Below are positions 1 through 64,000 of a stretch of DNA of 64,000 nt, one piece after another. The DNA is taken from contig JAOIHS010000001.1 in NCBI GenBank assembly GCA_028135785.1, positions 63,194-127,193 on the forward strand. The letters are read 5' to 3'. A program made the translations under genes and the position numbers. The stretch is from SAR86 cluster bacterium (GTDB lineage: Bacteria > Pseudomonadota > Gammaproteobacteria > Magnimaribacterales > AG-339-G14). Under the pieces are notes generated by a model, which saw nothing but the letters and a program-made list of their open reading frames with translations, ran no database searches and was not told the DNA's origin. Each line of letters begins with the position of its first letter. Position 1 is the stretch's first letter.

Positions 1-953
1 AAACTATCTTTACAAGCTAAAATAAGACGATCTATTCCAAACGAAAGTCCTATTGCTGGGGTATCTCTACCCCCTAATTTTTTAGACAAACCATCATATC
101 TTCCACCTGCACAAAAGGCACTTTGACTGCCTAAAGTTTCTGATTTCCATTCAAAAACAATATCATTGTAATAATCAAGTCCTCTAACTAAGTTATGGTT
201 TTCTAGATAGTTAATTCCAAAATCATCTAATAACTTTTTTAAATTATTATATCTTTCAGCAGATTCTTGAGAGTAAAAATCTGAAACCTTTGGCGCATTC
301 GCTAAAATATTTTGTGTTTCTATTATTTTTGAATCTAGTATTCTTATAGGATTTGTATCCAATCTTTTTTGACTATCTTCGTCTAATTCATCTGTAAATG
401 GTGTCAGATATTTAACTAGTTCTAAAGAAAACTTATCTTGCGCTTCTTTAGAGCCTAAAGAATTTATTTCAAGAGATGCATCAGGAATTTTAAAATATGA
501 AGTAATTCTTTCTACAATTTGGATAAGCTCAAGTTCGATTGAGACACTATCGTTACCATAAGCTTCGGCACTAAATTGATAAAATTCTCTATTTCTTCCT
601 TTCTGAGGTCTTTCATATCTATACATTGGTCCATGATAAAAAAGTCTTTGTTGTCCTTTATCGAGCAAGCCTTGTTCAATTGAAGCTCTCATACACCCTG
701 CAGTGCCTTCTGGTCTCAGCGTCATAGATTTTTTGCTTTTACTATCAAAAGTGAACATTTCTTTATGAACAATATCAGTCTCGTCTCCTACTGATCTTTT
801 AAAAAGATCTGTATTTTCTATTATGGGGAGTCTAATCTCTGAATATGAATAGCTTTTTAAAGTGTGAGTGATTTTTTCAATTACTTCGCTCCATAGTGAT
901 GATTCATCTAAAGGAACATCGTGCATACCTCTTACTTTTTGAAATTTACTCAT
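1..953 (-). CDS. hisS: histidine--tRNA ligase (N-terminal ~317 aa; 3' end lies beyond window start)
   Basis: Own translation from the ATG at 953-951 gives [24 protein letters not shown]...[10 protein letters not shown]...[18 protein letters not shown]. The start overlaps the ispG stop as ATGA. ispG-hisS synteny is conserved. Confidence 0.9.
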
Positions 954-2098
954 GATTTGGCAATTAGTTTTTCTTCACTTTCTTGTATTAATTTAACCTT
1001 TTCTCTAACCAACCCTTCTAGGTGATTAACAATATCGTCATTTTCTATTTTATGAGCGGGAGAGCCATCTATATAAATTAAACTTCTTGGTGATGCTCCA
1101 GTAAGACCCACATGAGCTGCCTTAGATTCGCCAGGTCCATTAACGTAACAACCTATAACAGCCACATCTATAGACTCTTTAATGTCTTCAAGTCTAACTT
1201 CTAATTCATTCATGGTTTTTATGACATCAAAATTTTGTCTGGAACAGCTTGGACATGCAATAAAATTTATTCCTTTTTTTCTTAAGCCTAGAGATTTCAG
1301 AATATCAAAACCTACTTTAATTTCATCTACTGGATCAGAGGCTAAAGAAACTCTTAGGGTATCCCCTATACCCTCTCTTAATAACTCTCCAATAGCTATT
1401 GCAGATTTTACTGTTCCAGATCTAAATCCACCAGCCTCTGTAAGTCCTAGGTGTAAAGGCTGTTTTATCTCTTTAGCTATTAATCTGTAGCTTTCCGTCA
1501 TCATAAATATATTTGATGCTTTGATGCTTAACTTGAATTGATCAAAATTAAGTTTTAATAATATTTCAACATGGGCCATAGCTGATTCAAACAACGCTTC
1601 TGGACAAGGCTCTCCATACTTTTTTTGTAATTTTTTTTCTAAAGAGCCAGCATTTACGCCAATTCTAATAGGTACTCCATGATGCTCTGCACAACTTACA
1701 ACTTCCTTCACTTTTTTTTCTGATCCTATATTTCCAGGATTAATTCTTAAGCAATCTGCGCCGGCCTCTGCTACTGCAATTGCAATTTTATAGTCAAAGT
1801 GAATATCAGCGACTAAAGGGACATTAACCTTCTTTTTTATTTCTCTAAATGCATCTACAGCCTCGAAGGATGGGGTAGAAACTCTAACTATATCTGCTCC
1901 AACATCTTCTAATTTAAGGATTTGAGCCACAGTAGCATCAACATCTTCCGTATTTGAATTTGTCATGCTCTGAACGGAAATAGGAGAATCTCCTCCTACA
2001 GGAACGCTGCCAACGTTTATTAAGGAAGACTTTCTTCTTGTAATTTTAGTCTTTAATTGATTCAATTTTATTTCCTTCTTGAAATCTAAAATGAGCAT
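950..2098 (-). CDS. ispG: 4-hydroxy-3-methylbut-2-en-1-yl diphosphate synthase (flavodoxin)
   Basis: The ORF contains [34 protein letters not shown] and GCYVNGPGE Fe-S motifs. An alternative TTG start at 2065, preceded by AAGGAA, gives the usual N-terminal length and cuts the rodZ overlap from 53 to 20 nt. Confidence 0.93.
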
Positions 2099-2882
2099 AC
2101 TTAGATGAGCTTTTTATAGCTTTTGTAAAATCCAATTCTTTTTTATTTATAAAAATTTTTACAGATGGCGAGTGACCAATTTGAAAAATTAAAGGTGAAA
2201 ACCCTTTTATCTCATAGTTTCCAGTTTGCATTAGCTCATATAATAAATTTTTTTCATTTTTATCTTTCACAACAATCCAACTTTCTCCGTCAACCTCGAT
2301 ATTAATTAATTGCTCTTCTAAGAGTTTTAATTTAACAGATTTATCTTCAGCAGATTTAATTTCATTATCAATTATTTTTATTGCTTCTGCCTCCAGGACA
2401 GCAAACCCATTGTCTTCTGATGAAACTAACTCACAACTTCCATCAACAGTTATCTCTGAGCAATCAGGATTTATATCCACTGAAGAATTATCTCTGGCAA
2501 ATAGAATTAACAATAAGAACAATATGAAAATAAAAAAACTTAATATCTTGGGTAGTAAATTTTTTGCTTCTAAAATATTTAATAATTTTGTCTTTAAACT
2601 AATATCTGAAACATTTACCAGCTCGTTTATATTATTTATTTTTTTTCCTTGTAGATAAAAATCATATGCCTCTAAACACTCTACAGGATCAATTTCTAAA
2701 AAATTAAAATAAGTCTGGATGTGGAACTTTGAATAAATCTCAGCAGGAAATGAATTAAAATCTCCTATTTCAAGTGAGGATAGGAAGCTTGCAGGAATTT
2801 TAGTTTTTTTTGAACAGTCCTCTATAGTGAGGCCTTTGGATGACCTCATTTCACCTATCTGAGATTTCCAATTAAGCTTCAT
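2046..2882 (-). CDS. rodZ: cytoskeleton protein RodZ-like (N-terminal HTH, one TM, C-terminal DUF4115-like domain)
   Basis: The architecture is an N-terminal HTH-like region ([29 protein letters not shown]), a TM segment ([16 protein letters not shown]) and a beta-rich C-terminus. It sits between ndk and ispG, as rodZ does in E. coli. Confidence 0.7.
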
Positions 2883-2891
2883 TTTCCTATC

Positions 2892-3296
2892 TTAGAAAAT
2901 ATCCGACATTATGTTTATTTCTCTTTCTGCAGAATCAAGAGAGTCAGATCCATGAACAGCATTTTTTGAAAGAGATTCAGCAAATAAAGCTCTCAATGTT
3001 CCTTCATCAGCTTCTGCAGGATTTGTTGCTCCCATTAAGCCTCTATAAGCTTTAATTGCATTTTCCCCTTCTAAAATTTGAACTACTGCTTCGCCAGAAG
3101 TCATAAAATCAACTAATTCTCCAAAAAATGGTCTTTCAGAATGCTCTGCATAAAATTCTTCAGCTATTTGTCTTGTTATTAGTATTTGCTTAGAGTTAAT
3201 AATTGTCAGCCCATGACTTGAAATTTTTTCATTTATCTTATCTGAAAATCCGTTTGCAACAGCATCTGGTTTTATAATACAAAGCGTTTTTTCCAT
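2892..3296 (-). CDS. ndk: nucleoside-diphosphate kinase
   Basis: [13 protein letters not shown]...NAVHGSDS (active-site His region); 134 aa. Confidence 0.95.
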
Positions 3297-3319
3297 ATTT
3301 CTTCCTTATAGTTTTATTG

Positions 3320-3514
3320 TTAATCTGCTTCTTCGATCCACAGAGATTGAATAGCTTCTAAAATCCTTTCTCCACATTTTTCTGGATCATCATCAAATTC
3401 TTCTAAAGAGCACACCATATTCATAAGGTCAGTAAAAAGCAAGGCTTTAGGGTCTTGATCTGGGTACTTATCAATCAAACAGTAAACAATCTCTTGTATT
3501 TCAATCCACTTCAT
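3320..3514 (-). CDS. iscX: Fe-S assembly protein IscX
   Basis: A 64-aa acidic protein (MKWIEIQEIVYCLIDKYPDQDP...) located directly after fdx in the isc cluster. Confidence 0.85.
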   Translation of the reverse strand: MKWIEIQEIVYCLIDKYPDQDPKALLFTDLMNMVCSLEEFDDDPEKCGERILEAIQSLWIEEAD

Positions 3515-3517
3515 ATT

Positions 3518-3859
3518 TTAGTGAGGATGCTCAGAAACCATATTGATATTATATTTTGGAATTTCTATAGTTAAATCTTCATTTTCGATTATTATTTGGC
3601 AACTCAATCTAGATCTAAGTTCTAATCCCCATGCTTTATCTAATAAGTCTTCTTCAGTTTCAGATGCTTCATTTAGTTTGCTATACCCTTCAATTACAAC
3701 TACATGGCATGTAGTACATGCACATGACAATTCGCAAGCATGTTCAATATTTACATCATTGTTTAACATTGCTTCACAAAGAGATGTTCCAGATTGAGCT
3801 TCAAATTCAATTCCATCTGGGCATAGCTCGGGATGAGGCTTAATTATTACTTTCGGCAT
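3518..3859 (-). CDS. fdx: ISC-type [2Fe-2S] ferredoxin
   Basis: Adrenodoxin-type Cys pattern CELSCACTTCHV...SCQI; located within the isc cluster. Confidence 0.9.
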   Translation of the reverse strand: MPKVIIKPHPELCPDGIEFEAQSGTSLCEAMLNNDVNIEHACELSCACTTCHVVVIEGYSKLNEASETEEDLLDKAWGLELRSRLSCQIIIENEDLTIEIPKYNINMVSEHPH

Positions 3860-4221
3860 TAGATGCTAAAGCTTTCGCCGCATCCACATTGAGCAGAGAC
3901 ATTGGGGTTTATAAAAGTTAAGTTTGAATTAACCCCTTCTTTAATAAAATCAACTGTAGTGCCGTTAATAAAAGTAAAGCTTTTTTCGTCAATAAGGACC
4001 TTAAAATCTTCAAAAGAAAATTCTAAATCATTTGATTCTATTTCGTCTGCAAACTCTAGAAAATACGCATAGCCTGAACAACCGGAGTCTCTTATTCCAA
4101 TTCTTATAGCAGCTTTATCTTTTCCATCCAAAAGAGATTTAATATGCTTTTGAGCGGAATCAGTAAAATCTAGGTGCTTATTGGTTGTGTTTCCTGTGAC
4201 TGTCATTGTCCTCGAAATCAA
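3859..4221 (-). CDS. iscA: iron-sulfur cluster insertion protein IscA
   Basis: SGCSGYAY and C-terminal CGCGESFSI motifs. The true start may be the Met at 4206. Either start overlaps the iscU 3' end. Confidence 0.9.
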   Translation of the reverse strand: MISRTMTVTGNTTNKHLDFTDSAQKHIKSLLDGKDKAAIRIGIRDSGCSGYAYFLEFADEIESNDLEFSFEDFKVLIDEKSFTFINGTTVDFIKEGVNSNLTFINPNVSAQCGCGESFSI

Positions 4222-4612
4222 TTATTGCTTTCTTGATTGCTTCCTCAGCAAGAACGCTACAATGAATCTTGATTGGGGGAAGCTCAAGAATATCGACTAT
4301 TTCTTTGTTACAAATTTCTTTAGCTTCATCAATAGTTTTACCTTTGAGCATATCAATCAATTGTCCGCTTGAGGCTATAGCTGAACCGCATCCATAAGTT
4401 TTAAACTTAGCATCTACAATTCTTTTAACTCCATCTTGATCCTCACATTTAATCTGTAATTTCATAACATCTCCACAAGCAGGAGCACCTACAATACCTG
4501 TTCCGACCTTGTCGAAGTCTTTATCGCCTGGTTTCCATCTGCCGACACTTGCCGCCTCTGGATTTTTTAAAGTTTTTTCAAACTTTTCAACTACTTTGTT
4601 TGAATATGCCAT
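4178..4612 (-). CDS. iscU: Fe-S cluster assembly scaffold IscU
   Basis: GAPACGDVMKL, YGCGSAIASS and IHCSVLAEEA scaffold Cys motifs. Confidence 0.95.
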   Translation of the reverse strand: MAYSNKVVEKFEKTLKNPEAASVGRWKPGDKDFDKVGTGIVGAPACGDVMKLQIKCEDQDGVKRIVDAKFKTYGCGSAIASSGQLIDMLKGKTIDEAKEICNKEIVDILELPPIKIHCSVLAEEAIKKAIIDFEDNDSHRKHNQ

Positions 4613-4632
4613 TTTTAAAGCTCCCTAATTAC

Positions 4633-5838
4633 TTATGCCCATTCTATCTTACTTATGTCCACACCATCTTGATACATTTCCCATAATGGAGAAATTTCTC
4701 TTAATTGATGAACCGAAGTCTTTACAAGATCTATCGTAAAATCAATGTCCTTTTCAGTTGTAAATCTTCCAAATGAAAATCTAATTGAGCTATGAGCTAA
4801 CTCATCTGGTCTTCCGAGAGCTCTTAATACATATGAAGGCTCTAAACTTGCCGACGTACATGCCGATCCTGATGAAACTGCGATATGCTTTAAAGCCATT
4901 ATTAGAGATTCACCCTCGACATAATTAAAAGAAAGGTTAAATATACCTGGATAACCTTCTTCAAGATTTCCATTTACATAAATTTCTTCCATATCTTTCA
5001 AGCCATCATATAGCCTATTCTTTAGAGAATTTATTTTTTTAAAATCACTATCCATATCTTCTTTAGCAACTTTGAAACATTCGCCCATTCCGACAATTTG
5101 GTGGGTAGGCAATGTACCTGCTCTTATTCCTCTTTCTTGACCGCCGCCATGAAAAAGAGCTTGGAGTCTGACTCGAGGTTTTCTTTGAATATAGAGTGCG
5201 CCTATACCTTTGGGTCCATATATTTTGTGAGCTGAAAAAGACATCAAGTCGACTTTCAATTCATTTAAATCTATTGGTATTTTTCCAGCACTTTGTGCTG
5301 CATCCACGTGAAACAAGACGCCCTTTTCTCTTGTTATTTCGCCAATTTTTGCAATATCTGTAATGACGCCTATTTCATTATTAAGATGCATTAAGGAAAC
5401 CATGCAAGTATCTTCTCTAATAGCTTCATTAACTTGTTCAGGAGTAACAGCTCCGAATTCATTTGTTTCAAGATAGGTAACTTCAAAGCCTTCTTTTTCT
5501 AATTGTCTGCAAGTATCTAACACAGCCTTATGCTCTATTTTACAAGTTACTATGTGCTTTCCTTTGTCTTGATAAAAATAGGCTGCTCCTTTAATCGCTA
5601 AATTATCTGACTCAGTTGCTCCAGAAGTAAAAATTATCTCTCTAGGGTCGCAATTTACTAATTCAGCTACATTTAGTCTAGACTCTTCAATGAGCTCTTC
5701 TGCTTTCCAGCCAAATGAATGAGATCTTGATCCTGCGTTACCAAAATTACCGTCAAATGAAAGACAGTCTTTCATTTTATCTATAACTCTAGAATCTACT
5801 GGAGTTGTTGAAGCGTAATCTAAATATATTGGTTCCAT
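4633..5838 (-). CDS. iscS: cysteine desulfurase IscS
   Basis: [16 protein letters not shown]-terminus, PLP-Lys motif [10 protein letters not shown] and active-site loop SSGSACTS. Confidence 0.95.
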
Positions 5839-5844
5839 ACCATC

Positions 5845-5872
5845 ATTATGTTGTTTAAAACTATTAATACAA
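5845..5872 (-). promoter_or_regulatory. candidate sigma70 promoter of iscS (TTGTAT-16 nt-CATAAT), predicting a near-leaderless transcript
   Basis: On the minus strand: TTGTAT (5872-5867), a 16-nt spacer, then CATAAT (5850-5845). The A of the iscS ATG (5838) is the 7th nt after the -10 element. No SD is visible. Confidence 0.3.
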
Positions 5873-5881
5873 GGTCAGGTA

Positions 5882-5986
5882 CATCAGATAAGGTTAATAA
5901 AATGCAGAGAGGACCTTACTACGAGATTAAGGTACAGGAAAGTCAGTTATTTGTCCAATTAGCTGGATGCATCAGATATAGGTAAT
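5882..5986 (+). repeat. two copies of a 17-nt direct repeat CATCAGATA(T)AGGT(T)AAT (5882-5898 and 5970-5986)
   Basis: Read directly from the sequence. The repeats lie in the GC-richer spacer between iscS and the oxidoreductase gene. Confidence 0.6.
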
Positions 5987-6117
5987 CGAGCTTTACTTAG
6001 AACCTTTATTTATATAACATTTGATTAGATTTTAACTAATCTCTGCTATGTTAAAAAAGGTACAAACAAAATTGTTAGCTGCAAGCGAGATTCATCCTAT
6101 TTTGGATAATCGGCGCC

Positions 6118-6300
6118 GTGGAAGATAAAAAATACTTATTCAAGAGAAATAACACTTGGTGGGTCAAAGTTGCTGTTCCTAAATCCTTACGAAATGAATT
6201 TGGTTTCGATCTTCGACAAACTACTGGCGAATCTGATTTGGAAAATGCCTTAAAATACAGAGACAAGATTGTTGAAAGTCTAAAATCTAAATTTAAGAGA
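6118..6300 (+). mobile_element. tyrosine-integrase N-terminal (arm-type DNA-binding/DUF6538-like) remnant, fused in frame to the following gene
   Basis: GTG-EDKKYLFKRNNTWWVKVAVPKSLRNEFGFDLRQTTGESDLENALKYRDKIVESLKSKF matches the yL.kR..tWy.r..vPk.Lr...G...sLgt.d...A pattern of integrase N-termini. No catalytic domain follows. Confidence 0.45.
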
Positions 6301-8130
6301 GATGGCCGTGAACTTTCATTATCTTCAGCCAAGTATTTAGAAAAAACTGATATATCGAACCCTCAATACTTTCACAAAGTTGTTGACTGCCAATACGCTT
6401 GCCCTGCTCACACTAATGTTCCTGAATATATAAGACTTATTGCTCAAAAAAAATATACAGATGCTTATATGCTTAATTGGGAATCAAATGTGTTTCCTGG
6501 AATCCTTGGAAGAGTTTGTGATAGACCTTGTGAGCCAGCTTGCAGAAGAGGAAGAACTCATGACAAAGCTGTTGCAATCTGTCGTTTAAAAAGAGTTACG
6601 TATGATCATAAAGGTGATATTGAGAGTTATTTACCTGAAATACCTTCTGAAAAAAATGGTAAAAAAATTGCTCTTATTGGAGGTGGTCCTGCTTCTCTTA
6701 CTGTAGCGAGAGATCTTTTGCCGCTTGGATACGATTGTACAATTTTTGAAAAAGATCATAAGCCTGGGGGTTTGATGAGGACAAATATCCCATCTTTTAG
6801 ACTTCCTGAAGACGTATTAGATGAAGAAATATATAGAGTAGTTGAAATGGGAGCAACATTAAAAACTAACTCATATATAGATAAATTGAGCCCTCTTTTA
6901 AAGGAATTTGATTCAGTTTTTGTTGGAACTGGCGCGCCTAAAGGAAAAGATTTGAATATTATAGGTCGATCTAAAGCCTCTAAAAATATTCATATAGGTA
7001 TAGATTGGCTCACTAGTATAGCTTTCGAACATGTTAAAAAAATTGGCAAAAAGGTTATTGTTATCGGTGGAGGAAATACCGCAATGGATTGTTGTAGATC
7101 TGCTATTAGATTGGGTGCTAAAGACGTGAAAGTAACTGTTAGAAGTCCTTATTCTCAAATGAAAGCGTCAGAATGGGAAATAGAAGAAACTCAAGAAGAA
7201 GGCATACCTATTTTAGACAACACTTCTCCTAAAGAATTCTTATATGACGATAAAGGAAAGCTTTGTGGAATGAAATTTGAAAAAATGACGCAAATAGAGA
7301 TTGACGGTAGAAAAAAGATGCGACCTACTGGAGAAGAAATTATTTTTGAGTGTGATGATGTGCTTTTAGCAATAGGTCAGGAAAATGCCTTTCCCTGGAT
7401 TGAAAAAGATATAGGTATCGAGTTTGGTGATTGGGAAATGCCAATTGTTGATAAATTAACTATGCAATCAACACATCCAAAGGTATTTTTTGGCGGTGAC
7501 TCGGCTTGGGGTCCTGAAAATATCATTTGGGCAGTTGCTCATGGACATCAAGCAGCTATTTCAATTGATAACTTTTGTTCAGAAATAAGTTTAAAAGAAA
7601 GACCTGATCCAATGACTAATCTTGTTAGTCAAAAAATGGGTATACATGAATGGTCGTATGACAATGATATTTCTCAAGCTCAAAGATATGTCGTGCCTCA
7701 TGCTGAAATGTCAAAGTCACTAAAAGATTTAAAAACAGAAGTTGAATTAGGTTTTGATGAAGAAATGGCTTTAGAAGAAGCTCAAAGATGTCTGAATTGT
7801 GATATGCAAACTGTATTTGAAGATGATCTTTGTATTGAATGTGATGCTTGCGTTGATATATGTCCTACCGATTGCATCAATTTTATTGATAATGATACTG
7901 AAGAAAAAATAAGAGATAAATTAAGAGTTCCCGCAATTAATTTAGATCAAAGTTTATATGTTTCTGGAAAGCTAAAAACTGGAAGGAGAATGGTTAAAGA
8001 TGAAGACATGTGTGTGCATTGTGGTCTGTGTGCTGAAAGGTGCCCTACTGGTGCATGGGATATAAAAAGGAATTCTTATAAAGAATCAAACACCTTAAGC
8101 AAAAGAATAACAACTAAAGAAATTGCCTGA
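6118..8130 (+). CDS. GltD-like FAD/NAD(P)H oxidoreductase with N-terminal Fe-S Cys motifs and a C-terminal 2x[4Fe-4S] ferredoxin domain (KorC-like electron-transfer subunit)
   Basis: CQYACPAHT and CDRPCEPACRRG motifs; two dinucleotide-binding folds (IALIGGGPASL, VIVIGGGNTAMDC); C-terminal CIECDACVDICP and CVHCGLCAERCP. Its TGA overlaps the korA-like ATG as TGATG. Confidence 0.8.
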   Translation: MEDKKYLFKRNNTWWVKVAVPKSLRNEFGFDLRQTTGESDLENALKYRDKIVESLKSKFKRDGRELSLSSAKYLEKTDISNPQYFHKVVDCQYACPAHTNVPEYIRLIAQKKYTDAYMLNWESNVFPGILGRVCDRPCEPACRRGRTHDKAVAICRLKRVTYDHKGDIESYLPEIPSEKNGKKIALIGGGPASLTVARDLLPLGYDCTIFEKDHKPGGLMRTNIPSFRLPEDVLDEEIYRVVEMGATLKTNSYIDKLSPLLKEFDSVFVGTGAPKGKDLNIIGRSKASKNIHIGIDWLTSIAFEHVKKIGKKVIVIGGGNTAMDCCRSAIRLGAKDVKVTVRSPYSQMKASEWEIEETQEEGIPILDNTSPKEFLYDDKGKLCGMKFEKMTQIEIDGRKKMRPTGEEIIFECDDVLLAIGQENAFPWIEKDIGIEFGDWEMPIVDKLTMQSTHPKVFFGGDSAWGPENIIWAVAHGHQAAISIDNFCSEISLKERPDPMTNLVSQKMGIHEWSYDNDISQAQRYVVPHAEMSKSLKDLKTEVELGFDEEMALEEAQRCLNCDMQTVFEDDLCIECDACVDICPTDCINFIDNDTEEKIRDKLRVPAINLDQSLYVSGKLKTGRRMVKDEDMCVHCGLCAERCPTGAWDIKRNSYKESNTLSKRITTKEIA

Positions 8131-9974
8131 TGCATAATTTAAAAAAAATAGAATCAATAAGCGCAGTAAATGATTTTGTTATTAAGTTTGCTAATGTTAA
8201 TGGTTCTGGATCTGCTAGTGCAAATCAAATGTTTGCTAAGGCCATGTTTAGAATGGGTATACCAGTTAGTCCAAAAAATATTTTTCCATCAAATATTCAA
8301 GGTCTTCCTACTTGGTTCGAAGTTAGAGTAAATGAAAATGGGTACTTAGGAAGCAGAGGTGGAGTTGATATAGCTGTTGCAATGAATCCGCAAAGCTACT
8401 CTAAAGATGTAGAAGAAATTTCTCCAGGTGGATTCTTGCTTTATGACTCAACATGGAAAAGAAATTTTAATAGAGACGATATTACAATTATTGAAATTCC
8501 ATTTACTCAATTATGTGTAGATTCTTTTAAAAATCCAAAACAAAGGGCTTTGTTTAAAAATATTGCTTACGTTGGAGCACTCTCAGCTCTTTTAGAAATA
8601 GAATATAAAGTACTAGAGACTTTAATTTCTGAACAATTTGAAAAAAAACCGTCATTAATCGAACCTAATTTAAAAGCTTTAAACCTGGGTAGAGATTATG
8701 TCATTGAAAACTTATCGTTCCCTATTGGAATAACAGTTTCTAGATCAGATAAATTAGAAAATAAGATTTTAATAACAGGAAATGAAGCTGCTGGATTGGG
8801 TGCTGTTTATGGAGGTGCTACTTTTTGTTCTTGGTATCCAATAACGCCTTCCACATCTTTAGCTGAAGGTTTTGAGAAGTATGCTAAAAAATATCGCATA
8901 GAAAAAGAAACAGGAAAAAATCTTTTTGCAAGTGTGCAAGCTGAGGATGAATTGGCTGCAATTGGAATGGCTATTGGGGCAAATTGGAATGGAGCAAGAG
9001 CTTTTACTGCTACAAGCGGTCCTGGAATCTCACTAATGAGTGAATTTCTTGGTCTTGCGTATTTTGCAGAAATTCCTTTGGTTCTTTTCAACGTTCAAAG
9101 AGGAGGTCCTTCGACTGGAATGCCTACCAGAACACAACAGTCAGATATTTTAGCATGCGCCTATGCTTCACATGGTGATACAAAACATATTCTTCTTTTT
9201 CCTTCCGATCCTAAAGAATGTTTCGACTTTGCTGCTAAAGCTTTTGATCTTGCAGATCAACTACAGACTCCAGTATTTGTAGTCAGTGATTTAGATATGG
9301 GAATGAATGATTGGGTGTGTGATAAATTCGAGTGGGATGATAAATACACCTTCAATAAAGGAAAAGTTTTATCAAAAGATGATCTAGATGAAATGGAAAA
9401 TTACGGTAGATATTTAGATGTTGATAATGATGGAATCTGTTATCGCACTTATCCAGGAACACATCCTGAAAAAGGGGCTTTCTTCACCAGAGGAACATCT
9501 CATGATGAATTTGCAAGATATACTGAAGATGGAGATATAAATGCAGCAACTTTAACTCGGTTGATGAAAAAATTTAGAACAGCATCTGAAATAGTTCCAG
9601 AACCAGTTATAGAAATTAATGGAGAAAATAGTTGTGGCGTTATTTTCTATGGAAGTACTTCTCCTGCAATTCAAGAAGCTAAAGATTTACTGAAAGAAAA
9701 AGGAATCAATATCGATCTAATGCAGATTAGATCCTTTCCTTTTAATTTAGATGTTTGGGAGTTCATTGCTAACCATGATCGTATTTATGTTGTTGAACAA
9801 AATAGAGATAGTCAAATGAGAACTCTAATAATGGCTGAAGGAGGAATCTCTCCTGAAATCTTAAGACCATTAGTTCATTTTACTGGCGATCCAATTCAGG
9901 CAAGTTTTATTGTTAATAAAATTTCAGAAAGAGAAGTAAATTATAAATCTCACATAAATGCAAAAAAACGCTAA
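8130..9974 (+). CDS. korA: 2-oxoacid:acceptor oxidoreductase subunit alpha (KorA-like)
   Basis: 614 aa. The N-terminus NGSGSASANQMFAKAMFRMGIPV (gamma-like domain) is fused to the alpha domain (TGNEAAGLGAVYGG...YPITPST). Confidence 0.85.
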   Translation: MHNLKKIESISAVNDFVIKFANVNGSGSASANQMFAKAMFRMGIPVSPKNIFPSNIQGLPTWFEVRVNENGYLGSRGGVDIAVAMNPQSYSKDVEEISPGGFLLYDSTWKRNFNRDDITIIEIPFTQLCVDSFKNPKQRALFKNIAYVGALSALLEIEYKVLETLISEQFEKKPSLIEPNLKALNLGRDYVIENLSFPIGITVSRSDKLENKILITGNEAAGLGAVYGGATFCSWYPITPSTSLAEGFEKYAKKYRIEKETGKNLFASVQAEDELAAIGMAIGANWNGARAFTATSGPGISLMSEFLGLAYFAEIPLVLFNVQRGGPSTGMPTRTQQSDILACAYASHGDTKHILLFPSDPKECFDFAAKAFDLADQLQTPVFVVSDLDMGMNDWVCDKFEWDDKYTFNKGKVLSKDDLDEMENYGRYLDVDNDGICYRTYPGTHPEKGAFFTRGTSHDEFARYTEDGDINAATLTRLMKKFRTASEIVPEPVIEINGENSCGVIFYGSTSPAIQEAKDLLKEKGINIDLMQIRSFPFNLDVWEFIANHDRIYVVEQNRDSQMRTLIMAEGGISPEILRPLVHFTGDPIQASFIVNKISEREVNYKSHINAKKR

Positions 9975-9980
9975 ATATTT

Positions 9981-11033
9981 ATGACTTTTATAAAACCATT
10001 AAATCATCATCCAAAATTAGAAAAAAATAATTTAGGATTAACTAGACGCGATTATGAAGGAGCTGTTTCTTCTTTGTGCGCTGGCTGCGGTCATGATTCA
10101 ATAAGTGCATCTATCATCGAATCATGTTTTAAATTGAATATAGAGTCATACAAAGTTGCAAAGCTTTCAGGAATTGGATGTTCATCAAAGGCGCCGGCAT
10201 ATTTTCTTGATCAATCACATGGTTTTAATTCTGTTCACGGAAGAATGCCTTCAGTAGCTACTGGAGCTAGTTGCGCTAATAGAGATCTTTTGTATTTGGG
10301 TGTATCTGGAGATGGTGATAGTGCTTCAATAGGAATAGGTCAATTTATTCATGCTATAAGAAGACAGGTAAATATGGTTTATATAATTGAAAATAACGGA
10401 ACATATGGCCTCACAAAAGGACAGTTTTCTGCAACAAACGATCTTGACTCAAAAAACAAGTATGGTGACGATAACTTGTTCAAACCTATTGATTTGGCAA
10501 CAATGGCTATTCAATTAGGTGCCACATATGTAGCTAGGAGTTTTTCAGGAGATAGAGAACAACTTATTCCCCTAATCATGGGAGCAATGCAACATAAAGG
10601 TTTTGCTTTGCTAGATATAATCAGTCCTTGTGTAACTTTTAATAATCACGCTTCTTCGACCAAGAGTTATGACTATATTAGAGAGCATAACGAAGCCGTA
10701 GGTAAAACTGATTTTGTTCCTATAGGGGAGGAAATCAAGACCTCTTATGAAGAAGGAACCTCCGTAGAAATAAATCTACATGATGGTTCTAAATTATCAC
10801 TAGAAAAGACCGATAAAAATTTTGATCCATGTGATGCGGGTAAATCTTTAAACTATATTAGAGAAAAGGAAAAAGAAGGAAAAGTACTAACTGGACTACT
10901 ATATGTTGATAGTAAATCAAAAGATTTAATCGAGACTCTCAACATGACGGAAACTCCATTGAGTCAATTACATCAAGACTTAATATGTCCAGGAAGTGAC
11001 GTTCTCAACTTAATAAATAAAGATTTAAGTTAA
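9981..11033 (+). CDS. korB: 2-oxoacid:ferredoxin oxidoreductase subunit beta (KorB-like, TPP-binding)
   Basis: CAGCGHDS Fe-S motif and TPP motif GDGDSASIG...IENNGTYGLTKGQ. Confidence 0.85.
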   Translation: MTFIKPLNHHPKLEKNNLGLTRRDYEGAVSSLCAGCGHDSISASIIESCFKLNIESYKVAKLSGIGCSSKAPAYFLDQSHGFNSVHGRMPSVATGASCANRDLLYLGVSGDGDSASIGIGQFIHAIRRQVNMVYIIENNGTYGLTKGQFSATNDLDSKNKYGDDNLFKPIDLATMAIQLGATYVARSFSGDREQLIPLIMGAMQHKGFALLDIISPCVTFNNHASSTKSYDYIREHNEAVGKTDFVPIGEEIKTSYEEGTSVEINLHDGSKLSLEKTDKNFDPCDAGKSLNYIREKEKEGKVLTGLLYVDSKSKDLIETLNMTETPLSQLHQDLICPGSDVLNLINKDLS

Positions 11034-11741
11034 GTTTATTCCAAGTCTGTGAGCTATTTCTTGATAAGATTCGACAACATCACCAAGTCCAAGTCGGAAC
11101 CTATCTTTGTCTAACTTCTTTTTTGTCTCTTTGTCCCAAACCCTACAGCCGTCTGGTGTAAATTCATCACCTAGATATATTTTTCCATCAGATTTTCCAA
11201 ATTCTAACTTAAAATCAACTAGTATTAAATCAGCCGAATCAAATAAAGTAACTAAAATATCGTTAGTTTTTAAGGTAAGTTCTTTCATCACCTCTATATC
11301 ATCTTCATTAGCCCATCCAAAAGCTGTAATATGACAATCATTAATAAGGGGATCCCCTAAAGAATCGTCTTTATAAAAAAATTCAAAAATGGGAGGTTCC
11401 ATAACCATGGCCTCTTCCAACCCTAATCTTTTACAGATGCTTCCTGCAGCAAAATTTCTAACTACACATTCAATTGGAAACATATCTAAAGACATTACAA
11501 TACTTTCATTGGGAGCGGTTGCTTCAATGTGATGGTTATCTACACCTTTCGATTGTAAGTGGTCCATAATATGACCATTAAATCTATTATTTACAGTTCC
11601 TTTTCCGGCAAGTTGTTCAATCTTTTTACCATCAAATGCTGAGGTATCATCGCGATACTCCATAATCAATTTTGAAGGATCGGAAGTAGTATACAAAGCT
11701 TTTGCTTTTCCAGTCTTTAGAATTTCTATTTTTTCCAGCAT
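11025..11741 (-). CDS. purC: phosphoribosylaminoimidazole-succinocarboxamide synthase
   Basis: 238 aa, with LYTTSDPSKLIMEYRDDTSAFDG...DKDRFR. purC-bamC-dapA synteny is as in E. coli. Confidence 0.92.
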   Translation of the reverse strand: MLEKIEILKTGKAKALYTTSDPSKLIMEYRDDTSAFDGKKIEQLAGKGTVNNRFNGHIMDHLQSKGVDNHHIEATAPNESIVMSLDMFPIECVVRNFAAGSICKRLGLEEAMVMEPPIFEFFYKDDSLGDPLINDCHITAFGWANEDDIEVMKELTLKTNDILVTLFDSADLILVDFKLEFGKSDGKIYLGDEFTPDGCRVWDKETKKKLDKDRFRLGLGDVVESYQEIAHRLGINLT

Positions 11742-11746
11742 AATTT

Positions 11747-12694
11747 TTATGAGAGCACTTGGTTAATCTGAGAAATAATCTCTTTGGCTAATTCTAAATC
11801 CATTTCTTCCATAGCAACAGAAATTATTGATTCATTTTCACTTATTTTTTTTACTAAAACTTTTAAATTTAGCCTAGAAGTTCTAAAAAAGCCTTCACTT
11901 GATTTTATATCAATAAAAAAAGAACCAGAATCCCTATCAAAATCTATCACATTGAATTTAGCTATTTTTAGAGAACGTTGAGTAGCTGTCCAAGCTCGAG
12001 GGAAACTCACCATTAGTCTTATTTTTGATAATCCATTCTCATCAATAAATACTTCTGTTTTATCCTTCGCATTTAAATTTAAAGCAATTAAAGAAGTACC
12101 GCTTACAGCTCCCATAGAACTCATACCCTCTAAAAATTCTGTGGAAACTTCAGTAATAAAATCTGATTCATTTGCACTCTTTATCCAAAAATTATTTTTT
12201 AAGACGAGGTGAGAAATAAAAATTTCTGAACTTTCTCTTTGAAGACCTCTTTCAACTCTAAATAAAATTTTATTATCAATACCGTCTCGTTTGAAGCTTT
12301 TTGTGGTAACTTCTCCTGAAACTGGATCAGCTTTTTCAAGGTTATACTTATCATTGCCTACAATATATTCTTGAAGCATGGGCCAGGATTTGCTGGGCTC
12401 TATGCTGAGGTAAATCCATCTAATCTCACCGAGTCTATGCAATCTGACTTCATTTTTATTATCTGACGAAAAAAACTGATTTGGAGCCGGTAAGTTATAA
12501 ATATTAGAAGGAGCTTCTTGAGATGATAGTGGTATAGGATATAAATCAACTGAATTATATATATCTTTTTCAATCATTATTTCTAATGAATCATTATCTT
12601 TTGCGGATAAATATTTATTTGACTTTGATTTCTCTGGATTTGATACACATGAAGTAACGAAGATAAAAAATAATATTGTTAAAAAGTTTTTCAT
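11747..12694 (-). CDS. bamC: outer membrane protein assembly factor BamC (lipoprotein)
   Basis: Lipobox FVTSC; FPRAWTATQRSLKIAKFNVIDFDRDSGSFFIDI resembles the BamC helix-grip repeat; located between dapA and purC. Confidence 0.75.
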   Translation of the reverse strand: MKNFLTILFFIFVTSCVSNPEKSKSNKYLSAKDNDSLEIMIEKDIYNSVDLYPIPLSSQEAPSNIYNLPAPNQFFSSDNKNEVRLHRLGEIRWIYLSIEPSKSWPMLQEYIVGNDKYNLEKADPVSGEVTTKSFKRDGIDNKILFRVERGLQRESSEIFISHLVLKNNFWIKSANESDFITEVSTEFLEGMSSMGAVSGTSLIALNLNAKDKTEVFIDENGLSKIRLMVSFPRAWTATQRSLKIAKFNVIDFDRDSGSFFIDIKSSEGFFRTSRLNLKVLVKKISENESIISVAMEEMDLELAKEIISQINQVLS

Positions 12695-13587
12695 TAAATT
12701 AAGTCCAATTGTTTAAGTTCATTTTTTAATTCTTTGTGAAATTTTTTATCTAATATAGTTAAAGGCAATCTAATTCCTAATTTAATGAAACCCATTAAAT
12801 ATAAAGCATACTTGACAGGTATAGGATTGGATTCCAAGAATAAAATTCTATTTATCTCAGATACTCTTTGATTAATAGAGCTGCCCTCTTCTTCATTATT
12901 ATTTATGGCACAACTAGCCATATTTGAAATCAATTTGGGTATTATATTAGAAGATACAGAAATAGTTCCATGCCCGCCTCTTTTCATAAATTGATATGAA
13001 GTAGAATCATCCCCAGAATATAGACAAAAATTATTTTTGGATATGTCTTTGTCGCATAATTGTTTTAGATTATCTAAAACATCTAAATCTCCAGTTGCGT
13101 CTTTATGCCCGATGATGTTTGGATGACTTGATAGTCTAGATACTGTTTTTGATTCCATAAAACTCGCAGTTCTTGAAGGAACATTGTACAAAATCTGAGG
13201 AATATCAACTTCATCCGCAATTTTAGAATAATGCTGAAAAAGGCCTTCTTGTGAAGGTTTATTGTAATAAGGCGATACAAGCAAAGCTGCATCTGCGCCT
13301 GCTTGTTTAGCTGCTTTAGTTAACTCTATGGCTTCTTGAGTAGAATTTGCTCCAGTTCCAGCTATTAAAGGAATTCTTCCATCTACATAATTTACAAAAT
13401 ATTTAATTAGATCAACATGCTCTGAAAAGTTTATGGTGGCAGATTCGCCAGTTGTGCCTATGGCTACAATAGCTGAGATTCCATTATCTATTTGAAAATC
13501 TACTAGCCTTTCCAATGCAGAAAAGTCTATAGAACCGTCTGCAAGCATTGGACTTGTTATGGCAGTTATCGCTCCAGTAATTCTCAT
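12694..13587 (-). CDS. dapA: 4-hydroxy-tetrahydrodipicolinate synthase
   Basis: GTTGESATI, YNVPSRT and GHKDATGD (Schiff-base Lys) motifs. Confidence 0.95.
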   Translation of the reverse strand: MRITGAITAITSPMLADGSIDFSALERLVDFQIDNGISAIVAIGTTGESATINFSEHVDLIKYFVNYVDGRIPLIAGTGANSTQEAIELTKAAKQAGADAALLVSPYYNKPSQEGLFQHYSKIADEVDIPQILYNVPSRTASFMESKTVSRLSSHPNIIGHKDATGDLDVLDNLKQLCDKDISKNNFCLYSGDDSTSYQFMKRGGHGTISVSSNIIPKLISNMASCAINNNEEEGSSINQRVSEINRILFLESNPIPVKYALYLMGFIKLGIRLPLTILDKKFHKELKNELKQLDLI

Positions 13588-13665
13588 TTATAAAATATTC
13601 TTTAATTTTCTATGCAACAGGTTAATATTATCTCAAATATATAAATTATTAGAGGATTATGAGTT

Positions 13666-14133
13666 ATGACGATCAAAATAAACAGAAAAATTAATAAATT
13701 CAAAGCTAATGCTACTAGTGAAATAGTAATAGATTCACAAAAGCTAATTGGGAAAAATTATATTATTTATTTTTACCCAAAAGATAATACTCCAGGATGC
13801 ACTCAAGAAGGTGAAGATTTTAGAGATTTATATAAAGAATTTAAAAAAATAAAAACAGAAATATTTGGAGTTTCTAGAGAAACATTAAAGTCACATGAAG
13901 GCTTCAAAGAAAAATTTAATTATCCTTTTGAGTTAATTTCTGATCCTGATGAAAAACTTTGTAAGTTATTTAACGTCATGAAAGAAAAAAGTATGTACGG
14001 AAAAAAATATATAGGGATAGAAAGAAGCACTTTTTTAATTGATAGAGAAGGAAGGCTTTCTCAAGAGTGGAGAAAAGTTAAGGTTCCAGGTCATGCGAAT
14101 GAAGTTTTAGAAGCAGCAAAAGAAATTAAATAG
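13666..14133 (+). CDS. bcp: thiol peroxidase / peroxiredoxin Bcp
   Basis: YFYPKDNTPGCTQE peroxidatic Cys motif; 155 aa. Confidence 0.9.
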   Translation: MTIKINRKINKFKANATSEIVIDSQKLIGKNYIIYFYPKDNTPGCTQEGEDFRDLYKEFKKIKTEIFGVSRETLKSHEGFKEKFNYPFELISDPDEKLCKLFNVMKEKSMYGKKYIGIERSTFLIDREGRLSQEWRKVKVPGHANEVLEAAKEIK

Positions 14134-15211
14134 AAATCTCTTTTTTAGGCCAGACTTTATAAACAGCTCTTATTAAAGTAGCAATTGGAACAGCTAGCAA
14201 AAGACCCCAGAAGCCCCATATTCCTCCAAAAACGAGAATTGCTAAAATAATTAAAACTGGATGAAGGTTAACTTCATTTCCCATTAAAATTGGGAAAAGA
14301 ACCATTCCATCTAAAATTTGAATTATAAAATAAGAAATTACAAAAAATAAGAATTGAAGATCAAGGCCCCATTGAAAAAGTCCAATAGAGATAACTGGAA
14401 CAGTAACAAGTATTGCTCCAAATAAAGGAATCAATACAGAAAGGCCAACTAAAATTCCTAAAATCAATGAATAGTTGACACCTAAAAACCAAAAACTAAT
14501 TGAAGTAATAGATCCAATAATTATCATTTCTAATGCCTTTCCACGAACATAACCAAAAAGCTGAATGTTCAAATCTTTCCATATTTTAGACAAAAGAACT
14601 CTTTTTGAAGGAAGAAAAAAAGTTATGTATCCGAGCATAATTTTTTTATCCTTCAAAAAGAAAAAAATCAGTATAGGTATTAAAATAATATTTATTAACG
14701 CGCTCATAACCGTAGAAAACCCTGAATTTAATTGCTGCAATACTTGTTCTGCTATCGAAGGCAAATAAGAGGCAGAATTAGTAAATATTTCTTCTATTTG
14801 ATCTTTACTAAAATAATTAGGATAAGTTATTGCCAAATCATTAAATAGGCCTTCTATATCAGAAACTATAGTTGGTAATTCATTCAATAGTGAGCCAATT
14901 TGTCCTGTTATGAAAGGAAGAGAAAGAAAAATTAAAACATAAATAAAAATAAACACTAAAAAGGTTAAATAAAAAGATAGACTTTTATTTGTCCCACTAT
15001 TTTCTAAAAAATTCATAAATCCATTTAGTAAATAGGCAATAAGAATAGCAATCAAAATTGGTAAAATAATTGATCCAATAAAATAAATTAACACTCCCAT
15101 AAAGACTATCAAAAATAGAGCAGCAAATTGCTCTTCTTCATGAAAATAGCTTCTAAAAAAATTCTTTAAATAATCAAACATAATTGAAATTTGACTCTTA
15201 TAATGAATCAA
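14126..15211 (-). CDS. AI-2E family transporter (PerM/UPF0118-like permease)
   Basis: A polytopic membrane protein of about 8 TM segments, divergent from bepA as perM is in E. coli. The start could be the Met at 15181. Confidence 0.7.
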   Translation of the reverse strand: MIHYKSQISIMFDYLKNFFRSYFHEEEQFAALFLIVFMGVLIYFIGSIILPILIAILIAYLLNGFMNFLENSGTNKSLSFYLTFLVFIFIYVLIFLSLPFITGQIGSLLNELPTIVSDIEGLFNDLAITYPNYFSKDQIEEIFTNSASYLPSIAEQVLQQLNSGFSTVMSALINIILIPILIFFFLKDKKIMLGYITFFLPSKRVLLSKIWKDLNIQLFGYVRGKALEMIIIGSITSISFWFLGVNYSLILGILVGLSVLIPLFGAILVTVPVISIGLFQWGLDLQFLFFVISYFIIQILDGMVLFPILMGNEVNLHPVLIILAILVFGGIWGFWGLLLAVPIATLIRAVYKVWPKKEISI

Positions 15212-15231
15212 AAGTTATACAATCATTTTAT

Positions 15232-16665
15232 ATGAAAAAACCTTTATTGTTTTTATTAATATACTCATTCTTCGGGCTTACATACTCTCAGTCAGTAGAT
15301 AATATTCCTTCGCTAGGGGATGCATCGTCTGGCTCAATATCTTTATCAGGTGAATACGAACTTGGTAGGCTTTGGCTTTCATTATTTAGATCATCCGTAA
15401 ATGAATATGATGACCCTATTACAAAGTCTTATATCAAAGATTTTATTTATAGATTATCTGAAACTAGTGAGGTTAGAGATAGAAGGTATGAATTTGTAGT
15501 TATAGAAGATCCTTCAATAAATGCTTTTGCTGCTCCCGGAGGAATTATTGGAATAAATAAAGGAATGTTTTTAAAAACAGATAGTGAGGGGGAGTTTGCC
15601 TCTGTAATGGCTCATGAATTGGCTCATTTAAGTCAAAGACATTATGCAAGATCTCAGAATCAATCTTCACCGCTTGCAAACGCACTGATCTTGATAGGAA
15701 GTGTTGCAGCAGCTATTGCATCTTCTAACCCCCAGGCTCTCTATATAGGTCCAGCATTAATTCAGCAATTATCGATAAACTTTACTAGAAGTAACGAAAA
15801 AGAAGCTGACCGAATAGGTTTTAGAAATCTAGTGAACGCAGGCTTTGATCCAAGTTCTCAGTCAAAAATGTTTCAAAAACTTCAAAAAAATTATAGAGGA
15901 CTTAATGATGAAGCCTATTCTTATTTAATGAGTCATCCACTGCCTAAAGAAAGAATAACTGATGCTAGAATAAGGGAAAGAGGTATTTCTAAAAACAAAT
16001 TTTATAAAAATTCTTTAGAATTTTATCTAATTAAATCTAGAGCGGAAGTTTCTGAATCTAAAGATCTTGAGTCTTTAAAAAATCAATATAGACAGAACTT
16101 AACAAGATCTAAAGATAAAAATATTGTTACTTCGAGCTTATATGGACTCTCTTTAGTCCTTAAAAATCAAAAAAAATTCATAGAATCATTTGAAATAGCA
16201 AGAGACTTAGTTGATGAAAATCCATTTAATTTAGTTTTGCAAACTAATATTTTGGAAATTCATCTAGCTTCAGAAAACTCTTTTGAAGCTGTTTCTTTAG
16301 GGGAAAACCTTCTTCGTATTAATAATGGCAATTACGCAATTTCTTATTATCTAGCTAAAGCATACCTTTTGAATGATGATCCCATAAAAGCGGAAAAAAC
16401 GCTTTTAAAAATGAGTGAAGATAATACTGAAGATCCTTCAATATGGTATTTCTTAGCTGAGGCACAGGGTCTTTCTGGAAATATATTAGGTCTTCATAGA
16501 TCTAGAGCTGAGTATTTTATTCTTACAGGGAGATATGACGCGGCAGTTTATCAACTAAGGGAGGCTTTAAAATTATCTCAAAACTTTTTTGAGATTAGGG
16601 AAAGCATTATCAATAAATTAGAAGATATTTTTGAGACGAAAAGAGCTTTAAAAAATTCTTCTTAA
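15232..16665 (+). CDS. bepA: beta-barrel assembly-enhancing protease BepA (M48 peptidase + TPR)
   Basis: Signal peptide from MKKPLLFLLIYSFFGLTYSQ; HELAHLSQRH zinc site; TPR-like C-terminus. The ORF-track start at 15184 is probably an upstream extension. Confidence 0.8.
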   Translation: MKKPLLFLLIYSFFGLTYSQSVDNIPSLGDASSGSISLSGEYELGRLWLSLFRSSVNEYDDPITKSYIKDFIYRLSETSEVRDRRYEFVVIEDPSINAFAAPGGIIGINKGMFLKTDSEGEFASVMAHELAHLSQRHYARSQNQSSPLANALILIGSVAAAIASSNPQALYIGPALIQQLSINFTRSNEKEADRIGFRNLVNAGFDPSSQSKMFQKLQKNYRGLNDEAYSYLMSHPLPKERITDARIRERGISKNKFYKNSLEFYLIKSRAEVSESKDLESLKNQYRQNLTRSKDKNIVTSSLYGLSLVLKNQKKFIESFEIARDLVDENPFNLVLQTNILEIHLASENSFEAVSLGENLLRINNGNYAISYYLAKAYLLNDDPIKAEKTLLKMSEDNTEDPSIWYFLAEAQGLSGNILGLHRSRAEYFILTGRYDAAVYQLREALKLSQNFFEIRESIINKLEDIFETKRALKNSS

Positions 16666-17003
16666 GAAGTAAAAGAAAATTTCTTTCCAGACATAATATG
16701 AATATGTAAGTGAGGAACCGTCATCCCGGCTTTTTTTCCATTATTTATAATCACATTAAATGAGTCTTCTATACCTAATTGTCTAGAAATATCTCCTACT
16801 TTTAATAATAGATGACCCAGTAAATACTGATGCTCTTTACGAGAGTCAGATATTTTACTAATTAAAGTTTTTGATATTAATAAAATATGTATCGGCGCAG
16901 CAGGAGCAATATCTTCAATAGCAATGCAAAGCTCATCTTCATAAATAACTGTGGAGGGCATTTCTTTATCGATTATTTTTTGAAAAATTGTCTTGTCCAT
17001 CAT
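16662..17003 (-). CDS. hinT: HIT family (histidine triad) nucleotide hydrolase
   Basis: VPHLHIHIMSG histidine-triad motif; 113 aa. Confidence 0.85.
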   Translation of the reverse strand: MMDKTIFQKIIDKEMPSTVIYEDELCIAIEDIAPAAPIHILLISKTLISKISDSRKEHQYLLGHLLLKVGDISRQLGIEDSFNVIINNGKKAGMTVPHLHIHIMSGKKFSFTS

Positions 17004-17359
17004 TTTAAAAATTTAAATCCTATATAAGTCGAAATTAAACACAACATAACAGTTGAAAGAATATAAAGAAAAGAAATTAAAAAATTTTCTTGATTTAAAA
17101 AAACTAATGCTTCTTTAGTAAATGCAGAAAATGTAGTGAAAGAACCTAAAAAGCCGATTACAAAAAAATATTTAGCTAGTGAAGATGCAGCTTCGTTTTG
17201 GTTTGCTACGAAAATCCCCATTACCAGACATCCTATAATATTTACAAAGAGAGTACCTATGGGAAATCCTATTAAAGCGATATTTGATAAAAATGACGAT
17301 ATTAAATACCGAGAGATTGCCCCCAGCCCTCCTCCTAAACCTATCATTAAATAAATCAT
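17000..17359 (-). CDS. crcB: fluoride channel CrcB/FluC
   Basis: 119 aa with 4 TM segments; GGGLGAISRY and GFLGSFTTFSAF motifs. Confidence 0.88.
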   Translation of the reverse strand: MIYLMIGLGGGLGAISRYLISSFLSNIALIGFPIGTLFVNIIGCLVMGIFVANQNEAASSLAKYFFVIGFLGSFTTFSAFTKEALVFLNQENFLISFLYILSTVMLCLISTYIGFKFLK

Positions 17360-17366
17360 TTGTAAT

Positions 17367-17442
17367 TGGTGGGTCGTATAGGATTCGAACCTATGACCAA
17401 TTGATTAAAAGCCAACTGCTCTACCAACTGAGCTAACGACCC
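17367..17442 (-). tRNA. tRNA-Lys (anticodon UUU), CCA encoded
   Basis: The minus strand reads GGGTCGTTAGCTCAGTTGGTAGAGCAGTTGGCTTTTAATCAATTGGTCATAGGTTCGAATCCTATACGACCCACCA. It folds as a cloverleaf with anticodon loop CTTTTAA and is near-identical to E. coli tRNA-Lys. It follows cpoB, as the lysT cluster does in E. coli. Confidence 0.97.
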
Positions 17443-17461
17443 AAAAAAAGATTATAGCAAA

Positions 17462-18166
17462 TCAGTTGTTAATTTTAAGCAATTCTTGTTCAGAAAGGAC
17501 TGCAGCGCCTGATTTAGGGTAATTAAAAATTACTCGATCAAAAAAAGCAATAGCTTGATTCATATTTTCTAACTTTAGAGAAATTAGGCCAAGTTTAAAA
17601 AGAGAAACAGAAACTCTTTCATGATTTGGAAAATTAGAAATTAAAGATTGGTAGGTTTCTGAAGCATCTTCATACATCTCTTGTAAATAGTAAATTTCAC
17701 CTAGCCAAAAGTAAGAATCTGCAACATAAGCTCCCTCAGGATAGGAAAGTATTAATAATCTTAAATTTTCAGAAGCCTCGGAATATCGCGAGTTATCAAT
17801 CAATTTAATAGTGTTAGACCATAAGCTAAATTCTTCTTGGTCCCCGTCTTTTTCAATCAGCTCAGCCAAAGGATTTTCAGAAAATTCTTGTTTTGCTTCC
17901 TCTTCTCTTTCTTCCTCTGAAGAAAGTAAAATAATAGCTTCTAATTCATGAATTCTTTTATCTAAGTCTACATATCTCGCTTGATTAGAATCATCAAGTT
18001 TAGAAATTTCGAAAGAATTAGAATCTATATTATTTGCTAATCTAGATAATTCATTCTCCAGATTTTCCAGCTTCTCTATAATTAAATCTAAAGATTCATT
18101 TTTAGATTGCGCAAAAAAAATATTAGGAATTAATAAAACAACAAATAAGAGAAGTTTTTTTTTCAT
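17462..18166 (-). CDS. cpoB: Tol-Pal system protein CpoB (YbgF), coiled coil + TPR
   Basis: Signal peptide, an N-terminal coiled coil and C-terminal TPR repeats; located immediately after pal. Confidence 0.8.
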   Translation of the reverse strand: MKKKLLLFVVLLIPNIFFAQSKNESLDLIIEKLENLENELSRLANNIDSNSFEISKLDDSNQARYVDLDKRIHELEAIILLSSEEEREEEAKQEFSENPLAELIEKDGDQEEFSLWSNTIKLIDNSRYSEASENLRLLILSYPEGAYVADSYFWLGEIYYLQEMYEDASETYQSLISNFPNHERVSVSLFKLGLISLKLENMNQAIAFFDRVIFNYPKSGAAVLSEQELLKINN

Positions 18167-18170
18167 TTAT

Positions 18171-18635
18171 TTAAAAGAGAGAGATCTCTACTCTTCTATT
18201 TTTTTTCCAAGATGACTCATCTGATCTTAATTTTTCTGGTTTTTCTTCGCCGTAACTTATAACTTTAATTTTAGAAGAAGATACGCCCTTGATGATCAAA
18301 TAATTTTTGACTTCAATCGCTCTTTTTTCTCCTAGAGCTAAATTGTATTCTCTAGTTCCCCTTTCATCGCAATGCCCTTCTAATCTAATAGCTTTGGCAT
18401 TTTTTGCAAAATTAATATATTCAGAAATTAATTCTTTAGAGTCACTTGTTAGGGATGCTTTGTCGAAATTAAAATAAATTTTATCTGATAAGTTAATTTC
18501 TAGTTTTTTTGCCGATACATAAATATCACTTTCGGCAGAAGCGTAATCTAATGAAGTTACTTTATCTGAAACTGTAGTTGTACAACTTGTTATAAAAAAA
18601 GTTACAAGAATAAATACTGCTGATTTTTTTTTCAT
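18171..18635 (-). CDS. pal: peptidoglycan-associated lipoprotein Pal
   Basis: Lipobox ITSC; OmpA-like C-terminal domain (EGHCDERGTREYNLALGEKRA...NRRVEI). Confidence 0.92.
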   Translation of the reverse strand: MKKKSAVFILVTFFITSCTTTVSDKVTSLDYASAESDIYVSAKKLEINLSDKIYFNFDKASLTSDSKELISEYINFAKNAKAIRLEGHCDERGTREYNLALGEKRAIEVKNYLIIKGVSSSKIKVISYGEEKPEKLRSDESSWKKNRRVEISLF

Positions 18636-18700
18636 TTTATGACTCCTAAAAAATGATTATAAATTAAAACTGCTTAATATTATGACAATTGATTTTCTTT

Positions 18701-19969
18701 TTAGTTCACTAAAGGAGACCAGGCAGGCTCTCTTACTGATCCCTCTTGAACTGGCAAAGTGAATTTTGACTTACCATTTATTGTGAGACCAGCTAAAAAA
18801 CCTTGTGTCTTTTTCTTTGTTGCATAGATGATAATATTTCCATTTGGTGAAATAGTAGGAGATTCATCTAAAGATGTTTTTGATATAGAATTTATAAATC
18901 TACTTTTTAAATTTTTTGTAGCAATATGAAAAATACCATTATTACCATGAACCAAAACAATATCTTTACCATTTGGAAAATATCTTGCTCTTGCATTGTA
19001 ATCTCCATCTAAAGTGATTCTTTTAATTCTTCCTGAAGAAATAATCAGCTCGTAAATTTGTGGTGATCCAGATCTGTTTGAGGTGAATAAAAGTTTTTTA
19101 CTGTTTGGCGACCACGCAGGTTCAGTGTCAATTCCATAGTGTCTAGTTAAACGTGATATTTTTTTATTACGAAGATTGTAGAGATAAATATCGGGATTAC
19201 CCGACATGGACATGACAAAAGCTATGTATTTTGAATTAGGAGACCACACAGGAGCACTATTGCTCATTCCTAGTGTATCTATTGAAGATCTATTTCCTGT
19301 AAACAAGTCTTGGATATAAATTTCGGGATAGCCTTTTTCAAATGAGACGTAGGCTAATTTCTTTCGATCTGCAGACCAAGATGGAGACATTAATGGAGAT
19401 GAAGAATTAAATAGTAACTGCTCATCACTTCCATCTATATCGGAAATATAAATTTTATAAGAGTTTTTACTAGGATTCAAAATATAAGCTAGCTTTGTAT
19501 TAAAGACCCCATCTAATCCGGTAATACTTTGATAAGCCCTATTACTTATAATCTTTGATATTTGCTCTAATTCGTTAGGATTCCCAGAAATATCTCCTTT
19601 CAAAATAATTTTTCTTAGCCCAACATCAAAAACTAAATAATTTATATCTAAATTATTTAAATTAGAATTATCTACGTTTCCTATAACAACAAAGTCAACC
19701 TCCAAAAGCTTCCAATCCCTATAATAAAAATTTTCTTCTGAATGAGGATAAGACAACATTTCATTTTTCTTTAATGAATTAAATTCACCAAATAATGTCA
19801 TGTTAGCTTCAATCAAGCTTGAGATGCTTTTACTACCAGATAAAATTTCGTTTCGGAAAGGGACTATTGCTATTTTAGGTAATGTTTCTGAACCCTGAGT
19901 AATTTCTATTTTTAATTTTGATTCTGATAAGGGTGACAGAATTAAAAAAAATAAAAAAAACACTCTCAA
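18701..19969 (-). CDS. tolB: Tol-Pal system beta-propeller protein TolB
   Basis: 422 aa with a signal peptide and repeated S/P-x-W-S-P-D/N-x-K propeller motifs (SPSWSADRKKLAY, APVWSPNSKYIAF, EPAWSPNSKKLLF). Confidence 0.92.
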   Translation of the reverse strand: MRVFFLFFLILSPLSESKLKIEITQGSETLPKIAIVPFRNEILSGSKSISSLIEANMTLFGEFNSLKKNEMLSYPHSEENFYYRDWKLLEVDFVVIGNVDNSNLNNLDINYLVFDVGLRKIILKGDISGNPNELEQISKIISNRAYQSITGLDGVFNTKLAYILNPSKNSYKIYISDIDGSDEQLLFNSSSPLMSPSWSADRKKLAYVSFEKGYPEIYIQDLFTGNRSSIDTLGMSNSAPVWSPNSKYIAFVMSMSGNPDIYLYNLRNKKISRLTRHYGIDTEPAWSPNSKKLLFTSNRSGSPQIYELIISSGRIKRITLDGDYNARARYFPNGKDIVLVHGNNGIFHIATKNLKSRFINSISKTSLDESPTISPNGNIIIYATKKKTQGFLAGLTINGKSKFTLPVQEGSVREPAWSPLVN

Positions 19970-19970
19970 T

Positions 19971-20576
19971 TTAATTACCGATCGATTTAAAAACTAAATT
20001 AAAAGAGCGAAAGTTCTTTTCAAAATAGCTTCTATCCAAATTAATTACTTCTGGAAGGAATGATATATTTGAGATAGCTGCTAGTGCCGAATCATCAAAA
20101 ACCTTGTTTTTACTAGAATTTAATAATGCAAAACTTAGAATTTCTCCGGATGGTGCCAAGTTAATTGTAATTTCTACCTGAATATCTTGATTAATCATTG
20201 AAGGCTTTTTCCAGACTGAATTAATTCTTTTCTGAATTAAATTTATTCTTAATTGAACTTCCATATTCTCCTTCGCTAGATTGAAGTTATTTAATTCTGT
20301 TTTTAAATTTTCTTGAGCAAAGATATCTAATATTGGTTCATCCTTAGTTTTAATAACTTCTATGAGAGATTGGGCGTTTGATTCTAATTTCTTGATAGAT
20401 TTTTTTTGAGGCATTGCGACAATTTCCTTTATCTCCTTGGAAAGTGATATAAATTTAATTGGAATCGAGGAAAAATTTTCTTTAGTATTTTTTAATGAAA
20501 AGTCTAAAGTTAAAAATAAAAAAAGTAAGATATGAATTACTAATGAACTTATAAATCCGATAGAAAAATTAGTCAT
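19971..20576 (-). CDS. tolA: TolA (short form: TM anchor, brief linker, C-terminal TolA/TonB-like domain)
   Basis: Located between tolR and tolB. It has an N-terminal TM segment (FISSLVIHILLFLFL) and a C-terminal domain (SVWKKP...GEILSFALLNSS...FDDSALAAI). Confidence 0.75.
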   Translation of the reverse strand: MTNFSIGFISSLVIHILLFLFLTLDFSLKNTKENFSSIPIKFISLSKEIKEIVAMPQKKSIKKLESNAQSLIEVIKTKDEPILDIFAQENLKTELNNFNLAKENMEVQLRINLIQKRINSVWKKPSMINQDIQVEITINLAPSGEILSFALLNSSKNKVFDDSALAAISNISFLPEVINLDRSYFEKNFRSFNLVFKSIGN

Positions 20577-20994
20577 TATTTTCCGGCTCAGTTATAAAAT
20601 TAATGGATCCAGGTTTTAAGCCTTGCAACTTTGACATTAACTTTGCTACTTCTCCAAATCTAACTTCTTTATCAGCTCTTAAGTAAATCTCTATCGAAGA
20701 GTTATTTGATAGAATTTTTTTTAGTTCTGTCTCTAGTTCGTCTATAGAAAGCCCTTTATTTTTGAAAGATTCAAATTCTAAAAAAAATTTACTGTTTGAA
20801 TTTATTGAAATTGTTAGGTTATCTGAAGCTGCTCTTTCTATAGGTTGTGAATCTACCTCTGGTAAATCTACATCAATTCCTTGAATCATAAACGGAGCTG
20901 TGACCATAAAAATTACAAGAAGAACAAGCATTACATCTACGTATGGGATGACATTTATTTCGGTTAATAATCTTCTTTTCTTTGATGATTGCAT
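20569..20994 (-). CDS. tolR: Tol-Pal system protein TolR (ExbD family)
   Basis: INVIPYVDVMLVLLVIFMVTAP motif; 141 aa. Confidence 0.9.
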   Translation of the reverse strand: MQSSKKRRLLTEINVIPYVDVMLVLLVIFMVTAPFMIQGIDVDLPEVDSQPIERAASDNLTISINSNSKFFLEFESFKNKGLSIDELETELKKILSNNSSIEIYLRADKEVRFGEVAKLMSKLQGLKPGSINFITEPENND

Positions 20995-21000
20995 AGACTT

Positions 21001-21642
21001 TTATTTAGTTTGCCTAGACAGAAGTATTAAAAATTCTTCTGAAAAATTTGAATAATTCTTTAAGATTTTATCAATTCTAGAAATACTCCAGTTATAAGAG
21101 ATTAAAGCAGGAATTGCTGTGAATAATCCTAGTGCGGTTGCTACAAGAGCTTCAGAAATACCCGGAGCTACAACAGTAATAGAAACTTGAGTTAATTGAG
21201 CCAATCCGCCAAAGGCATTCATAATACCCCATACAGTCCCAAAAAGTCCCACATAAGGACTCACTGAAGCAACTGTTGAAAGAAATGCCAATCTTTTTTC
21301 AAGATCGTCTTCATGACGCGAAGTAACTATATTCATGACTTTTTTTACATCAGAAGCAGAGTCACTTTTTTTAAATTCTTCATATCCAACATAAAATATT
21401 TGTTCTAAACCAATTTTTTTTGTTTTTTTTGAAATTTCTAAAAAAAGCTCGTCAATATTTCTTTTTGACCAAAAAAAGTTTTCAAAATTAAAAATATCTT
21501 TTTCAACTCTTGACAAGGTTATCCAGCGATCAAAAATAAACCACCAAGATGTAATGGAAGTAATTATTAAAATAATCATGACCATTTGAACAACAAAGCT
21601 GGCCTCCATAAATAAAGATATTAGATTTAGTTCATATGACAT
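21001..21642 (-). CDS. tolQ: Tol-Pal system protein TolQ (MotA/ExbB family)
   Basis: The start is taken at MSYELNLISLF, where the ATG overlaps the ybgC TAA as TAATG. Contains the SVSPYVGLFGTVWGIMNAF motif. Confidence 0.9.
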   Translation of the reverse strand: MSYELNLISLFMEASFVVQMVMIILIITSITSWWFIFDRWITLSRVEKDIFNFENFFWSKRNIDELFLEISKKTKKIGLEQIFYVGYEEFKKSDSASDVKKVMNIVTSRHEDDLEKRLAFLSTVASVSPYVGLFGTVWGIMNAFGGLAQLTQVSITVVAPGISEALVATALGLFTAIPALISYNWSISRIDKILKNYSNFSEEFLILLSRQTK

Positions 21643-22043
21643 TAATTGATCTCCTGGAGCATTTTTACTTGAAATTGACTTGGCAGTAATTCTGGTTTTT
21701 TTGTTTCTGCATTTATTGACCCACAAAAGATTTCTGCTTCGCACACTTTAAGACCAGATTCATTGTAAATTATTTGTAAAAAATCAAAACTTAATTTTTT
21801 TACCTTAACTAATTTTGTTTCTATTCTAATTGTTTCGTCTAAAAAGGCAGGTAAAAAATAATTTATTTTAAGCTTGCGAACCATAAAAATAAGGCCTGAT
21901 TCTAATAAATCTTTTTGTTGATATCCAAGGGTTCTAAGATATTCTGTTCTCGCTCTTTCTAAAAACTTCAAATAGTTAGCATAGTAAACTACTCCTTGGG
22001 CGTCTGTATCTTCGTAATAAACTCTTGTTTTGAACTCATGCAT
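21642..22043 (-). CDS. ybgC: tol-pal associated acyl-CoA thioesterase YbgC (4HBT hotdog)
   Basis: RVYYEDTDAQGVVYYANYLKFLERAR motif; located upstream of tolQ. Confidence 0.88.
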   Translation of the reverse strand: MHEFKTRVYYEDTDAQGVVYYANYLKFLERARTEYLRTLGYQQKDLLESGLIFMVRKLKINYFLPAFLDETIRIETKLVKVKKLSFDFLQIIYNESGLKVCEAEIFCGSINAETKKPELLPSQFQVKMLQEIN

Positions 22044-22080
22044 TTAAAATAATAGAGCTTCAATTAAAATCTATACCAAA

Positions 22081-23517
22081 TCAAGGTCTTCTGATAACTA
22101 AGTTTCTAATTTCGGTCATATCCTCAATAGCAAACTTTACACCTTCTCTACCTATGCCGGAATCTTTTACTCCGCCATAAGGCATATTATCAACTCGATA
22201 ACTAGGAACATCTCCAATAACTACTCCTCCAACTTCCAAGACATCCCAAGCCTTAAACATCTTATAAAGATCTCTAGTGAAGATTCCTGCCTGCAGTCCA
22301 AATTTAGAATTATTTACTTCATTCAAAGCTTTATCGAAATCTTTAAAACTTGATAAAATTGCTACTGGACCAAATGCTTCTTCTTTATAAAGATCTAAAT
22401 TTTCATCTACATTTTCAACAAGAGTTGCTTCCAACATAGACTCCTCTCTATTTCCTCCGCATAAGATATTTGCCCCGTTAGCTTTTGCATTCTGAATCCA
22501 TGATTCAAGCCTCTTGGCTTCTGACTCCGCAATCATTGGGCCAATAAAAGTTGATTCATTCTTTGGATCACCAGAAACAAGATTTTTAGTTCTCTCAATA
22601 AGCATATTTTTAAATTTATCATATATTTCTTCATGAATTATTATCCTTTGAACACCAATACATGACTGGCCAGATTGATAAAATGAACCAAAAATTACTC
22701 TCTCTAAAGCGTCATCAAGATCAGAATCATTATCTATTATTACCGCTGCATTTCCACCAAGCTCTAAAACAACTTTTTTCTTGCCTGCTTTTGCTTTTAA
22801 TTCCCAGCCTACTTCCGGAGAGCCGGTAAATGACAATAATTTAAGCCTATCGTCAGTTGTAAATAGGTCAGAACCGTCCCTGGAAGCCGGAAGGATTGAA
22901 AAAGCACCAATTGGCAGGTTAGTTTCAGACAAGATCTCACCTATAATAATCGCTCCTAAAGGCGTTCTTGAAGCTGGCTTCATTACGAAAGGACACCCTG
23001 CAGCTATAGCAGGAGCTATTTTATGTGCAGCTAAATTTAAGGGAAAGTTAAATGGTGATATAAAAGAACAAGCTCCGATTGGAACTCTTTTCCACATACC
23101 TTGATAACCCTTTGCTCTTGCAGAAATATCTAATGGCTGCACTTCGCCATAAATTCTAGTTGATTCTTCTGCTGCGATTCGAAAAGTATCAATCAATCTT
23201 GAAACTTCTCCTCTGGAATCTTTAATTGGCTTACCTGCTTCAATGCATAGCGCATATGATATTTCTTCAAATCTTTCTTGAAATCTATTTACACAATGCA
23301 TCAAAATTTCTTGCCTCTCGAAGGCTGCTAAATTAGCCATAGGCTCGACTGCTTTGTCTGCAGCATCTATTGCAGCATCAATAATTTTTGTATCAGCTAA
23401 AGCTACATAAGTAGCGACTTCTCCTGTAAATTTATCAAAAACTTTCAAGTCTTCATTAGGTTGTATTGCTTTATTTGCTAGATACAAAGGATACTTATTT
23501 TTTAAAGTCAAACTCAC
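22081..23517 (-). CDS. NAD(P)+-dependent aldehyde dehydrogenase, substrate unknown
   Basis: 478 aa. ALDH motifs: FNFPLNL, LELGGNA (catalytic Glu), GQSCIG (catalytic Cys) and EEAFGPV. Confidence 0.85.
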   Translation of the reverse strand: MSLTLKNKYPLYLANKAIQPNEDLKVFDKFTGEVATYVALADTKIIDAAIDAADKAVEPMANLAAFERQEILMHCVNRFQERFEEISYALCIEAGKPIKDSRGEVSRLIDTFRIAAEESTRIYGEVQPLDISARAKGYQGMWKRVPIGACSFISPFNFPLNLAAHKIAPAIAAGCPFVMKPASRTPLGAIIIGEILSETNLPIGAFSILPASRDGSDLFTTDDRLKLLSFTGSPEVGWELKAKAGKKKVVLELGGNAAVIIDNDSDLDDALERVIFGSFYQSGQSCIGVQRIIIHEEIYDKFKNMLIERTKNLVSGDPKNESTFIGPMIAESEAKRLESWIQNAKANGANILCGGNREESMLEATLVENVDENLDLYKEEAFGPVAILSSFKDFDKALNEVNNSKFGLQAGIFTRDLYKMFKAWDVLEVGGVVIGDVPSYRVDNMPYGGVKDSGIGREGVKFAIEDMTEIRNLVIRRP

Positions 23518-23548
23518 TTAAAACCTTCCATTAGATTTAATCAAATAA

Positions 23549-25204
23549 TTATAGATTAGAACTTAGAGCTTTGATTTCTTTATTTAAAATTTTATCGTTT
23601 TCACTGTAGTCAGCAGGACAATCTATAACATGGACTCCAGGAGAATCTAGACAGGTTTTAATTATTTTAGAAAGACTTTCTGAGCTTTCAACTCTATAAC
23701 CTCTTGCTCCATAAGCTTCTGCATACTTAACGAAATCCGGATTTTTAAAAGAAAGACCAAAGTCTTCAAATCCCATATTTTCCTGTTTCCATTTAACCAT
23801 CCCATAGCCAGAATCATTGATTATCAAAACAGTTAAGTTTAGATTTAATCTAACAGCAGTTTCTAACTCCTGACTATTCATCATAAAACCTCCGTCACCA
23901 CAAATAGCCATAACTTTTTTTTCAGGAAAGATCATAGAAGAAGCCATTGCCGAAGGAAGCCCTGCTCCCATACTTGCAAGAGCATTGTCTAAAAGCACAG
24001 TATTAGGTATTTTTGCATTGTAATTTCTTGCAAACCATATTTTATATACGCCATTATCTAAAGCAATAATTCCATCTGATGGCATTACTTTTCTTATAAC
24101 TCTCACAAGGTAAGGAGGGAAGATAGGAAATCTTTTGTCATCTCTAATATTTTTTGTATGTTCTACTTCAGCTTTTCTAGCTGAGAGCATTGCTGAAAAA
24201 TCCCAATTTTTGTTAGGCTCTAATGATTGTTTAATTTGCCAAATCGCATTCGCAATATCGCCAATTACTTCAATTTGAGGAAAATAAACTGCATCCACTT
24301 CTGCAGATTTAGTTCCTATATGAATAACTTGAGCACCATTTTCATCCATGAAAAAAGGCGGTTTTTCAATATTGTCATGACCAACTGTAACTATTAGATC
24401 AGCTTCTTTAATAGCTTTATGAACGAAATCTCCTGAGGAAAGAGCAGCACACCCTAAAAAGGATTCATGAGACTCATCTATCACTCCTTTTCCTAATTGA
24501 GTTGTTACAAAAGGTATATCTGTTTTATTTACAAACTCAAGAAGCATCTTACTCGTCATTGTTCTATTAGCACCTGAACCTAATACCAAAATTGGTGAAT
24601 TAGAAGATTTAAGGATATCTACGGCTCTTCTAATCGCTTTTTCATCTGCAATTGGTCTTCGTGCAAGACTAGGGATTAAAGGTTTTTTTTCTGTTGTTTC
24701 TAAAGCTATATCTTCAGGCAATTCTAAATGAACTGCCCCCGGTCTTTCTTCTTGAGCCAACCTAAAAGCCTCTCTAACTCTCGAGGGAATAATATCTGCT
24801 GAAGCAATTTGCTGAGTATATTTAGTTATAGGTTGCATCATATCTACGACATCCAGAACCTGAAACTTTCCTTGTTTTGATTTTTTAATAGGTTTTTGAC
24901 CGGTTATCATTACAACAGGCATTCCGCCTAATTGTGCATAAGCTGCAGAGGTTATTAAATTAGTAGCTCCTGGCCCTAAAGTAGACAAACACACTCCGGC
25001 TTTACCTGTAAGTTTTCCATATGTCGCAGCCATGAATCCAGCTCCTTGTTCATGACGAGTAAGAATAAGTTTTATTTTTTTTGATTTCGATAAACTATGA
25101 AGAAATTCTAAATTTTCCTCTCCCGGCAACCCGAAAATATATTCAACGCCCTCTTCTTCTAGGCAAGAAACTAATAGATCAGATCCTTTGACCGCATTAC
25201 TCAT
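23549..25204 (-). CDS. thiamine-diphosphate enzyme of the acetolactate synthase (AlsS-like) family, substrate unknown
   Basis: 551 aa. N-terminal GLPGEENL...RHEQGAGFMA...GPGATNL and C-terminal TPP motif GDGGFMMNSQELETAVR...IINDSGYG. Confidence 0.8.
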   Translation of the reverse strand: MSNAVKGSDLLVSCLEEEGVEYIFGLPGEENLEFLHSLSKSKKIKLILTRHEQGAGFMAATYGKLTGKAGVCLSTLGPGATNLITSAAYAQLGGMPVVMITGQKPIKKSKQGKFQVLDVVDMMQPITKYTQQIASADIIPSRVREAFRLAQEERPGAVHLELPEDIALETTEKKPLIPSLARRPIADEKAIRRAVDILKSSNSPILVLGSGANRTMTSKMLLEFVNKTDIPFVTTQLGKGVIDESHESFLGCAALSSGDFVHKAIKEADLIVTVGHDNIEKPPFFMDENGAQVIHIGTKSAEVDAVYFPQIEVIGDIANAIWQIKQSLEPNKNWDFSAMLSARKAEVEHTKNIRDDKRFPIFPPYLVRVIRKVMPSDGIIALDNGVYKIWFARNYNAKIPNTVLLDNALASMGAGLPSAMASSMIFPEKKVMAICGDGGFMMNSQELETAVRLNLNLTVLIINDSGYGMVKWKQENMGFEDFGLSFKNPDFVKYAEAYGARGYRVESSESLSKIIKTCLDSPGVHVIDCPADYSENDKILNKEIKALSSNL

Positions 25205-25246
25205 TTATTTGTTTTTTAAAAATTTTCTTAATTATAAAGCAATAAT

Positions 25247-25657
25247 TTATTTATCGTTTTTTTTTATTTGTTCTAAATACAATTCTTTTAGCAGGAAGAT
25301 AAAATCTTCCCATAACAGATCAGCCGTAAATGGAGACAAGATATTTAGATCTGGATTAATAGCTCCTAAGGGAACTCTTACTTTAATTGGTCTTCTATCA
25401 AACTTATAAACTAAAGCAGGAATTCCTCTTCCTTCAGAAGCAGTAATAACTTGTTTCCACCAGGCATCCAAAGGCTCTGCGCCAGCTGCATATCGCTTAC
25501 ATTCTAAATACCAACTTCCAATGATGAGATCCGGTAAATGTTTCTCTCTGGTTTGCTCCAGAATTCTTCTTATATTGTTTTTTAAACCTAAATCATTTGT
25601 TAGTAAATTTGCAATTTCTCTTTCAAAAGAGGCTCCTTTATTTCTAGAGTTGGTCAT
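25247..25657 (-). CDS. small PD-(D/E)XK nuclease, Hjc/endonuclease-I-like (candidate Holliday junction resolvase)
   Basis: 136 aa. NKGASFEREIANLL...LPDLIIGSWYLECKRY gives an E12/E14, D43, E52-x-K54 signature. The ATG overlaps the yebC stop as ATGA. Confidence 0.55.
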   Translation of the reverse strand: MTNSRNKGASFEREIANLLTNDLGLKNNIRRILEQTREKHLPDLIIGSWYLECKRYAAGAEPLDAWWKQVITASEGRGIPALVYKFDRRPIKVRVPLGAINPDLNILSPFTADLLWEDFIFLLKELYLEQIKKNDK

Positions 25658-26394
25658 GATTCAATAAAAAATTGATCTGAGAATTCAGCATTAGAATGTA
25701 CATTTTGGACATCGTCTAGATCATCTAGATTCTCTAAAAGTTTAATTACTTTTTCAGATGTTTCTGAATCTAACTTAACATTTTGAGATGCATTCATAAC
25801 AAATTCACTTTCTTCAATTTCAATACTGTGCTCATCTAATTTATTTTTTACCGATGCAAAGCTTTCCGTATCTGTAGTGATAATAGTCCGACCATCATCA
25901 GCTGGTTCTAAATCTTCTCCACCTGCTGAAATTACCAGCTCCAATAATTTATCTTCATCTGAATCTTTAACAATGATTTGTCCAAATTTTTTAAATAAGT
26001 AAGCTACTGAACCATCAGTTCCGAGGCTGCCGCCAGATTTAGAAAAAGCATGTCGAACTTCTGCTACTGTTCTATTCCTATTATCCGTCATTGTTTCAAC
26101 AAGAATGGCTACTCCGTTTGGTCCGTATCCTTCATATAAAACTTCCTCTAAATTTTCTGAATCTGTATCTCCAGCACCCCTTGCAACAGCTCTTTCTATG
26201 GTATCTTTTGGCATATTAGATCTAAAAGCCCTATCTAAAGCCAATCTAAGTCTAGGATTATCTGCTGGATCTGGACCTCCCATTCTAGAAGCCACTGTTA
26301 TCTCTCTAATCAATTTAGAGAAGACTTTTTGACGTTTTTCGTCTTGCCTACCTTTTTGATGTTTTATATTTGCCCATTTAGAATGCCCAGCCAT
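25654..26394 (-). CDS. yebC: YebC/PmpR family DNA-binding regulator / translation factor
   Basis: MAGHSKWANIKHQKGRQDEKR N-terminus; 246 aa. Confidence 0.93.
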   Translation of the reverse strand: MAGHSKWANIKHQKGRQDEKRQKVFSKLIREITVASRMGGPDPADNPRLRLALDRAFRSNMPKDTIERAVARGAGDTDSENLEEVLYEGYGPNGVAILVETMTDNRNRTVAEVRHAFSKSGGSLGTDGSVAYLFKKFGQIIVKDSDEDKLLELVISAGGEDLEPADDGRTIITTDTESFASVKNKLDEHSIEIEESEFVMNASQNVKLDSETSEKVIKLLENLDDLDDVQNVHSNAEFSDQFFIES

Positions 26395-26396
26395 TA

Positions 26397-28163
26397 TTAC
26401 TCCTTGGGTTTCGATGTATTTTTTATAGCCAATTCTTTCAATTCTTGATCAGAAATTGGGCAAGGTGCATCCGTCATTAAACAATATGCTGATTGTGTTT
26501 TTGGAAAAGCAATGACATCCCTTATTGAGTCTTCTTTACAAATCAACATAGCCAGTCTATCCAAGCCGAAAGCAATTCCACCATGAGGTGGGCAGCCATA
26601 ATCAAGAGCCTCTAGGAAGAAACCAAATTTTTCTTCCGCTTCTTTTTCATTTATTCCCAAGATTGAAAGAACTTTTCTTTGTTCCTCAGAATTATGTATA
26701 CGCATTGAGCCGCCGCCAATCTCATAACCATTAATTACTAAATCGTATGCTTCAGCAACTGCTGCAGCAGGATCTTTTTCCAGAATCTCTAATTCATTAG
26801 ACGTTCTCGTAAATGGATGATGACTAGGAGTCAATGAGCCGTCTATAGCCTCATCAAAAACAGGAAAATCTATGATCCAGACAGGCGACCATTCTGATTC
26901 ATTAATCAAATTTAAATCTAGTCCTAATTTTTCTCTTAAAGCGCCCATAGACTCATTCACTATTTTTTTATGCCCAGCTCCAAAAAATACAGTATCACCA
27001 GAAGCTAACTTTAATTGACTAGAAATTTGATTAATTTCATTATCTGATAGAAATTTCAAAATTGGTGACTGAAGTCCTTCTTTTAAATCTTTGGTATCAT
27101 TAACTCTTATGTAAGCGAGACCTTTGGCACCATAATTACCTACAAATTTAGTGTATTCATCAATTTGCTTTCTAGTTAAGGGACTTGAGACTTTAAGAGC
27201 AACCAATCTGGAATTAATATCATTTGCAGGACCACCGAAGACTTTAAATTCAGAATTAATGAACACATCTTTTACATCTATGAGTTCAAGTGGGTTACGC
27301 AAATCCGGTTTATCAGAGCCAAATTTTTTAATTGCTTCTGAATAAGAAAGCGTTGAAAATTTATCTAAATCTACACCTATAGCATTCTTATAAACTGATT
27401 TAATTAACTCCTCAGCAGTATCCATTATTTCCTGAGAAGAAGTGAAAGACATCTCTATATCAACTTGAGTAAACTCTGGTTGTCTGTCTTTTCTTGTGTC
27501 TTCATCTCTAAAACATCTGACTACTTGAAAATATTTTCCAAAACCACTAATCATTAATAACTGTTTAAATAATTGCGGAGATTGAGGCAGAGCATAAAAG
27601 CTACCTTGATTTACTCTACTTGGAATAACAAAATCTCTTGCGCCTTCTGGAGTAGCTTTAGTCATCATAGGAGTTTCAATATCTATGAAATCCTGATTAG
27701 TTAAAAATGATCTTATTTGTGAGTTTATTTTTGATCTAAGACGAATATTTTTTTGCATTTCAGATCTTCTAAGATCTAGATACCTGTATTTAAGTCTAGT
27801 TTCTTCACCTACCTTAATGTGCTCATCCAATTGAAAAGGCATCGGCTTGCTCTTAGATAATATTTCTAGAGAGCTAGAATTAAGTTCAATTTCCCCAGTG
27901 TTCATCTTTTTATTAATCGTGCCTTCTGGTCTAGCTGATATTAATCCTGTTAAAGAAATTACATATTCATTTCTAACAGACTCCGCAATATTAAAAATTT
28001 CTTTGTTTTGGGGCTCAACTACAACTTGAAGAATATTTAGACCCTCTCTTAAATCGATAAATATAACTCCTCCATGATCTCTAATGTTTTCGACCCATCC
28101 AGAAACTAAGATAGTTTGGTTTAAATTATTTTTATCTAATGAGCCTATAAGTGTTCTTTCCAT
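26397..28163 (-). CDS. aspS: aspartate--tRNA ligase
   Basis: 588 aa with an OB-fold N-terminus; FRDEDTRKDRQPEFTQVD and GLDRLAML motifs. Confidence 0.95.
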   Translation of the reverse strand: MERTLIGSLDKNNLNQTILVSGWVENIRDHGGVIFIDLREGLNILQVVVEPQNKEIFNIAESVRNEYVISLTGLISARPEGTINKKMNTGEIELNSSSLEILSKSKPMPFQLDEHIKVGEETRLKYRYLDLRRSEMQKNIRLRSKINSQIRSFLTNQDFIDIETPMMTKATPEGARDFVIPSRVNQGSFYALPQSPQLFKQLLMISGFGKYFQVVRCFRDEDTRKDRQPEFTQVDIEMSFTSSQEIMDTAEELIKSVYKNAIGVDLDKFSTLSYSEAIKKFGSDKPDLRNPLELIDVKDVFINSEFKVFGGPANDINSRLVALKVSSPLTRKQIDEYTKFVGNYGAKGLAYIRVNDTKDLKEGLQSPILKFLSDNEINQISSQLKLASGDTVFFGAGHKKIVNESMGALREKLGLDLNLINESEWSPVWIIDFPVFDEAIDGSLTPSHHPFTRTSNELEILEKDPAAAVAEAYDLVINGYEIGGGSMRIHNSEEQRKVLSILGINEKEAEEKFGFFLEALDYGCPPHGGIAFGLDRLAMLICKEDSIRDVIAFPKTQSAYCLMTDAPCPISDQELKELAIKNTSKPKE

Positions 28164-28164
28164 A

Positions 28165-28422
28165 TTATTGATCTTTGGTTGCTGACTTGTGAGGTGTTTT
28201 CTTTTCAGATTTATCTGATTGTACTAAATTTTTCTTATTGCCTGTTTTAAAGTCTGTCTCATACCAACCTTTGCCACCTAATCTAAAAGAAGGCGCAGAA
28301 ACTACTTTTTTAACAATTGCGTCTGACGAACATTCACAAGAAATATTTTTTGATCCGGATATACTTACAATTTTTTCAAATCTTTTATTACAGTTACTGC
28401 ATTCAAATTCATAAATTGGCAT
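28165..28422 (-). CDS. FmdB-family zinc-ribbon protein
   Basis: MPIYEFECSNCNKRFE...SCEC followed by a lysine-rich tail; located upstream of aspS. Confidence 0.7.
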   Translation of the reverse strand: MPIYEFECSNCNKRFEKIVSISGSKNISCECSSDAIVKKVVSAPSFRLGGKGWYETDFKTGNKKNLVQSDKSEKKTPHKSATKDQ

Positions 28423-28425
28423 TTA

Positions 28426-28453
28426 TTGACCTCGATTTAAAAAAAAATAGTAT
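28426..28453 (+). promoter_or_regulatory. candidate sigma70 promoter for proS (TTGACC-16 nt-TAGTAT)
   Basis: TTGACC at 28426-28431, a 16-nt spacer, then TAGTAT at 28448-28453, which is 36 nt before the proS ATG. Confidence 0.4.
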
Positions 28454-28489
28454 GATTCCACTTATTAACAAGAATAAACCTATTTTAAT

Positions 28490-29749
28490 ATGAAAGCCTC
28501 TTTATATCACTATAAAACACTAAGAGAATCGCCAAGTGAAGCAGAATTAGTAAGTCATAAATTGATGATAAGAGCGAATATGATAAAACCTTTAGCATCA
28601 GGAATTTATAGTTGGCTGCCCTTAGGATTTAAGGTTCTAAAAAAAGTAGAAAATATAGTTAGAGAGGAAATGGATTCAAGTGGTTGTCTTGAAATTTTGA
28701 TGCCGATGGTTCAACCTAAAGATCTGTGGGATGAAACAGGAAGATCAAGTGAATATGGACCTGAGTTGCTTGGATTTAAAGACAGAGGAGATAGAGATTT
28801 TTACCTAGGCCCTACTCATGAAGAAGTAATAACTGATATAGGAAGGAAAGAGATTAAAAGTCCAAAAGACTTGCCTATTACCTTTTACCAAATACAAACA
28901 AAATTTAGAGATGAAATTAGACCTAGGTTTGGTGTAATGAGAGCAAGAGAATTTTTAATGAAAGATGCTTATTCATTTGATATTGACGAAAAAGCAATGA
29001 GAGAAAATTATCAACAAATTCGAAGTATTTATGTGAAAATTTTTGATCGATTAGGCTTAGATTACAGAATAGTTAATGCTGATTCCGGCTCCATAGGTGG
29101 CAGTTCATCAGAAGAGTTTCACGTATTAGCAGATTCAGGAGAAGACTTGCTGGCTTTTAGTGATACAAGTGACTTTGCTTGTAACGTAGACCTGATAGAG
29201 GAAAAGGATATAGATAAAATTCCAGGAATGCCCAGTCCTGATGGAAAAGGTTCATTACAAATTAAAAAAGGTATTGAAGTTGGACATATTTTTCAACTTG
29301 GTGATAAATATAGCAAAGCATTAGGTTTGAAAGTGCAGAGCGATAACACAATGAAATTCCTTCAAATGGGATGTTATGGAATCGGAATTTCAAGAATAAT
29401 AGCGGCTTGTATAGAGCAAAATTATGATGATAAAGGCATAATTTTTCCAAAAGAATTAGCACCTTTTGATATTACTATAATATTAATAAATCAAAAAAAT
29501 AATTCATTAATTAATGAAAAGGCTCTTATGTTTTACAAGAGGCTCAAAAAAAGTGGTTTTGACATTCTATTGGATGATAGAGATTGTTCGCCAGGTGTTA
29601 AATTTTCAGATGCAGATCTTGTTGGATGCCCCAATCAAATAGTTATCAGTCAGAAAGCTTTAGATAATGATGCCTTTGAAGTCATTAATAGATCGGATCT
29701 ATCAAAGAAAGAGTTAAGTGAAAGTGACCTATTCGCTTTCTTCTGTTGA
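28490..29749 (+). CDS. proS: proline--tRNA ligase, bacterial type but lacking the INS editing domain
   Basis: Motif 2 is [17 protein letters not shown] and motif 3 is [10 protein letters not shown], with a C-terminal anticodon-binding domain. The protein is only 419 aa, with about 130 aa between motifs 2 and 3. Confidence 0.9.
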
Positions 29750-30820
29750 GTTATCTTCTACTAAATTTTCTTCTACTGGGTTTTCTTTATCTTTAATAGC
29801 TTGATAAATTCTCTTTTCGATCTCTTTCATTATTTTAGGATTTTGTTTTAAAAACTCACCAGAATTAGTTTTTCCTTGTCCTATTTTTTCACCTTCGTAT
29901 GAATACCAGGCTCCTGCTTTTTCAACTATCTTATAATCAGAACCTATATCTAGTAATTCTCCAGTTTTATTTATGCCCTTGCCATATAAAATTTGAAATT
30001 CTGCTTGCCTAAAAGGAGGCGCTACTTTGTTTTTAACAACTTTCACTCTTGTTTCATTTCCAGTAACTTCATCGCCTTCTTTGACTGTTCCTATTCTTCT
30101 TATGTCCAATCTAACTGATGAGTAAAATTTAAGTGCATTTCCACCAGATGTTGTCTCTGGATTTCCAAACATAACTCCAATTTTCATTCTGATTTGATTA
30201 ATAAATATTACAGTTGTATTTGATCTCTTGATATTACCTGTAATTTTTCTTAAGGCTTGTGACATTAATCTTGCTTGAAGGCCTACATGATGATCTCCCA
30301 TCTCTCCTTCAATTTCTGCTCGTGGTGTAAGCGCTGCTACTGAGTCAATAACTAGAACATCGATTCCGCCAGATTTCACCATGATATCGGCTACTTCTAA
30401 TGCTTGTTCTCCATTATCTGGTTGAGATAGCAGTAAGTCATCAACTTTAACTCCTAATTTTTCCGCATATATTGGATCTAGGGCGTGCTCTGCGTCTATA
30501 AATGCTGCAGTTCCACCTTGTTTTTGGCACTCAGCAATAACTTGCAGAGTTAATGTAGTTTTTCCAGATGACTCGGGACCAAATATCTCAACTACTCTTC
30601 CTCTTGGCAATCCCATTACGCCAAGCGCCAAATCTAAACCTAGTGATCCGGTAGATATACTAGGAACATCTTCTACTTTTTTATCGCCCATCCTCATAAT
30701 AGTTCCAGTTCCGAACTGGCTTTCTATCTGAGTTATAGCAGATGCTAAATTCTTATTTCTATCTGAAGATAATTCTTCAGTCTTTGTGTTTTTTGTTTTT
30801 TTTGTATTTCTTATAGTCAT
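29729..30820 (-). CDS. recA: recombinase RecA
   Basis: Walker A motif GPESSGKTT, the [28 protein letters not shown] region and an acidic C-terminal tail. Confidence 0.97.
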
Positions 30821-30828
30821 AATGTTGT

Positions 30829-30848
30829 TACTGTGTATTTATACAGTA
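30829..30848 (-). promoter_or_regulatory. LexA (SOS) box upstream of recA
   Basis: TACTGTGTATTTATACAGTA, i.e. CTGT-N8-ACAG, matches the gammaproteobacterial consensus TACTGTATATATATACAGTA. It lies 9 nt upstream of the recA ATG. Confidence 0.8.
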
Positions 30849-30865
30849 TTTAATACTAAATGATC

Positions 30866-31387
30866 TTAATTTGCAATACTTTTTATAAAATTATTTATTG
30901 CGTTAAAAGCAAAGTAAACGCTCTGTTGTCTTACTTTGTCTCTATCGCCTAAAAATAGTTGAGTAGTAGTGATAATATTTTCCTTATTTCCATAAGCAAA
31001 ACAAACTGTTCCTACTGGTCTTTCCTCTGATCCTCCTCCTGGTCCTGCAATACCACTTATGGCGATAGCATAATCTGATTGACCTAATTGCATTGCGCCT
31101 ATTGCCATTTCTTTTACTACGCTTTCAGATACAGCTCCTTCTTTTAATAAAGTTTCTTTGTTTACGCTCAAGATTTTTACTTTGGCGCTGTTTGAATATG
31201 TTATCAATCCAGTGCCATACCACTTAGAGCTTCCTGGCATTCCAGTAATTTCTTTTCCTAACCAACCTCCAGTACAAGACTCGGCGGTTGAAATGGATTG
31301 GTTTTGACTTGATAAATAATTTCCTACATATTCCAATAAAGAATATAAATCTGTCGAAGTATTAGTCATATATAAATTATAATTCAT
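30866..31387 (-). CDS. pncC: CinA C-terminal domain protein / nicotinamide-nucleotide amidohydrolase PncC
   Basis: [16 protein letters not shown]...[20 protein letters not shown] motifs; located upstream of recA. The start may be the Met at 31369. Confidence 0.85.
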
Positions 31388-31389
31388 TC

Positions 31390-31716
31390 ATGACTTTTAT
31401 TGTTGGTTCGGCATGCGTAAATTGTAAACATACAGATTGTGTTGAAGTTTGTCCTGTTGATTGTTTTTACGAAGGAGAAAATACTCTGGTTATAGATCCG
31501 GAGGAGTGTATTGATTGTGGCCTCTGTGAACCTGAGTGTCCAGTTAATGCAATTTATGCTGAAGATGAAGTCCCTGCTGATGAAATTGATTTCATTAAAA
31601 TAAATGAAAAATACTCTCAAATATGGCCCAACATTACAGAAGCGAAGGAGCCTCTTCTCGATCATGAAAAATGGAAAGATGTTCCAAATAAAATTGACCT
31701 TTTAATATTGGAATAA
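31390..31716 (+). CDS. fdxA: 7Fe ferredoxin (Azotobacter FdxA type)
   Basis: [29 protein letters not shown]...[12 protein letters not shown]. Confidence 0.92.
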
Positions 31717-31744
31717 AATAATTAATTAATTTTTTGGAAAAAAC

Positions 31745-32161
31745 ATGGATATATCACTTGAATGGCTAAATGATAATAAACCAGGGGAAACGGCTAAATT
31801 TTTTGATTTACAATTTCTTGAGAGAATAGAAGATGTGTTCAAATTGAAAGTTACTTTTCCTACTGAATCTGCAAATCCTATGAATATGGTTCAAGGTGGA
31901 ATGATTGCTGCTGCATTAGATGACGCAACTGCTATGGCAGTGATAAGTGCGTATGAATTTAAAAAAAGCCCTCTTTCAACCGATTTGCATGTGTTATTTC
32001 ATAGACCCGTCATGATTGGCGAAGCCTTCATAGATGTAAAGTTGATAAAACTTGGCAGAAAAATTGCTACAGTCGAAGGCAAGCTCTTTACTCCAGAAAA
32101 TAAATTAGCCGCAACTCTTCTCCACACCATTCAACCTACTGATATAAAAAAAAGTTCATAA
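31745..32161 (+). CDS. PaaI-family hotdog-fold thioesterase
   Basis: 138 aa with NMVQGGMIAAALDDATAMAV, typical of PaaI/4HBT class II thioesterases. Confidence 0.7.
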   Translation: MDISLEWLNDNKPGETAKFFDLQFLERIEDVFKLKVTFPTESANPMNMVQGGMIAAALDDATAMAVISAYEFKKSPLSTDLHVLFHRPVMIGEAFIDVKLIKLGRKIATVEGKLFTPENKLAATLLHTIQPTDIKKSS

Positions 32162-32180
32162 AAAGGCAATCGATTTGAGT

Positions 32181-32345
32181 TCTTCTTAGAAAAAGAGCAT
32201 GCTCAATAGATGGATAAATCTGAGCGAATAAGTAGATCAGTCCATGCAAGAACTAATAGATCTAAGGTTCGAAAAACCTTAGAACAAAAAGCTGAGCATC
32301 TTCGATGTGACTTGCATAGGCTGAGAAAAAAGAAACGAAAGTTTC
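32181..32345. ncRNA. candidate structured RNA, unclassified (nested inverted repeats; strand not determined)
   Basis: Pairings seen: 32181-32190 with 32321-32330; 32242-32250 with 32311-32320; a perfect 9-bp hairpin at 32261-32283; small hairpins at 32297-32307 and 32332-32345. The region is GC-richer than other spacers and has no ORF. Confidence 0.3.
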
Positions 32346-32356
32346 ATTTAAAACAC

Positions 32357-32385
32357 CCTATTATTTAAAAAAATTTTAATAATAG
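32357..32385 (-). terminator. AT-rich hairpin (CCTATTATT/AATAATAGG), possible terminator of the pcm operon
   Basis: A perfect 9-bp inverted repeat. On the minus strand it is followed by GGGTGTTTTAAAT. It lies 89 nt downstream of the pcm stop. Confidence 0.35.
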
Positions 32386-32473
32386 GAAAAAAGATTTTTA
32401 ATTAAATCTTTGGGACTCTTTTAAAATAAAAAATTGTAAATTGAATATTTTTTTACCACAAATAAGTTTAATC

Positions 32474-33163
32474 CTAATTTTTAATAATCCCTGGAAGCAT
32501 TGGAACAAATAGAGCAGACTCTATTATTGTTTCTTTATATTCTTCTTTTGAAACTCTTTCTAATAAAACTAAATTTTGTGATTTATCATTTCCACAAGGA
32601 CAGATTAATTTACCGCCAATATTTAATTGAGCTTTTAACTTAGAAGGTATTTCAGTGATTGCAGCCGCACAAGTTATAGCGTCAAATTTTTTATGGATAG
32701 GCCAGCCCATGGTGCCGTCTGACCAACGGATTAAAAAGTTTTTAATGCCTGCTTTTTCTAAATTAACTATGGCTCTATCAGCCAGAGGCTTTATACGTTC
32801 TATAGAAAAAACTTTTCGACAAAACCTAGAAAGGATAGCTGTTTGATAACCACAACCAGTTCCTATTTCTAGAATAGTTTCTAGAGGCTTTTTTTCTAAG
32901 ATATTCCCTTTGATTAAAATTTCAGTCATCTTGGCAACGATATAAGGTTGAGAAATAGTTTGTTTATAGCCTATGGGTAGAGACATGTCCTCGTATGCTC
33001 TACTAGCAAAGGCGCCATCTACAAAAAGATGTCGTGGTGTCTTTAAAATTGCTTCTAATATTCTTACGTCTGATATTCCTTTGTCAGCTAAAGATTCAGC
33101 CAGAGCTTTCCTAGCTCTTTCATAAGTTAGCTCTGTCTGGTGATTCCCTTTAAAACCTATCAA
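32474..33163 (-). CDS. pcm: protein-L-isoaspartate O-methyltransferase
   Basis: QTISQPYIVAKMTE and the SAM motif ILEIGTGCGYQTA; surE-pcm synteny. Confidence 0.93.
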   Translation of the reverse strand: MIGFKGNHQTELTYERARKALAESLADKGISDVRILEAILKTPRHLFVDGAFASRAYEDMSLPIGYKQTISQPYIVAKMTEILIKGNILEKKPLETILEIGTGCGYQTAILSRFCRKVFSIERIKPLADRAIVNLEKAGIKNFLIRWSDGTMGWPIHKKFDAITCAAAITEIPSKLKAQLNIGGKLICPCGNDKSQNLVLLERVSKEEYKETIIESALFVPMLPGIIKN

Positions 33164-33896
33164 GCCAGTTGCCTGCTTTTCTCATACTCACTGCATCAAA
33201 AGTTCTGATTTTTATTGGTGATAAAGAGATATGCCCTGCTTCAAGGCAACTAAGATCATCCATAATTTCTTCATCTGGAATCAAGTTTTGATCTAAGAAA
33301 GTTTTAGTTACTTTAATTTTAGGGTTTGGATAAATATTATGATCAGGCACATTCAAATTTAAAATTGAATTTTCTGATATATCCAAGTTATCAATATTTT
33401 CTAGTAATTTAGTAACTGTTCTAGCGGCTAAGCTATAATCACTTATTTCAAAAGATGCTACTGACACTGCAATAGCTGGATACTTTAAATGTCGACCCTC
33501 AATAGCAGCACCAACTGTTCCCGAATAAAGAAAAACTGGACCTAAATTTGGACCAGGGTTTATTCCTGAAACCACTATATCGGGAGTAAATGGACATAAT
33601 TCATTATTTCCTAAATCTAAGTTTTCAGATTCCAGATTTGCAAGATCTAATTCGAACAAACTTTTACCATTCAAGGAAGTTTTAATACAATCGACAGGAG
33701 TCCCGTCTAAAGAGTAAATATTTTTATCTATTTTTTTTTCTTTTAAAGGTGTTAAAAAAGTTAAGGCACTTCCAAAACCGCTTTTGTTGACATCAGGCGC
33801 CATCATAAATACTTCGTGATTCTTACAAAGCTCTGCGTACAAAGTTTTAATTCCAGGATGATCGTAACCATCGTCATTAGTTAATAATATTTTCAT
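33150..33896 (-). CDS. surE: 5'/3'-nucleotidase SurE
   Basis: MKILLTNDDGYDHPGI and SGINPGPNLG motifs. Confidence 0.93.
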   Translation of the reverse strand: MKILLTNDDGYDHPGIKTLYAELCKNHEVFMMAPDVNKSGFGSALTFLTPLKEKKIDKNIYSLDGTPVDCIKTSLNGKSLFELDLANLESENLDLGNNELCPFTPDIVVSGINPGPNLGPVFLYSGTVGAAIEGRHLKYPAIAVSVASFEISDYSLAARTVTKLLENIDNLDISENSILNLNVPDHNIYPNPKIKVTKTFLDQNLIPDEEIMDDLSCLEAGHISLSPIKIRTFDAVSMRKAGNWLDRF

Positions 33897-34379
33897 TTAA
33901 TTCCTTTTTAATAAAACAGTTGCGTAGGCAGAAATACCCTCTTTTTTTCCTTGATAGCTTAGTCCGTCTGTAGTGGTTGCCTTACAAGAAACACGATCAC
34001 TATCAATTTTTAAAGTTGTAGCTAATTTCATTTCCATCTCAGCCTTATAAGGCTCAAGTCTCGGCACGCTTCCGACATAAGTTGAGTCAATATTAATAAT
34101 TTCTAGATTGATTGAGCGTAATTTATCCATTACATCTTCTAAGATTTTTAAACTGGAAATATCTTTTGAGGAATCATCTTCTAATACAAAAGAGCCTAGA
34201 TCACCTAAGTGAGCTGCTCCCAGTAGTGCATCGCAAATAGCGTGAGTTAATACATCTCCATCGGAATGAGCAATGATTTCAAAATCGCAATCTATAGATA
34301 TCCCTCCAATAGTCATTGAAGTTCCTTTTTTTATTTGATGCACATCGAATCCAAATCCAATTCTTAAATTATCGATCAT
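33897..34379 (-). CDS. ispF: 2-C-methyl-D-erythritol 2,4-cyclodiphosphate synthase
   Basis: GFGFDVHQ...IAHSDGDVLTHAICDALLGA. Confidence 0.95.
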   Translation of the reverse strand: MIDNLRIGFGFDVHQIKKGTSMTIGGISIDCDFEIIAHSDGDVLTHAICDALLGAAHLGDLGSFVLEDDSSKDISSLKILEDVMDKLRSINLEIINIDSTYVGSVPRLEPYKAEMEMKLATTLKIDSDRVSCKATTTDGLSYQGKKEGISAYATVLLKRN

Positions 34380-35089
34380 GATCTACCTATCAATTTTAAA
34401 TATAATTCCGCAACTTCAATATCTTCTTTTTTTGTAACTTTTAAATTCATTCGACTGGAATTTATAGGTTTAATCTCTTTTTTAAAATGACTATAAACAG
34501 CACTCACTTCATCAGTAAAATTTTTATCTTGAGCAACAGCTTCTGATAAAGCATTAAAAACATCTTCTAAAATAAATACCTGCGGTGTAGCTGAAAGCCA
34601 AATTTTAGACCTATCCAAAACCCCCGAGATCATTTCTTTTTTGCTTTGGCTTACACTCTCAGACGGCTGATAAGCTAGAAATGCACCCTGGCCATCTTCT
34701 TTTATTTCTTCTTCAGCATAATCTAACAAAACCGTTAGGTCTGATTTTTGCAAGCAAGGTCTGGCAGCATCATGGATAGCGACTAAAGATGACTTGTCCT
34801 CTTTATCCATAAGCAACTCTAGCCCAGCTAAAACTGAGACCATTCTTGTTGAACCCCCATAACAAGAAATAACCTTTTGATGATTAGAAATTGCTAAAGC
34901 CTTCCAAAGCTCATTGTCTTCATTGGTAGCAACACAGATTGATTTGCAATTTTCATCTTTAATAAAAAGATCCATTGCATGCTCAATAATCGTTTTTTCA
35001 CCAATTTTTGAAAATTGTTTGACTGTATTTAATTGAGCTCTAGTACCTATTCCAGCAGCTGGAATTAAAGCTAAGTATTCATCATTCAT
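34376..35089 (-). CDS. ispD: 2-C-methyl-D-erythritol 4-phosphate cytidylyltransferase
   Basis: ALIPAAGIGTRAQ and AIHDAARP motifs; ATGA overlap with ispF. Confidence 0.92.
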   Translation of the reverse strand: MNDEYLALIPAAGIGTRAQLNTVKQFSKIGEKTIIEHAMDLFIKDENCKSICVATNEDNELWKALAISNHQKVISCYGGSTRMVSVLAGLELLMDKEDKSSLVAIHDAARPCLQKSDLTVLLDYAEEEIKEDGQGAFLAYQPSESVSQSKKEMISGVLDRSKIWLSATPQVFILEDVFNALSEAVAQDKNFTDEVSAVYSHFKKEIKPINSSRMNLKVTKKEDIEVAELYLKLIGRS

Positions 35090-35381
35090 TTTTAATTTCT
35101 ATAATTATTTCGCCTTCTTTAATTAACCCTAATTCCTGTCTTGCATAACTCTCAAGTGCATCTTTATCATTAGTAAGGCTTTCCAATTCTAACTTTAAAT
35201 TATTATTATTTTTTAATTGCTTCTCATTTTTAAGGATTTGCTGTTGATGATTTGCTTTTAATTTTTCTATTTCACCAAAACTATAAGCGCCAAATAATAA
35301 TTGATATAAAAAATACATCAAAGTGAAAGACAAGATAAAAAACGTAAAACTTAAAAAAGGCTTAGCAAAGAGCTGCTTCAT
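35082..35381 (-). CDS. ftsB: cell division protein FtsB
   Basis: The start is taken at MKQLFAKPFL, where the ATG overlaps the eno TAA as TAATG. It has a TM segment and a coiled coil. eno-ftsB-ispD synteny. Confidence 0.8.
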   Translation of the reverse strand: MKQLFAKPFLSFTFFILSFTLMYFLYQLLFGAYSFGEIEKLKANHQQQILKNEKQLKNNNNLKLELESLTNDKDALESYARQELGLIKEGEIIIEIKNE

Positions 35382-36664
35382 TAATTTAATTCTTTTTTTC
35401 CAAGAAATTGAAATTTTTCCCATGCATCTATCATAAGCAATCTATTATATTTAGAAGTCCTATCTGATCTAGACGGTGCTCCAGTCTTAATTTGACCAGC
35501 GCCAGTGCCTACCGCTAAATCAGCTATGAAACTATCTTCAGTTTCACCAGATCTATGAGAAATAACGCAAGTGTAATCATTATCTTTAGCAAGTTTTATA
35601 GTTTCAAATGTTTCAGAAAGAGTGCCAATTTGATTTATCTTAATAAGAATTGAATTAGCAATATTTTTATCTATACCTTGTCTAAATATTTTTTTATTAG
35701 TCACAAACAAATCATCTCCAACCAATTGCGTGGCTTTACCTAACTTATTTGTTAATTCTTCCCAGCCATTCCAATCATTTTCATCCAATCCATCTTCAAT
35801 CGAAGTAATCGAAAATTTTGAGGATAAATCTACTAAATGATCAATAAGTTCTATATTTGAAAACTCTTTACTATCAGAGAATTTATATTTACCATCTTTA
35901 TAAAATTCGGTTGCAGCACAATCTAGGGCAAATGTAATTTGATCATTTATCTTATATCCAGATTCTTCTATAGCTTGAGATATTAAGTTTAATGCTTCTT
36001 CAGAGGATTCGATATTCGGAGCAAAGCCTCCTTCATCGCCAACAGCTGTAGAAAAACCTGCTTTGTTTAAAGTATCTTTTAATGAGTTAAAAACTTCTAC
36101 TCCGCACCTTAGTGCGTCTTTAAAAGAAGTAAAGCCTATCGGCTGAATCATAAACTCTTGAAAATCTAAGCCATTATTTGCGTGCGCTCCACCGTTTAAT
36201 ATATTCATCATAGGTACAGGCATTCTCATATCCGTTTCTAATTCAAAAGAATTTTTACAAATATTGTTTATGTGCTTATACAAAGGAATATTTAAAGAGT
36301 TTGAAGATGCTTTGCAACAAGCCAAAGATAAAGCTAAAGCAATATTGGCTCCGAAATTCTCTTTATTTTCCGTTCCATCTAACGAAATTATCTTTTCATC
36401 GATAGTTTTCTGATCGTTTGCATCAGAACCAATAAATTCAGGGAAAAAATTTTGTTCAGCATTCTTGATAACAAGTTCCACCCCTTTTCCATGAAAAGAT
36501 TTTCCCCCATCTCTTTTCTCTATCGCTTCTCTGGATCCAGTTGATGCGCCTGATGGAACAAATCCGCATCCTATAGACCCATCTTCCAAAAGAACATCTG
36601 CAGCAATAGTAGGATTTCCTCTAGAGTCTAAAATTTCATAAGCAGCTATTTTTTTTATTTTCAT
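35381..36664 (-). CDS. eno: enolase
   Basis: 427 aa; ILDSRGNPT, SHRSGETED and IKTGAPSRSDR motifs. Confidence 0.97.
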   Translation of the reverse strand: MKIKKIAAYEILDSRGNPTIAADVLLEDGSIGCGFVPSGASTGSREAIEKRDGGKSFHGKGVELVIKNAEQNFFPEFIGSDANDQKTIDEKIISLDGTENKENFGANIALALSLACCKASSNSLNIPLYKHINNICKNSFELETDMRMPVPMMNILNGGAHANNGLDFQEFMIQPIGFTSFKDALRCGVEVFNSLKDTLNKAGFSTAVGDEGGFAPNIESSEEALNLISQAIEESGYKINDQITFALDCAATEFYKDGKYKFSDSKEFSNIELIDHLVDLSSKFSITSIEDGLDENDWNGWEELTNKLGKATQLVGDDLFVTNKKIFRQGIDKNIANSILIKINQIGTLSETFETIKLAKDNDYTCVISHRSGETEDSFIADLAVGTGAGQIKTGAPSRSDRTSKYNRLLMIDAWEKFQFLGKKELN

Positions 36665-36665
36665 A

Positions 36666-37487
36666 TTAAAAACTTTTCACAAGATCGTCTACAGCATTTA
36701 TTTTTGATAGAAATGCTCCCAATTCATCAAGCTTAGTGGCTGAAGGACCATCACACTTAGCTTGAGAGGGCTCCGGATGAACTTCTATAAATATACCTGC
36801 TAAACCTATGGCCACTCCGGAAAGAGCCAAGTCGAGTGCTTGACCGCTTCTTCCATCAGCAGAGATTCCAGCTCCGCCTGGAAGCTGAAGTGAATGCGTA
36901 ACATCAAATATAACTGGATTTCCAAATTCTTTTAATTTGGACATACCAAGCATATCAACAACTAAATTGTTATATCCGAAAGATGTTCCTCTTTCGCACA
37001 ACATTATCTGTTCATTACCAAAGTGAGTACATTTATTTATTATATTTTCCATTTGTTCTGGAGATAAAAACTGTCCTTTTTTTATATTCAAAGGTTTACT
37101 GGTTTCGCATGCCGCTTTTATTAAATCAGTTTGACGGCACAGAAAGGCTGGGATTTGAATTACATCGACTACTTCAGCTATTTTATCTACTTGATTTATT
37201 TCATGGATATCCGTTATTAAATTATAACCCTCGCTTTTTAAAGCTTTAAAAATTGCAATTCCTTTATCTATCCCCATACCTCTATAAGAATCAACTGAAG
37301 ATCTATTTGCTTTATCGAAAGATGCTTTAAAAATAAATGGATTATTAGTTTGAGAAACTATTTTTTTTAATTTCGCTGCTACTTCTAAAGTTTGCTCTTC
37401 AGATTCTAAAATATTAAGACCAGCAATTACTGTTAATTGATTGGAGTTAGAAATTTCACAATTAGAGATATTTATACTTTTAGTCAT
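36666..37487 (-). CDS. kdsA: 3-deoxy-8-phosphooctulonate synthase
   Basis: FKASFDKANRSS and DVTHSLQLPGG motifs. Confidence 0.93.
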   Translation of the reverse strand: MTKSINISNCEISNSNQLTVIAGLNILESEEQTLEVAAKLKKIVSQTNNPFIFKASFDKANRSSVDSYRGMGIDKGIAIFKALKSEGYNLITDIHEINQVDKIAEVVDVIQIPAFLCRQTDLIKAACETSKPLNIKKGQFLSPEQMENIINKCTHFGNEQIMLCERGTSFGYNNLVVDMLGMSKLKEFGNPVIFDVTHSLQLPGGAGISADGRSGQALDLALSGVAIGLAGIFIEVHPEPSQAKCDGPSATKLDELGAFLSKINAVDDLVKSF

Positions 37488-37489
37488 AA

Positions 37490-39115
<1,626 letters not shown>

Positions 39116-39177
39116 CTAAAAACCTTATCAAGATGGAAAATTATTTTAACAAGAAGAAGTAAAAGCTACAACGAAAT

Positions 39178-40269
39178 TTATGCGATTTCCTTAGAAGTAT
39201 CTAGAGGCTTTTCAAGAGATACCCAGTCTATGTCTCCATCGGTAGGCCAATTCTCATATTCAAGAACGCCTAACTCTTCATATAAAGGTCTTACTCTGTC
39301 TGTTAAGAGACCAATTCTAGATAGATTAGGAACAACCCTTGTGAATAATAAATGTTGAAAGTTATTCATTACATCAGCCTTGAGGGCAAAAGCCTGTGCT
39401 TCTTCTACATCCCATCCAAAATTAGTATAGACATCATTGGACATAAGCCTTCCTCTCATAACCATGCAAGCCTCGTAAGCAAATTGAGCTCTTTCTTCAA
39501 GCTCTTCTTCAGATAATGTTTTCAAATACTCTTCTAGATAGTTAACTCCAAAGGTCACATGACGAGCTTCGTCTCGAATAATCAGATAGAGCATATCTTT
39601 GAATACAGGATCGGAAGTTCCTTGTTTTGCTACATTGAATGCAGCTAATGCTAGACCTTCGATAATAATCTGCATACCGATAAATTTAAGATCCCATCTA
39701 GGATCCGTAAGGATCTTATCTAATAGAGATTTTAAACCATTTCCAATGGGATACATTAATCTCTGTCTAGTTTGGATATATTTATTAAAGGCTTCTACAT
39801 GCCTGGCTTCATCAAAAGTCTGAGAAGCAGCATAAAGCTTTGCGTTAAAAGTTGGCGCGCAAGAAACTAATTGAGACGCCACTAGCAAAGCACCTTGTTC
39901 TCCATGTAAAAACTGACTTAAAGACCATGAACCTCTATGTTTTAAAAATAGAAATTTATCCTCATTTGATAAATCTTGGTAAGGCTTATATTCATCCCAA
40001 AACATAGGCGGTGGTGTCTCGCCTGCTTCTGGCATGGGCTGTGACCAGTCAATATCAGTGGATGCATTCCAGTTAAGCTCTTTTCCTAATTCATATAAAC
40101 GCTTAATACGATTGTCTTGAATCGTATAATCCCAATTATAAGCTCCAGTTAAAGGTGTTTGAAATATCTCAGCAACATTCTCTACTTGCTCTTCACTTAA
40201 ACCGAGTTCATTTTCAACAGGGAATTCTTTTATTTTTCTAGGGGTTTCTTTAACTTGAGTAATTTTCAT
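39178..40269 (-). CDS. ferritin-like diiron-carboxylate protein (AurF/R2-like oxygenase fold), function unknown
   Basis: Two E...ExxH pairs: GEQGAL...FDEARHVEAF and IIEGLA...RDEARHVTFG. 363 aa, with no signal peptide. Confidence 0.65.
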   Translation of the reverse strand: MKITQVKETPRKIKEFPVENELGLSEEQVENVAEIFQTPLTGAYNWDYTIQDNRIKRLYELGKELNWNASTDIDWSQPMPEAGETPPPMFWDEYKPYQDLSNEDKFLFLKHRGSWSLSQFLHGEQGALLVASQLVSCAPTFNAKLYAASQTFDEARHVEAFNKYIQTRQRLMYPIGNGLKSLLDKILTDPRWDLKFIGMQIIIEGLALAAFNVAKQGTSDPVFKDMLYLIIRDEARHVTFGVNYLEEYLKTLSEEELEERAQFAYEACMVMRGRLMSNDVYTNFGWDVEEAQAFALKADVMNNFQHLLFTRVVPNLSRIGLLTDRVRPLYEELGVLEYENWPTDGDIDWVSLEKPLDTSKEIA

Positions 40270-40296
40270 ATCGTGAATTTATTACATTTTAAAGAA

Positions 40297-41385
40297 TTAT
40301 TCTATATATTTTCTTTTTACTCTTTCAGATAAAGATGTCATTAAATTATAAGGAATACTATTAGATTGCTTGGCAACATGCTCTATTGGAAGATTTGGAC
40401 CCCATAAAATTATTTCTGATTCATAGTTGGGATTTTTTACTTTAGTTAAATCAATTGCAATTAGATCCATAGAAATCTTTCCAATAATAGAAACTTTTTT
40501 TTCATCTACTAATACATAACCTTTATTAGATAATGATGGTGGATAACCATCTGCATATCCTATTGGCAGAATTCCTATTATCGAGTCTTTTTTTGCTGTC
40601 CATATTCCATCATATCCAACCTTGCTTCCTTTATTAATGTGTTTAATTGAAATAAGCCTTGTCTTTAAAGTTAAAGCTGGTTTTAAAATTATCTTTTTTT
40701 TATTTTCTTGTTGATTTGATCCATAGACGGAAATACCGGGTCTTATAATATCTTTGTGAGAGCCTTTATAATTGAGTAAACCGCCGGAATTACACAAACT
40801 AGATAAAGTGTTACCACCTAATTTTTTTAATTTTTTTTCTATTTTATTAAATTCACTGATTTGTTTTTTTGACTTCAAAACAGAAGCTTTTGTTCCTGCT
40901 GCTGATGAAAAATGACTCATCAAAACAATATTATTTGTTTTTTTTAAAACTTCTAGATAAGCGTCTTCAGCATCTTGCATATTAAATCCTAGTCTATGCA
41001 TGCCTGTGTCTATTTTTAACCAAACCTTTAAGTCTTTAGAAATTGATTTTTCAGAAGTAAAAAAATTAAGTTGACGCTTTGAATGTAAAACAAAATCTAT
41101 TTTCTTTAGATTTAAAGACTGCAATTCTTTTTGATCATAAGGCCCCTCCATACAAACTATACTTTTGTTTGTAATCGATCTTAAAAATAAAGCTTCTTCA
41201 GAGGTAGCAACGCAATACCCATTCACTTTGGAGTCTATGGCCTTGACCACTTTTTTTATTCCGTGACCATAAGCATTGGCTTTAACTACAGGAAAAAATA
41301 GCGAATCGGGAGCTAAAGATTTTAACCGAGTAATATTAGATTTTATCGATGAGAGATTTATCTCTGCAACCGTGGGTCTGCTCAA
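40297..41385 (-). CDS. alr: alanine racemase
   Basis: PVVKANAYGHG PLP-Lys motif; dnaB-alr synteny. Confidence 0.92.
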   Translation of the reverse strand: MSRPTVAEINLSSIKSNITRLKSLAPDSLFFPVVKANAYGHGIKKVVKAIDSKVNGYCVATSEEALFLRSITNKSIVCMEGPYDQKELQSLNLKKIDFVLHSKRQLNFFTSEKSISKDLKVWLKIDTGMHRLGFNMQDAEDAYLEVLKKTNNIVLMSHFSSAAGTKASVLKSKKQISEFNKIEKKLKKLGGNTLSSLCNSGGLLNYKGSHKDIIRPGISVYGSNQQENKKKIILKPALTLKTRLISIKHINKGSKVGYDGIWTAKKDSIIGILPIGYADGYPPSLSNKGYVLVDEKKVSIIGKISMDLIAIDLTKVKNPNYESEIILWGPNLPIEHVAKQSNSIPYNLMTSLSERVKRKYIE

Positions 41386-41387
41386 TT

Positions 41388-42779
41388 TTATTCGTCCCAG
41401 TCGTCTTGTCTAGTTAGCGCAGGATCGTCTAGGGCTAAATCTTCAAAACGAGCGCATCTCGCAGCAAAATGTAATTTCTTCATTCCTGTTTCACCATTTC
41501 TATGTTTTGCGACAATTATTTGAGCTATACCCGCAGTTTCAGGAGTCTTTTCATAAACTTCTGGTCTGAAAGGAAACATAATCAAATCTGCATCTTGCTC
41601 TAAAGCACCTGAATCTCTTAAGTCAGCCATAACCGGTTTTTTTGTAGTCCTTGATTCTGAGGCACGATTTAATTGAGACAAAGCAACCACAGGAACATCC
41701 ATCTCCTTTGCTATTGCTTTAACTGATCTTGAAATATCTCCCATTTCAGTAACCCTATTATCATTTCCAGTATCCGAACTCATTAACTGAAGATAATCAA
41801 TGGCAATGAGACCAAGTAATGGATTTTCTCTTTTCAATCTTCTTGCTCTAGAGAGAATTTCTGAAGGAGTTAAGCCAGAAGTCTCATCGATATATAACTG
41901 ACTATTATGCAAAATTGAAGCAGCCTCTTCTATTTTTCTATAGTCATCTGGAGTTAGATCTTTAGCTTGCTGCAACTTTTTTAAATCAACTTTAGAAATT
42001 ATAGAGATTAATCGATACATTATTGATCGATTGGACATTTCCATACTAAAAAATAAAACAGGGACTTGATTTTGAATAAAATTTGCAGTCATGCTAAGAG
42101 CAAATGCCGTTTTACCCATACTAGGCCTTCCAGCAACCAAAATTAAATCTCCACCCTGAAGACCTAATGTAATGTTATCTAAATCCCTGAAACCAGTACT
42201 ATGTCCGACTAAAGGAGAGTCAGAATTAGTATTTTTTTCAATATTATCCCAAACAGGCTGAATCAGATCGGCAGCTAATTTTGGTCCTTTTTTTCTATCT
42301 AAAGAGTCTCTTAATTTAACTAATTTATTTTCAGCTGTACTAAAAGCTGATTCTGTTTCTAAATGATCTGTCTCGCTGGCTAATTTACTGATGTCAGAGG
42401 CTGTCGATATTAACTTTCTTAGACTTGATGTTTGTTTGACAATTTCCGCATAATTAGAAAAATTAGCTACCCCAGGAGTTTCTGTTGCGAGTTTTTTTAT
42501 ATACTGTTTTTCATCAAAGCCATTAATAGAAGAAACCTCAGGATCTGAAGTTAAAGATTCTATTAAGGTGACCGTGTCTAATTTACTTCCATAATCATGA
42601 AGTTTTTTTATTGCTTTAAAAATTAAACGATGTTCCGTAAGAGCAAAATCATCTTCTTCAATTGTAACTGTTACCAAATCCCATAAATTAGGATCTAGCA
42701 GAACTCCGCCAAGAACAGCTTTTTCTGCTTCTATTGATATTGGTTGTTCGAATTCGTTTCTCATAAGACAGCTAAACAT
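41388..42779 (-). CDS. dnaB: replicative DNA helicase DnaB
   Basis: IEAEKAVLGGVLLD N-terminus, Walker A motif GRPSMGKTAF and IIVAKHRNG. The start may be the Met at 42764. Confidence 0.96.
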   Translation of the reverse strand: MFSCLMRNEFEQPISIEAEKAVLGGVLLDPNLWDLVTVTIEEDDFALTEHRLIFKAIKKLHDYGSKLDTVTLIESLTSDPEVSSINGFDEKQYIKKLATETPGVANFSNYAEIVKQTSSLRKLISTASDISKLASETDHLETESAFSTAENKLVKLRDSLDRKKGPKLAADLIQPVWDNIEKNTNSDSPLVGHSTGFRDLDNITLGLQGGDLILVAGRPSMGKTAFALSMTANFIQNQVPVLFFSMEMSNRSIMYRLISIISKVDLKKLQQAKDLTPDDYRKIEEAASILHNSQLYIDETSGLTPSEILSRARRLKRENPLLGLIAIDYLQLMSSDTGNDNRVTEMGDISRSVKAIAKEMDVPVVALSQLNRASESRTTKKPVMADLRDSGALEQDADLIMFPFRPEVYEKTPETAGIAQIIVAKHRNGETGMKKLHFAARCARFEDLALDDPALTRQDDWDE

Positions 42780-42820
42780 TCTCCCACTAGAGAGAACTTA
42801 AAACAATTATGAATTTGAAA

Positions 42821-43267
42821 TTATTCTGATTTAATTGTTAAATTAATTAAAGCTATAACTTCGGCATGAAGTTCGATATTTATTTTAAATTCACCTAATT
42901 CTTTTAATGCCCCTTCTGGCAACCTAATCGATTGTCTTTCAATCTCAAAACCACTAGATTCCAAACCATCAGAAATTTCTTTAGTCCCGATAGAACCATA
43001 CATAGCTCCTTCTTCAGTAACGGCAACTTCTAAAGAAAGACTGAATTCATTAAGTTTTTCAAAAATTACTTTAGCAGCTGAAATCTTAATTTCTTCGACT
43101 TCAAGTAATTTAGATTTTTCAGCTTCATAAATTTTTAAATTTTCGTCTGTAGCAGGAATTGCTTTTCCCCCAGGAAGAAGAAAGTTTCTCCCATAGCCAG
43201 ACTTTACGTCTACTAAATCTCCTGGTGAACCTAAGCCTGTGACTGTTTCTTTTAAAATTATTTTCAT
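42821..43267 (-). CDS. rplI: 50S ribosomal protein L9
   Basis: MKIILKETVTGLGSPGDLVDVKSGYGRNFLLP. Confidence 0.95.
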   Translation of the reverse strand: MKIILKETVTGLGSPGDLVDVKSGYGRNFLLPGGKAIPATDENLKIYEAEKSKLLEVEEIKISAAKVIFEKLNEFSLSLEVAVTEEGAMYGSIGTKEISDGLESSGFEIERQSIRLPEGALKELGEFKINIELHAEVIALINLTIKSE

Positions 43268-43273
43268 TTGTAG

Positions 43274-43546
43274 TTAAAATTTATGACCATCGGTATAAGG
43301 AAGAAGAGCTAATTGTCTTGCTCTTTTTATGGCCGTAGTGAGTTGTCTTTGATATTTAGCACTAGTACCCGTCATTCTTGCAGGAGAAATTTTTCCTGTT
43401 TCGTTAATAAATTTAGATAAAAGATCTACGTCTTTATAATCAATTTCAACTACATTTGCAGCAGCAAATTGACATGGTTTCTTTTGCCTTAAAAGATTAT
43501 CGGAATTTTGATTTCTAGATTTTTTTTTATCAAATTTTCTTTTCAT
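43274..43546 (-). CDS. rpsR: 30S ribosomal protein S18
   Basis: [35 protein letters not shown]. Confidence 0.95.
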
Positions 43547-43548
43547 TA

Positions 43549-44043
43549 TTAACCTTCCTCTGATTTTTCAGCTAATTCTATTTTCTCTTCAGATTTTTTT
43601 TTCGATACTTCTATCTCTTTATCTTTCTTAGGAGCTTCTTTGGTCTCTGGTTTTTCAGTTAATCTTATTTCAGATTTTGCTGTTATTCTTGATTCAGAAT
43701 ATCTTTTCGATTCAGCCTGTTTTTCTTTTGTTTGAGTTAATAATGCAGATGGTTCGGTTTCTATAGTTTTTTTCTTAACTAAAGAAGATCTTAAAATAGC
43801 TTCATTAAATTTAAAAAGAGTTTCTATATTAGCTAGCTCATTTGCTTCTAATTCAAAGTTAATTAGAAAATAGTGACCTTTGTTACAATCGTTAATTGAG
43901 TATGCCAAATCCCTTGATCCAATATCTTCTGATCTATGTACCACGCCTTTTGATGACTTAATTTGTTCTTGGCATTTATTAAATAAATTAGATTCAGCAG
44001 ACTGCTGAGGATTGAGTATAAAAACTATTTCGTATTGATTCAT
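43549..44043 (-). CDS. rpsF: 30S ribosomal protein S6 (with a long Lys/Glu-rich C-terminal tail)
   Basis: [15 protein letters not shown]...[15 protein letters not shown]. Confidence 0.93.
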
Positions 44044-44125
44044 ATATATCCTTTTGATTTATGTCCTTAATAAAATTAAGTAAGAACAAGGAAAAACTGA
44101 GCGAAGTGTATTTTATTAGTCTCTA

Positions 44126-45034
44126 TTAGGCAATAGGTTTAAAGAGTATTTTCTCTAATAAATTATTAAATGTTAACCCAGAAAAAGCTGCTGATTTTGG
44201 CACTAAGCTTGTCTCGGTCATTCCAGGAACAGTGTTTACCTCTAAAAAATAAAATCGATTACCATCATCGATTAAATCAACTCTACCCCAACCAGAACAA
44301 CCAAGAGATCTAAATGAAAGCAATGCTTGGTTTTTTAAATAAATTAATCTTTCTGCATTAAGCACAGCTTTTTGATAAATTGTTTCTTTACTTAAATATT
44401 TAGCCTCAAAATCATAATATTCAGAATTTGGGATAACTTCTATTGGATCAAATGCAAGATCATTTAAAATCGTGACTGTTAATTCTTTTCCTTTGATGTG
44501 TTTTTCAATTAAAACTTTTTTATCGTATTTTGAAGCCGCTCTTATTGCTTCCTCTAGATCACTTTTATTATTATCTATTATGGAAATCCCAAAACTTGAT
44601 CCTTCATTTGCGGGCTTTACGACAACCTTTCCTTTTAGCTTTAAAATATCATCTAAGTTATTTTCGTAAACAAAAAAATTAGGATTAAGAATCTTTTCTT
44701 TATTCCATATCGTCTTAGTTAAAACTTTATCCATAGCTAGCTTAGAGGAATTACTATTACTTCCAGTAAAAGGAAGGGAAATGCTTTCAAGATAATTTTG
44801 TAAAGAACCATCTTCCCCGCCACGGCCATGCACCAATATAAAAGCTAAATCTAATCCTTCGTATGTCTTTTTTGAAAATGCTATATCTGCAGAAGATAGA
44901 TCGATTAATTCACAATTAAAACCTTCTTCAATTAATGTACCGTAAACTGAATTTCCACTTTTTAATGATATTTCTCTCTCAGCTGACCAGCCTCCATAAA
45001 GTATTCCAATATTAAGATCCTTATTTTTTTTCAT
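44126..45034 (-). CDS. ddl: D-alanine--D-alanine ligase
   Basis: ATP-grasp fold; GGWSAEREISL, HGRGGEDGSLQ and EVNTVPGMT motifs. Confidence 0.93.
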   Translation of the reverse strand: MKKNKDLNIGILYGGWSAEREISLKSGNSVYGTLIEEGFNCELIDLSSADIAFSKKTYEGLDLAFILVHGRGGEDGSLQNYLESISLPFTGSNSNSSKLAMDKVLTKTIWNKEKILNPNFFVYENNLDDILKLKGKVVVKPANEGSSFGISIIDNNKSDLEEAIRAASKYDKKVLIEKHIKGKELTVTILNDLAFDPIEVIPNSEYYDFEAKYLSKETIYQKAVLNAERLIYLKNQALLSFRSLGCSGWGRVDLIDDGNRFYFLEVNTVPGMTETSLVPKSAAFSGLTFNNLLEKILFKPIA

Positions 45035-46405
45035 TTATGAATTGGCTATCAATTTAGCAAGACTAGAAGTATTGCCAGCTCCTTGAGTTAAAATTATTGA
45101 ATGATCATCAACTAATTTTTTTAACTTTGTTAAAGCATCATCTATGCCCTTAGCTTCGATCACTTTTAAATTTTTAGGCAATGCATTGATCAAGTCTTTT
45201 GTCTCGTAACCTTTAATAATTTCTTCACTGGCTGGATATACTTCCATCAAAATTAAATTGTCTATCTTAGAGAGGACTTCGATAAACTCATTAAATAGTG
45301 CTTTTGTTCTGGTATAACGATGAGGCTGAAAAACTACTATTTTTTTATGATTTTTCCAAATTTTATCAATAGTATCTAAAGTTGCATTAATTTCTTGAGG
45401 ATGGTGTCCATAATCGTCAACTAAAGTGATGCCTTTTCCAAAAATATCTTTGGATATAATTTCAAATCTTCTCTCCACCATCGAACAAGACTCCAATGAT
45501 GTAGATATCTGATTAAAAGTAATTCCTTCATCTAAACTCATAACAATAGCAGCAGCAGCATTAAGAACATTATGTTCGCCGTGCATTGGAATTTTAAAAT
45601 TTTGTGATTTTTGGCTAAGATTATCAATTAAATCAAAACTTGACCCTTCCTCTGATTGAACAAGATCAATAATTTGAAAATCATTTGATTTATTGAAGCC
45701 GTAAGTAATGATGTTTCTAGGAACATTTTTTAAGACATCCAATAACTCATCTGAATCTCCATAAGAGACAATCTTTCCTTGAAATGGGATATTTAAACAA
45801 AACTCTTTAAATGCATCTTTCAATTTTTCAAAGTCTCCATCATAAGTTTCTAAGTGATCATTATCAATATTTGTAATTATAGATTTATGAGGTCTTAGTA
45901 AAAGAAATGAACCATCACTTTCATCAGCTTCTGCCAAAATATGCGGGCCTTTACCCAATGACGCATTTGACTCAAATGCCTTTATTTTACCGCCTATAAT
46001 ATAAGTAGGATCTAAATTACATTGAGTAAATATATGAGCAAGTATGCAGGTTGTTGTTGTCTTACCATGGCTACCAGCAATGGCAATGCTATTTTTTAGC
46101 ATCATTAGGTTAGCTAACATTTCAGCTCTTTTAATAATAGGTACCCCTTGAACATGCCCAAAAATTACTTCAGGATTGTCCTGCCCTATCGCAGATGAAA
46201 TCACAATTAGATCAATATTATTAATATTTTTATCGGAATGCTCATAAAAACACTTCACGCCTATGGTCTCTAATCTCTTTGTAATTTCGGATGGACAATT
46301 ATCTGAACCAGAGACTTGATAATTTAGATTGACTAAAATTTCAGCAATACCGCTCATGCCGGCTCCACCAATTCCTATTAAATGTATTTTATTTATTTTA
46401 GCCAT
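45035..46405 (-). CDS. murC: UDP-N-acetylmuramate--L-alanine ligase
   Basis: IHLIGIGGAGMSGIAE and GSHGKTTTT motifs. Confidence 0.95.
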   Translation of the reverse strand: MAKINKIHLIGIGGAGMSGIAEILVNLNYQVSGSDNCPSEITKRLETIGVKCFYEHSDKNINNIDLIVISSAIGQDNPEVIFGHVQGVPIIKRAEMLANLMMLKNSIAIAGSHGKTTTTCILAHIFTQCNLDPTYIIGGKIKAFESNASLGKGPHILAEADESDGSFLLLRPHKSIITNIDNDHLETYDGDFEKLKDAFKEFCLNIPFQGKIVSYGDSDELLDVLKNVPRNIITYGFNKSNDFQIIDLVQSEEGSSFDLIDNLSQKSQNFKIPMHGEHNVLNAAAAIVMSLDEGITFNQISTSLESCSMVERRFEIISKDIFGKGITLVDDYGHHPQEINATLDTIDKIWKNHKKIVVFQPHRYTRTKALFNEFIEVLSKIDNLILMEVYPASEEIIKGYETKDLINALPKNLKVIEAKGIDDALTKLKKLVDDHSIILTQGAGNTSSLAKLIANS

Positions 46406-46406
46406 T

Positions 46407-47522
46407 TCAATTTACTATTTTTTTAAAAATAATATTTTCGGAATCTTCTATAAAACAATTTAATGAATTTTGTTTCATTAAATTTAATTTACCATTGCAT
46501 AGGTCGATCCTAATACCCTTGAAAAGCCTAATTAAATCATCATTCAAATTAATAGACTCTTGAATTAAATACCCTGCATTTTTTTCTTTTAACTGTTGTG
46601 CGTTATAAAATTGGTGATTATCTATAGCCCAAGGCAAAGGAATAAAAACTCCCACTGAGCCTGAAGCAGATATTTCTGTAACCGAAAGAGCTCCCGATCT
46701 ACAAATTACAATATCTGACCACCTGTAAGCGTCAGCCATATTGTCTATAAATTCAAATACTTCTATTTTTAATGAATCTTGATTCTTGTTGTCATATAAA
46801 ATTTTTACTTCTTGAAGCTTTGCTTTACCGCATTGATGTTTTATAGAAACTTTTCCAAGATTATTTAAAACTTCAGGCATCAATTCATTTAGTCTCTGAG
46901 ATCCTTGACTACCTCCTAAAATTAAAATATTTATAGTTTCACTTTCATCTTTTTTATTGGCTGATAAGTTTTGGGCTAAATTTGAAATATTTTTGTTAAC
47001 TGGATTTCCACTCAATACGATCTCGATATCTTTAGTGTTAATTTTTTTAAAATATTCGATAGTTTGAGTGAATCCACAAAAAACTTTTAAAACTTTATTT
47101 GTACTCACTAGTAATCTTGATACTGATCCTGGAATAGTATTTTGTTCTTGCAAGTAAACAGGCCCTTTAAAATAAAAAAAGGAAGCAAGAGATACGTAAC
47201 CACCGAAAGCTATCATTGGAACTTGCTCTTTACTAAATAATTTAAAAGGCCAGATTCTAAAAAGCATATAAACGCCGCTGATTAAAAATAAAAAAAGAGC
47301 TTTTAACTTCGTAAAAGATGATTTGCCTCTGAATCCTGTTAAAGGAAGTCTTATAAAATTGATATTTAATTTTTTTGCAATTTCTTGTTCAGGACCTCTA
47401 GATGTTCCAATCCAGGTGACCTCAATACCTTCTGATAAAAATTTCTCAGCCACAATTTTGGCTGGGAAGACATGTCCTCCTGTTCCTCCAGAAAGAATAT
47501 ATATTTTTTTTAGATTAAACAT
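46407..47522 (-). CDS. murG: undecaprenyldiphospho-muramoylpentapeptide beta-N-acetylglucosaminyltransferase
   Basis: The start is taken at MFNLKKIYILSGGTGGHVFPA. The ORF-track start at 47564 is a likely upstream extension into ftsW. Confidence 0.92.
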   Translation of the reverse strand: MFNLKKIYILSGGTGGHVFPAKIVAEKFLSEGIEVTWIGTSRGPEQEIAKKLNINFIRLPLTGFRGKSSFTKLKALFLFLISGVYMLFRIWPFKLFSKEQVPMIAFGGYVSLASFFYFKGPVYLQEQNTIPGSVSRLLVSTNKVLKVFCGFTQTIEYFKKINTKDIEIVLSGNPVNKNISNLAQNLSANKKDESETINILILGGSQGSQRLNELMPEVLNNLGKVSIKHQCGKAKLQEVKILYDNKNQDSLKIEVFEFIDNMADAYRWSDIVICRSGALSVTEISASGSVGVFIPLPWAIDNHQFYNAQQLKEKNAGYLIQESINLNDDLIRLFKGIRIDLCNGKLNLMKQNSLNCFIEDSENIIFKKIVN

Positions 47523-48702
47523 TAAAAACTCTTTTTTTTGAGATTGCTTCTTGAGCAACCTCAAAGTTAATTCTAAGGATTAAAGATATTAGAGCAAACA
47601 TAAGCATTAAGTTAGTCCCACCAAAACTTATAAAAGGGAGAGTCATTCCTTTTGTAGGTAACATTCCACTCGAGACACCGATATTTATAAAAACATGAAG
47701 AGCAATGCAAACGCCTATGCCATAAGCAATATAAGAGCCAAGAAAATGCTCAGCAAGTCTTGCTAATCTGCCCACATAAAAACATTTAAAAATAAGATAA
47801 GAAAATAAGCAGACTAGCAATATGCAAAAAATAAGGCCTAATTCTTCAGCTATTATGGCGAATATAAAATCAGTTTGAGCATCCGGCAGATAATGAAGTT
47901 TTTGAAGACTTTCTCCAAGTCCAACCCCAAACCAATCACCTCTGCTATAAGCAATTAATGAATGAGAAAGCTGCCAGCCCCCTTCCTCATAGGTTTCCCA
48001 CGGATTCATAAAACTCAATATTCTTCTCATGCGCCAAGGCACAGTCAGAATCATAATTATAAAAACTGACATTCCTAAAGAAAAAATTAAAAGTAAATTT
48101 TTTAAAGGCGCTCCTGCAATAAACATTATGCTTAAAGCAACTACAAATATGACAGCAGATGATCCTAAATCAGGTTCAAATAAAATTAAGGCAATAGCTA
48201 AGATAACTATGAATATTGGCTTTCCAAAGCCTATCCACCTTTCTTTAAATTCCAGCAGCCTTCTTGAGCAGTAGCTGGATATATAAATAATTAATGAAAA
48301 TTTCATCATTTCAGAAGGTTGAAAAGAAAAACCCATAAACCTTATCCATCTATTGGCTCCATTTACCTCTTGACCAATATTTGGAACATATACTAAAAAT
48401 AAAAGTAAAAAGGTTATTAGTAATAAATGAATATCAATTTTAGTCCATAGATTTATTGGATATCTAAATATCAAGAACCCCATAAATAAAGCCATAATTA
48501 TTTTAATGATATGCGAAAAAGTCATAGATAAATTTCCGCCTGTTATAGGAAGAGTTACAGAAGCGACCATTACAACCCCAATAAGAGTCAATAAGAAAAC
48601 AGAACCTATAATTCCCCAGTCAAAATCGTCTAAAGTGAAATCCCTATAGGATTCGCCCAATAAAACTCTTTGCCATTTAGATTGTTTAATGATTTTTTTC
48701 AC
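47515..48702 (-). CDS. ftsW: peptidoglycan glycosyltransferase FtsW (SEDS)
   Basis: A polytopic SEDS protein; QPSEMMKF and LPTKGMTLPFISFGG motifs. Confidence 0.93.
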   Translation of the reverse strand: MKKIIKQSKWQRVLLGESYRDFTLDDFDWGIIGSVFLLTLIGVVMVASVTLPITGGNLSMTFSHIIKIIMALFMGFLIFRYPINLWTKIDIHLLLITFLLLFLVYVPNIGQEVNGANRWIRFMGFSFQPSEMMKFSLIIYISSYCSRRLLEFKERWIGFGKPIFIVILAIALILFEPDLGSSAVIFVVALSIMFIAGAPLKNLLLIFSLGMSVFIIMILTVPWRMRRILSFMNPWETYEEGGWQLSHSLIAYSRGDWFGVGLGESLQKLHYLPDAQTDFIFAIIAEELGLIFCILLVCLFSYLIFKCFYVGRLARLAEHFLGSYIAYGIGVCIALHVFINIGVSSGMLPTKGMTLPFISFGGTNLMLMFALISLILRINFEVAQEAISKKRVFNV

Positions 48703-49903
48703 CTAAAATAATTTTCTTAAAGAAATCACCTCTTTCTTCGTAATTCAAAAATGCATCAAAACTAGCGCAGCCTGGAGATAGAAGCAGAACTTCATTAGAA
48801 GAGATTAATTCACTAGCTTTAAGAACAGCGTCTTTAAAATCATTTACTAAAAAGCATTTTTCTTTAGCAATATTTTTCTTGATGAGATCTTTATCTTTTC
48901 CAAATAAAATAATATTTTTACAGTTGTTATTCAGAAATGAAGAGAATTCAGAAAAGTCGGTACCCTTTCCATCTCCACCGCATAAAATATTTATTTCGCC
49001 AAACTTGGAGGCTGTCTTAACTGCTTCCATGCACGCACCTATATTTGTAGCTTTAGAGTCATTTATAAATATATTGCCTAATGAATCTTTAAAGAAAATT
49101 TCGAATCGATGTGCCGGTTTTTTAAAATTCTTTAAGCTTTTTTTTAGGTCTATTGTTAACTTTAAGGAATCTATTACAGTTTTAACTGCGTTAAAATTTT
49201 TATCATCTATTTCAATTTCTTCATCTTCAAAATATATATCTAATTTATCGCTAATAAATTTATCTGATTTGCTTCCAATAGTTTTCTTGGCTTTTTTAAA
49301 TATTGAGTTTTTTAAACCAGCATATTCATTAAAAGAATCGTGCTTATCTAAATGATCAACAGATATATTCAAAACTACCGCAATATCACTTTCTAAGTCA
49401 CTACTTATTTCAATCTGAAAACTAGAAACTTCTAATATCGAATAATCTAAACCTCTGTTTAGATAATCTAAGGCAGGATTTCCTATATTTCCTATTGCCT
49501 TGGCTAAAAATCCATTTTCATTAAGAACGTGCTCAATCATCTTTGAAACTGTAGTCTTTCCATTAGTACCAGTTATTATAATTTTTATAGAATTATCTTT
49601 TTTTGTAAAAATTTCTATATCACTAGATATAGGAATTTTGTTTTCTTTTGCTTTCTTTAAAATTAAATGTTTTTTATTAAACCCAGGAGAGCAAATTATT
49701 TCTGAAATATTTTTGTATCGAATATTTTTTTCTTCTATTAACTTAGAGGAATAGCTTTTATTTGCTAAAAAGTTTTTTGGTAAATCGCCTAGCTTTCTGG
49801 TGTCAAAAAAAAAGAAGTTTTCTTTATTTTCTAAATATCTTCCAATAGATTGACCTGTAAGACCTGCTCCTAAAACCAATACAAAGTCTTCTTTGCCAGT
49901 CAT
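48686..49903 (-). CDS. murD: UDP-N-acetylmuramoylalanine--D-glutamate ligase
   Basis: VLGAGLTGQS and ITGTNGKTT motifs; located in the dcw cluster. Confidence 0.92.
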   Translation of the reverse strand: MTGKEDFVLVLGAGLTGQSIGRYLENKENFFFFDTRKLGDLPKNFLANKSYSSKLIEEKNIRYKNISEIICSPGFNKKHLILKKAKENKIPISSDIEIFTKKDNSIKIIITGTNGKTTVSKMIEHVLNENGFLAKAIGNIGNPALDYLNRGLDYSILEVSSFQIEISSDLESDIAVVLNISVDHLDKHDSFNEYAGLKNSIFKKAKKTIGSKSDKFISDKLDIYFEDEEIEIDDKNFNAVKTVIDSLKLTIDLKKSLKNFKKPAHRFEIFFKDSLGNIFINDSKATNIGACMEAVKTASKFGEINILCGGDGKGTDFSEFSSFLNNNCKNIILFGKDKDLIKKNIAKEKCFLVNDFKDAVLKASELISSNEVLLLSPGCASFDAFLNYEERGDFFKKIILGEKNH

Positions 49904-49911
49904 TATTAAAA

Positions 49912-50994
49912 TTATCTAAGTCTGAAAGTTGCCAATGCAAATAAGACGAGAATTAAAGTTATTATCCAAAATCTTACAATTATTTTGGGTTCAGCCCAAC
50001 CGGATAATTCAAAATGATGATGAATTGGAGACATTTTAAATACTCTTTTTCCTCTTAATTTAAAAGAAGTGACTTGAATTATTACTGAAAGTGTTTCAAT
50101 TACAAAAACTCCTCCCATTATCGCAAGAATTACCTCTTGCCTTATTATGACTGCGATTGTTCCAAGAGCTGCTCCCAAGGAAAGCGAACCCACATCTCCC
50201 ATGAAAATTTGAGCAGGATAAGTATTAAACCAAAGAAATCCTATTCCTGCACCTATGAGAGACCCGCAAACAATAAGTATCTCTCCAGAGTTAGGAAGAT
50301 AAGGAATATTTAGATATTCAGAGAAAATTATATTTCCTGACATATAAGCAACTAGCCCTAAACCACCTGCAACCATAACCGAAGGCATAATTGCCAAGCC
50401 ATCTAACCCATCGGTAAGATTTACAGCATTACTAGAACCGACTATTACAAAGAGAGAAATTAATATGAATGATAAGCCTAATTCTAGAGAGAAGTTTTTA
50501 AAAAAAGGAAGTATCAAACTGGTTTCTTGGGGAGTTTCTGCAGATATATAAAGAAAAGAAACTGCTAGTAAAGCAAATAGAATTTGCCAAAATAATTTAG
50601 CTTTTCCAGAAAGGCCATCACTATTTTGTTTTTTAAGTTTCAAGTAATCATCTAAAAAACCCAAAAGACCAAACGAGGATATTACAAATAATAAAACCCA
50701 TAAAAATCTATTTTCTAAGTTACCCCAGCATAGAGAAGAAAAAATTATGGCCCCCAATATCAACAAACCTCCCATAGTAGGGGTGCCTCCTTTTTCAAGA
50801 TGAGATTGAGGCCCTACAGTTCTAATAACTTGTCCGTATTTTTGATTTTTTAAATATTTTATTATGGGGTGTCCTAAAGCTAAGCAAAAAATTAAGGCTG
50901 TCAGAGTAGATAAGATAGCTCGAAAAGTAATGTAATTAAAAACCCTAAAAGGCCCATAACTTTCTGCTAAATAATCTAATAAAGGTAAAAACAT
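49912..50994 (-). CDS. mraY: phospho-N-acetylmuramoyl-pentapeptide transferase
   Basis: [22 protein letters not shown] and MGDVGS motifs. Confidence 0.96.
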
Positions 50995-50997
50995 ATG

Positions 50998-52248
50998 CTA
51001 TAAAAATAGTTGAACAATCTTCTCCATTCTAACTGATCTAGAAGCTTTAAATAGAACAATAGAGTCTTCGTTAAGAAAATTTGAAAGAGTTTCTTTAATT
51101 TGATTAGAAGATATAATTTTCAGATTTTTAAAATCACATTCTGTCTCAATTTCTAAAGCTATCACCAGATCAAATGTATCGCATGCTGATTTTATTATTT
51201 CATTCTGAAGAAATTGATAATTTTCTCCTAATTCTGACATGCTTCCCATTACACAGATTTTTTTCTTAAAATTTAAAGATTTTATTTTTTTAAAAGCCGC
51301 ATAGAAAGAATCTGGATTTGCATTATATGTATCATCCATAATCGTAACTTTATTTTTGCCCATTTTTATTTGTTGTCTGCCAGATACAGAAAAATATTCT
51401 TCTACATGCTTTATTTCATTTTTAGTCGGATAAAAATTTTGTCCTCCTACATCGTTTAAGCTTGAAATAATAGATAGTGCCATCTCCATATTTTGATCGA
51501 AACTCAATCTATCTGATTCATCAAGAATAATTAAATTTTTTGATCCTGATTTTTCTCTTGCCTTTGAAAGAAAATCTTTTTTTATTCGAATTAAACAATT
51601 TCCATCTGATTTTACTGAATTAAATAAATCTGTTTTCTCTTCCATGACTCCATCAATATCAGAAAGCCCTTCCAGGTGAGATCTTCCTATGTTCGTAATG
51701 GCACCAATATCTGGATTGAGAAAAGAAGATAAATCTTTAATTTCTCCTTTTGCGTTGGTACCTAATTCAAAAATAGCCAATTGATGCGACTTATCAACTT
51801 CCAGTAAAGAATAATAGAGGCCTAATTTATTATTCCAATTTCCGGGACTTTTAAAAACGCCTTCTGGATAAAAGTTCTCCAACAAGTCAGATAAGATTTG
51901 CTTTGTTGATGTTTTACCATTACTTCCTGTTATTGCTACAACCTTGCCATTGAACAATTTTCTTTGAGCTTTAGCTGTCTTTTCTAGAAATAACTTTGTT
52001 GAAGAAGTTTTAATATATGAAATTGACAACTTTAGGATTTTCTCTGAAATTAAGCATATAGCTCCTTTATCTATTGCCTCATCTAAATAATCGTGGCCAT
52101 CATAGTTAACACCTTTAAGAGCTAAAAATATATCGCCTTTTTCAATTGATCTAGTATCTGTTGAGATTTTAGAAAAATTAGAGTCTTGTCCAATTAGCTT
52201 ACCGTCTCCTATTTTGGCTAAATTACTTAATTTATGCTCTATCAACAT
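50998..52248 (-). CDS. murF: UDP-N-acetylmuramoyl-tripeptide--D-alanyl-D-alanine ligase
   Basis: ITGSNGKTSTK and DDTYNANP motifs; 416 aa. Confidence 0.92.
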   Translation of the reverse strand: MLIEHKLSNLAKIGDGKLIGQDSNFSKISTDTRSIEKGDIFLALKGVNYDGHDYLDEAIDKGAICLISEKILKLSISYIKTSSTKLFLEKTAKAQRKLFNGKVVAITGSNGKTSTKQILSDLLENFYPEGVFKSPGNWNNKLGLYYSLLEVDKSHQLAIFELGTNAKGEIKDLSSFLNPDIGAITNIGRSHLEGLSDIDGVMEEKTDLFNSVKSDGNCLIRIKKDFLSKAREKSGSKNLIILDESDRLSFDQNMEMALSIISSLNDVGGQNFYPTKNEIKHVEEYFSVSGRQQIKMGKNKVTIMDDTYNANPDSFYAAFKKIKSLNFKKKICVMGSMSELGENYQFLQNEIIKSACDTFDLVIALEIETECDFKNLKIISSNQIKETLSNFLNEDSIVLFKASRSVRMEKIVQLFL

Positions 52249-53664
52249 CTAATTATGACTCCTGATAATATCGAAATCATTAGATTTAATAAATTTACCT
52301 GAAATTTCCTGAAATGATTCATGTCCTTTTCCTGCGATCAACAGCACAGAATCCTTTTCTTTGTTCTTTAATTTATTTAGACCAGTTTTTATTGCTATTG
52401 TTCGATCATAAATAACTTCTGTTTTAGATTTATCCTTTATTCCTTTTAATATTTCTAAAGATATTTTTTCTGGGTTCTCTAATCTTGGGTTGTCATTTGT
52501 AATAATTATATTATCAGCCATAGATGCTGCTATTTCTCCCATTAAGGATCGCTTGCCATTATCCCTCTCTCCACCACATCCAAATATACAAATAAGAGCT
52601 CCGGCATATTTATTCCTTAAACTTTGCAAGGTAATTTTTAAAGCTTCTGGAGTATGTGCGTAGTCTATGTAGCAACTTTGATCAAATTTTAATTTAACTA
52701 ATTCTAAACGGCCTGGAAGACCTTTTAATTTTTTTAAATTAGTCTCTTTTATTTTTTTTGTTTCACTTGCAGCCAAAAATAGACCTAAGGAAGATGCAAT
52801 ATTCATCATGGAATGTTGAGCAAAAATTTCTTTGGGTAAATTTATTTTTAGCCAAGGAGAATGAATAGTAGAAATTTCTTTTTTAATTTCTAAATAAATA
52901 TCAGCATTTTTATCTAATGAAGATAATGAGATAAAGTTTTTATTTTGTCTAACTATCTTTTTCCCAAGATTAGATTCAGTATTAATAACGGCGTTATTAA
53001 ATAAATTTTCTTCAAAAAAACTTTCTTTTACTTTAGAGTATTCATTTATAGAACCATGGTAATCGAGATGATCTCTTGAGAAACTAGTTAAACAGCCATA
53101 ATCAAATTCTATACCTTCGACTCTTTTCTGATGAATTGCGTGAGAAGAAACCTCAAAAATAATAGATTGTTTTTTTTCTTCTACACATTTTTTAATAATT
53201 TTATTTAATAAAAAAACATCTGGAGTAGTCAATTTAGAATAATGACTTTCTTTATTATCGAAATTCGAAATTAATCCTGCTTTTTCTCCATGGAGCATCA
53301 TTATTTGATGAAGATAACTTGCGACTGAGGACTTTCCATTTGTCCCTGTAATACCAAAGACTTCAATTTTTTTTGAGGGACAATTGTAAAAATCATTACT
53401 AAGGTTGCTCAACCTTTCTTTTAAATCTTTAATAAAAATAATAGGGATACTTGCTTCGATATTAATCTCAAGATTAGTTAAGATAACTTTAGCTCCTTTT
53501 AGAACAACTTCTTTATAATATAATTTTCTGTTTTTTATTGACCCATCAATAGAAACAAATATATCTCCTTTATTTATTTCTTTAGAATTTATAGAAATAG
53601 AATTTAAAGATATATCCTCAGATATTAGCTTTTTTGTTTCTGGAACTAATTCGTATATATTCAT
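52249..53664 (-). CDS. murE: UDP-N-acetylmuramoyl-L-alanyl-D-glutamate--2,6-diaminopimelate ligase
   Basis: ITGTNGKSS, DYAHTPEAL and DNPR motifs. Confidence 0.92.
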   Translation of the reverse strand: MNIYELVPETKKLISEDISLNSISINSKEINKGDIFVSIDGSIKNRKLYYKEVVLKGAKVILTNLEINIEASIPIIFIKDLKERLSNLSNDFYNCPSKKIEVFGITGTNGKSSVASYLHQIMMLHGEKAGLISNFDNKESHYSKLTTPDVFLLNKIIKKCVEEKKQSIIFEVSSHAIHQKRVEGIEFDYGCLTSFSRDHLDYHGSINEYSKVKESFFEENLFNNAVINTESNLGKKIVRQNKNFISLSSLDKNADIYLEIKKEISTIHSPWLKINLPKEIFAQHSMMNIASSLGLFLAASETKKIKETNLKKLKGLPGRLELVKLKFDQSCYIDYAHTPEALKITLQSLRNKYAGALICIFGCGGERDNGKRSLMGEIAASMADNIIITNDNPRLENPEKISLEILKGIKDKSKTEVIYDRTIAIKTGLNKLKNKEKDSVLLIAGKGHESFQEISGKFIKSNDFDIIRSHN

Positions 53665-55292
53665 TAATAAGTATTTTGGATGCTTTTCAATATATTAGAA
53701 AAAATTGGGGCAGCCACCTGTCCCCCTCCTTCCCCATTTTCTTTTGCATTCCTGACTATAATTCCAATTACATAATCTTTATCATCAAATTTAGCATTTC
53801 CGATAAAACTTGCATTATATGATTCTTCTGTATAACCCTTTACCCCTAATCTTTTTGTAGTTCCGGTTTTTCCAATAACAGTTATGTTCTTTACTAATGC
53901 TTTTTTTCCTGTTCCTAATTCAACTGCATTACTTAACATTTTATTTATTTTAAGAGCTGTTTTATTTGAAACTATTTTTTCATCGAATGCTTCAAAAGAT
54001 TTAGAAATTAAGTTGAGTCCTTTGTCTTCTCCACTAGAAAATAAGGCTGTGTAAGCAGACACTAATTGAATCAATGTAACTTGCATACCGTACCCATAAC
54101 ACAAACTAACCTTTTCTCTATCTGATATTTTTTCACTGTTCGGTAAATATCCTTCTCTGGTAGATATAAATATTCCACTCATATATCTACCGAAACCCCA
54201 CTCATATAAATTTTTAATAATTGCATCTGATTTAGCTTTGTCACACAACTTAATCATTCCTACATTACTAGATTTAGATATTATTTCTGAAAGATTTAGA
54301 AGCCCGTAATCTCTAAAGTCTTTCGTTACAAATCCCTTATAGTCAATATATCCAGGAGAGGTCTGCACTGTTATGTCGTCATTGACAATGCCTTCTTCTA
54401 TCAAGCCAGCTAACGACAAAGGTTTGATTGTTGACCCTGGTTCAAACAAATCAGTTACAGCTCGATTAGCCAATAATTTAGGATCCATGCCTCTTCTATT
54501 ATTTGGATCGAAACTAGGGTAATTGGCTATAGCAAGAATATCTCTTGATTTAAGATCTACTAAGATTGCTGAAGCTGAAGAGGCTTTAAAAAAATCTGTA
54601 GCAATTTCTAATTGATCATAAACTAAATATTGCAGCTTAGAATCAAGAGTAGTTATTACGTCCAATCCGTGTTGTGGAGGAGTAGTTTCAGATTCAATAA
54701 CTTTACCTTTATTTGTTCTTGTAAATCTCTTTTGGCCATCGATACCAGATAATTTTTTATTTATTGATAGCTCAATACCTTCCTGACCGTTATTTTCAAA
54801 ATCAGTCAAACCTATAACTTGTGAAATTACCTTTCCTTCAGGGTAGCTTCTTTTATACTTTGGAATACTTCTTAATCCTGAAATCTTTAAAATCTTTAAT
54901 GAATTTAATTGATCTTGAGTAGCGTTATGACTTACGACAATATATTTTCTTTTTTTATCCGAAAGTTTATTTTTTAATTTCTCTAAATTGAATAAAAGTA
55001 TTTTTGATATTGAAGAAATATGAAATGGATCAAAAGAAAAGCTTCTTATCTCTATTCCTATTTCATAAGCAGGGATATCTTCAGCAAGCGTTATAAAATT
55101 TCTATCTAATATCTTTCCTCTTCTAGAAAGAAGAATTTCTGATCTTTCAGAACTTTGTTTTGATTTACTAAGAGCTATTTCAAATTCATTTTTCTGTAAG
55201 AAATAAAACCTAATCGGCAGGGAAGCTAACAAGCAAAATACAAAGAACCAAATTATTAATTCTCTATACTTGCTTGTTAAATCAAAATTCAA
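53664..55292 (-). CDS. ftsI: peptidoglycan D,D-transpeptidase FtsI (PBP3)
   Basis: An N-terminal TM segment plus STIKP (SxxK), SSN (SxN) and KTGT motifs. The TTG start lies 1 nt after the ftsZ TAG. Confidence 0.92.
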   Translation of the reverse strand: MNFDLTSKYRELIIWFFVFCLLASLPIRFYFLQKNEFEIALSKSKQSSERSEILLSRRGKILDRNFITLAEDIPAYEIGIEIRSFSFDPFHISSISKILLFNLEKLKNKLSDKKRKYIVVSHNATQDQLNSLKILKISGLRSIPKYKRSYPEGKVISQVIGLTDFENNGQEGIELSINKKLSGIDGQKRFTRTNKGKVIESETTPPQHGLDVITTLDSKLQYLVYDQLEIATDFFKASSASAILVDLKSRDILAIANYPSFDPNNRRGMDPKLLANRAVTDLFEPGSTIKPLSLAGLIEEGIVNDDITVQTSPGYIDYKGFVTKDFRDYGLLNLSEIISKSSNVGMIKLCDKAKSDAIIKNLYEWGFGRYMSGIFISTREGYLPNSEKISDREKVSLCYGYGMQVTLIQLVSAYTALFSSGEDKGLNLISKSFEAFDEKIVSNKTALKINKMLSNAVELGTGKKALVKNITVIGKTGTTKRLGVKGYTEESYNASFIGNAKFDDKDYVIGIIVRNAKENGEGGGQVAAPIFSNILKSIQNTY

Positions 55293-55293
55293 G

Positions 55294-56415
55294 CTAATCT
55301 ATTTGACGTTTAACAAAAGATGGAACATCTAGATAATCTAAAGACGCCTCTCTCTCTACCTCTTCTAAATCTGTAATCGATTTTACTGAACTAATAGGCG
55401 CAACTTGAGATGTTTTCAGACCAAAGCGATCTGATGAAGAATTACTTCTTTGATTTTCGTCTCCCAGCCCTGTTGCAACTATAGTTACTTTTAAGTCGCC
55501 AGCATCCATGGTTTTATCTATTGATGCTCCGTGAATTATCGTTGCATCCTCAGCAGCAAATTGATCTATTTGCTCAAGTACCTTTTCAATCTCACCAATA
55601 CTAACTTTTTCTCCACCTGTAATATTAACTAAGACTCCTCTAGCATTTTGTAAATTGATATCCTCTAACAGAGGACTTCCAACTGCAGCTGAAGCTGCTT
55701 CTAAAGCTCTACTAGGACCTGATGCAACTCCTGTTCCCATCATTGCTGTTCCTTGCTCAGACATAACAGTTTTGACATCTCGGAAATCAACATTAATGGT
55801 TCCTACTTTTGTAATAATGTCAGAAATTCCCCTTACAGCGCCTAAAAGAACATCATTTCCATGGGCGAATGCTTCAATGAAGTCACAATCTCCTCCATGT
55901 ACTTCAGAAAGCTTTTGATTAGGAATGGTAATCAAAGAATCTACTTCTGCTCTTAGCGCCTTAATTCCTTCCTCGGTAATTTTATTCTTTCTTTCTAAAT
56001 TAAGTGGTTTAGTTACAACGGCAACTGTTAAAGCTCCTATTGATTTAGCTACTTGAGCAACAATCGGAGATGCTCCTGTTCCAGTCCCGCCTCCCATTCC
56101 GGCTGCGATAAAGACCATATCCGAGCCTTCAAGTAAGGTCTCTAAGCGTTCGTAGTCATCTAAAGCTGTATCTCTTCCAACTTCTGGTTTTGCTCCAGCA
56201 CCTTGTCCATTATTGGTAAGCTCCCCCAATGTATGTTTTACATCAGCCGTGCACTTTTCAAGAGCCTGACTATCAGTATTAATAGCGATAGTCTCTACTC
56301 CATCCAACCCGCCTTCAACCATGTGATCAATAGCATTTCCACCACAACCTCCAACTCCAACAACTCTAATTAGAGCTCCTGGTTGCCCAGTTTTTTCGAT
56401 TACTTTCCAGTTCAT
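55294..56415 (-). CDS. ftsZ: cell division protein FtsZ
   Basis: GVGGCGGNA, GGGTGTGASP and the C-terminal peptide DYLDVPSFVKRQ. Confidence 0.98.
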   Translation of the reverse strand: MNWKVIEKTGQPGALIRVVGVGGCGGNAIDHMVEGGLDGVETIAINTDSQALEKCTADVKHTLGELTNNGQGAGAKPEVGRDTALDDYERLETLLEGSDMVFIAAGMGGGTGTGASPIVAQVAKSIGALTVAVVTKPLNLERKNKITEEGIKALRAEVDSLITIPNQKLSEVHGGDCDFIEAFAHGNDVLLGAVRGISDIITKVGTINVDFRDVKTVMSEQGTAMMGTGVASGPSRALEAASAAVGSPLLEDINLQNARGVLVNITGGEKVSIGEIEKVLEQIDQFAAEDATIIHGASIDKTMDAGDLKVTIVATGLGDENQRSNSSSDRFGLKTSQVAPISSVKSITDLEEVEREASLDYLDVPSFVKRQID

Positions 56416-56434
56416 AGTAGCCTCCTATAAAAAT

Positions 56435-57664
56435 TTAAAAGTTATTTTGAATCCATTTAAAAGCTTGATTAACCAAGCCTTTATTTCTCGTAAATGCAAA
56501 ATCTAGATAATCTTCTTCAGTTTCTTTTTGCCCATAAAGTACTAAGCCTATTGAAGTAGAGTAGATAGGATTTTTTAAAATATCAGTTAATCCCACTAGG
56601 CCTCTTGGCTGTCCGACTCTAACTGGAATTTGAAATATCTCTTCTCCTAGTTGAGATATACCCTCTATCTTAGAAGCTCCACCTGTGAGGACTATACCGG
56701 CAGGTAGAACCTGAGATAAATCTGAAATTCCTAAACGCTGCCTAATCAATTGAAATATTTCTGCATATCTATGCTCAATTACGTCTGCAAGAGCCTGTCT
56801 AGAAAAAATTTTGTCTGATCTTCCGTTAATTGACGGAGTAGATATTTTTTCTCCTTCGCTAGTGAGAGAACTTGAAGCGCACCCATATTTTTTCTTAAGA
56901 TCCTCCGCTTGGTCTGTTGGTGTCTGAATTGCTCTAGCAATATCATTCGTTACATGATCTCCACCGACAGGAATATTTACTGTATGGCTAATTGATCCAT
57001 CCATAAAAATTGCTACATCTGAGGTGCCGCCTCCTAAATCTACCAAACAAACACCTAATTTTTTTTCATCTTCAGATAGCACTGCATAACTTGAAGCTAA
57101 TTGCTCAAGAATATAATTCTGGACAGCAATTCCACAAGATTTCATACAAGAGTCGATATTATCTGCTGCATTTTTGCTGCAAGACACTAAATGAACTTTT
57201 GCCTCAAGCCTGACTCCCGCCATGCCTAGAGGCTCTTTGATACCATTTTGCTGATCAATTGAAAAATCTCTAGGTAAGATGTGTAACATCTTATATCCGT
57301 CCTTTATGCTTTGAGCACCCGCAGCATTTATGACTTTGTCAACATCGCTGGCCTTAACCTTTCGATCTCTAATTGGGACCACTCCTTCTGAATTCAAGCC
57401 ACTTGAACTTCCTCCAGATATTCCAACATAGGCTTGATTAACTCTAATTCCAGACATTAACTCAGCTTTATTAGTTGCCTCTCTAATTGCATTTACTGTT
57501 GATTCGATATCTACAACAACTCCGTTTTTAAGGCCTCTAGAAGGATGAGATCCTAAGCCTAAGACTTTTAATCCATCTGGTGTAGAGTCTGTTACCAAAC
57601 AAACTACCTTAGAAGTACCTATATCTATTCCAATTTTTATATTTTGGTAAATATTGCTAGCCAT
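56435..57664 (-). CDS. ftsA: cell division protein FtsA
   Basis: Actin-fold motifs IDIGTSKV, DLGGGTSD and LTGGASK. Confidence 0.96.
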   Translation of the reverse strand: MASNIYQNIKIGIDIGTSKVVCLVTDSTPDGLKVLGLGSHPSRGLKNGVVVDIESTVNAIREATNKAELMSGIRVNQAYVGISGGSSSGLNSEGVVPIRDRKVKASDVDKVINAAGAQSIKDGYKMLHILPRDFSIDQQNGIKEPLGMAGVRLEAKVHLVSCSKNAADNIDSCMKSCGIAVQNYILEQLASSYAVLSEDEKKLGVCLVDLGGGTSDVAIFMDGSISHTVNIPVGGDHVTNDIARAIQTPTDQAEDLKKKYGCASSSLTSEGEKISTPSINGRSDKIFSRQALADVIEHRYAEIFQLIRQRLGISDLSQVLPAGIVLTGGASKIEGISQLGEEIFQIPVRVGQPRGLVGLTDILKNPIYSTSIGLVLYGQKETEEDYLDFAFTRNKGLVNQAFKWIQNNF

Positions 57665-58133
57665 TAAGATATTTGATTGCGATCTTATTTTTATACCTAA
57701 GATCTATTGTTTTAAAATTAGCCATGATTTTTTTTGATTCATTCGAGGTCAGAAAGAAGTGCAATCTATCTAGTTGATCGTCCATTTTAAAATCTTGAAT
57801 TTTAATAACTCTTTTATCTTTTAATGAAATTATTAAGTTTCCCGAATTACTTTTATTTATTCCAACAACTTCTAAATTAAAATTAATTAATTTACTTTGA
57901 ATTTTATAAAAATAATCTATTAGCTTTAATTTTTCAAATCTTGAGCCAAAAAGAAATATCAAATCTCGAGATCCTTCGTTGTTTATTTTTACCAATTCTC
58001 CTGAATTTGAAAGATAAGAATTTCCATTCCATGAAAAATGAGCTTCTTTAAAATATTCATAATTTTTATTATCGCTAAAAGATATTGACGAAGTTGCCAT
58101 AAAAAAGCTTAAAACTATTACAATATTTCTCAC
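57657..58133 (-). CDS. ftsQ: cell division protein FtsQ, miniature form (158 aa)
   Basis: Located immediately upstream of ftsA, with an 8-nt overlap. It has one N-terminal TM segment and the C-terminal FtsQ-like IDLRYKNKIAIKY. Confidence 0.6.
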   Translation of the reverse strand: MRNIVIVLSFFMATSSISFSDNKNYEYFKEAHFSWNGNSYLSNSGELVKINNEGSRDLIFLFGSRFEKLKLIDYFYKIQSKLINFNLEVVGINKSNSGNLIISLKDKRVIKIQDFKMDDQLDRLHFFLTSNESKKIMANFKTIDLRYKNKIAIKYLNG

Positions 58134-58411
58134 TTTTTATACCCTTCGATTACGAGATATGTTTCTATTGGCCTCACCATTGCCAGGTCTATTTTTGAAC
58201 TTTTATTAGCCTCTAAAAATGATTTTTTATACTGTAATTTATTATTCATTTCTATAAAGTCAGTTTCTAGTGCTAAAAATTTAGAATTTTCTTGATCGAG
58301 TAAAGAGTTTATTGATCTTAATTCAAAAACATTTACTGATTTAGTGATCGCTAGATAGACAATACTTAGGCTTAAAAGAGAAATAATTACAATGTTATTT
58401 ATTTTAAGCAT
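58130..58411 (-). CDS. ftsL: cell division protein FtsL
   Basis: 93 aa with a TM segment and a leucine-zipper-like coiled coil; follows rsmH. Confidence 0.8.
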   Translation of the reverse strand: MLKINNIVIISLLSLSIVYLAITKSVNVFELRSINSLLDQENSKFLALETDFIEMNNKLQYKKSFLEANKSSKIDLAMVRPIETYLVIEGYKK

Positions 58412-59273
58412 TAGATTTTTCTCCTATTCTTAAAATTGCACTTCTAGCTCTTGGGTTTTCCTTTATTTCGGTAATTGACGGTTTAATAATTTTACCAACC
58501 GATTTTAGTTGTGAATCAAAATCATCCCCATCTAATTTTCCTCTAAAAAAATTCTTAACTATTCTATCTTCCATTGAATGAAAACTGATTACCACTATCC
58601 TGCCCTTATCTTTTAAAAGACTTGCAGATACTTTCAAAGCGTCTTTAATTTCATCTAGTTCATTATTTACAAACATTCTTACCGCTCTAAAAATATTTGT
58701 TGCTGGATGTTTCTTTGAGTTTCTTCCTGTGTAAGCTATAGCTGCTAAATCTTCAGTAGAATTAATTGAATTCAATTTTCTTCTTTCCACTACTCTTTTT
58801 GCAAAAAATCTAGACTTTCTTTCTTCTCCTAAATAATAAAATATATCTGCAATTTCAGATTCTTTAGCGTTATTTAGCCAATCATATGCTGAAATTTTAT
58901 TTGATTGATCCATTCTCATATCTAACTTTCCATTATTTTGAAAACTAAAGCCTCTTGATGCATCGTCAAGTTGCAATGATGAAACGCCAAGATCAAATAG
59001 AATTCCATCAAACTCTGCTGAATCAAAAATAGTTTTAATATTCGAAAATTTTGAATATTGAAATTTAAACCTAGGATCTTTTATTTTTTTTGCATACTTA
59101 ACAACTTCTTGATCCTGATCAATTGCAGAAAGACTGGCATTGGCATCTAAATTATTTAATATTTCTTTTGAATGACCGCCGAGGCCGAAAGTACAGTCAA
59201 GATAAGCGCCTGATTTATTTAGAATAAGAGAATCGATTGTTTCGTTAATCATTACAGGGGCATGTGAAAACAT
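58404..59273 (-). CDS. rsmH: 16S rRNA (cytosine1402-N4)-methyltransferase
   Basis: HAPVMINE, DCTFGLGGHS, DLGVSSLQLD and SFHSMEDR motifs. Confidence 0.95.
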   Translation of the reverse strand: MFSHAPVMINETIDSLILNKSGAYLDCTFGLGGHSKEILNNLDANASLSAIDQDQEVVKYAKKIKDPRFKFQYSKFSNIKTIFDSAEFDGILFDLGVSSLQLDDASRGFSFQNNGKLDMRMDQSNKISAYDWLNNAKESEIADIFYYLGEERKSRFFAKRVVERRKLNSINSTEDLAAIAYTGRNSKKHPATNIFRAVRMFVNNELDEIKDALKVSASLLKDKGRIVVISFHSMEDRIVKNFFRGKLDGDDFDSQLKSVGKIIKPSITEIKENPRARSAILRIGEKSNA

Positions 59274-59749
59274 CAGAATGGTATCTCCCTTACTTCTTGA
59301 GGAAGCTCGATATCAATTCTTTCTCCCTTAATTTCCTTACCTGATTCTTTAATTTTCCAGTTCTTTTCGCTCCATAGTTCAAATTTTTGACCCATTCCAA
59401 TTAAGATTACTTTTTGTTTTTCTTTTAATTGAGCATATTCTCTTAAAGATTGAGGAAATAAAATATTCATTCTTTCAGATACTTCAAAGTCAACTTGATG
59501 AGCGTTTCCAAGAAAATTCCATTGAAGAGCTCTAAGTTTAGGATTTAAACCAGATAAACTTTCAAAAGAAGTAGAAATTTCTTTCCAAAGATTTCCTGGA
59601 TATATCAAAAGAGATGGATATTGAGGGTCTCTTGTAACAATAAGAGATCCAGCAGCTAACTCTTTAAGTTGCTCCTTATATCTAGCAGGCACTGCAATTC
59701 TCCCCTTATTATCTAAAGTTAGACTGCTTAAACCATATATTCCAGCCAT
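59273..59749 (-). CDS. mraZ: transcriptional regulator MraZ
   Basis: LDNKGRIAVPARY in the N-terminal half and the second-half segment RMNILFPQSLREY (duplicated SpoVT/AbrB-like halves); first gene of the dcw cluster. Confidence 0.93.
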   Translation of the reverse strand: MAGIYGLSSLTLDNKGRIAVPARYKEQLKELAAGSLIVTRDPQYPSLLIYPGNLWKEISTSFESLSGLNPKLRALQWNFLGNAHQVDFEVSERMNILFPQSLREYAQLKEKQKVILIGMGQKFELWSEKNWKIKESGKEIKGERIDIELPQEVREIPF

Positions 59750-59766
59750 ATTTTAGTCCCGTTTGT

Positions 59767-59801
59767 CACACTTCTTAGTATTTTTACACACTTTTACTCA
59801 C
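59767..59801 (-). promoter_or_regulatory. MraZ operator-like direct repeats GTG(A/T)G with 10-nt phasing
   Basis: The minus strand reads AAAGTGAGTA AAAGTGTGTA AAAATACTAA GAAGTGTGAC. The GTGAG/GTGTG/GTGTG copies are at 59801-59797, 59791-59787 and 59771-59767. This resembles the GTGGG-type 10-bp-phased repeats bound by MraZ. Confidence 0.5.
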
Positions 59802-59887
59802 TTTAGAAGCCTAATATGAAAATTGCTTATATAGCATGACTTTTAGGTGACTCACGACGGAAAGGTATTTATAAATTGTATGTTAAA

Positions 59888-60222
59888 AAGGAGAGCTGAC
59901 CCATAAGCCGGGTTCTGTTTTATGTAACCATTCATCTCGGATATATGTCGCCATATATCTCTAGCAACTTACCCAGATTCAATGCGGATAACATTAATGA
60001 ATCTCTATTTAGTCTTGCTCCAGACGGGGTTTACCTAGCTATATTTGTTTCCAAATATACGGTGCGCTCTTACCGCACCTTTTCACCCTTACCATAATGG
60101 CGGTTTATTTTCTGCTGCACTAGCCGTAACAATAAAATATTGTTCCCAGGAGTTACCTGGCGTCTTATCCTATGGAGCCCGGACTTTCCTCTAACATAGT
60201 TAGCGATTACTCAGTCAGCTCA
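59888..60222 (-). ncRNA. rnpB: RNase P RNA, bacterial type A (compact, ~335 nt; ends +/- a few nt)
   Basis: The minus strand reads GAGCTGACTGAG...GAGGAAAGTCCGGGCTCCATAGG...AGGGTGAAAAGGTGCGGTAAGAGCGCACC...ACAGAACCCGGCTTATGGGTCAGCTCTCC. This aligns with the conserved regions of E. coli M1 RNA. The P1 stem is followed by TTTTT. Confidence 0.95.
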
Positions 60223-60228
60223 ATTTTC

Positions 60229-60234
60229 ATTATA
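60229..60234 (-). promoter_or_regulatory. candidate -10 box (TATAAT) for rnpB, abutting the rsmI stop codon
   Basis: TATAAT on the minus strand lies 7 nt upstream of the predicted rnpB 5' G (60221). No convincing -35 element was found. Confidence 0.4.
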
Positions 60235-61044
60235 TTATTTTTTGTTGTACTTACTATAAATTTCTCTAGAGGAAAGTTTAGAAACTTTTGAAACAATTTT
60301 AGAAATAGTTCTAAGAGGCAAAAGACCTTTAAGATTTGTAACTAATTTGTCTTCAAGATTATCTGGAAGGATTTCTATATTATTGGTTCCTTCCAATAAA
60401 AAAACTATTTCTCCTTTCTCTAAATTCTTATCATTTTCAATTTTTTCTAGTAAATCTTTTGCGTTTCCTAGATAAAAATTTTCATGAGACTTAGATATTT
60501 CTTTAGCTAAAGCCACCCTTCTATCTTCTCCTAAAACCTCCAGAACTGATTTAACTAATTTCTTTATTCTCCTTGGAGACTCAAAAAAAATTACTGTTCT
60601 CTCTTCATACAAAAATTTATTCAGATACTTTTTCAGCTCCAAAGGCTTTCTTGGAGGAAATCCTTCAAAAATAAATTTATTCACTTTTAATCCTGATGCA
60701 ACGAGAGAGGATATAACTGAGCTAGGGCCAGGTATAGGACTTATTTTTATATCTGCTTCTTTAGATGCTTGAACTAATTCAAATCCTGGATCTGAAATTA
60801 AAGGAGATCCTGCGTCAGATATTAAGGCTAAATTTTTACCATCTTTTAAAAGATTTATATATTTTATAATTTCACCCTCATCCGAAAATTCGTGAAAAGA
60901 ATGCATCTTAGTTTTTATTGAGAAATTATTTAACAATAATGCTGACTTTCTTTTATCTTCAGCAAGAATCAATTCAACAGAATTTAGAATGTCAATTCCT
61001 CTTAATGACAAATCTTCAAAATTACCAATTGGAGTTGCAACCAA
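60235..61044 (-). CDS. rsmI: 16S rRNA (cytidine1402-2'-O)-methyltransferase RsmI
   Basis: LVATPIGNFEDLSLRGI and the tetrapyrrole-methylase fold. Conserved residues KGTLY lie upstream of the TTG at 61044, so the true start is probably further upstream, possibly the ATT at 61068 after GGAG. Confidence 0.88.
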   Translation of the reverse strand: MVATPIGNFEDLSLRGIDILNSVELILAEDKRKSALLLNNFSIKTKMHSFHEFSDEGEIIKYINLLKDGKNLALISDAGSPLISDPGFELVQASKEADIKISPIPGPSSVISSLVASGLKVNKFIFEGFPPRKPLELKKYLNKFLYEERTVIFFESPRRIKKLVKSVLEVLGEDRRVALAKEISKSHENFYLGNAKDLLEKIENDKNLEKGEIVFLLEGTNNIEILPDNLEDKLVTNLKGLLPLRTISKIVSKVSKLSSREIYSKYNKK

Positions 61045-61080
61045 ATATAATGTACCTTTAGTAAGAATAATTTTTCTCCA

Positions 61081-62220
61081 ATGAAAACCTCAATATCTGT
61101 AATAATTTTATTAATCCTAACTTGCTGTGCGTCAACTAGCAATTCAAGGCTTACTAATTTTTATTTTGATGAGTCTCCCAATAAAGTCAGTAAGAGTTTG
61201 CTTAAATCTATCTCTACTTCGTCTCAAAAATATGATTTAACAATCTTTTATACGAATAATGATTCAAAAAAAATAGATAAGTTTTTGGAAGGAGTTAAAG
61301 GAGCATATTTTTTTCAAAAATCGATAGGTAAAAATAAGAAATCAATAAAATTTAGCAAAATAATTAAGGATAAAAATTTCTGCAACACAATAAAGTCTCT
61401 AGCTGGAAAGAAAATTATAGTTCATTATGAGAAACTAGATTCTTCATCAAAAAAATGCTTTTCTGAATTAAATTCAGATTATTATTTGGTCTCTCTTGAT
61501 AAGTATAATTATTTATCCGGTGCCAACTTAATCAATTTAAAAAATCAAAATTATCTCAACCAATTAATTAATAATGAAAATTTTAATCTAAATAATTTTG
61601 TATTCATTTCTAAAAATATTGCAGAATTAGAGAGCTTTAATAAAAGTAATGAACTTTATAGCAAAAAAATAAGTGAGGATTCTTTTGCTTTGATAAATGG
61701 ATCAAAGAATTTTGAAAGTCAAATTGCATCTTTATTTGAACTTTCGCTTAGCCAAAAGAGAAAAAGAGATTTGCAAAGGGAAATAGGCAATGAAATAAAA
61801 ATAACCCCAAGAGCTAGAAAAGATATTTCAAATGTCATAGTAAGCTCTAGCTCTAATATCGCGAATAGAATAGTACCAGCATTTAAATATAATCTCCTTT
61901 TTGATGTAGAGATTTTTAATTTACCTAATCACTTTGATTATTGGAATCCTTCTTCTTCTGTAGATGACTTAAATGAAACTCAAGGATTGGAATACCCTAT
62001 TTTATTAAACAAAATAAATTTGGGTTCTGCTAAGTTCAAAAATTATTCCTCTGAAGAAAAAATCATCTATTCACTTGGGTTCGACCTCATTAACTATATT
62101 AATAGTGGAAATGGCTATTTTGGTTTACTAGGCGAGTACTCTTCTGAAGAAAACCAAATAAAGATTAGTCCTTTACAGGTGTCTTTTAAGGACGGCGAGA
62201 TAATACAAAAATTAAACTAA
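61081..62220 (+). CDS. lipoprotein, LpoA-like by position (divergent from rsmI)
   Basis: Lipobox LILTCC. Divergent rsmI/lpoA synteny is as in E. coli (yraL/yraM). The sequence is low-complexity and AT-biased, so the homology is unverified. Confidence 0.4.
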   Translation: MKTSISVIILLILTCCASTSNSRLTNFYFDESPNKVSKSLLKSISTSSQKYDLTIFYTNNDSKKIDKFLEGVKGAYFFQKSIGKNKKSIKFSKIIKDKNFCNTIKSLAGKKIIVHYEKLDSSSKKCFSELNSDYYLVSLDKYNYLSGANLINLKNQNYLNQLINNENFNLNNFVFISKNIAELESFNKSNELYSKKISEDSFALINGSKNFESQIASLFELSLSQKRKRDLQREIGNEIKITPRARKDISNVIVSSSSNIANRIVPAFKYNLLFDVEIFNLPNHFDYWNPSSSVDDLNETQGLEYPILLNKINLGSAKFKNYSSEEKIIYSLGFDLINYINSGNGYFGLLGEYSSEENQIKISPLQVSFKDGEIIQKLN

Positions 62221-62847
62221 TTGCTCTATTTCTTCTTCTGTTTTACTAGCAATAAAACTCTCTAAATTGAACATTCGTTCCATGTATTGATTGATGCTAT
62301 TCGCAGCTTTTGAATTTGGTAACTTAATTCCATAAAACGATAACCTGAACAAAATCGGAATTATAACTGAATCTAAAACGGTGAACTCTTCACTTCTAAA
62401 GAAAGGCTGATCATCAAAAAGGGAAAGTGAATTAAGAACATTAGTCTCTAATATTTTTTTACTCTTTAATTTTTGTGATTTAGTTGCAGAATGACTTTCT
62501 AATACATCAAGATTCACTGCCCAATCCTTTTCTAATCTATTTAAAATTAATCTAGTTTGAGCTCTTGCGACAGGGTAAACAGGCAATAAAGGTGGGTGAG
62601 GAAATCTTTCATCCAAGTATTCAACTATAAGCCCAGAATGATATAAAGAAAGATCTCGATCTATTAATAATGGTAATGATCCTGAGGGATTAACTTCCAT
62701 GATCTCAGTTGGAATGCTTGATGATTCAATAGGTTCAAGATCACAAGCAATTCCTTTTTCAGCAAGAACTATCCTTACTTTTTGGCTTCTGTGACCTATA
62801 ACATTATGGAATAAGACCATTGTGGATCTGTTGTTTAATAAACTCAT
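62212..62847 (-). CDS. sspA: stringent starvation protein A (GST-like)
   Basis: MVLFHNVIGHRSQKVRIVLAEKGI...YLDERFPHPPLLPVYPVARA; located downstream of petC. Confidence 0.9.
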   Translation of the reverse strand: MSLLNNRSTMVLFHNVIGHRSQKVRIVLAEKGIACDLEPIESSSIPTEIMEVNPSGSLPLLIDRDLSLYHSGLIVEYLDERFPHPPLLPVYPVARAQTRLILNRLEKDWAVNLDVLESHSATKSQKLKSKKILETNVLNSLSLFDDQPFFRSEEFTVLDSVIIPILFRLSFYGIKLPNSKAANSINQYMERMFNLESFIASKTEEEIEQLV

Positions 62848-62856
62848 ATTTTTTTA

Positions 62857-63519
62857 TTACTTAAGGTCTTTTTTGAATTCTCGATACGTCAAATAAGCGA
62901 ATGAAGTGAATAGTAACAGAAATAGTAAGACATACACTCCGATTCTTTTTCTTTCGTTTGCTGATGGATCTGAAACATAAACCATAAAATTTGTCAGGTT
63001 GTAGATCATCTCATTAAATTGAGTCTCTGATAGATTGGCTTGTAAGTCTTCCAAAACATGAGGCATTGAAACATTGTAATAAACTTCGTTATTAACTCCA
63101 TAAGGTCTAGAGTCATCAGGGTAAAACTTTCTTAAATATGTATATATCCAATTAGGCTTTCTAATTCTTGCTTCAAGAGTTAAATCTGGCGGTTTAGCAC
63201 CTATCCATTCCACTGCATCTTTTGAATTCATACTAATGTTCATCAATTGGCCTGGTTTGGAGCCATCAAATATTAGGTTTTCTTGATACATATCTATTGG
63301 AATATTAAGATCTTTAGAAATACGATTATATCTAGAGTACTTTAAAGAATGACATCCGTAACAATAGTTCATGTAAGTAGTTAAGCCATCCTGCAAAGAG
63401 GATAAATTTGTTGTATCTGCAGAAAATTCGTCACACTCTATAGAACCGCAACTTAATTCACCTGAAGCTGCTTGAATCGATGATGAGATAAAAAAAATTA
63501 GAAATAAAATAAATTTCAT
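62857..63519 (-). CDS. petC: cytochrome c1 of the bc1 complex
   Basis: The start is taken at MKFILFLIFF (signal peptide). It has the heme motif CYGCHS and a C-terminal TM anchor. Confidence 0.9.
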   Translation of the reverse strand: MKFILFLIFFISSSIQAASGELSCGSIECDEFSADTTNLSSLQDGLTTYMNYCYGCHSLKYSRYNRISKDLNIPIDMYQENLIFDGSKPGQLMNISMNSKDAVEWIGAKPPDLTLEARIRKPNWIYTYLRKFYPDDSRPYGVNNEVYYNVSMPHVLEDLQANLSETQFNEMIYNLTNFMVYVSDPSANERKRIGVYVLLFLLLFTSFAYLTYREFKKDLK

Positions 63520-63524
63520 TTTTT

Positions 63525-64000
63525 TTAATGCTGAGGGGCTCTTTCTGGAACAGGTTTGCAAGTTTCTATTCTTGTATATATAGGCATTAATAAAAAGTAT
63601 GAAAAATATATAACCGTAAAGACTTTAGCCAAAAGATTTTTTACGTCTGACGGAGGCACTGCTCCTAAATATCCTAATACAAAGAAACTAATAACGAAAG
63701 CAGCCAAAAAACCTTTACTTAAAACTCCTTTGTATCTTATGGATTTTACAGGGCTTCTATCTAACCATGGAAGTGCGGCGAAAATCGCAATTCCACCAGC
63801 CATGCAGACAAAGCCTAAAAATTTAGCGGTAAATCCAAATAGAGCAAAATCTACTGCTCTTAACATTGCATAAAAAGGTGTGAAATACCAAGATGGAACT
63901 ATATGCGAAGGAGTAGATAAAGGATTTGCAGGTTCAAAATTTACATATTCCAAAACGTATCCTCCGCCTTCAGGAAAAAAGAAAACTACAGTACAGAAAA
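63525..64000 (-). CDS. petB: cytochrome b of the bc1 complex (C-terminal part; 5' end beyond window)
   Basis: EPANPLSTPSHIVPSWYFTPFYAMLRAV (Qo-site ef loop) followed by TM helices. The reading frame stays open to the window edge. Confidence 0.9.
   Translation of the reverse strand, partial: FCTVVFFFPEGGGYVLEYVNFEPANPLSTPSHIVPSWYFTPFYAMLRAVDFALFGFTAKFLGFVCMAGGIAIFAALPWLDRSPVKSIRYKGVLSKGFLAAFVISFFVLGYLGAVPPSDVKNLLAKVFTVIYFSYFLLMPIYTRIETCKPVPERAPQH

Follow-up and report, generated by a model that had tools for sequence, protein, structure and literature searches.

SAR86 bacteria are among the most abundant bacterial groups of the surface ocean, and their gene regulation is little understood. 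Domains of the DUF6538 family are common on the integrases of genomic islands; we know of no characterised member of this family, and a literature search found no mention of it. The isc operon is controlled by IscR, a regulator of the Rrf2 type. A three-subunit 2-oxoglutarate:NADP+ oxidoreductase (KorABC) of Azoarcus evansii, reportedly described by Ebenau-Jehle et al. in 2003, is not known to carry an N-terminal DUF6538 extension. In the so-called trigger enzymes PutA, BirA, NadR and archaeal RbkR, an N-terminal DNA-binding domain regulates the genes of the enzyme's own pathway (PMC5397151). For the arm-binding domain of lambda Int (residues 1-63), a layout of a three-stranded sheet and a helix has been described (PMC2831311).

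The window analysed here is a 64 kb stretch of DNA from a SAR86 cluster bacterium, and the gene under study is an open reading frame at 6118..8130 (+) that is initiated with GTG, encodes 670 aa and opens an operon of the korC-korA-korB type. An exact-sequence look-up of the 670-aa protein returned no identical record. Its larger part, encoded at 6340..8130 (+, stop codon included), is assigned by Pfam and NCBIfam to a GltD/NfnB-like Fe-S flavoprotein core with a C-terminal 2x[4Fe-4S] ferredoxin domain, and can be called KorC-like. The core contains the Pfam domains Fer4_20, Pyr_redox_2 and Fer4_7, and aligns over aa 68-649 with NCBIfam NF009410 (PRK12771) at 426 bits (cut-off 516). Homology to GltD sets in near aa 68-90, in line with the preliminary description of this DNA, which had seen a GltD-like resemblance only from about aa 78. 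Downstream follow the genes of a KorA-like 2-oxoacid:acceptor oxidoreductase alpha subunit (8130..9974, +; TIGR03710 at 590.9 bits, cut-off 482.75; Pfam POR and POR_N) and of a KorB-like beta subunit (9981..11033, +; Pfam TPP_enzyme_C; TIGR02177 at 188.8 bits, cut-off 261.9). An alpha gene of the TIGR03710 type here adjoins a TPP-binding beta gene, as in operons of the 2-oxoacid:acceptor oxidoreductase (OAFO) class. Likened by description and not by sequence, the set of a GltD-like FAD/Fe-S subunit, KorA and KorB is that of the A. evansii enzyme, which points to NAD(P)+, and not free ferredoxin, as the acceptor to which 2-oxoacid oxidation is coupled.

The N-terminal part of the protein is of a different kind. 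Residues 1-60 (6118..6297, +) form a DUF6538-like domain of the integrase arm type, as judged from Pfam PF20172, an orthologue profile, an AF2 model and conservation. With the domain searched alone, residues 6-50 match PF20172 at E=8.8e-6 and 25.7 bits, and the same match scores 21 bits in the full 670-aa protein, against a gathering cut-off of 27 bits. This cut-off is passed by sister fusions (43.8 bits for P0144 and 40.8 bits for P0133), and a PF20172 hit is precomputed for most orthologues of the 670-aa protein. A profile built from 17 orthologous N-domains matches tyrosine integrases of 384-523 aa with E-values from 5.6e-13 to 1e-7. The integrases that we checked combine DUF6538 with a Phage_integrase catalytic domain in 7/7 cases and with a SAM-like domain in 6/7. 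Both searches bear out the integrase-like N-terminus proposed in the preliminary description, and by these profile matches aa 1-60 are homologous to the domain that occupies the N-terminal, arm-type position of tyrosine integrases. Identity is 44-75% among the enzyme-borne N-domains, and 29-50% between these and the N-domains of integrases.

The predicted structure is compatible with this assignment in its general layout. The AF2 model of the N-domain (pLDDT 85.6) places strands at residues 7-10, 13-19 and 31-35 and helices at 22-28 and 41-60, giving a three-stranded sheet and a long helix, a layout like that of lambda Int. Foldseek returned weak matches of the N-domain to phage integrases (BFVD) and to an AP2/ERF protein (TMq 0.5-0.6); among PDB structures, which include the N-domains of lambda and Tn916 Int, it gave no significant match, and the sequence profile of the domain matched zero chains among PDB sequences. 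The N-domain is joined to the flavoprotein core by a linker of about 14 aa (aa 61-74; 6298..6339, +), delimited by the orthologue alignment and AF2, which differs among orthologues in length and sequence while the frame is kept in all. In the full-length AF2 model, the N-domain is again confident, pLDDT falls below 50 from aa 63, and the mean of 48.7 is poor; this model is uninformative on docking of the N-domain onto the enzyme. Pfam searches of the 670-aa ORF found neither PF00589 nor a SAM-like domain. An assignment of the protein as tyrosine recombinase or phage integrase was ruled out, as both the core-binding and the catalytic domain are missing, and the fusion is thus not expected to recombine DNA. 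The predicted first product of the operon is a DUF6538-type domain tethered to a KorC-like NAD(P)H/ferredoxin flavoprotein.

Translation of the whole domain depends on the position of the start codon. Upstream of the first Cys motif, the only in-frame ATG, GTG or TTG codons are GTG 6118 (aa 1) and TTG 6238 (aa 41), and the first in-frame ATG of the ORF is aa 118; on start, length and codons our in-frame count reproduces the preliminary description. A true start further downstream, at TTG 6238 or at a non-canonical codon, would leave the DUF6538-like codons untranslated or as a separate small gene. TTG 6238 is indeed in frame, and the Shine-Dalgarno-like sequence before GTG 6118 is weak. However, TTG 6238 falls within a conserved helix, at the invariant L41, and no intact orthologue has a stop that would separate the domain from the core, despite the variable length of the linker. 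The ATG of the orthologues sits exactly at the position of GTG 6118, which upholds the earlier view that the functional start lies inside the integrase-like segment and makes a downstream start highly improbable.

Conservation offers a greater level of detail about the history of the fusion. Among the 120 homologues listed of 8000 significant ones, identities are 66-90%, lengths mostly about 670 aa and query coverage 98-100%; a single truncated protein covers 83%. The in-frame extension is shared by more than 100 SAR86-type homologues within this range of identity. The fusion is present in > 80 independent assemblies, which excludes the misassembly that the preliminary description had considered. 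The N-domains of the orthologues begin with ATG at the homologous start and contain 14 invariant residues, and their pN of 0.13-0.24 lies far below a pS of 0.71-0.94, indicating purifying selection. In contrast, the 76 orthologue loci from outside SAR86 that were amenable to analysis begin at (M/L/V)KPTDI, equivalent to aa ~ 74-75 of the window protein, from which we conclude that the N-domain is an add-on. The extension is thus lacking from the orthologues analysed outside SAR86, but it is native across the SAR86 lineage. Such a native, shared domain is what the preliminary description itself had named as evidence against its interpretation. Different enzymes from further lineages, including a Woeseiaceae MAG, carry the domain as well, which reinforces its native status. 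A further protein with the N-domain and an unrelated C-terminus (P0163) was set aside by eye as a possible chimera.

These data bear directly on the interpretation given in the preliminary description, the scar of an integrative element, taken here as a recent deletion in this genome that left the 5' end of an integrase and its promoter fused to the flavoprotein gene or simply in frame with it, as a segment lacking a function. The homology to integrase N-termini is real and the non-SAR86 orthologues do not carry the extension, as such a scar would have it. Yet the same in-frame fusion recurs in diverged homologues and independent assemblies, with the common start, the invariant residues and the selection described above, which speaks against a deletion in this genome; around the locus, neither a remnant of an integrase catalytic domain nor an att site or a tRNA gene is present; and the GC content of the upstream spacer is about average. 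Orthologue conservation refutes the recent scar, to which we assign next to no probability. What stands of the earlier proposal is that the segment is homologous to integrase N-termini, that it was added to the enzyme and that the upstream repeats belong with it. The fusion is, on the sequences compared, native and lineage-wide in SAR86, with an N-domain that was probably borrowed long ago from an integrase.

The spacer upstream of the fusion (5839-6117) spans 279 bp and separates it from the divergent iscS (4633..5838, -; TIGR02006 at 695 bits), the first gene of the isc operon. As the preliminary description stated, it is the largest divergent gap of the window and is GC-richer than most gaps (0.33; the 14 gaps of 40 bp or longer, of which it is one, average 0.26), but the whole window has 0.324, and the spacer is not compositionally foreign. 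The 17-nt direct repeat reported at 5882 and 5970 is present in imperfect form (14/17) and is not conserved as such in relatives. Similarly, the inverted repeat GATTAG-N7-CTAATC at 6023-6041 is present, and is not conserved in the closest relatives. A 45-aa ORF at 5848-5985 was dismissed as not conserved, the frame measuring 15 aa in locus L081. The spacer matches no Rfam family at the gathering threshold or at E<=1. A scan of 5780-6180 for sigma-70 promoter and terminator consensus sequences found none, so that any placement of the sites relative to promoters is guesswork.

The recurring AAGGT motifs of the preliminary description proved to be the most informative part of the spacer. Six copies lie in 5871-6061, where about 0.4 are expected from the 130 copies on both strands of the 64 kb, and comparison with relatives gives wAAGGTACA as the conserved repeat unit. 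Of the eight GGTACA hexamers in the 64 kb, three fall within 5876-6064, forming the only cluster of the window. The distal site, CAGGTACA (5876..5883, +), overlaps an AAGGTCA at 5871-5877 and lies 38 bp from the iscS start codon; its position is conserved in L033, L081, L091, L097, L100 and L102. The middle site, AAGGTACA (5929..5936, +), follows 53 bp downstream of the distal one, and the proximal site, of the same sequence (6057..6064, +), precedes the start codon of the fusion by 61 bp. Three degenerate copies accompany them. AAGGTTA (5890..5896, +) lies inside the first 17-nt repeat and is not conserved as a full site. An inverted copy reading GTAAGGTCC on the minus strand (5911..5919, -) is represented in relatives by AACCTTAT or TCCTTATC at the matching position. 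A second inverted copy, AAAGGTTC on the minus strand (6000..6007, -), is flanked on one side by a conserved CTTTACTTA and on the other by a TATAAC box, in a region that might hold a promoter; the consensus scan found none there.

The significance of these sites becomes clearer upon comparison of all loci that bear the domain. In an unbiased count upstream of such loci, AGGTACA was the top-ranked 7-mer. It occurs upstream in 37/37 dereplicated domain-bearing loci, in at least two copies in 28/37 and usually in two to five, although most of these loci are SAR86 and kin by descent, so that independent support comes from the three remaining architectures, with about 8 loci between them. In contrast, the motif is found upstream in none of the 76 non-fused orthologue loci. 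Its density in domain-bearing loci is 7.7 per kb upstream and 0.28 per kb elsewhere. Clusters of wAAGGTACA lie within 300 bp upstream in all domain-bearing loci, a spacing of ~ 48-53 bp between two sites recurs across clades, and in 26/39 mapped loci a plus-strand proximal site is positioned 9-64 bp before the start. Where the proximal copy extends into the ribosome-binding region, as in some high-GC loci, it could be partly a Shine-Dalgarno-like element.

Beyond the KorC-like fusions, domain and motif are found together on NfnA/PyrK-like proteins of 358 aa that are followed by a GltD-like gene, on high-GC contigs of sediment metagenomes; on KorA, in the Woeseiaceae MAG and in a second MAG; and on IscS, in a SAR86-like locus without korCAB. 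Domain and motif thus co-occur strictly across four different fusion partners. Wherever the N-domain occurs, repeat clusters (AAGGTACA) precede the gene that encodes it, and the enzyme therefore probably controls its own operon. With moderate confidence, we propose that a domesticated arm-type domain recognises the AGGTACA repeats and that the operon is thereby autoregulated, as by a PutA-type trigger enzyme.

The same co-occurrence would also be seen if AGGTACA served as operator of a separate, unlinked transcription factor, with the N-domain acting in docking, assembly control or solubility and stability. DNA binding by the N-domain is a prediction, most domain-bearing loci share ancestry, and small beta-beta-beta-alpha domains can engage in protein contacts. 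Against a separate factor, domain and motif travel together on four unrelated partners in both low-GC and high-GC genomes and the motif is missing from the non-fused loci. Moreover, the domain-bearing loci examined share no consistently neighbouring transcription-factor gene, the Nfn-type and IscS-type loci offer no KorAB to dock to, and in integrases the domain occupies the arm-binding position. We therefore regard a separate factor as unlikely.

Somewhat less probable still is autoregulation at the RNA level, in which the N-domain would bind AAGGUACA in its own 5' UTR and control translation or stability. The coding-strand copies close to the start in 26/39 loci would suit this mechanism, as would the copies that some high-GC loci have only 2-6 nt ahead of the ATG, and the inverted copies of the window, which can pair (fold z-score of -2.4). 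However, many copies are situated 120-240 bp upstream and inverted, including abutting palindromes AAGGTACATGTACC, and distal and inverted copies and palindromes of this kind suit double-stranded DNA. The hairpin of the window is not conserved in relatives, a match to an RNA family is missing, and the homologous integrase domains take the DNA-binding position of lambda Int (PMC2831311).

Under the proposed autoregulation by DNA binding, the N-domain would be a sequence-specific DNA-binding module that recognises wAAGGTACA in its own upstream spacer, at 5876, 5929 and 6057 and at the degenerate copies, so that the enzyme would exert feedback on how its own operon is transcribed. With oligomeric enzyme cores, several N-domains would be held together on their tethers, in keeping with the multiple sites, their flexible orientation and the recurrent ~ 50-bp spacing. 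Judging from the site positions, our guess is that regulation takes the form of repression, and binding may depend on redox state or Fe-S status.

As in the known trigger enzymes, the SAR86 protein would unite an enzyme and a small N-terminal domain of DNA-binding type in one polypeptide, with candidate operators, the conserved wAAGGTACA clusters, in the promoter region of its own operon, and as in PutA, the enzyme part is a flavoenzyme. It differs from them in that its domain belongs to the integrase arm type (DUF6538) rather than to RHH or wHTH, in that the enzyme part serves as the GltD-like subunit in a 2-oxoacid oxidoreductase, and in that the same unit of domain and putative operators is found on four different enzymes. 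Like the N-domain of lambda-type and DUF6538 integrases, its domain goes with short repeats of variable orientation and spacing near its own gene, and the sheet and helix predicted for it recall lambda Int, with no significant fold match to solved Int N-domains; unlike in lambda-type integrases, these repeats flank a metabolic operon and not an att site. One of the closest integrases has three TGTACC copies, all upstream of int, and in another, CTGGCACCTACA stands twice immediately before int. It is plausible that the N-domain originated from the 5' end of an integrase together with its arm-type sites. Going one step further, domain and wAAGGTACA sites might constitute a portable, self-contained autoregulatory cassette that was recruited from an integrase along with the arm sites and moved onto the first gene of several Fe-S/flavin redox operons (KorC-like, KorA, NfnA-like and IscS), an extension that we put forward as tentative and rather doubtful.

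The divergent iscSUA operon might also be a target. In the lineage of the window, the isc operon is without iscR, and the spacer shared with iscS carries AGGTACA sites with no iscR before iscS; in a related lineage, the N-domain is fused to IscS itself. The SAR86 protein family and its motif are unrelated to IscR, and SAR86 loci of the L001 type possess both iscR and the fusion. The spacer was also considered as a decayed iscR, which was rejected, because a tblastn search of the window with the L001 IscR gave E=3.6 at best. Control of the isc operon by the fusion is speculation; the cassette, if it exists, may replace IscR in iscR-less SAR86, coupling Fe-S cluster biogenesis to expression of the Fe-S-rich 2-oxoacid oxidoreductase.

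If true, autoregulation by the fused domain would provide a first function for DUF6538, namely sequence-specific recognition of wAAGGTACA, and would define a new class of trigger enzymes in which an integrase arm-type domain is the DNA-binding part. A regulatory unit, consisting of a DNA-binding tag and its operators, would moreover be seen to move between operons. For SAR86, it would imply control of an alternative step of the TCA cycle, and possibly of Fe-S biogenesis. Should the cassette exist as outlined, these streamlined genomes could control operons while dispensing with a dedicated transcription-factor gene.

Upstream of the flavoprotein ORF (6118..8130, + strand, 670 aa) an in-frame stop lies at 6076-6078. 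As stated in the preliminary description, the ORF opens at GTG 6118, the only other ATG, GTG or TTG in frame before the first Cys motif is TTG 6238 (aa 41), and no ATG occurs before aa 118. Pfam places Fer4_20, Pyr_redox_2 and a C-terminal 4Fe-4S dicluster domain on the protein, and the alignment to NF009410, a GltD-like NCBIfam model, begins at aa 68. Residues 6-50 match DUF6538 (PF20172) with E=8.8e-6 and 25.7 bits vs a cut-off of 27. The gene on the 3' side encodes a 2-oxoacid:acceptor oxidoreductase alpha subunit (TIGR03710, 590.9 bits) and is followed by that of a TPP-binding beta subunit, while the divergent neighbours upstream are iscS-iscU-iscA-fdx-iscX. The last ~50 bp before GTG 6118 (6066-6117) contain a GC-rich stretch, CGGCGCC, and only a weak Shine-Dalgarno-like sequence; the closest relative, L081, differs here in having AAGGGA and then an ATG start. 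Translation initiation at GTG 6118 may be weaker in the window strain. The only Rfam and ARAGORN matches in the window are a bacterial class A RNase P RNA (59888-60222, - strand, 305.6 bits) and a tRNA-Lys(UUU) (17370-17442, - strand).

A search with the 670-aa protein returned 8000 significant homologues. Among the 120 listed, identities are 66-90%, lengths mostly ~670 aa and query coverage 98-100% save for one truncated protein (83%); most carry a precomputed DUF6538 match. The window comes from a SAR86 bacterium; its best genome matches belong to single-cell or MAG assemblies of SAR86, locus L033 reaching 85% protein identity. Homologues with an ATG exactly at the position of the window GTG (MEDKKYLFKRNN.., MDTRYLFKRHNTWWVKVAVP..) and a conserved, selected N-terminal domain (N-domain) argue against a true start farther downstream, which is effectively excluded. 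Invariant N-domain residues (n=14) are Y6, L7, R10, W15, V16, K17, V20, P21, G29, D31, L32, R33, L41 and A44. Searching with the N-domain alone added 80 metagenome loci; it is joined in frame to the flavoprotein by a linker whose length varies, apart from a few loci with other fusion partners and a few with evident sequencing errors. Recurrence of this in-frame fusion in homologues and metagenome loci excludes a misassembly. Between the window and five relatives, pN of the N-domain is 0.13-0.24 and pS 0.71-0.94 (synonymous sites saturated); by this comparison the N-domain is under purifying selection.

Alignment of orthologue N-termini shows the extension to be common to SAR86-type homologues, as expected of a native domain, and absent from non-SAR86 orthologue loci. 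There, the orthologues start directly at (M/L/V)KPTDIxxPxYFHKVVDCQ, corresponding to window aa ~75, in 76/76 analysable loci, among them loci of Alphaproteobacteria, Porticoccaceae, Halieaceae, Saprospiraceae and Acidobacteria. The shared start, invariant residues, kept frame, purifying selection and lineage restriction together indicate that aa 1-74 is a lineage-specific, old and selected addition. The preliminary description had read the segment as the scar of an integrative element; in-frame conservation, invariant residues and pN < pS across homologues rule out a recent deletion scar, and a scar peculiar to the window genome can be dismissed with near certainty. A pseudogene remnant is likewise excluded by the conserved start, kept frame and purifying selection.

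The integrase-like character of the N-terminus itself held up, both through the DUF6538 match and through profile matches to integrases. A profile built from 17 N-domains found 432 matches at E<=1e-3 among 1.84 billion representatives; fragments aside, the matching proteins are 384-523 aa long, with E=5.6e-13 to 1e-7. The integrase-type matches checked carry DUF6538 and a Phage_integrase catalytic domain in 7/7 cases, and a SAM-like domain in 6/7. The 670-aa protein has no core-binding or catalytic domain and is thus not an integrase. An AlphaFold2 model of the N-domain (pLDDT 85.6) predicts strands at 7-10, 13-19 and 31-35, a short helix at 22-28 and a long helix at 41-60, which is the layout described for residues 1-63 of lambda Int, the arm-binding domain, where a helix supports a three-stranded sheet (PMC2831311). 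A PDB structure search with the model gave nothing significant, and the sequence profile had zero matches among PDB sequences. A viral structure library yielded weak hits to several phage integrases and an AP2/ERF protein (TMq 0.5-0.6, E>0.5). With structure searches this weak, membership of the arm-binding fold class is consistent with the model, not demonstrated.

No divergent gap in the window is larger than the 279-bp spacer between iscS and the flavoprotein ORF (5839-6117). At a GC content of 0.33 it lies above the mean (0.26) of the 14 gaps that reach 40 bp in the window, itself among them, but level with the window as a whole (0.324), so that only the earlier label "compositionally foreign" was overstated. 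The 17-nt direct repeat is present, though imperfect (14/17 matching); AAGGT recurs six times in 5871-6061 vs ~0.4 expected, and the GATTAG-N7-CTAATC hairpin (6023-6041) exists. Together with a longer imperfect inverted repeat (5992-6071, AACCTTT pairing with AAAAAGGT), the hairpin gives a fold z=-2.4; neither is conserved in L081 or L033.

What recurs in the spacers of all four compared SAR86 loci, otherwise hardly alignable, is AAGGTACA. The window holds three exact copies, two of them in the spacer (5929 and 6057), where a distal site, CAGGTACA, lies at 5876. GGTACA hexamers number only eight across the 64 kb and are clustered nowhere except in 5876-6064, which holds three. The remaining exact AAGGTACA (61051-61058, - strand) sits in a 36-bp divergent spacer between a TP_methylase-family gene (60235-61044, - strand) and an LppC-like gene (61081-62220, + strand); it could be a further target or, as ~2.5 exact copies are expected in 64 kb, chance.

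For every locus with the domain the 300 bp before the start were taken and dereplicated, leaving 37 loci; in an unbiased count of 7-mers AGGTACA came out on top, ahead of poly-A words. It is present in 37/37 loci, with at least two copies in 28 and at least three in 18, at a density of 7.7 per kb vs 0.28 per kb elsewhere in the same loci; upstream of non-fused orthologues it was found in 0/76 loci. Anchoring on GGTAC alone gives the consensus w-A-A-GGTAC-A, with A after GGTAC in 92%. The computational evidence that domain and motif go together is strong. Pairs of sites 48-53 bp apart recur across clades, in KorC-type and Nfn-type loci (window 5876/5929; L135 -130/-81; L146 -85/-37), and Nfn-type loci have a third site 24-25 bp beyond the pair. 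Copies occur in both orientations, in some clades as abutting palindromes such as AAGGTACATGTACC, and a + strand copy lies 9-64 bp before the start codon in 26/39 mapped loci. Autoregulation at the RNA level would fit the proximal copy on the coding strand, but distant and inverted copies, the palindromes and the unconserved window hairpin make it distinctly unlikely.

The N-domain search also recovered three further architectures, all with the motif upstream. NfnA/PyrK-like fusions of 358 aa, from high-GC sediment-metagenome contigs, join DUF6538 (43.8 bits) to NAD_binding_1 and DHODB_Fe-S_bind, with a GltD/NfnB-like gene coming next downstream; three to four direct AAGGTACA copies precede them, the last 2-6 nt before the ATG. 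Nfn-type spacers (L138, L144, L146, L153) share a further conserved box, CCTGTCTATCGTG, nearer the divergent upstream gene, which may be a candidate site for another factor. KorA fusions carry DUF6538 directly on POR (MDJ0814518.1 from a Woeseiaceae MAG and one from a second MAG of unknown taxon); three direct copies, AAGGTACAGGTACA and TAAGGTACA among them, stand upstream in one of the two loci, whereas in the other a good direct copy is accompanied by an inverted and a degenerate one. IscS fusions form a cluster of seven sequences with one long contig, a SAR86-like locus ordered purC, acetolactate-synthase-like gene, N-domain-iscS, iscU, iscA, fdx, iscX, ndk, rodZ, ispG; korCAB is absent from the position held in the window, and the upstream copies are TTGTACCTTAT and TATGGTACAG. 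At L165 (1121-4440) the acetolactate-synthase-like gene (NF006187, 861 bits) occupies the korCAB position and the DUF6538-like domain is on IscS; this iscS is split by apparent frameshifts in the assembly, other cluster members being intact up to 356 aa.

N-domains on enzymes are 44-75% identical among themselves and 29-50% identical to integrase N-domains, a pattern compatible with a single recruitment and later transfer from one operon-leading gene to another. Repeats also precede two integrases (loci inspected: L164 1-400, L163 1-610). P0168, the closest integrase, lies on a 3-kb contig whose three TGTACC copies are all found in the ~520 bp preceding int, and for the DUF6538 integrase P0173, which has tRNA genes as neighbours, CTGGCACCTACA is repeated twice immediately ahead of the start. 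These cases are anecdotal and fit arm-type sites near int.

We infer that the N-domain would act as a tethered, sequence-specific DNA-binding module for wAAGGTACA. Alternatively, a separate protein might bind the motif while the N-domain serves another role. This we consider unlikely: domain and motif co-occur on four partners, and in the Nfn-type and IscS-type loci there is no KorAB on which the N-domain could dock. Inspected neighbourhoods of loci with the domain revealed no regulator gene consistently nearby. KorAB-type enzymes, NfnAB and IscS are oligomers, and a tethered module on such partners would be presented as at least two flexible domains, fitting several sites, loose orientation and ~50-bp spacing. 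Being part of the operon's first protein, the N-domain would provide direct feedback on its own operon, a regulatory logic matching that of the trigger enzymes PutA, BirA, NadR and RbkR (PMC5397151). Site positions hint at repression. A consensus promoter scan of the spacer found zero promoters. In the L086 clade one copy overlaps a -35-like TTGTAC box, with TATACT 17 bp farther downstream; the window clade has a degenerate copy flanked by the conserved CTTTACTTA and TATAAC boxes; and in the L091/L100 clade a TATAAT box precedes the proximal copy.

The module may also control the isc operon (iscS, iscU, iscA, fdx, iscX, then ndk, rodZ, ispG; 2892-5838, - strand), a speculation prompted by the missing iscR, the conserved distal site near iscS and the IscS fusion elsewhere. 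The distal site is 38 bp from the iscS start and conserved in the window clade, and iscR is missing in front of iscS in the window lineage. SAR86 loci of the L001 type keep iscR and an IscR-box-like sequence; in L001 itself, an Rrf2/IscR gene (5351-5803) precedes iscS, with TCCTGATGGATTTAGTCAAGAATAT as the box.

The enzyme part of the SAR86 operon resembles the 2-oxoglutarate:NADP+ oxidoreductase of Azoarcus evansii, which reportedly has three subunits. Some SAR86 families are on record as having 2-oxoglutarate:ferredoxin oxidoreductases (PMC11582366). We found no mention of DUF6538 in the literature searched. What appears to be new is that an integrase arm-type domain takes this putative role, that it does so on these enzyme families, and that domain and candidate operators seem to be portable together.

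Follow-up and report, generated by a model that had tools for sequence, protein, structure and literature searches.

The question raised by this locus is which enzyme stands in for RuvC in SAR86 (order Magnimaribacterales), where a single small nuclease gene lies directly downstream of yebC, at the position held by ruvC in related Gammaproteobacteria. RuvAB, together with RuvC or RecU, are regarded as part of the nearly universal core of recombination genes, and SAR86 bacteria are free-living and globally abundant. About half of the bacteria that contain RuvC have yebC and ruvC in one operon, and the genomic association of RuvABC is next strongest with YbgC and the Tol proteins (Zhang et al., PMC3403352). 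The sequenced bacteria that lack RuvAB amount to less than 2% and are for the most part parasites whose genomes are small and condensed (PMC3403352), and genomes with neither RuvC nor RecU accounted for only 10 out of 117 in the survey of Rocha et al. A preliminary description of the locus had proposed that RuvC is displaced here by an unrelated nuclease. The proposal was examined in a 64-kb stretch of SAR86 DNA (32.4% G+C), hereafter referred to as the window, and in related genomes and phages.

The nuclease gene lies on the minus strand of the window (25247..25657; 411 bp) and, from an ATG start, codes for a 136-aa protein identical in sequence to MDA9636157.1, labelled as 'hypothetical protein' of SAR86 cluster bacterium; automatic 'Holliday junction resolvase' names are carried in UniRef and IMG by a few of its close relatives. 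As previously described, its start codon overlaps the yebC stop codon. Indeed, the end of yebC (...TTT ATT GAA TCA TGA) and the beginning of the nuclease gene (ATG ACC AAC TCT) share the ATGA at 25654..25657 (minus strand), a true 4-nt overlap. The identity of the upstream gene (25654..26394, minus strand) as a member of the YebC/PmpR family was confirmed by both Pfam (TACO1_YebC_N, 7.6e-34; Transcrip_reg, 5.6e-57) and NCBIfam (equivalog NF001030). Further upstream, aspS (26397..28163, minus strand) served as synteny anchor, and an intact recA gene is found at 29729..30820 (minus strand; Pfam RecA, 5.3e-140). On the other side, the gene following the nuclease codes, as expected from the earlier reading, for a TPP enzyme, which Pfam and NCBIfam identify as acetolactate-synthase-like (23549..25204, minus strand). 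Together with an aldehyde dehydrogenase gene (22081..23517, minus strand), it separates the nuclease gene from the downstream anchor ybgC, coding for the tol-pal-associated thioesterase (21642..22043, minus strand), and from the tolQ-tolR-tolA-tolB-pal-ybgF/cpoB cluster (17462..21744, minus strand), also part of the conserved synteny. The order in the window is divergent proS, aspS, yebC, nuclease gene, TPP enzyme, aldehyde dehydrogenase, ybgC, tolQRAB, pal and ybgF. Around the operon, neither promoter-like sites (22 versus a shuffled mean of 25.7) nor terminator-like sites (8 versus a shuffled mean of 4.2, sd 2.1) were clearly above shuffled sequence.

The protein passes the gathering threshold of Pfam PF24608 (41 bits versus a cut-off of 27, E 2.3e-10, residues 3–97), designated as 'PDDEXK_15, phage putative PDDEXK endonuclease' and matched by all of the 34 aligned homologues, in line with the PD-(D/E)XK assignment of the preliminary description. 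A match with PHROG 244 (2e-13) was also found; no NCBIfam model and none of the PADLOC defence-system models matched the nuclease. The family comprises 861 cluster representatives (50% identity, E<=1e-3), just 10 of which reach E<=1e-30, consistent with a compact SAR86-type group of close relatives. In a diverse alignment of 34 sequences, with identity down to 28%, residues K7, G8, E12, R31, Q35, D43, K54 and P80 are invariant, and E52 (at least 90% of the sequences), R5, W66, W67 and Q69 are nearly so; all these residues are identical in 81 out of 81 SAR86 orthologues. Such conservation excludes that the predicted PD-(D/E)XK motif is a chance pattern. An acidic residue on helix 1, an Asp at a strand start and a (D/E)xK on the next strand, as required for a PD-(D/E)XK nuclease, are all in place, the secondary structure elements in the AlphaFold model being H4–23, E44–46, E49–56, H64–74 and E79–86. 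Residues E12, E14, D43, E52 and K54 are found where they had been placed at first; on the contrary, the spacer, originally given as 27 aa, is 21 residues long (20–40), lying between NKGASFEREIANLL (6–19) and LPDL (41–44). From the alignments, the predicted catalytic codons and those of the invariant R31 and Q35 fall within 25496..25624 on the minus strand, with E12 at 25622–25624, D43 at 25529–25531, E52 at 25502–25504 and K54 at 25496–25498 (all minus strand). To our knowledge, no member of PF24608 has been assayed. The label 'resolvase', probably appropriate for this nuclease, derives from homology, genomic context and complementarity.

Searched by itself with phmmer, the nuclease sequence retrieved nothing from the PDB. 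When the profile of the 34 sequences was searched against all PDB sequences, nine matches were obtained, with E-values from 0.01 (1GEF) to 1.7: seven were Hjc/Hje and two ribosomal protein L25, Hjc/Hje being the sole nucleases matched. In the three best-scoring alignments, KGxxxER, D and ExK pair with the Hjc catalytic motifs. Alignment by hhalign with the Hjc of P. furiosus (91.4% probability, E 9e-7) pairs E12, D43, E52 and K54 with Hjc E9, D33, E46 and K48, and R31 with Hjc R25. Residues R13 and R31 of the nuclease sit at the positions of Hjc R10 and R25, which we take to be DNA-binding residues. An AlphaFold2 model built on the alignment (pLDDT 90.5, pTM 0.86) was compared with the PDB by Foldseek, and ranks 1–17 were all occupied by Hjc/Hje chains (entries 2WCW, 2WCZ, 2WIW, 2WIZ, 2WJ0, 1OB8, 1GEF and 2EO0), with probability of 0.66–1.00 (mostly at least 0.9), TM up to 0.6 and E around 1e-3. 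In the BFVD predicted viral structures, the best matches were phage proteins (TM 0.83), and several of the lower ones are named Holliday junction resolvase, Hjc or RecU-like. The resemblance to archaeal Hjc pointed out in the first description is thus supported by both sequence profile and predicted fold. It is a remote one, with an identity of 14–21%; the nuclease did not match Pfam Hjc (PF01870) at E<=1, and only one of the 34 homologues did (E 0.0021). The nuclease is best described as belonging to a separate family, predicted to be Hjc-like in fold and active site, and strictly outside Pfam Hjc.

With Hjc/Hje (PF01870; PDB 1GEF, 1OB8, 2WCW, 1HH1) the nuclease shares the size class of about 120–140 aa, the PD-(D/E)XK core and the aligned catalytic E...D...ExK, plus the ER and R positions; like Hjc, it is predicted to be a stand-alone resolvase in a RuvABC-free genome. 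It differs from Hjc in the segment that leads from helix 1 to the catalytic Asp, where an R-x3-Q motif (RRILEQTR) is invariant and specific to the family, and in its long C-terminal helix, in which the motif LLW(D/E)DFI is conserved in SAR86; its origin is bacterial/phage, whereas that of Hjc is archaeal.

Other types of junction-resolving enzymes were considered and rejected. A likeness to phage T7 endonuclease I had been suggested as well, yet no such enzyme appears in the top 50 Foldseek PDB matches of the AlphaFold model, and this type was discarded for want of a fold match. RecU chains (1ZP7 and 1RZN) were retrieved by Foldseek at ranks 31 and 41, with probability of 0.20–0.23; because of this poor fold match, and since neither the nuclease nor any of the 34 homologues matched the RecU family in Pfam, a RecU-type enzyme was rejected. 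For RusA (PF05866), again no Pfam match was found for the nuclease or the 34 homologues, and the 'RusA-like' label of the family occurs in PHROG 244 and one RefSeq phage record only. RusA has a different fold, which is not PD-(D/E)XK, and the label has thus to be intended as a functional nickname and not as homology; a RusA homologue, indicated by the label alone, was rejected. The nuclease did not match RuvC in Pfam (PF02075) either. RuvC adopts an RNase H-like fold.

When species-representative genomes were scanned, relatives of the nuclease were identified in 207 species genomes. The best 80 of the 207 loci, assigned to SAR86 by record title or SAR86 synteny and including the closed isolate genome HIMB1674, were compared. 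In all of these 80 loci the order is Zn-ribbon, aspS, yebC, nuclease gene, and in 78 the nuclease gene is directly followed by ybgC-tolQ-tolR-tolB. The nuclease gene is intact throughout (80/80), coding from an ATG start for 135–143 aa with the predicted catalytic and family-invariant residues all kept, and its start is placed between -8 and +10 nt relative to the yebC stop codon. The ATGA overlap is specific to the subclade of the window, while a tight linkage with yebC is seen in all 80 loci. Besides the window, a TPP gene after the nuclease gene was found only in one of the 80 loci (L001), which ends inside that gene, so that an aldehyde dehydrogenase would lie beyond its end; the TPP enzyme is an insertion, outside the nuclease system. 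In the 80 loci, the nuclease gene has no RuvA, RuvB or RuvC homologue within 10 kb; the slot does not include a methyltransferase partner, and the surroundings are free of other phage genes. A defence nuclease was rejected on the basis of the missing PADLOC match and partner genes.

The nuclease gene is under purifying selection, the median pairwise dN/dS in the 80 loci being 0.117, compared with 0.088 for yebC, 0.074 for aspS and 0.287 for ybgC. Across SAR86, the median identity to the window protein is 75% for the nuclease, 62% for YebC and 61% for AspS. With 80 out of 80 loci syntenic and 207 positive genomes, the nuclease gene appears universal in SAR86 and its slot ancestral, although this is not strictly proven.

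In Stutzerimonas stutzeri A1501 the corresponding order is aspS-yebC-ruvC-ruvA-ruvB-ybgC-tolQ-tolR-tolA-tolB-pal-ybgF, with proS a few genes upstream of aspS on the opposite strand. Since the order is the same in SAR86 and Stutzerimonas, a single 411-bp gene fills the whole ruvCAB slot. The displacement proposed in the preliminary description stands as to the slot and the absence of Ruv genes; its extent has to be revised, the whole ruvCAB cluster being involved and not ruvC alone.

In the 64-kb window, tblastn with E. coli queries retrieved nothing significant for RuvA, RuvB or RuvC (best E 0.048), as had been noticed before. For the lineage, we relied on published marker data. Going by the entries of Table S1 of PMC11582366 considered here, the closed genome HIMB1674 lacks RuvC (PF02075), RuvA_N (PF01330), RuvA_C (PF07499) and RuvB_C (PF05491), and RecN, RadA, MutS domain I and MutL_C are also listed as absent; RecF, RecO, RecR and YqgF are instead present in SAR86. 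RecG is not one of the markers of the table. In the same table, of the 47 environmental genome columns considered, nearly all give a score of 0 for the absent markers, and two score 1 for some Ruv markers. These entries contradict the occurrence of a canonical ruvC elsewhere in the genome, an eventuality that had been raised at the outset against the displacement. More generally, a set of 732 environmental SAR86 genomes systematically lacks 27 of the 28 missing markers (Ramfelt et al., PMC11582366). On these published data, the displaced RuvABC genes are absent from the SAR86 lineage, as judged from CheckM marker HMMs and not from a whole-genome search. The missing Ruv markers have been noted solely as a problem for genome-completeness estimates, and no mention of a RuvABC substitute was found in the same paper (PMC11582366); likewise, a literature search on SAR86 in combination with resolvase, ruvC, ruvA/B, PF24608 or Hjc-like phage proteins found nothing relevant. 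With recA intact and RuvABC absent, RecA-dependent joint molecules would still be made without the standard processing machinery, and the retention of RecA and RecFOR implies the need for a resolvase.

As for the origin of the gene, each of the nearer relatives examined outside SAR86 either belongs to a phage or was found on a phage-like contig. One of them adjoins ERF and a YqaJ exonuclease, and another a DUF3799 protein and a VapE primase, on a contig classed as viral by IMG/VR. The relative in Roseobacter phage CRP-701 lies in a replication/recombination module (SSB and primase), that of a Pseudomonas Detrevirus in the early region, upstream of the antiterminator Q, and that of Alteromonas phage R7M just before the small terminase gene (terS). 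Two short contigs with relatives carry small, mostly unannotated ORFs, one of them also an HTH repressor-like gene. The phage-side loci correspond to the places where junction-resolving or debranching enzymes are usually found, namely recombination/replication modules or the region before packaging genes. In IMG/VR, relatives were found on 345 contigs, the closest (56% identical) in the company of tail-fibre, holin and 2OG-Fe(II) oxygenase genes. By neighbour joining, the SAR86 sequences group into a single clade whose sister is a phage protein. A representative at 52% identity was found in a yebC-X-ybgC-tolQR context on a marine contig of 35% G+C, pointing to a divergent SAR86-type copy. The simplest history would be that the gene was captured once from a phage, ahead of the diversification of the order; the direction of the transfer, from phage to SAR86, is suggested by the breadth of the family among phages and is not proven.

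Taken together, these observations make it likely that the nuclease is a phage-derived, Hjc-like Holliday junction resolvase which displaced RuvABC in situ. According to the predicted fold and motifs, it would be a small Mg2+-dependent structure-specific endonuclease of Hjc-type PD-(D/E)XK fold, with the metal ion held by E12, D43 and E52 and with K54 as the catalytic lysine. The ancestor of Magnimaribacterales probably took one copy from a phage, and the acquired copy would be the one now lying downstream of yebC, at the ruvC-ruvA-ruvB position of related Gammaproteobacteria. The gene would share the transcript of yebC, as does ruvC in other bacteria. Its product, probably acting as a homodimer like Hjc, would bind the four-way junctions generated by RecA/RecFOR and make paired nicks, allowing chromosome segregation. 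Branch migration without RuvAB may be spontaneous, or may be driven by RecG or another translocase.

The alternative that survives best, although we consider it rather unlikely, is that a phage PD-(D/E)XK nuclease was domesticated to process DNA in some way that does not involve resolving Holliday junctions, for example by flap or fork cleavage in replication restart, by repair nicking or as a restriction-like enzyme; the adjacency to yebC would then be a by-product of the site of the ruvCAB deletion and insertion. The similarity to Hjc is remote and one family member matches Mrr_cat, a restriction-enzyme domain (2e-6), so that the fold neighbourhood of the nuclease includes non-resolvase nucleases; still, Hjc/Hje are the sole nucleases in the PDB profile search and hold the top 17 fold ranks, and neither a methyltransferase partner in the slot nor a PADLOC match was found. 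That the junction-cutting enzymes of phages frequently act as debranching nucleases of broad range (PMC3864405) speaks for this alternative; against it stand the exact in-situ replacement and the tight yebC coupling in 80/80 loci. Finally, MutSL, RecN and RadA have been lost in SAR86 as well, indicating a rewired repair network, and the loss of RuvABC alongside them could mean less recombination, in which case the nuclease could serve another purpose; nevertheless, the retained RecA and RecFOR create the need for a resolvase.

It is much less probable that the nuclease works together with YebC, its substrate being for example RNA or a stalled complex of translation or transcription, and not recombination intermediates. 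The overlap or near-abutment with yebC, universal in the 80 loci, would agree with such a partnership, as would the presence of YebC in 98% of bacteria, some of them without RuvC, from which other roles have been inferred by the authors (PMC3403352). However, the same pairing is that of yebC and ruvC in about half of the RuvC-containing bacteria (PMC3403352), and linkage with yebC is thus to be expected of a RuvC substitute; moreover, the phage homologues lie without yebC, beside recombination genes, and the predicted fold and motifs are those of a DNA junction nuclease. A passive prophage or selfish-element remnant with no host function, which the phage-borne or phage-like setting of the nearer non-SAR86 relatives could recall, is effectively refuted by an intact gene at one chromosomal position in 80/80 loci with no phage genes around, by purifying selection comparable to that on yebC and aspS, and by an identity across SAR86 higher than that of YebC and AspS.

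An Hjc-like resolvase in place of RuvABC would follow an already known principle, the replacement of RuvC by an unrelated nuclease, as for RecU in Firmicutes, Hjc in Archaea and the phage RusA suppressor in E. coli. RusA is the product of a silent, strain-specific prophage gene and can substitute for RuvC in E. coli. What RusA and the prophage resolvases have in common with the SAR86 nuclease is that of being phage-derived junction nucleases, by prediction in our case, serving, or able to serve, the host; the SAR86 gene is instead fixed, vertically inherited and apparently the sole resolvase candidate across the order. It has also been proposed that prophage proteins may supply resolution where RuvC/RecU are missing (Rocha et al.). 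RecU in Firmicutes/Mollicutes is the classic lineage-wide displacement of RuvC by an unrelated PD-(D/E)XK resolvase (PMC1193525, PMC3403352), and has the superfamily fold in common with the nuclease; RecU lineages, however, retain RuvAB, and recU is unlinked to ruvAB or yebC, whereas in SAR86 RuvAB is gone too and the nuclease gene occupies the ruvC slot. With RuvC itself, the nuclease shares the position directly downstream of yebC and, presumably, the cellular job, but it is a PD-(D/E)XK protein with no sequence match to RuvC and no RuvAB partners in the genome. Different here are a distinct, uncharacterised phage-derived family, the additional loss of RuvAB, a same-locus replacement that keeps the coupling with yebC, and order-wide fixation in free-living Gammaproteobacteria.

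On balance, we are somewhat inclined to the view that the SAR86 order, among the most abundant free-living bacteria of the surface ocean, discarded RuvABC along with MutSL, RecN and RadA, and resolves its recombination intermediates with one phage-derived, Hjc-like nuclease in a yebC-coupled ruvCAB slot. The likely substitute would explain how a RecA-proficient lineage lives without RuvABC, and would give the mostly phage-borne PF24608 family a concrete, testable function. It would also illustrate cleanly, in nature, how a core housekeeping operon can be replaced in situ by a gene from a phage, and would offer a natural experiment on the reasons for the frequent coupling of resolvase genes with yebC; in practice, the nuclease gene could serve as a lineage-specific marker for SAR86 genome completeness. 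If this reading is true, a proteobacterium has adopted the archaeal-style solution of a stand-alone resolvase, and the pairing of yebC with a resolvase would be selected for its own sake, whatever the fold of the resolvase.

Downstream of the nuclease gene, and separating it from ybgC, the window carries on the minus strand an acetolactate-synthase-like TPP enzyme, matching NCBIfam NF006187 with 879 bits, and an aldehyde dehydrogenase (22081-25204). Among the 80 SAR86 species loci compared, the best 80 of 207, ybgC directly follows the nuclease gene in 78, and a TPP gene is found in this position in one alone, the 97% identical locus L001 (L001 10456-11193), the end of which falls within the TPP gene. 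The TPP enzyme and the aldehyde dehydrogenase appear to have entered the operon recently, as an insertion of two genes. Elsewhere in the window, a three-gene oxidoreductase cluster (6118-11033, plus strand) codes for a ferredoxin/pyridine-nucleotide-disulphide oxidoreductase, a 2-oxoacid:ferredoxin oxidoreductase having POR and POR_N domains, and a TPP-binding subunit; enzymes of this type are oxygen-sensitive and not expected in a surface-ocean aerobe.

On the upstream side of the nuclease gene, a proline-tRNA ligase of only 419 aa is encoded at 28490-29749 (plus strand); its match to the bacterial model, which has 559 positions, is split in two. The Stutzerimonas ProS (locus L090) is 571 aa long and includes the inserted editing domain PF04073, whereas the window enzyme appears to be without it; the short ligase may be a further indication that the genome has been streamlined. 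The recA gene of the window (363 aa), with an adjoining CinA-domain gene (29729-31387, minus strand), is separated from the nuclease gene by about 4 kb.

The closest viral homologue of the nuclease (56% identity) was found on L095, a phage contig of 43% G+C (IMG/VR UViG_3300009603_000058, 3824-5835), flanked on one side by a 2OG-Fe(II) oxygenase gene and on the other by a second endonuclease gene (PHROG 452), which the homologue ORF overlaps and after which a holin follows. In PHROGs, the PD-(D/E)XK family to which the nuclease belongs, PHROG 244, is named 'RusA-like Holliday junction resolvase', a name also present in the RefSeq phage record NC_048878.1 for gp15 (L087 3992-4447). Since this family does not hit the Pfam model for RusA, the label is a functional nickname, and it could mislead annotation transfer. 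The full SAR86 synteny aspS-yebC-nuclease-ybgC-tol was observed in contig PAWD01000035.1 (L036), belonging to a MAG named 'Thaumarchaeota archaeon SAT137', and this contig was probably mis-binned.

According to the 47 SAR86 genome columns considered from the published marker table (PMC11582366 Table S1), the RuvABC, MutS, MutL, RecN and RadA markers are missing in nearly all genomes, while RecF, RecO, RecR and YqgF are retained. These losses, with the latter four markers kept, suggest that the recombination and mismatch-repair set of SAR86 is heavily pared down, and this set as a whole may merit study.
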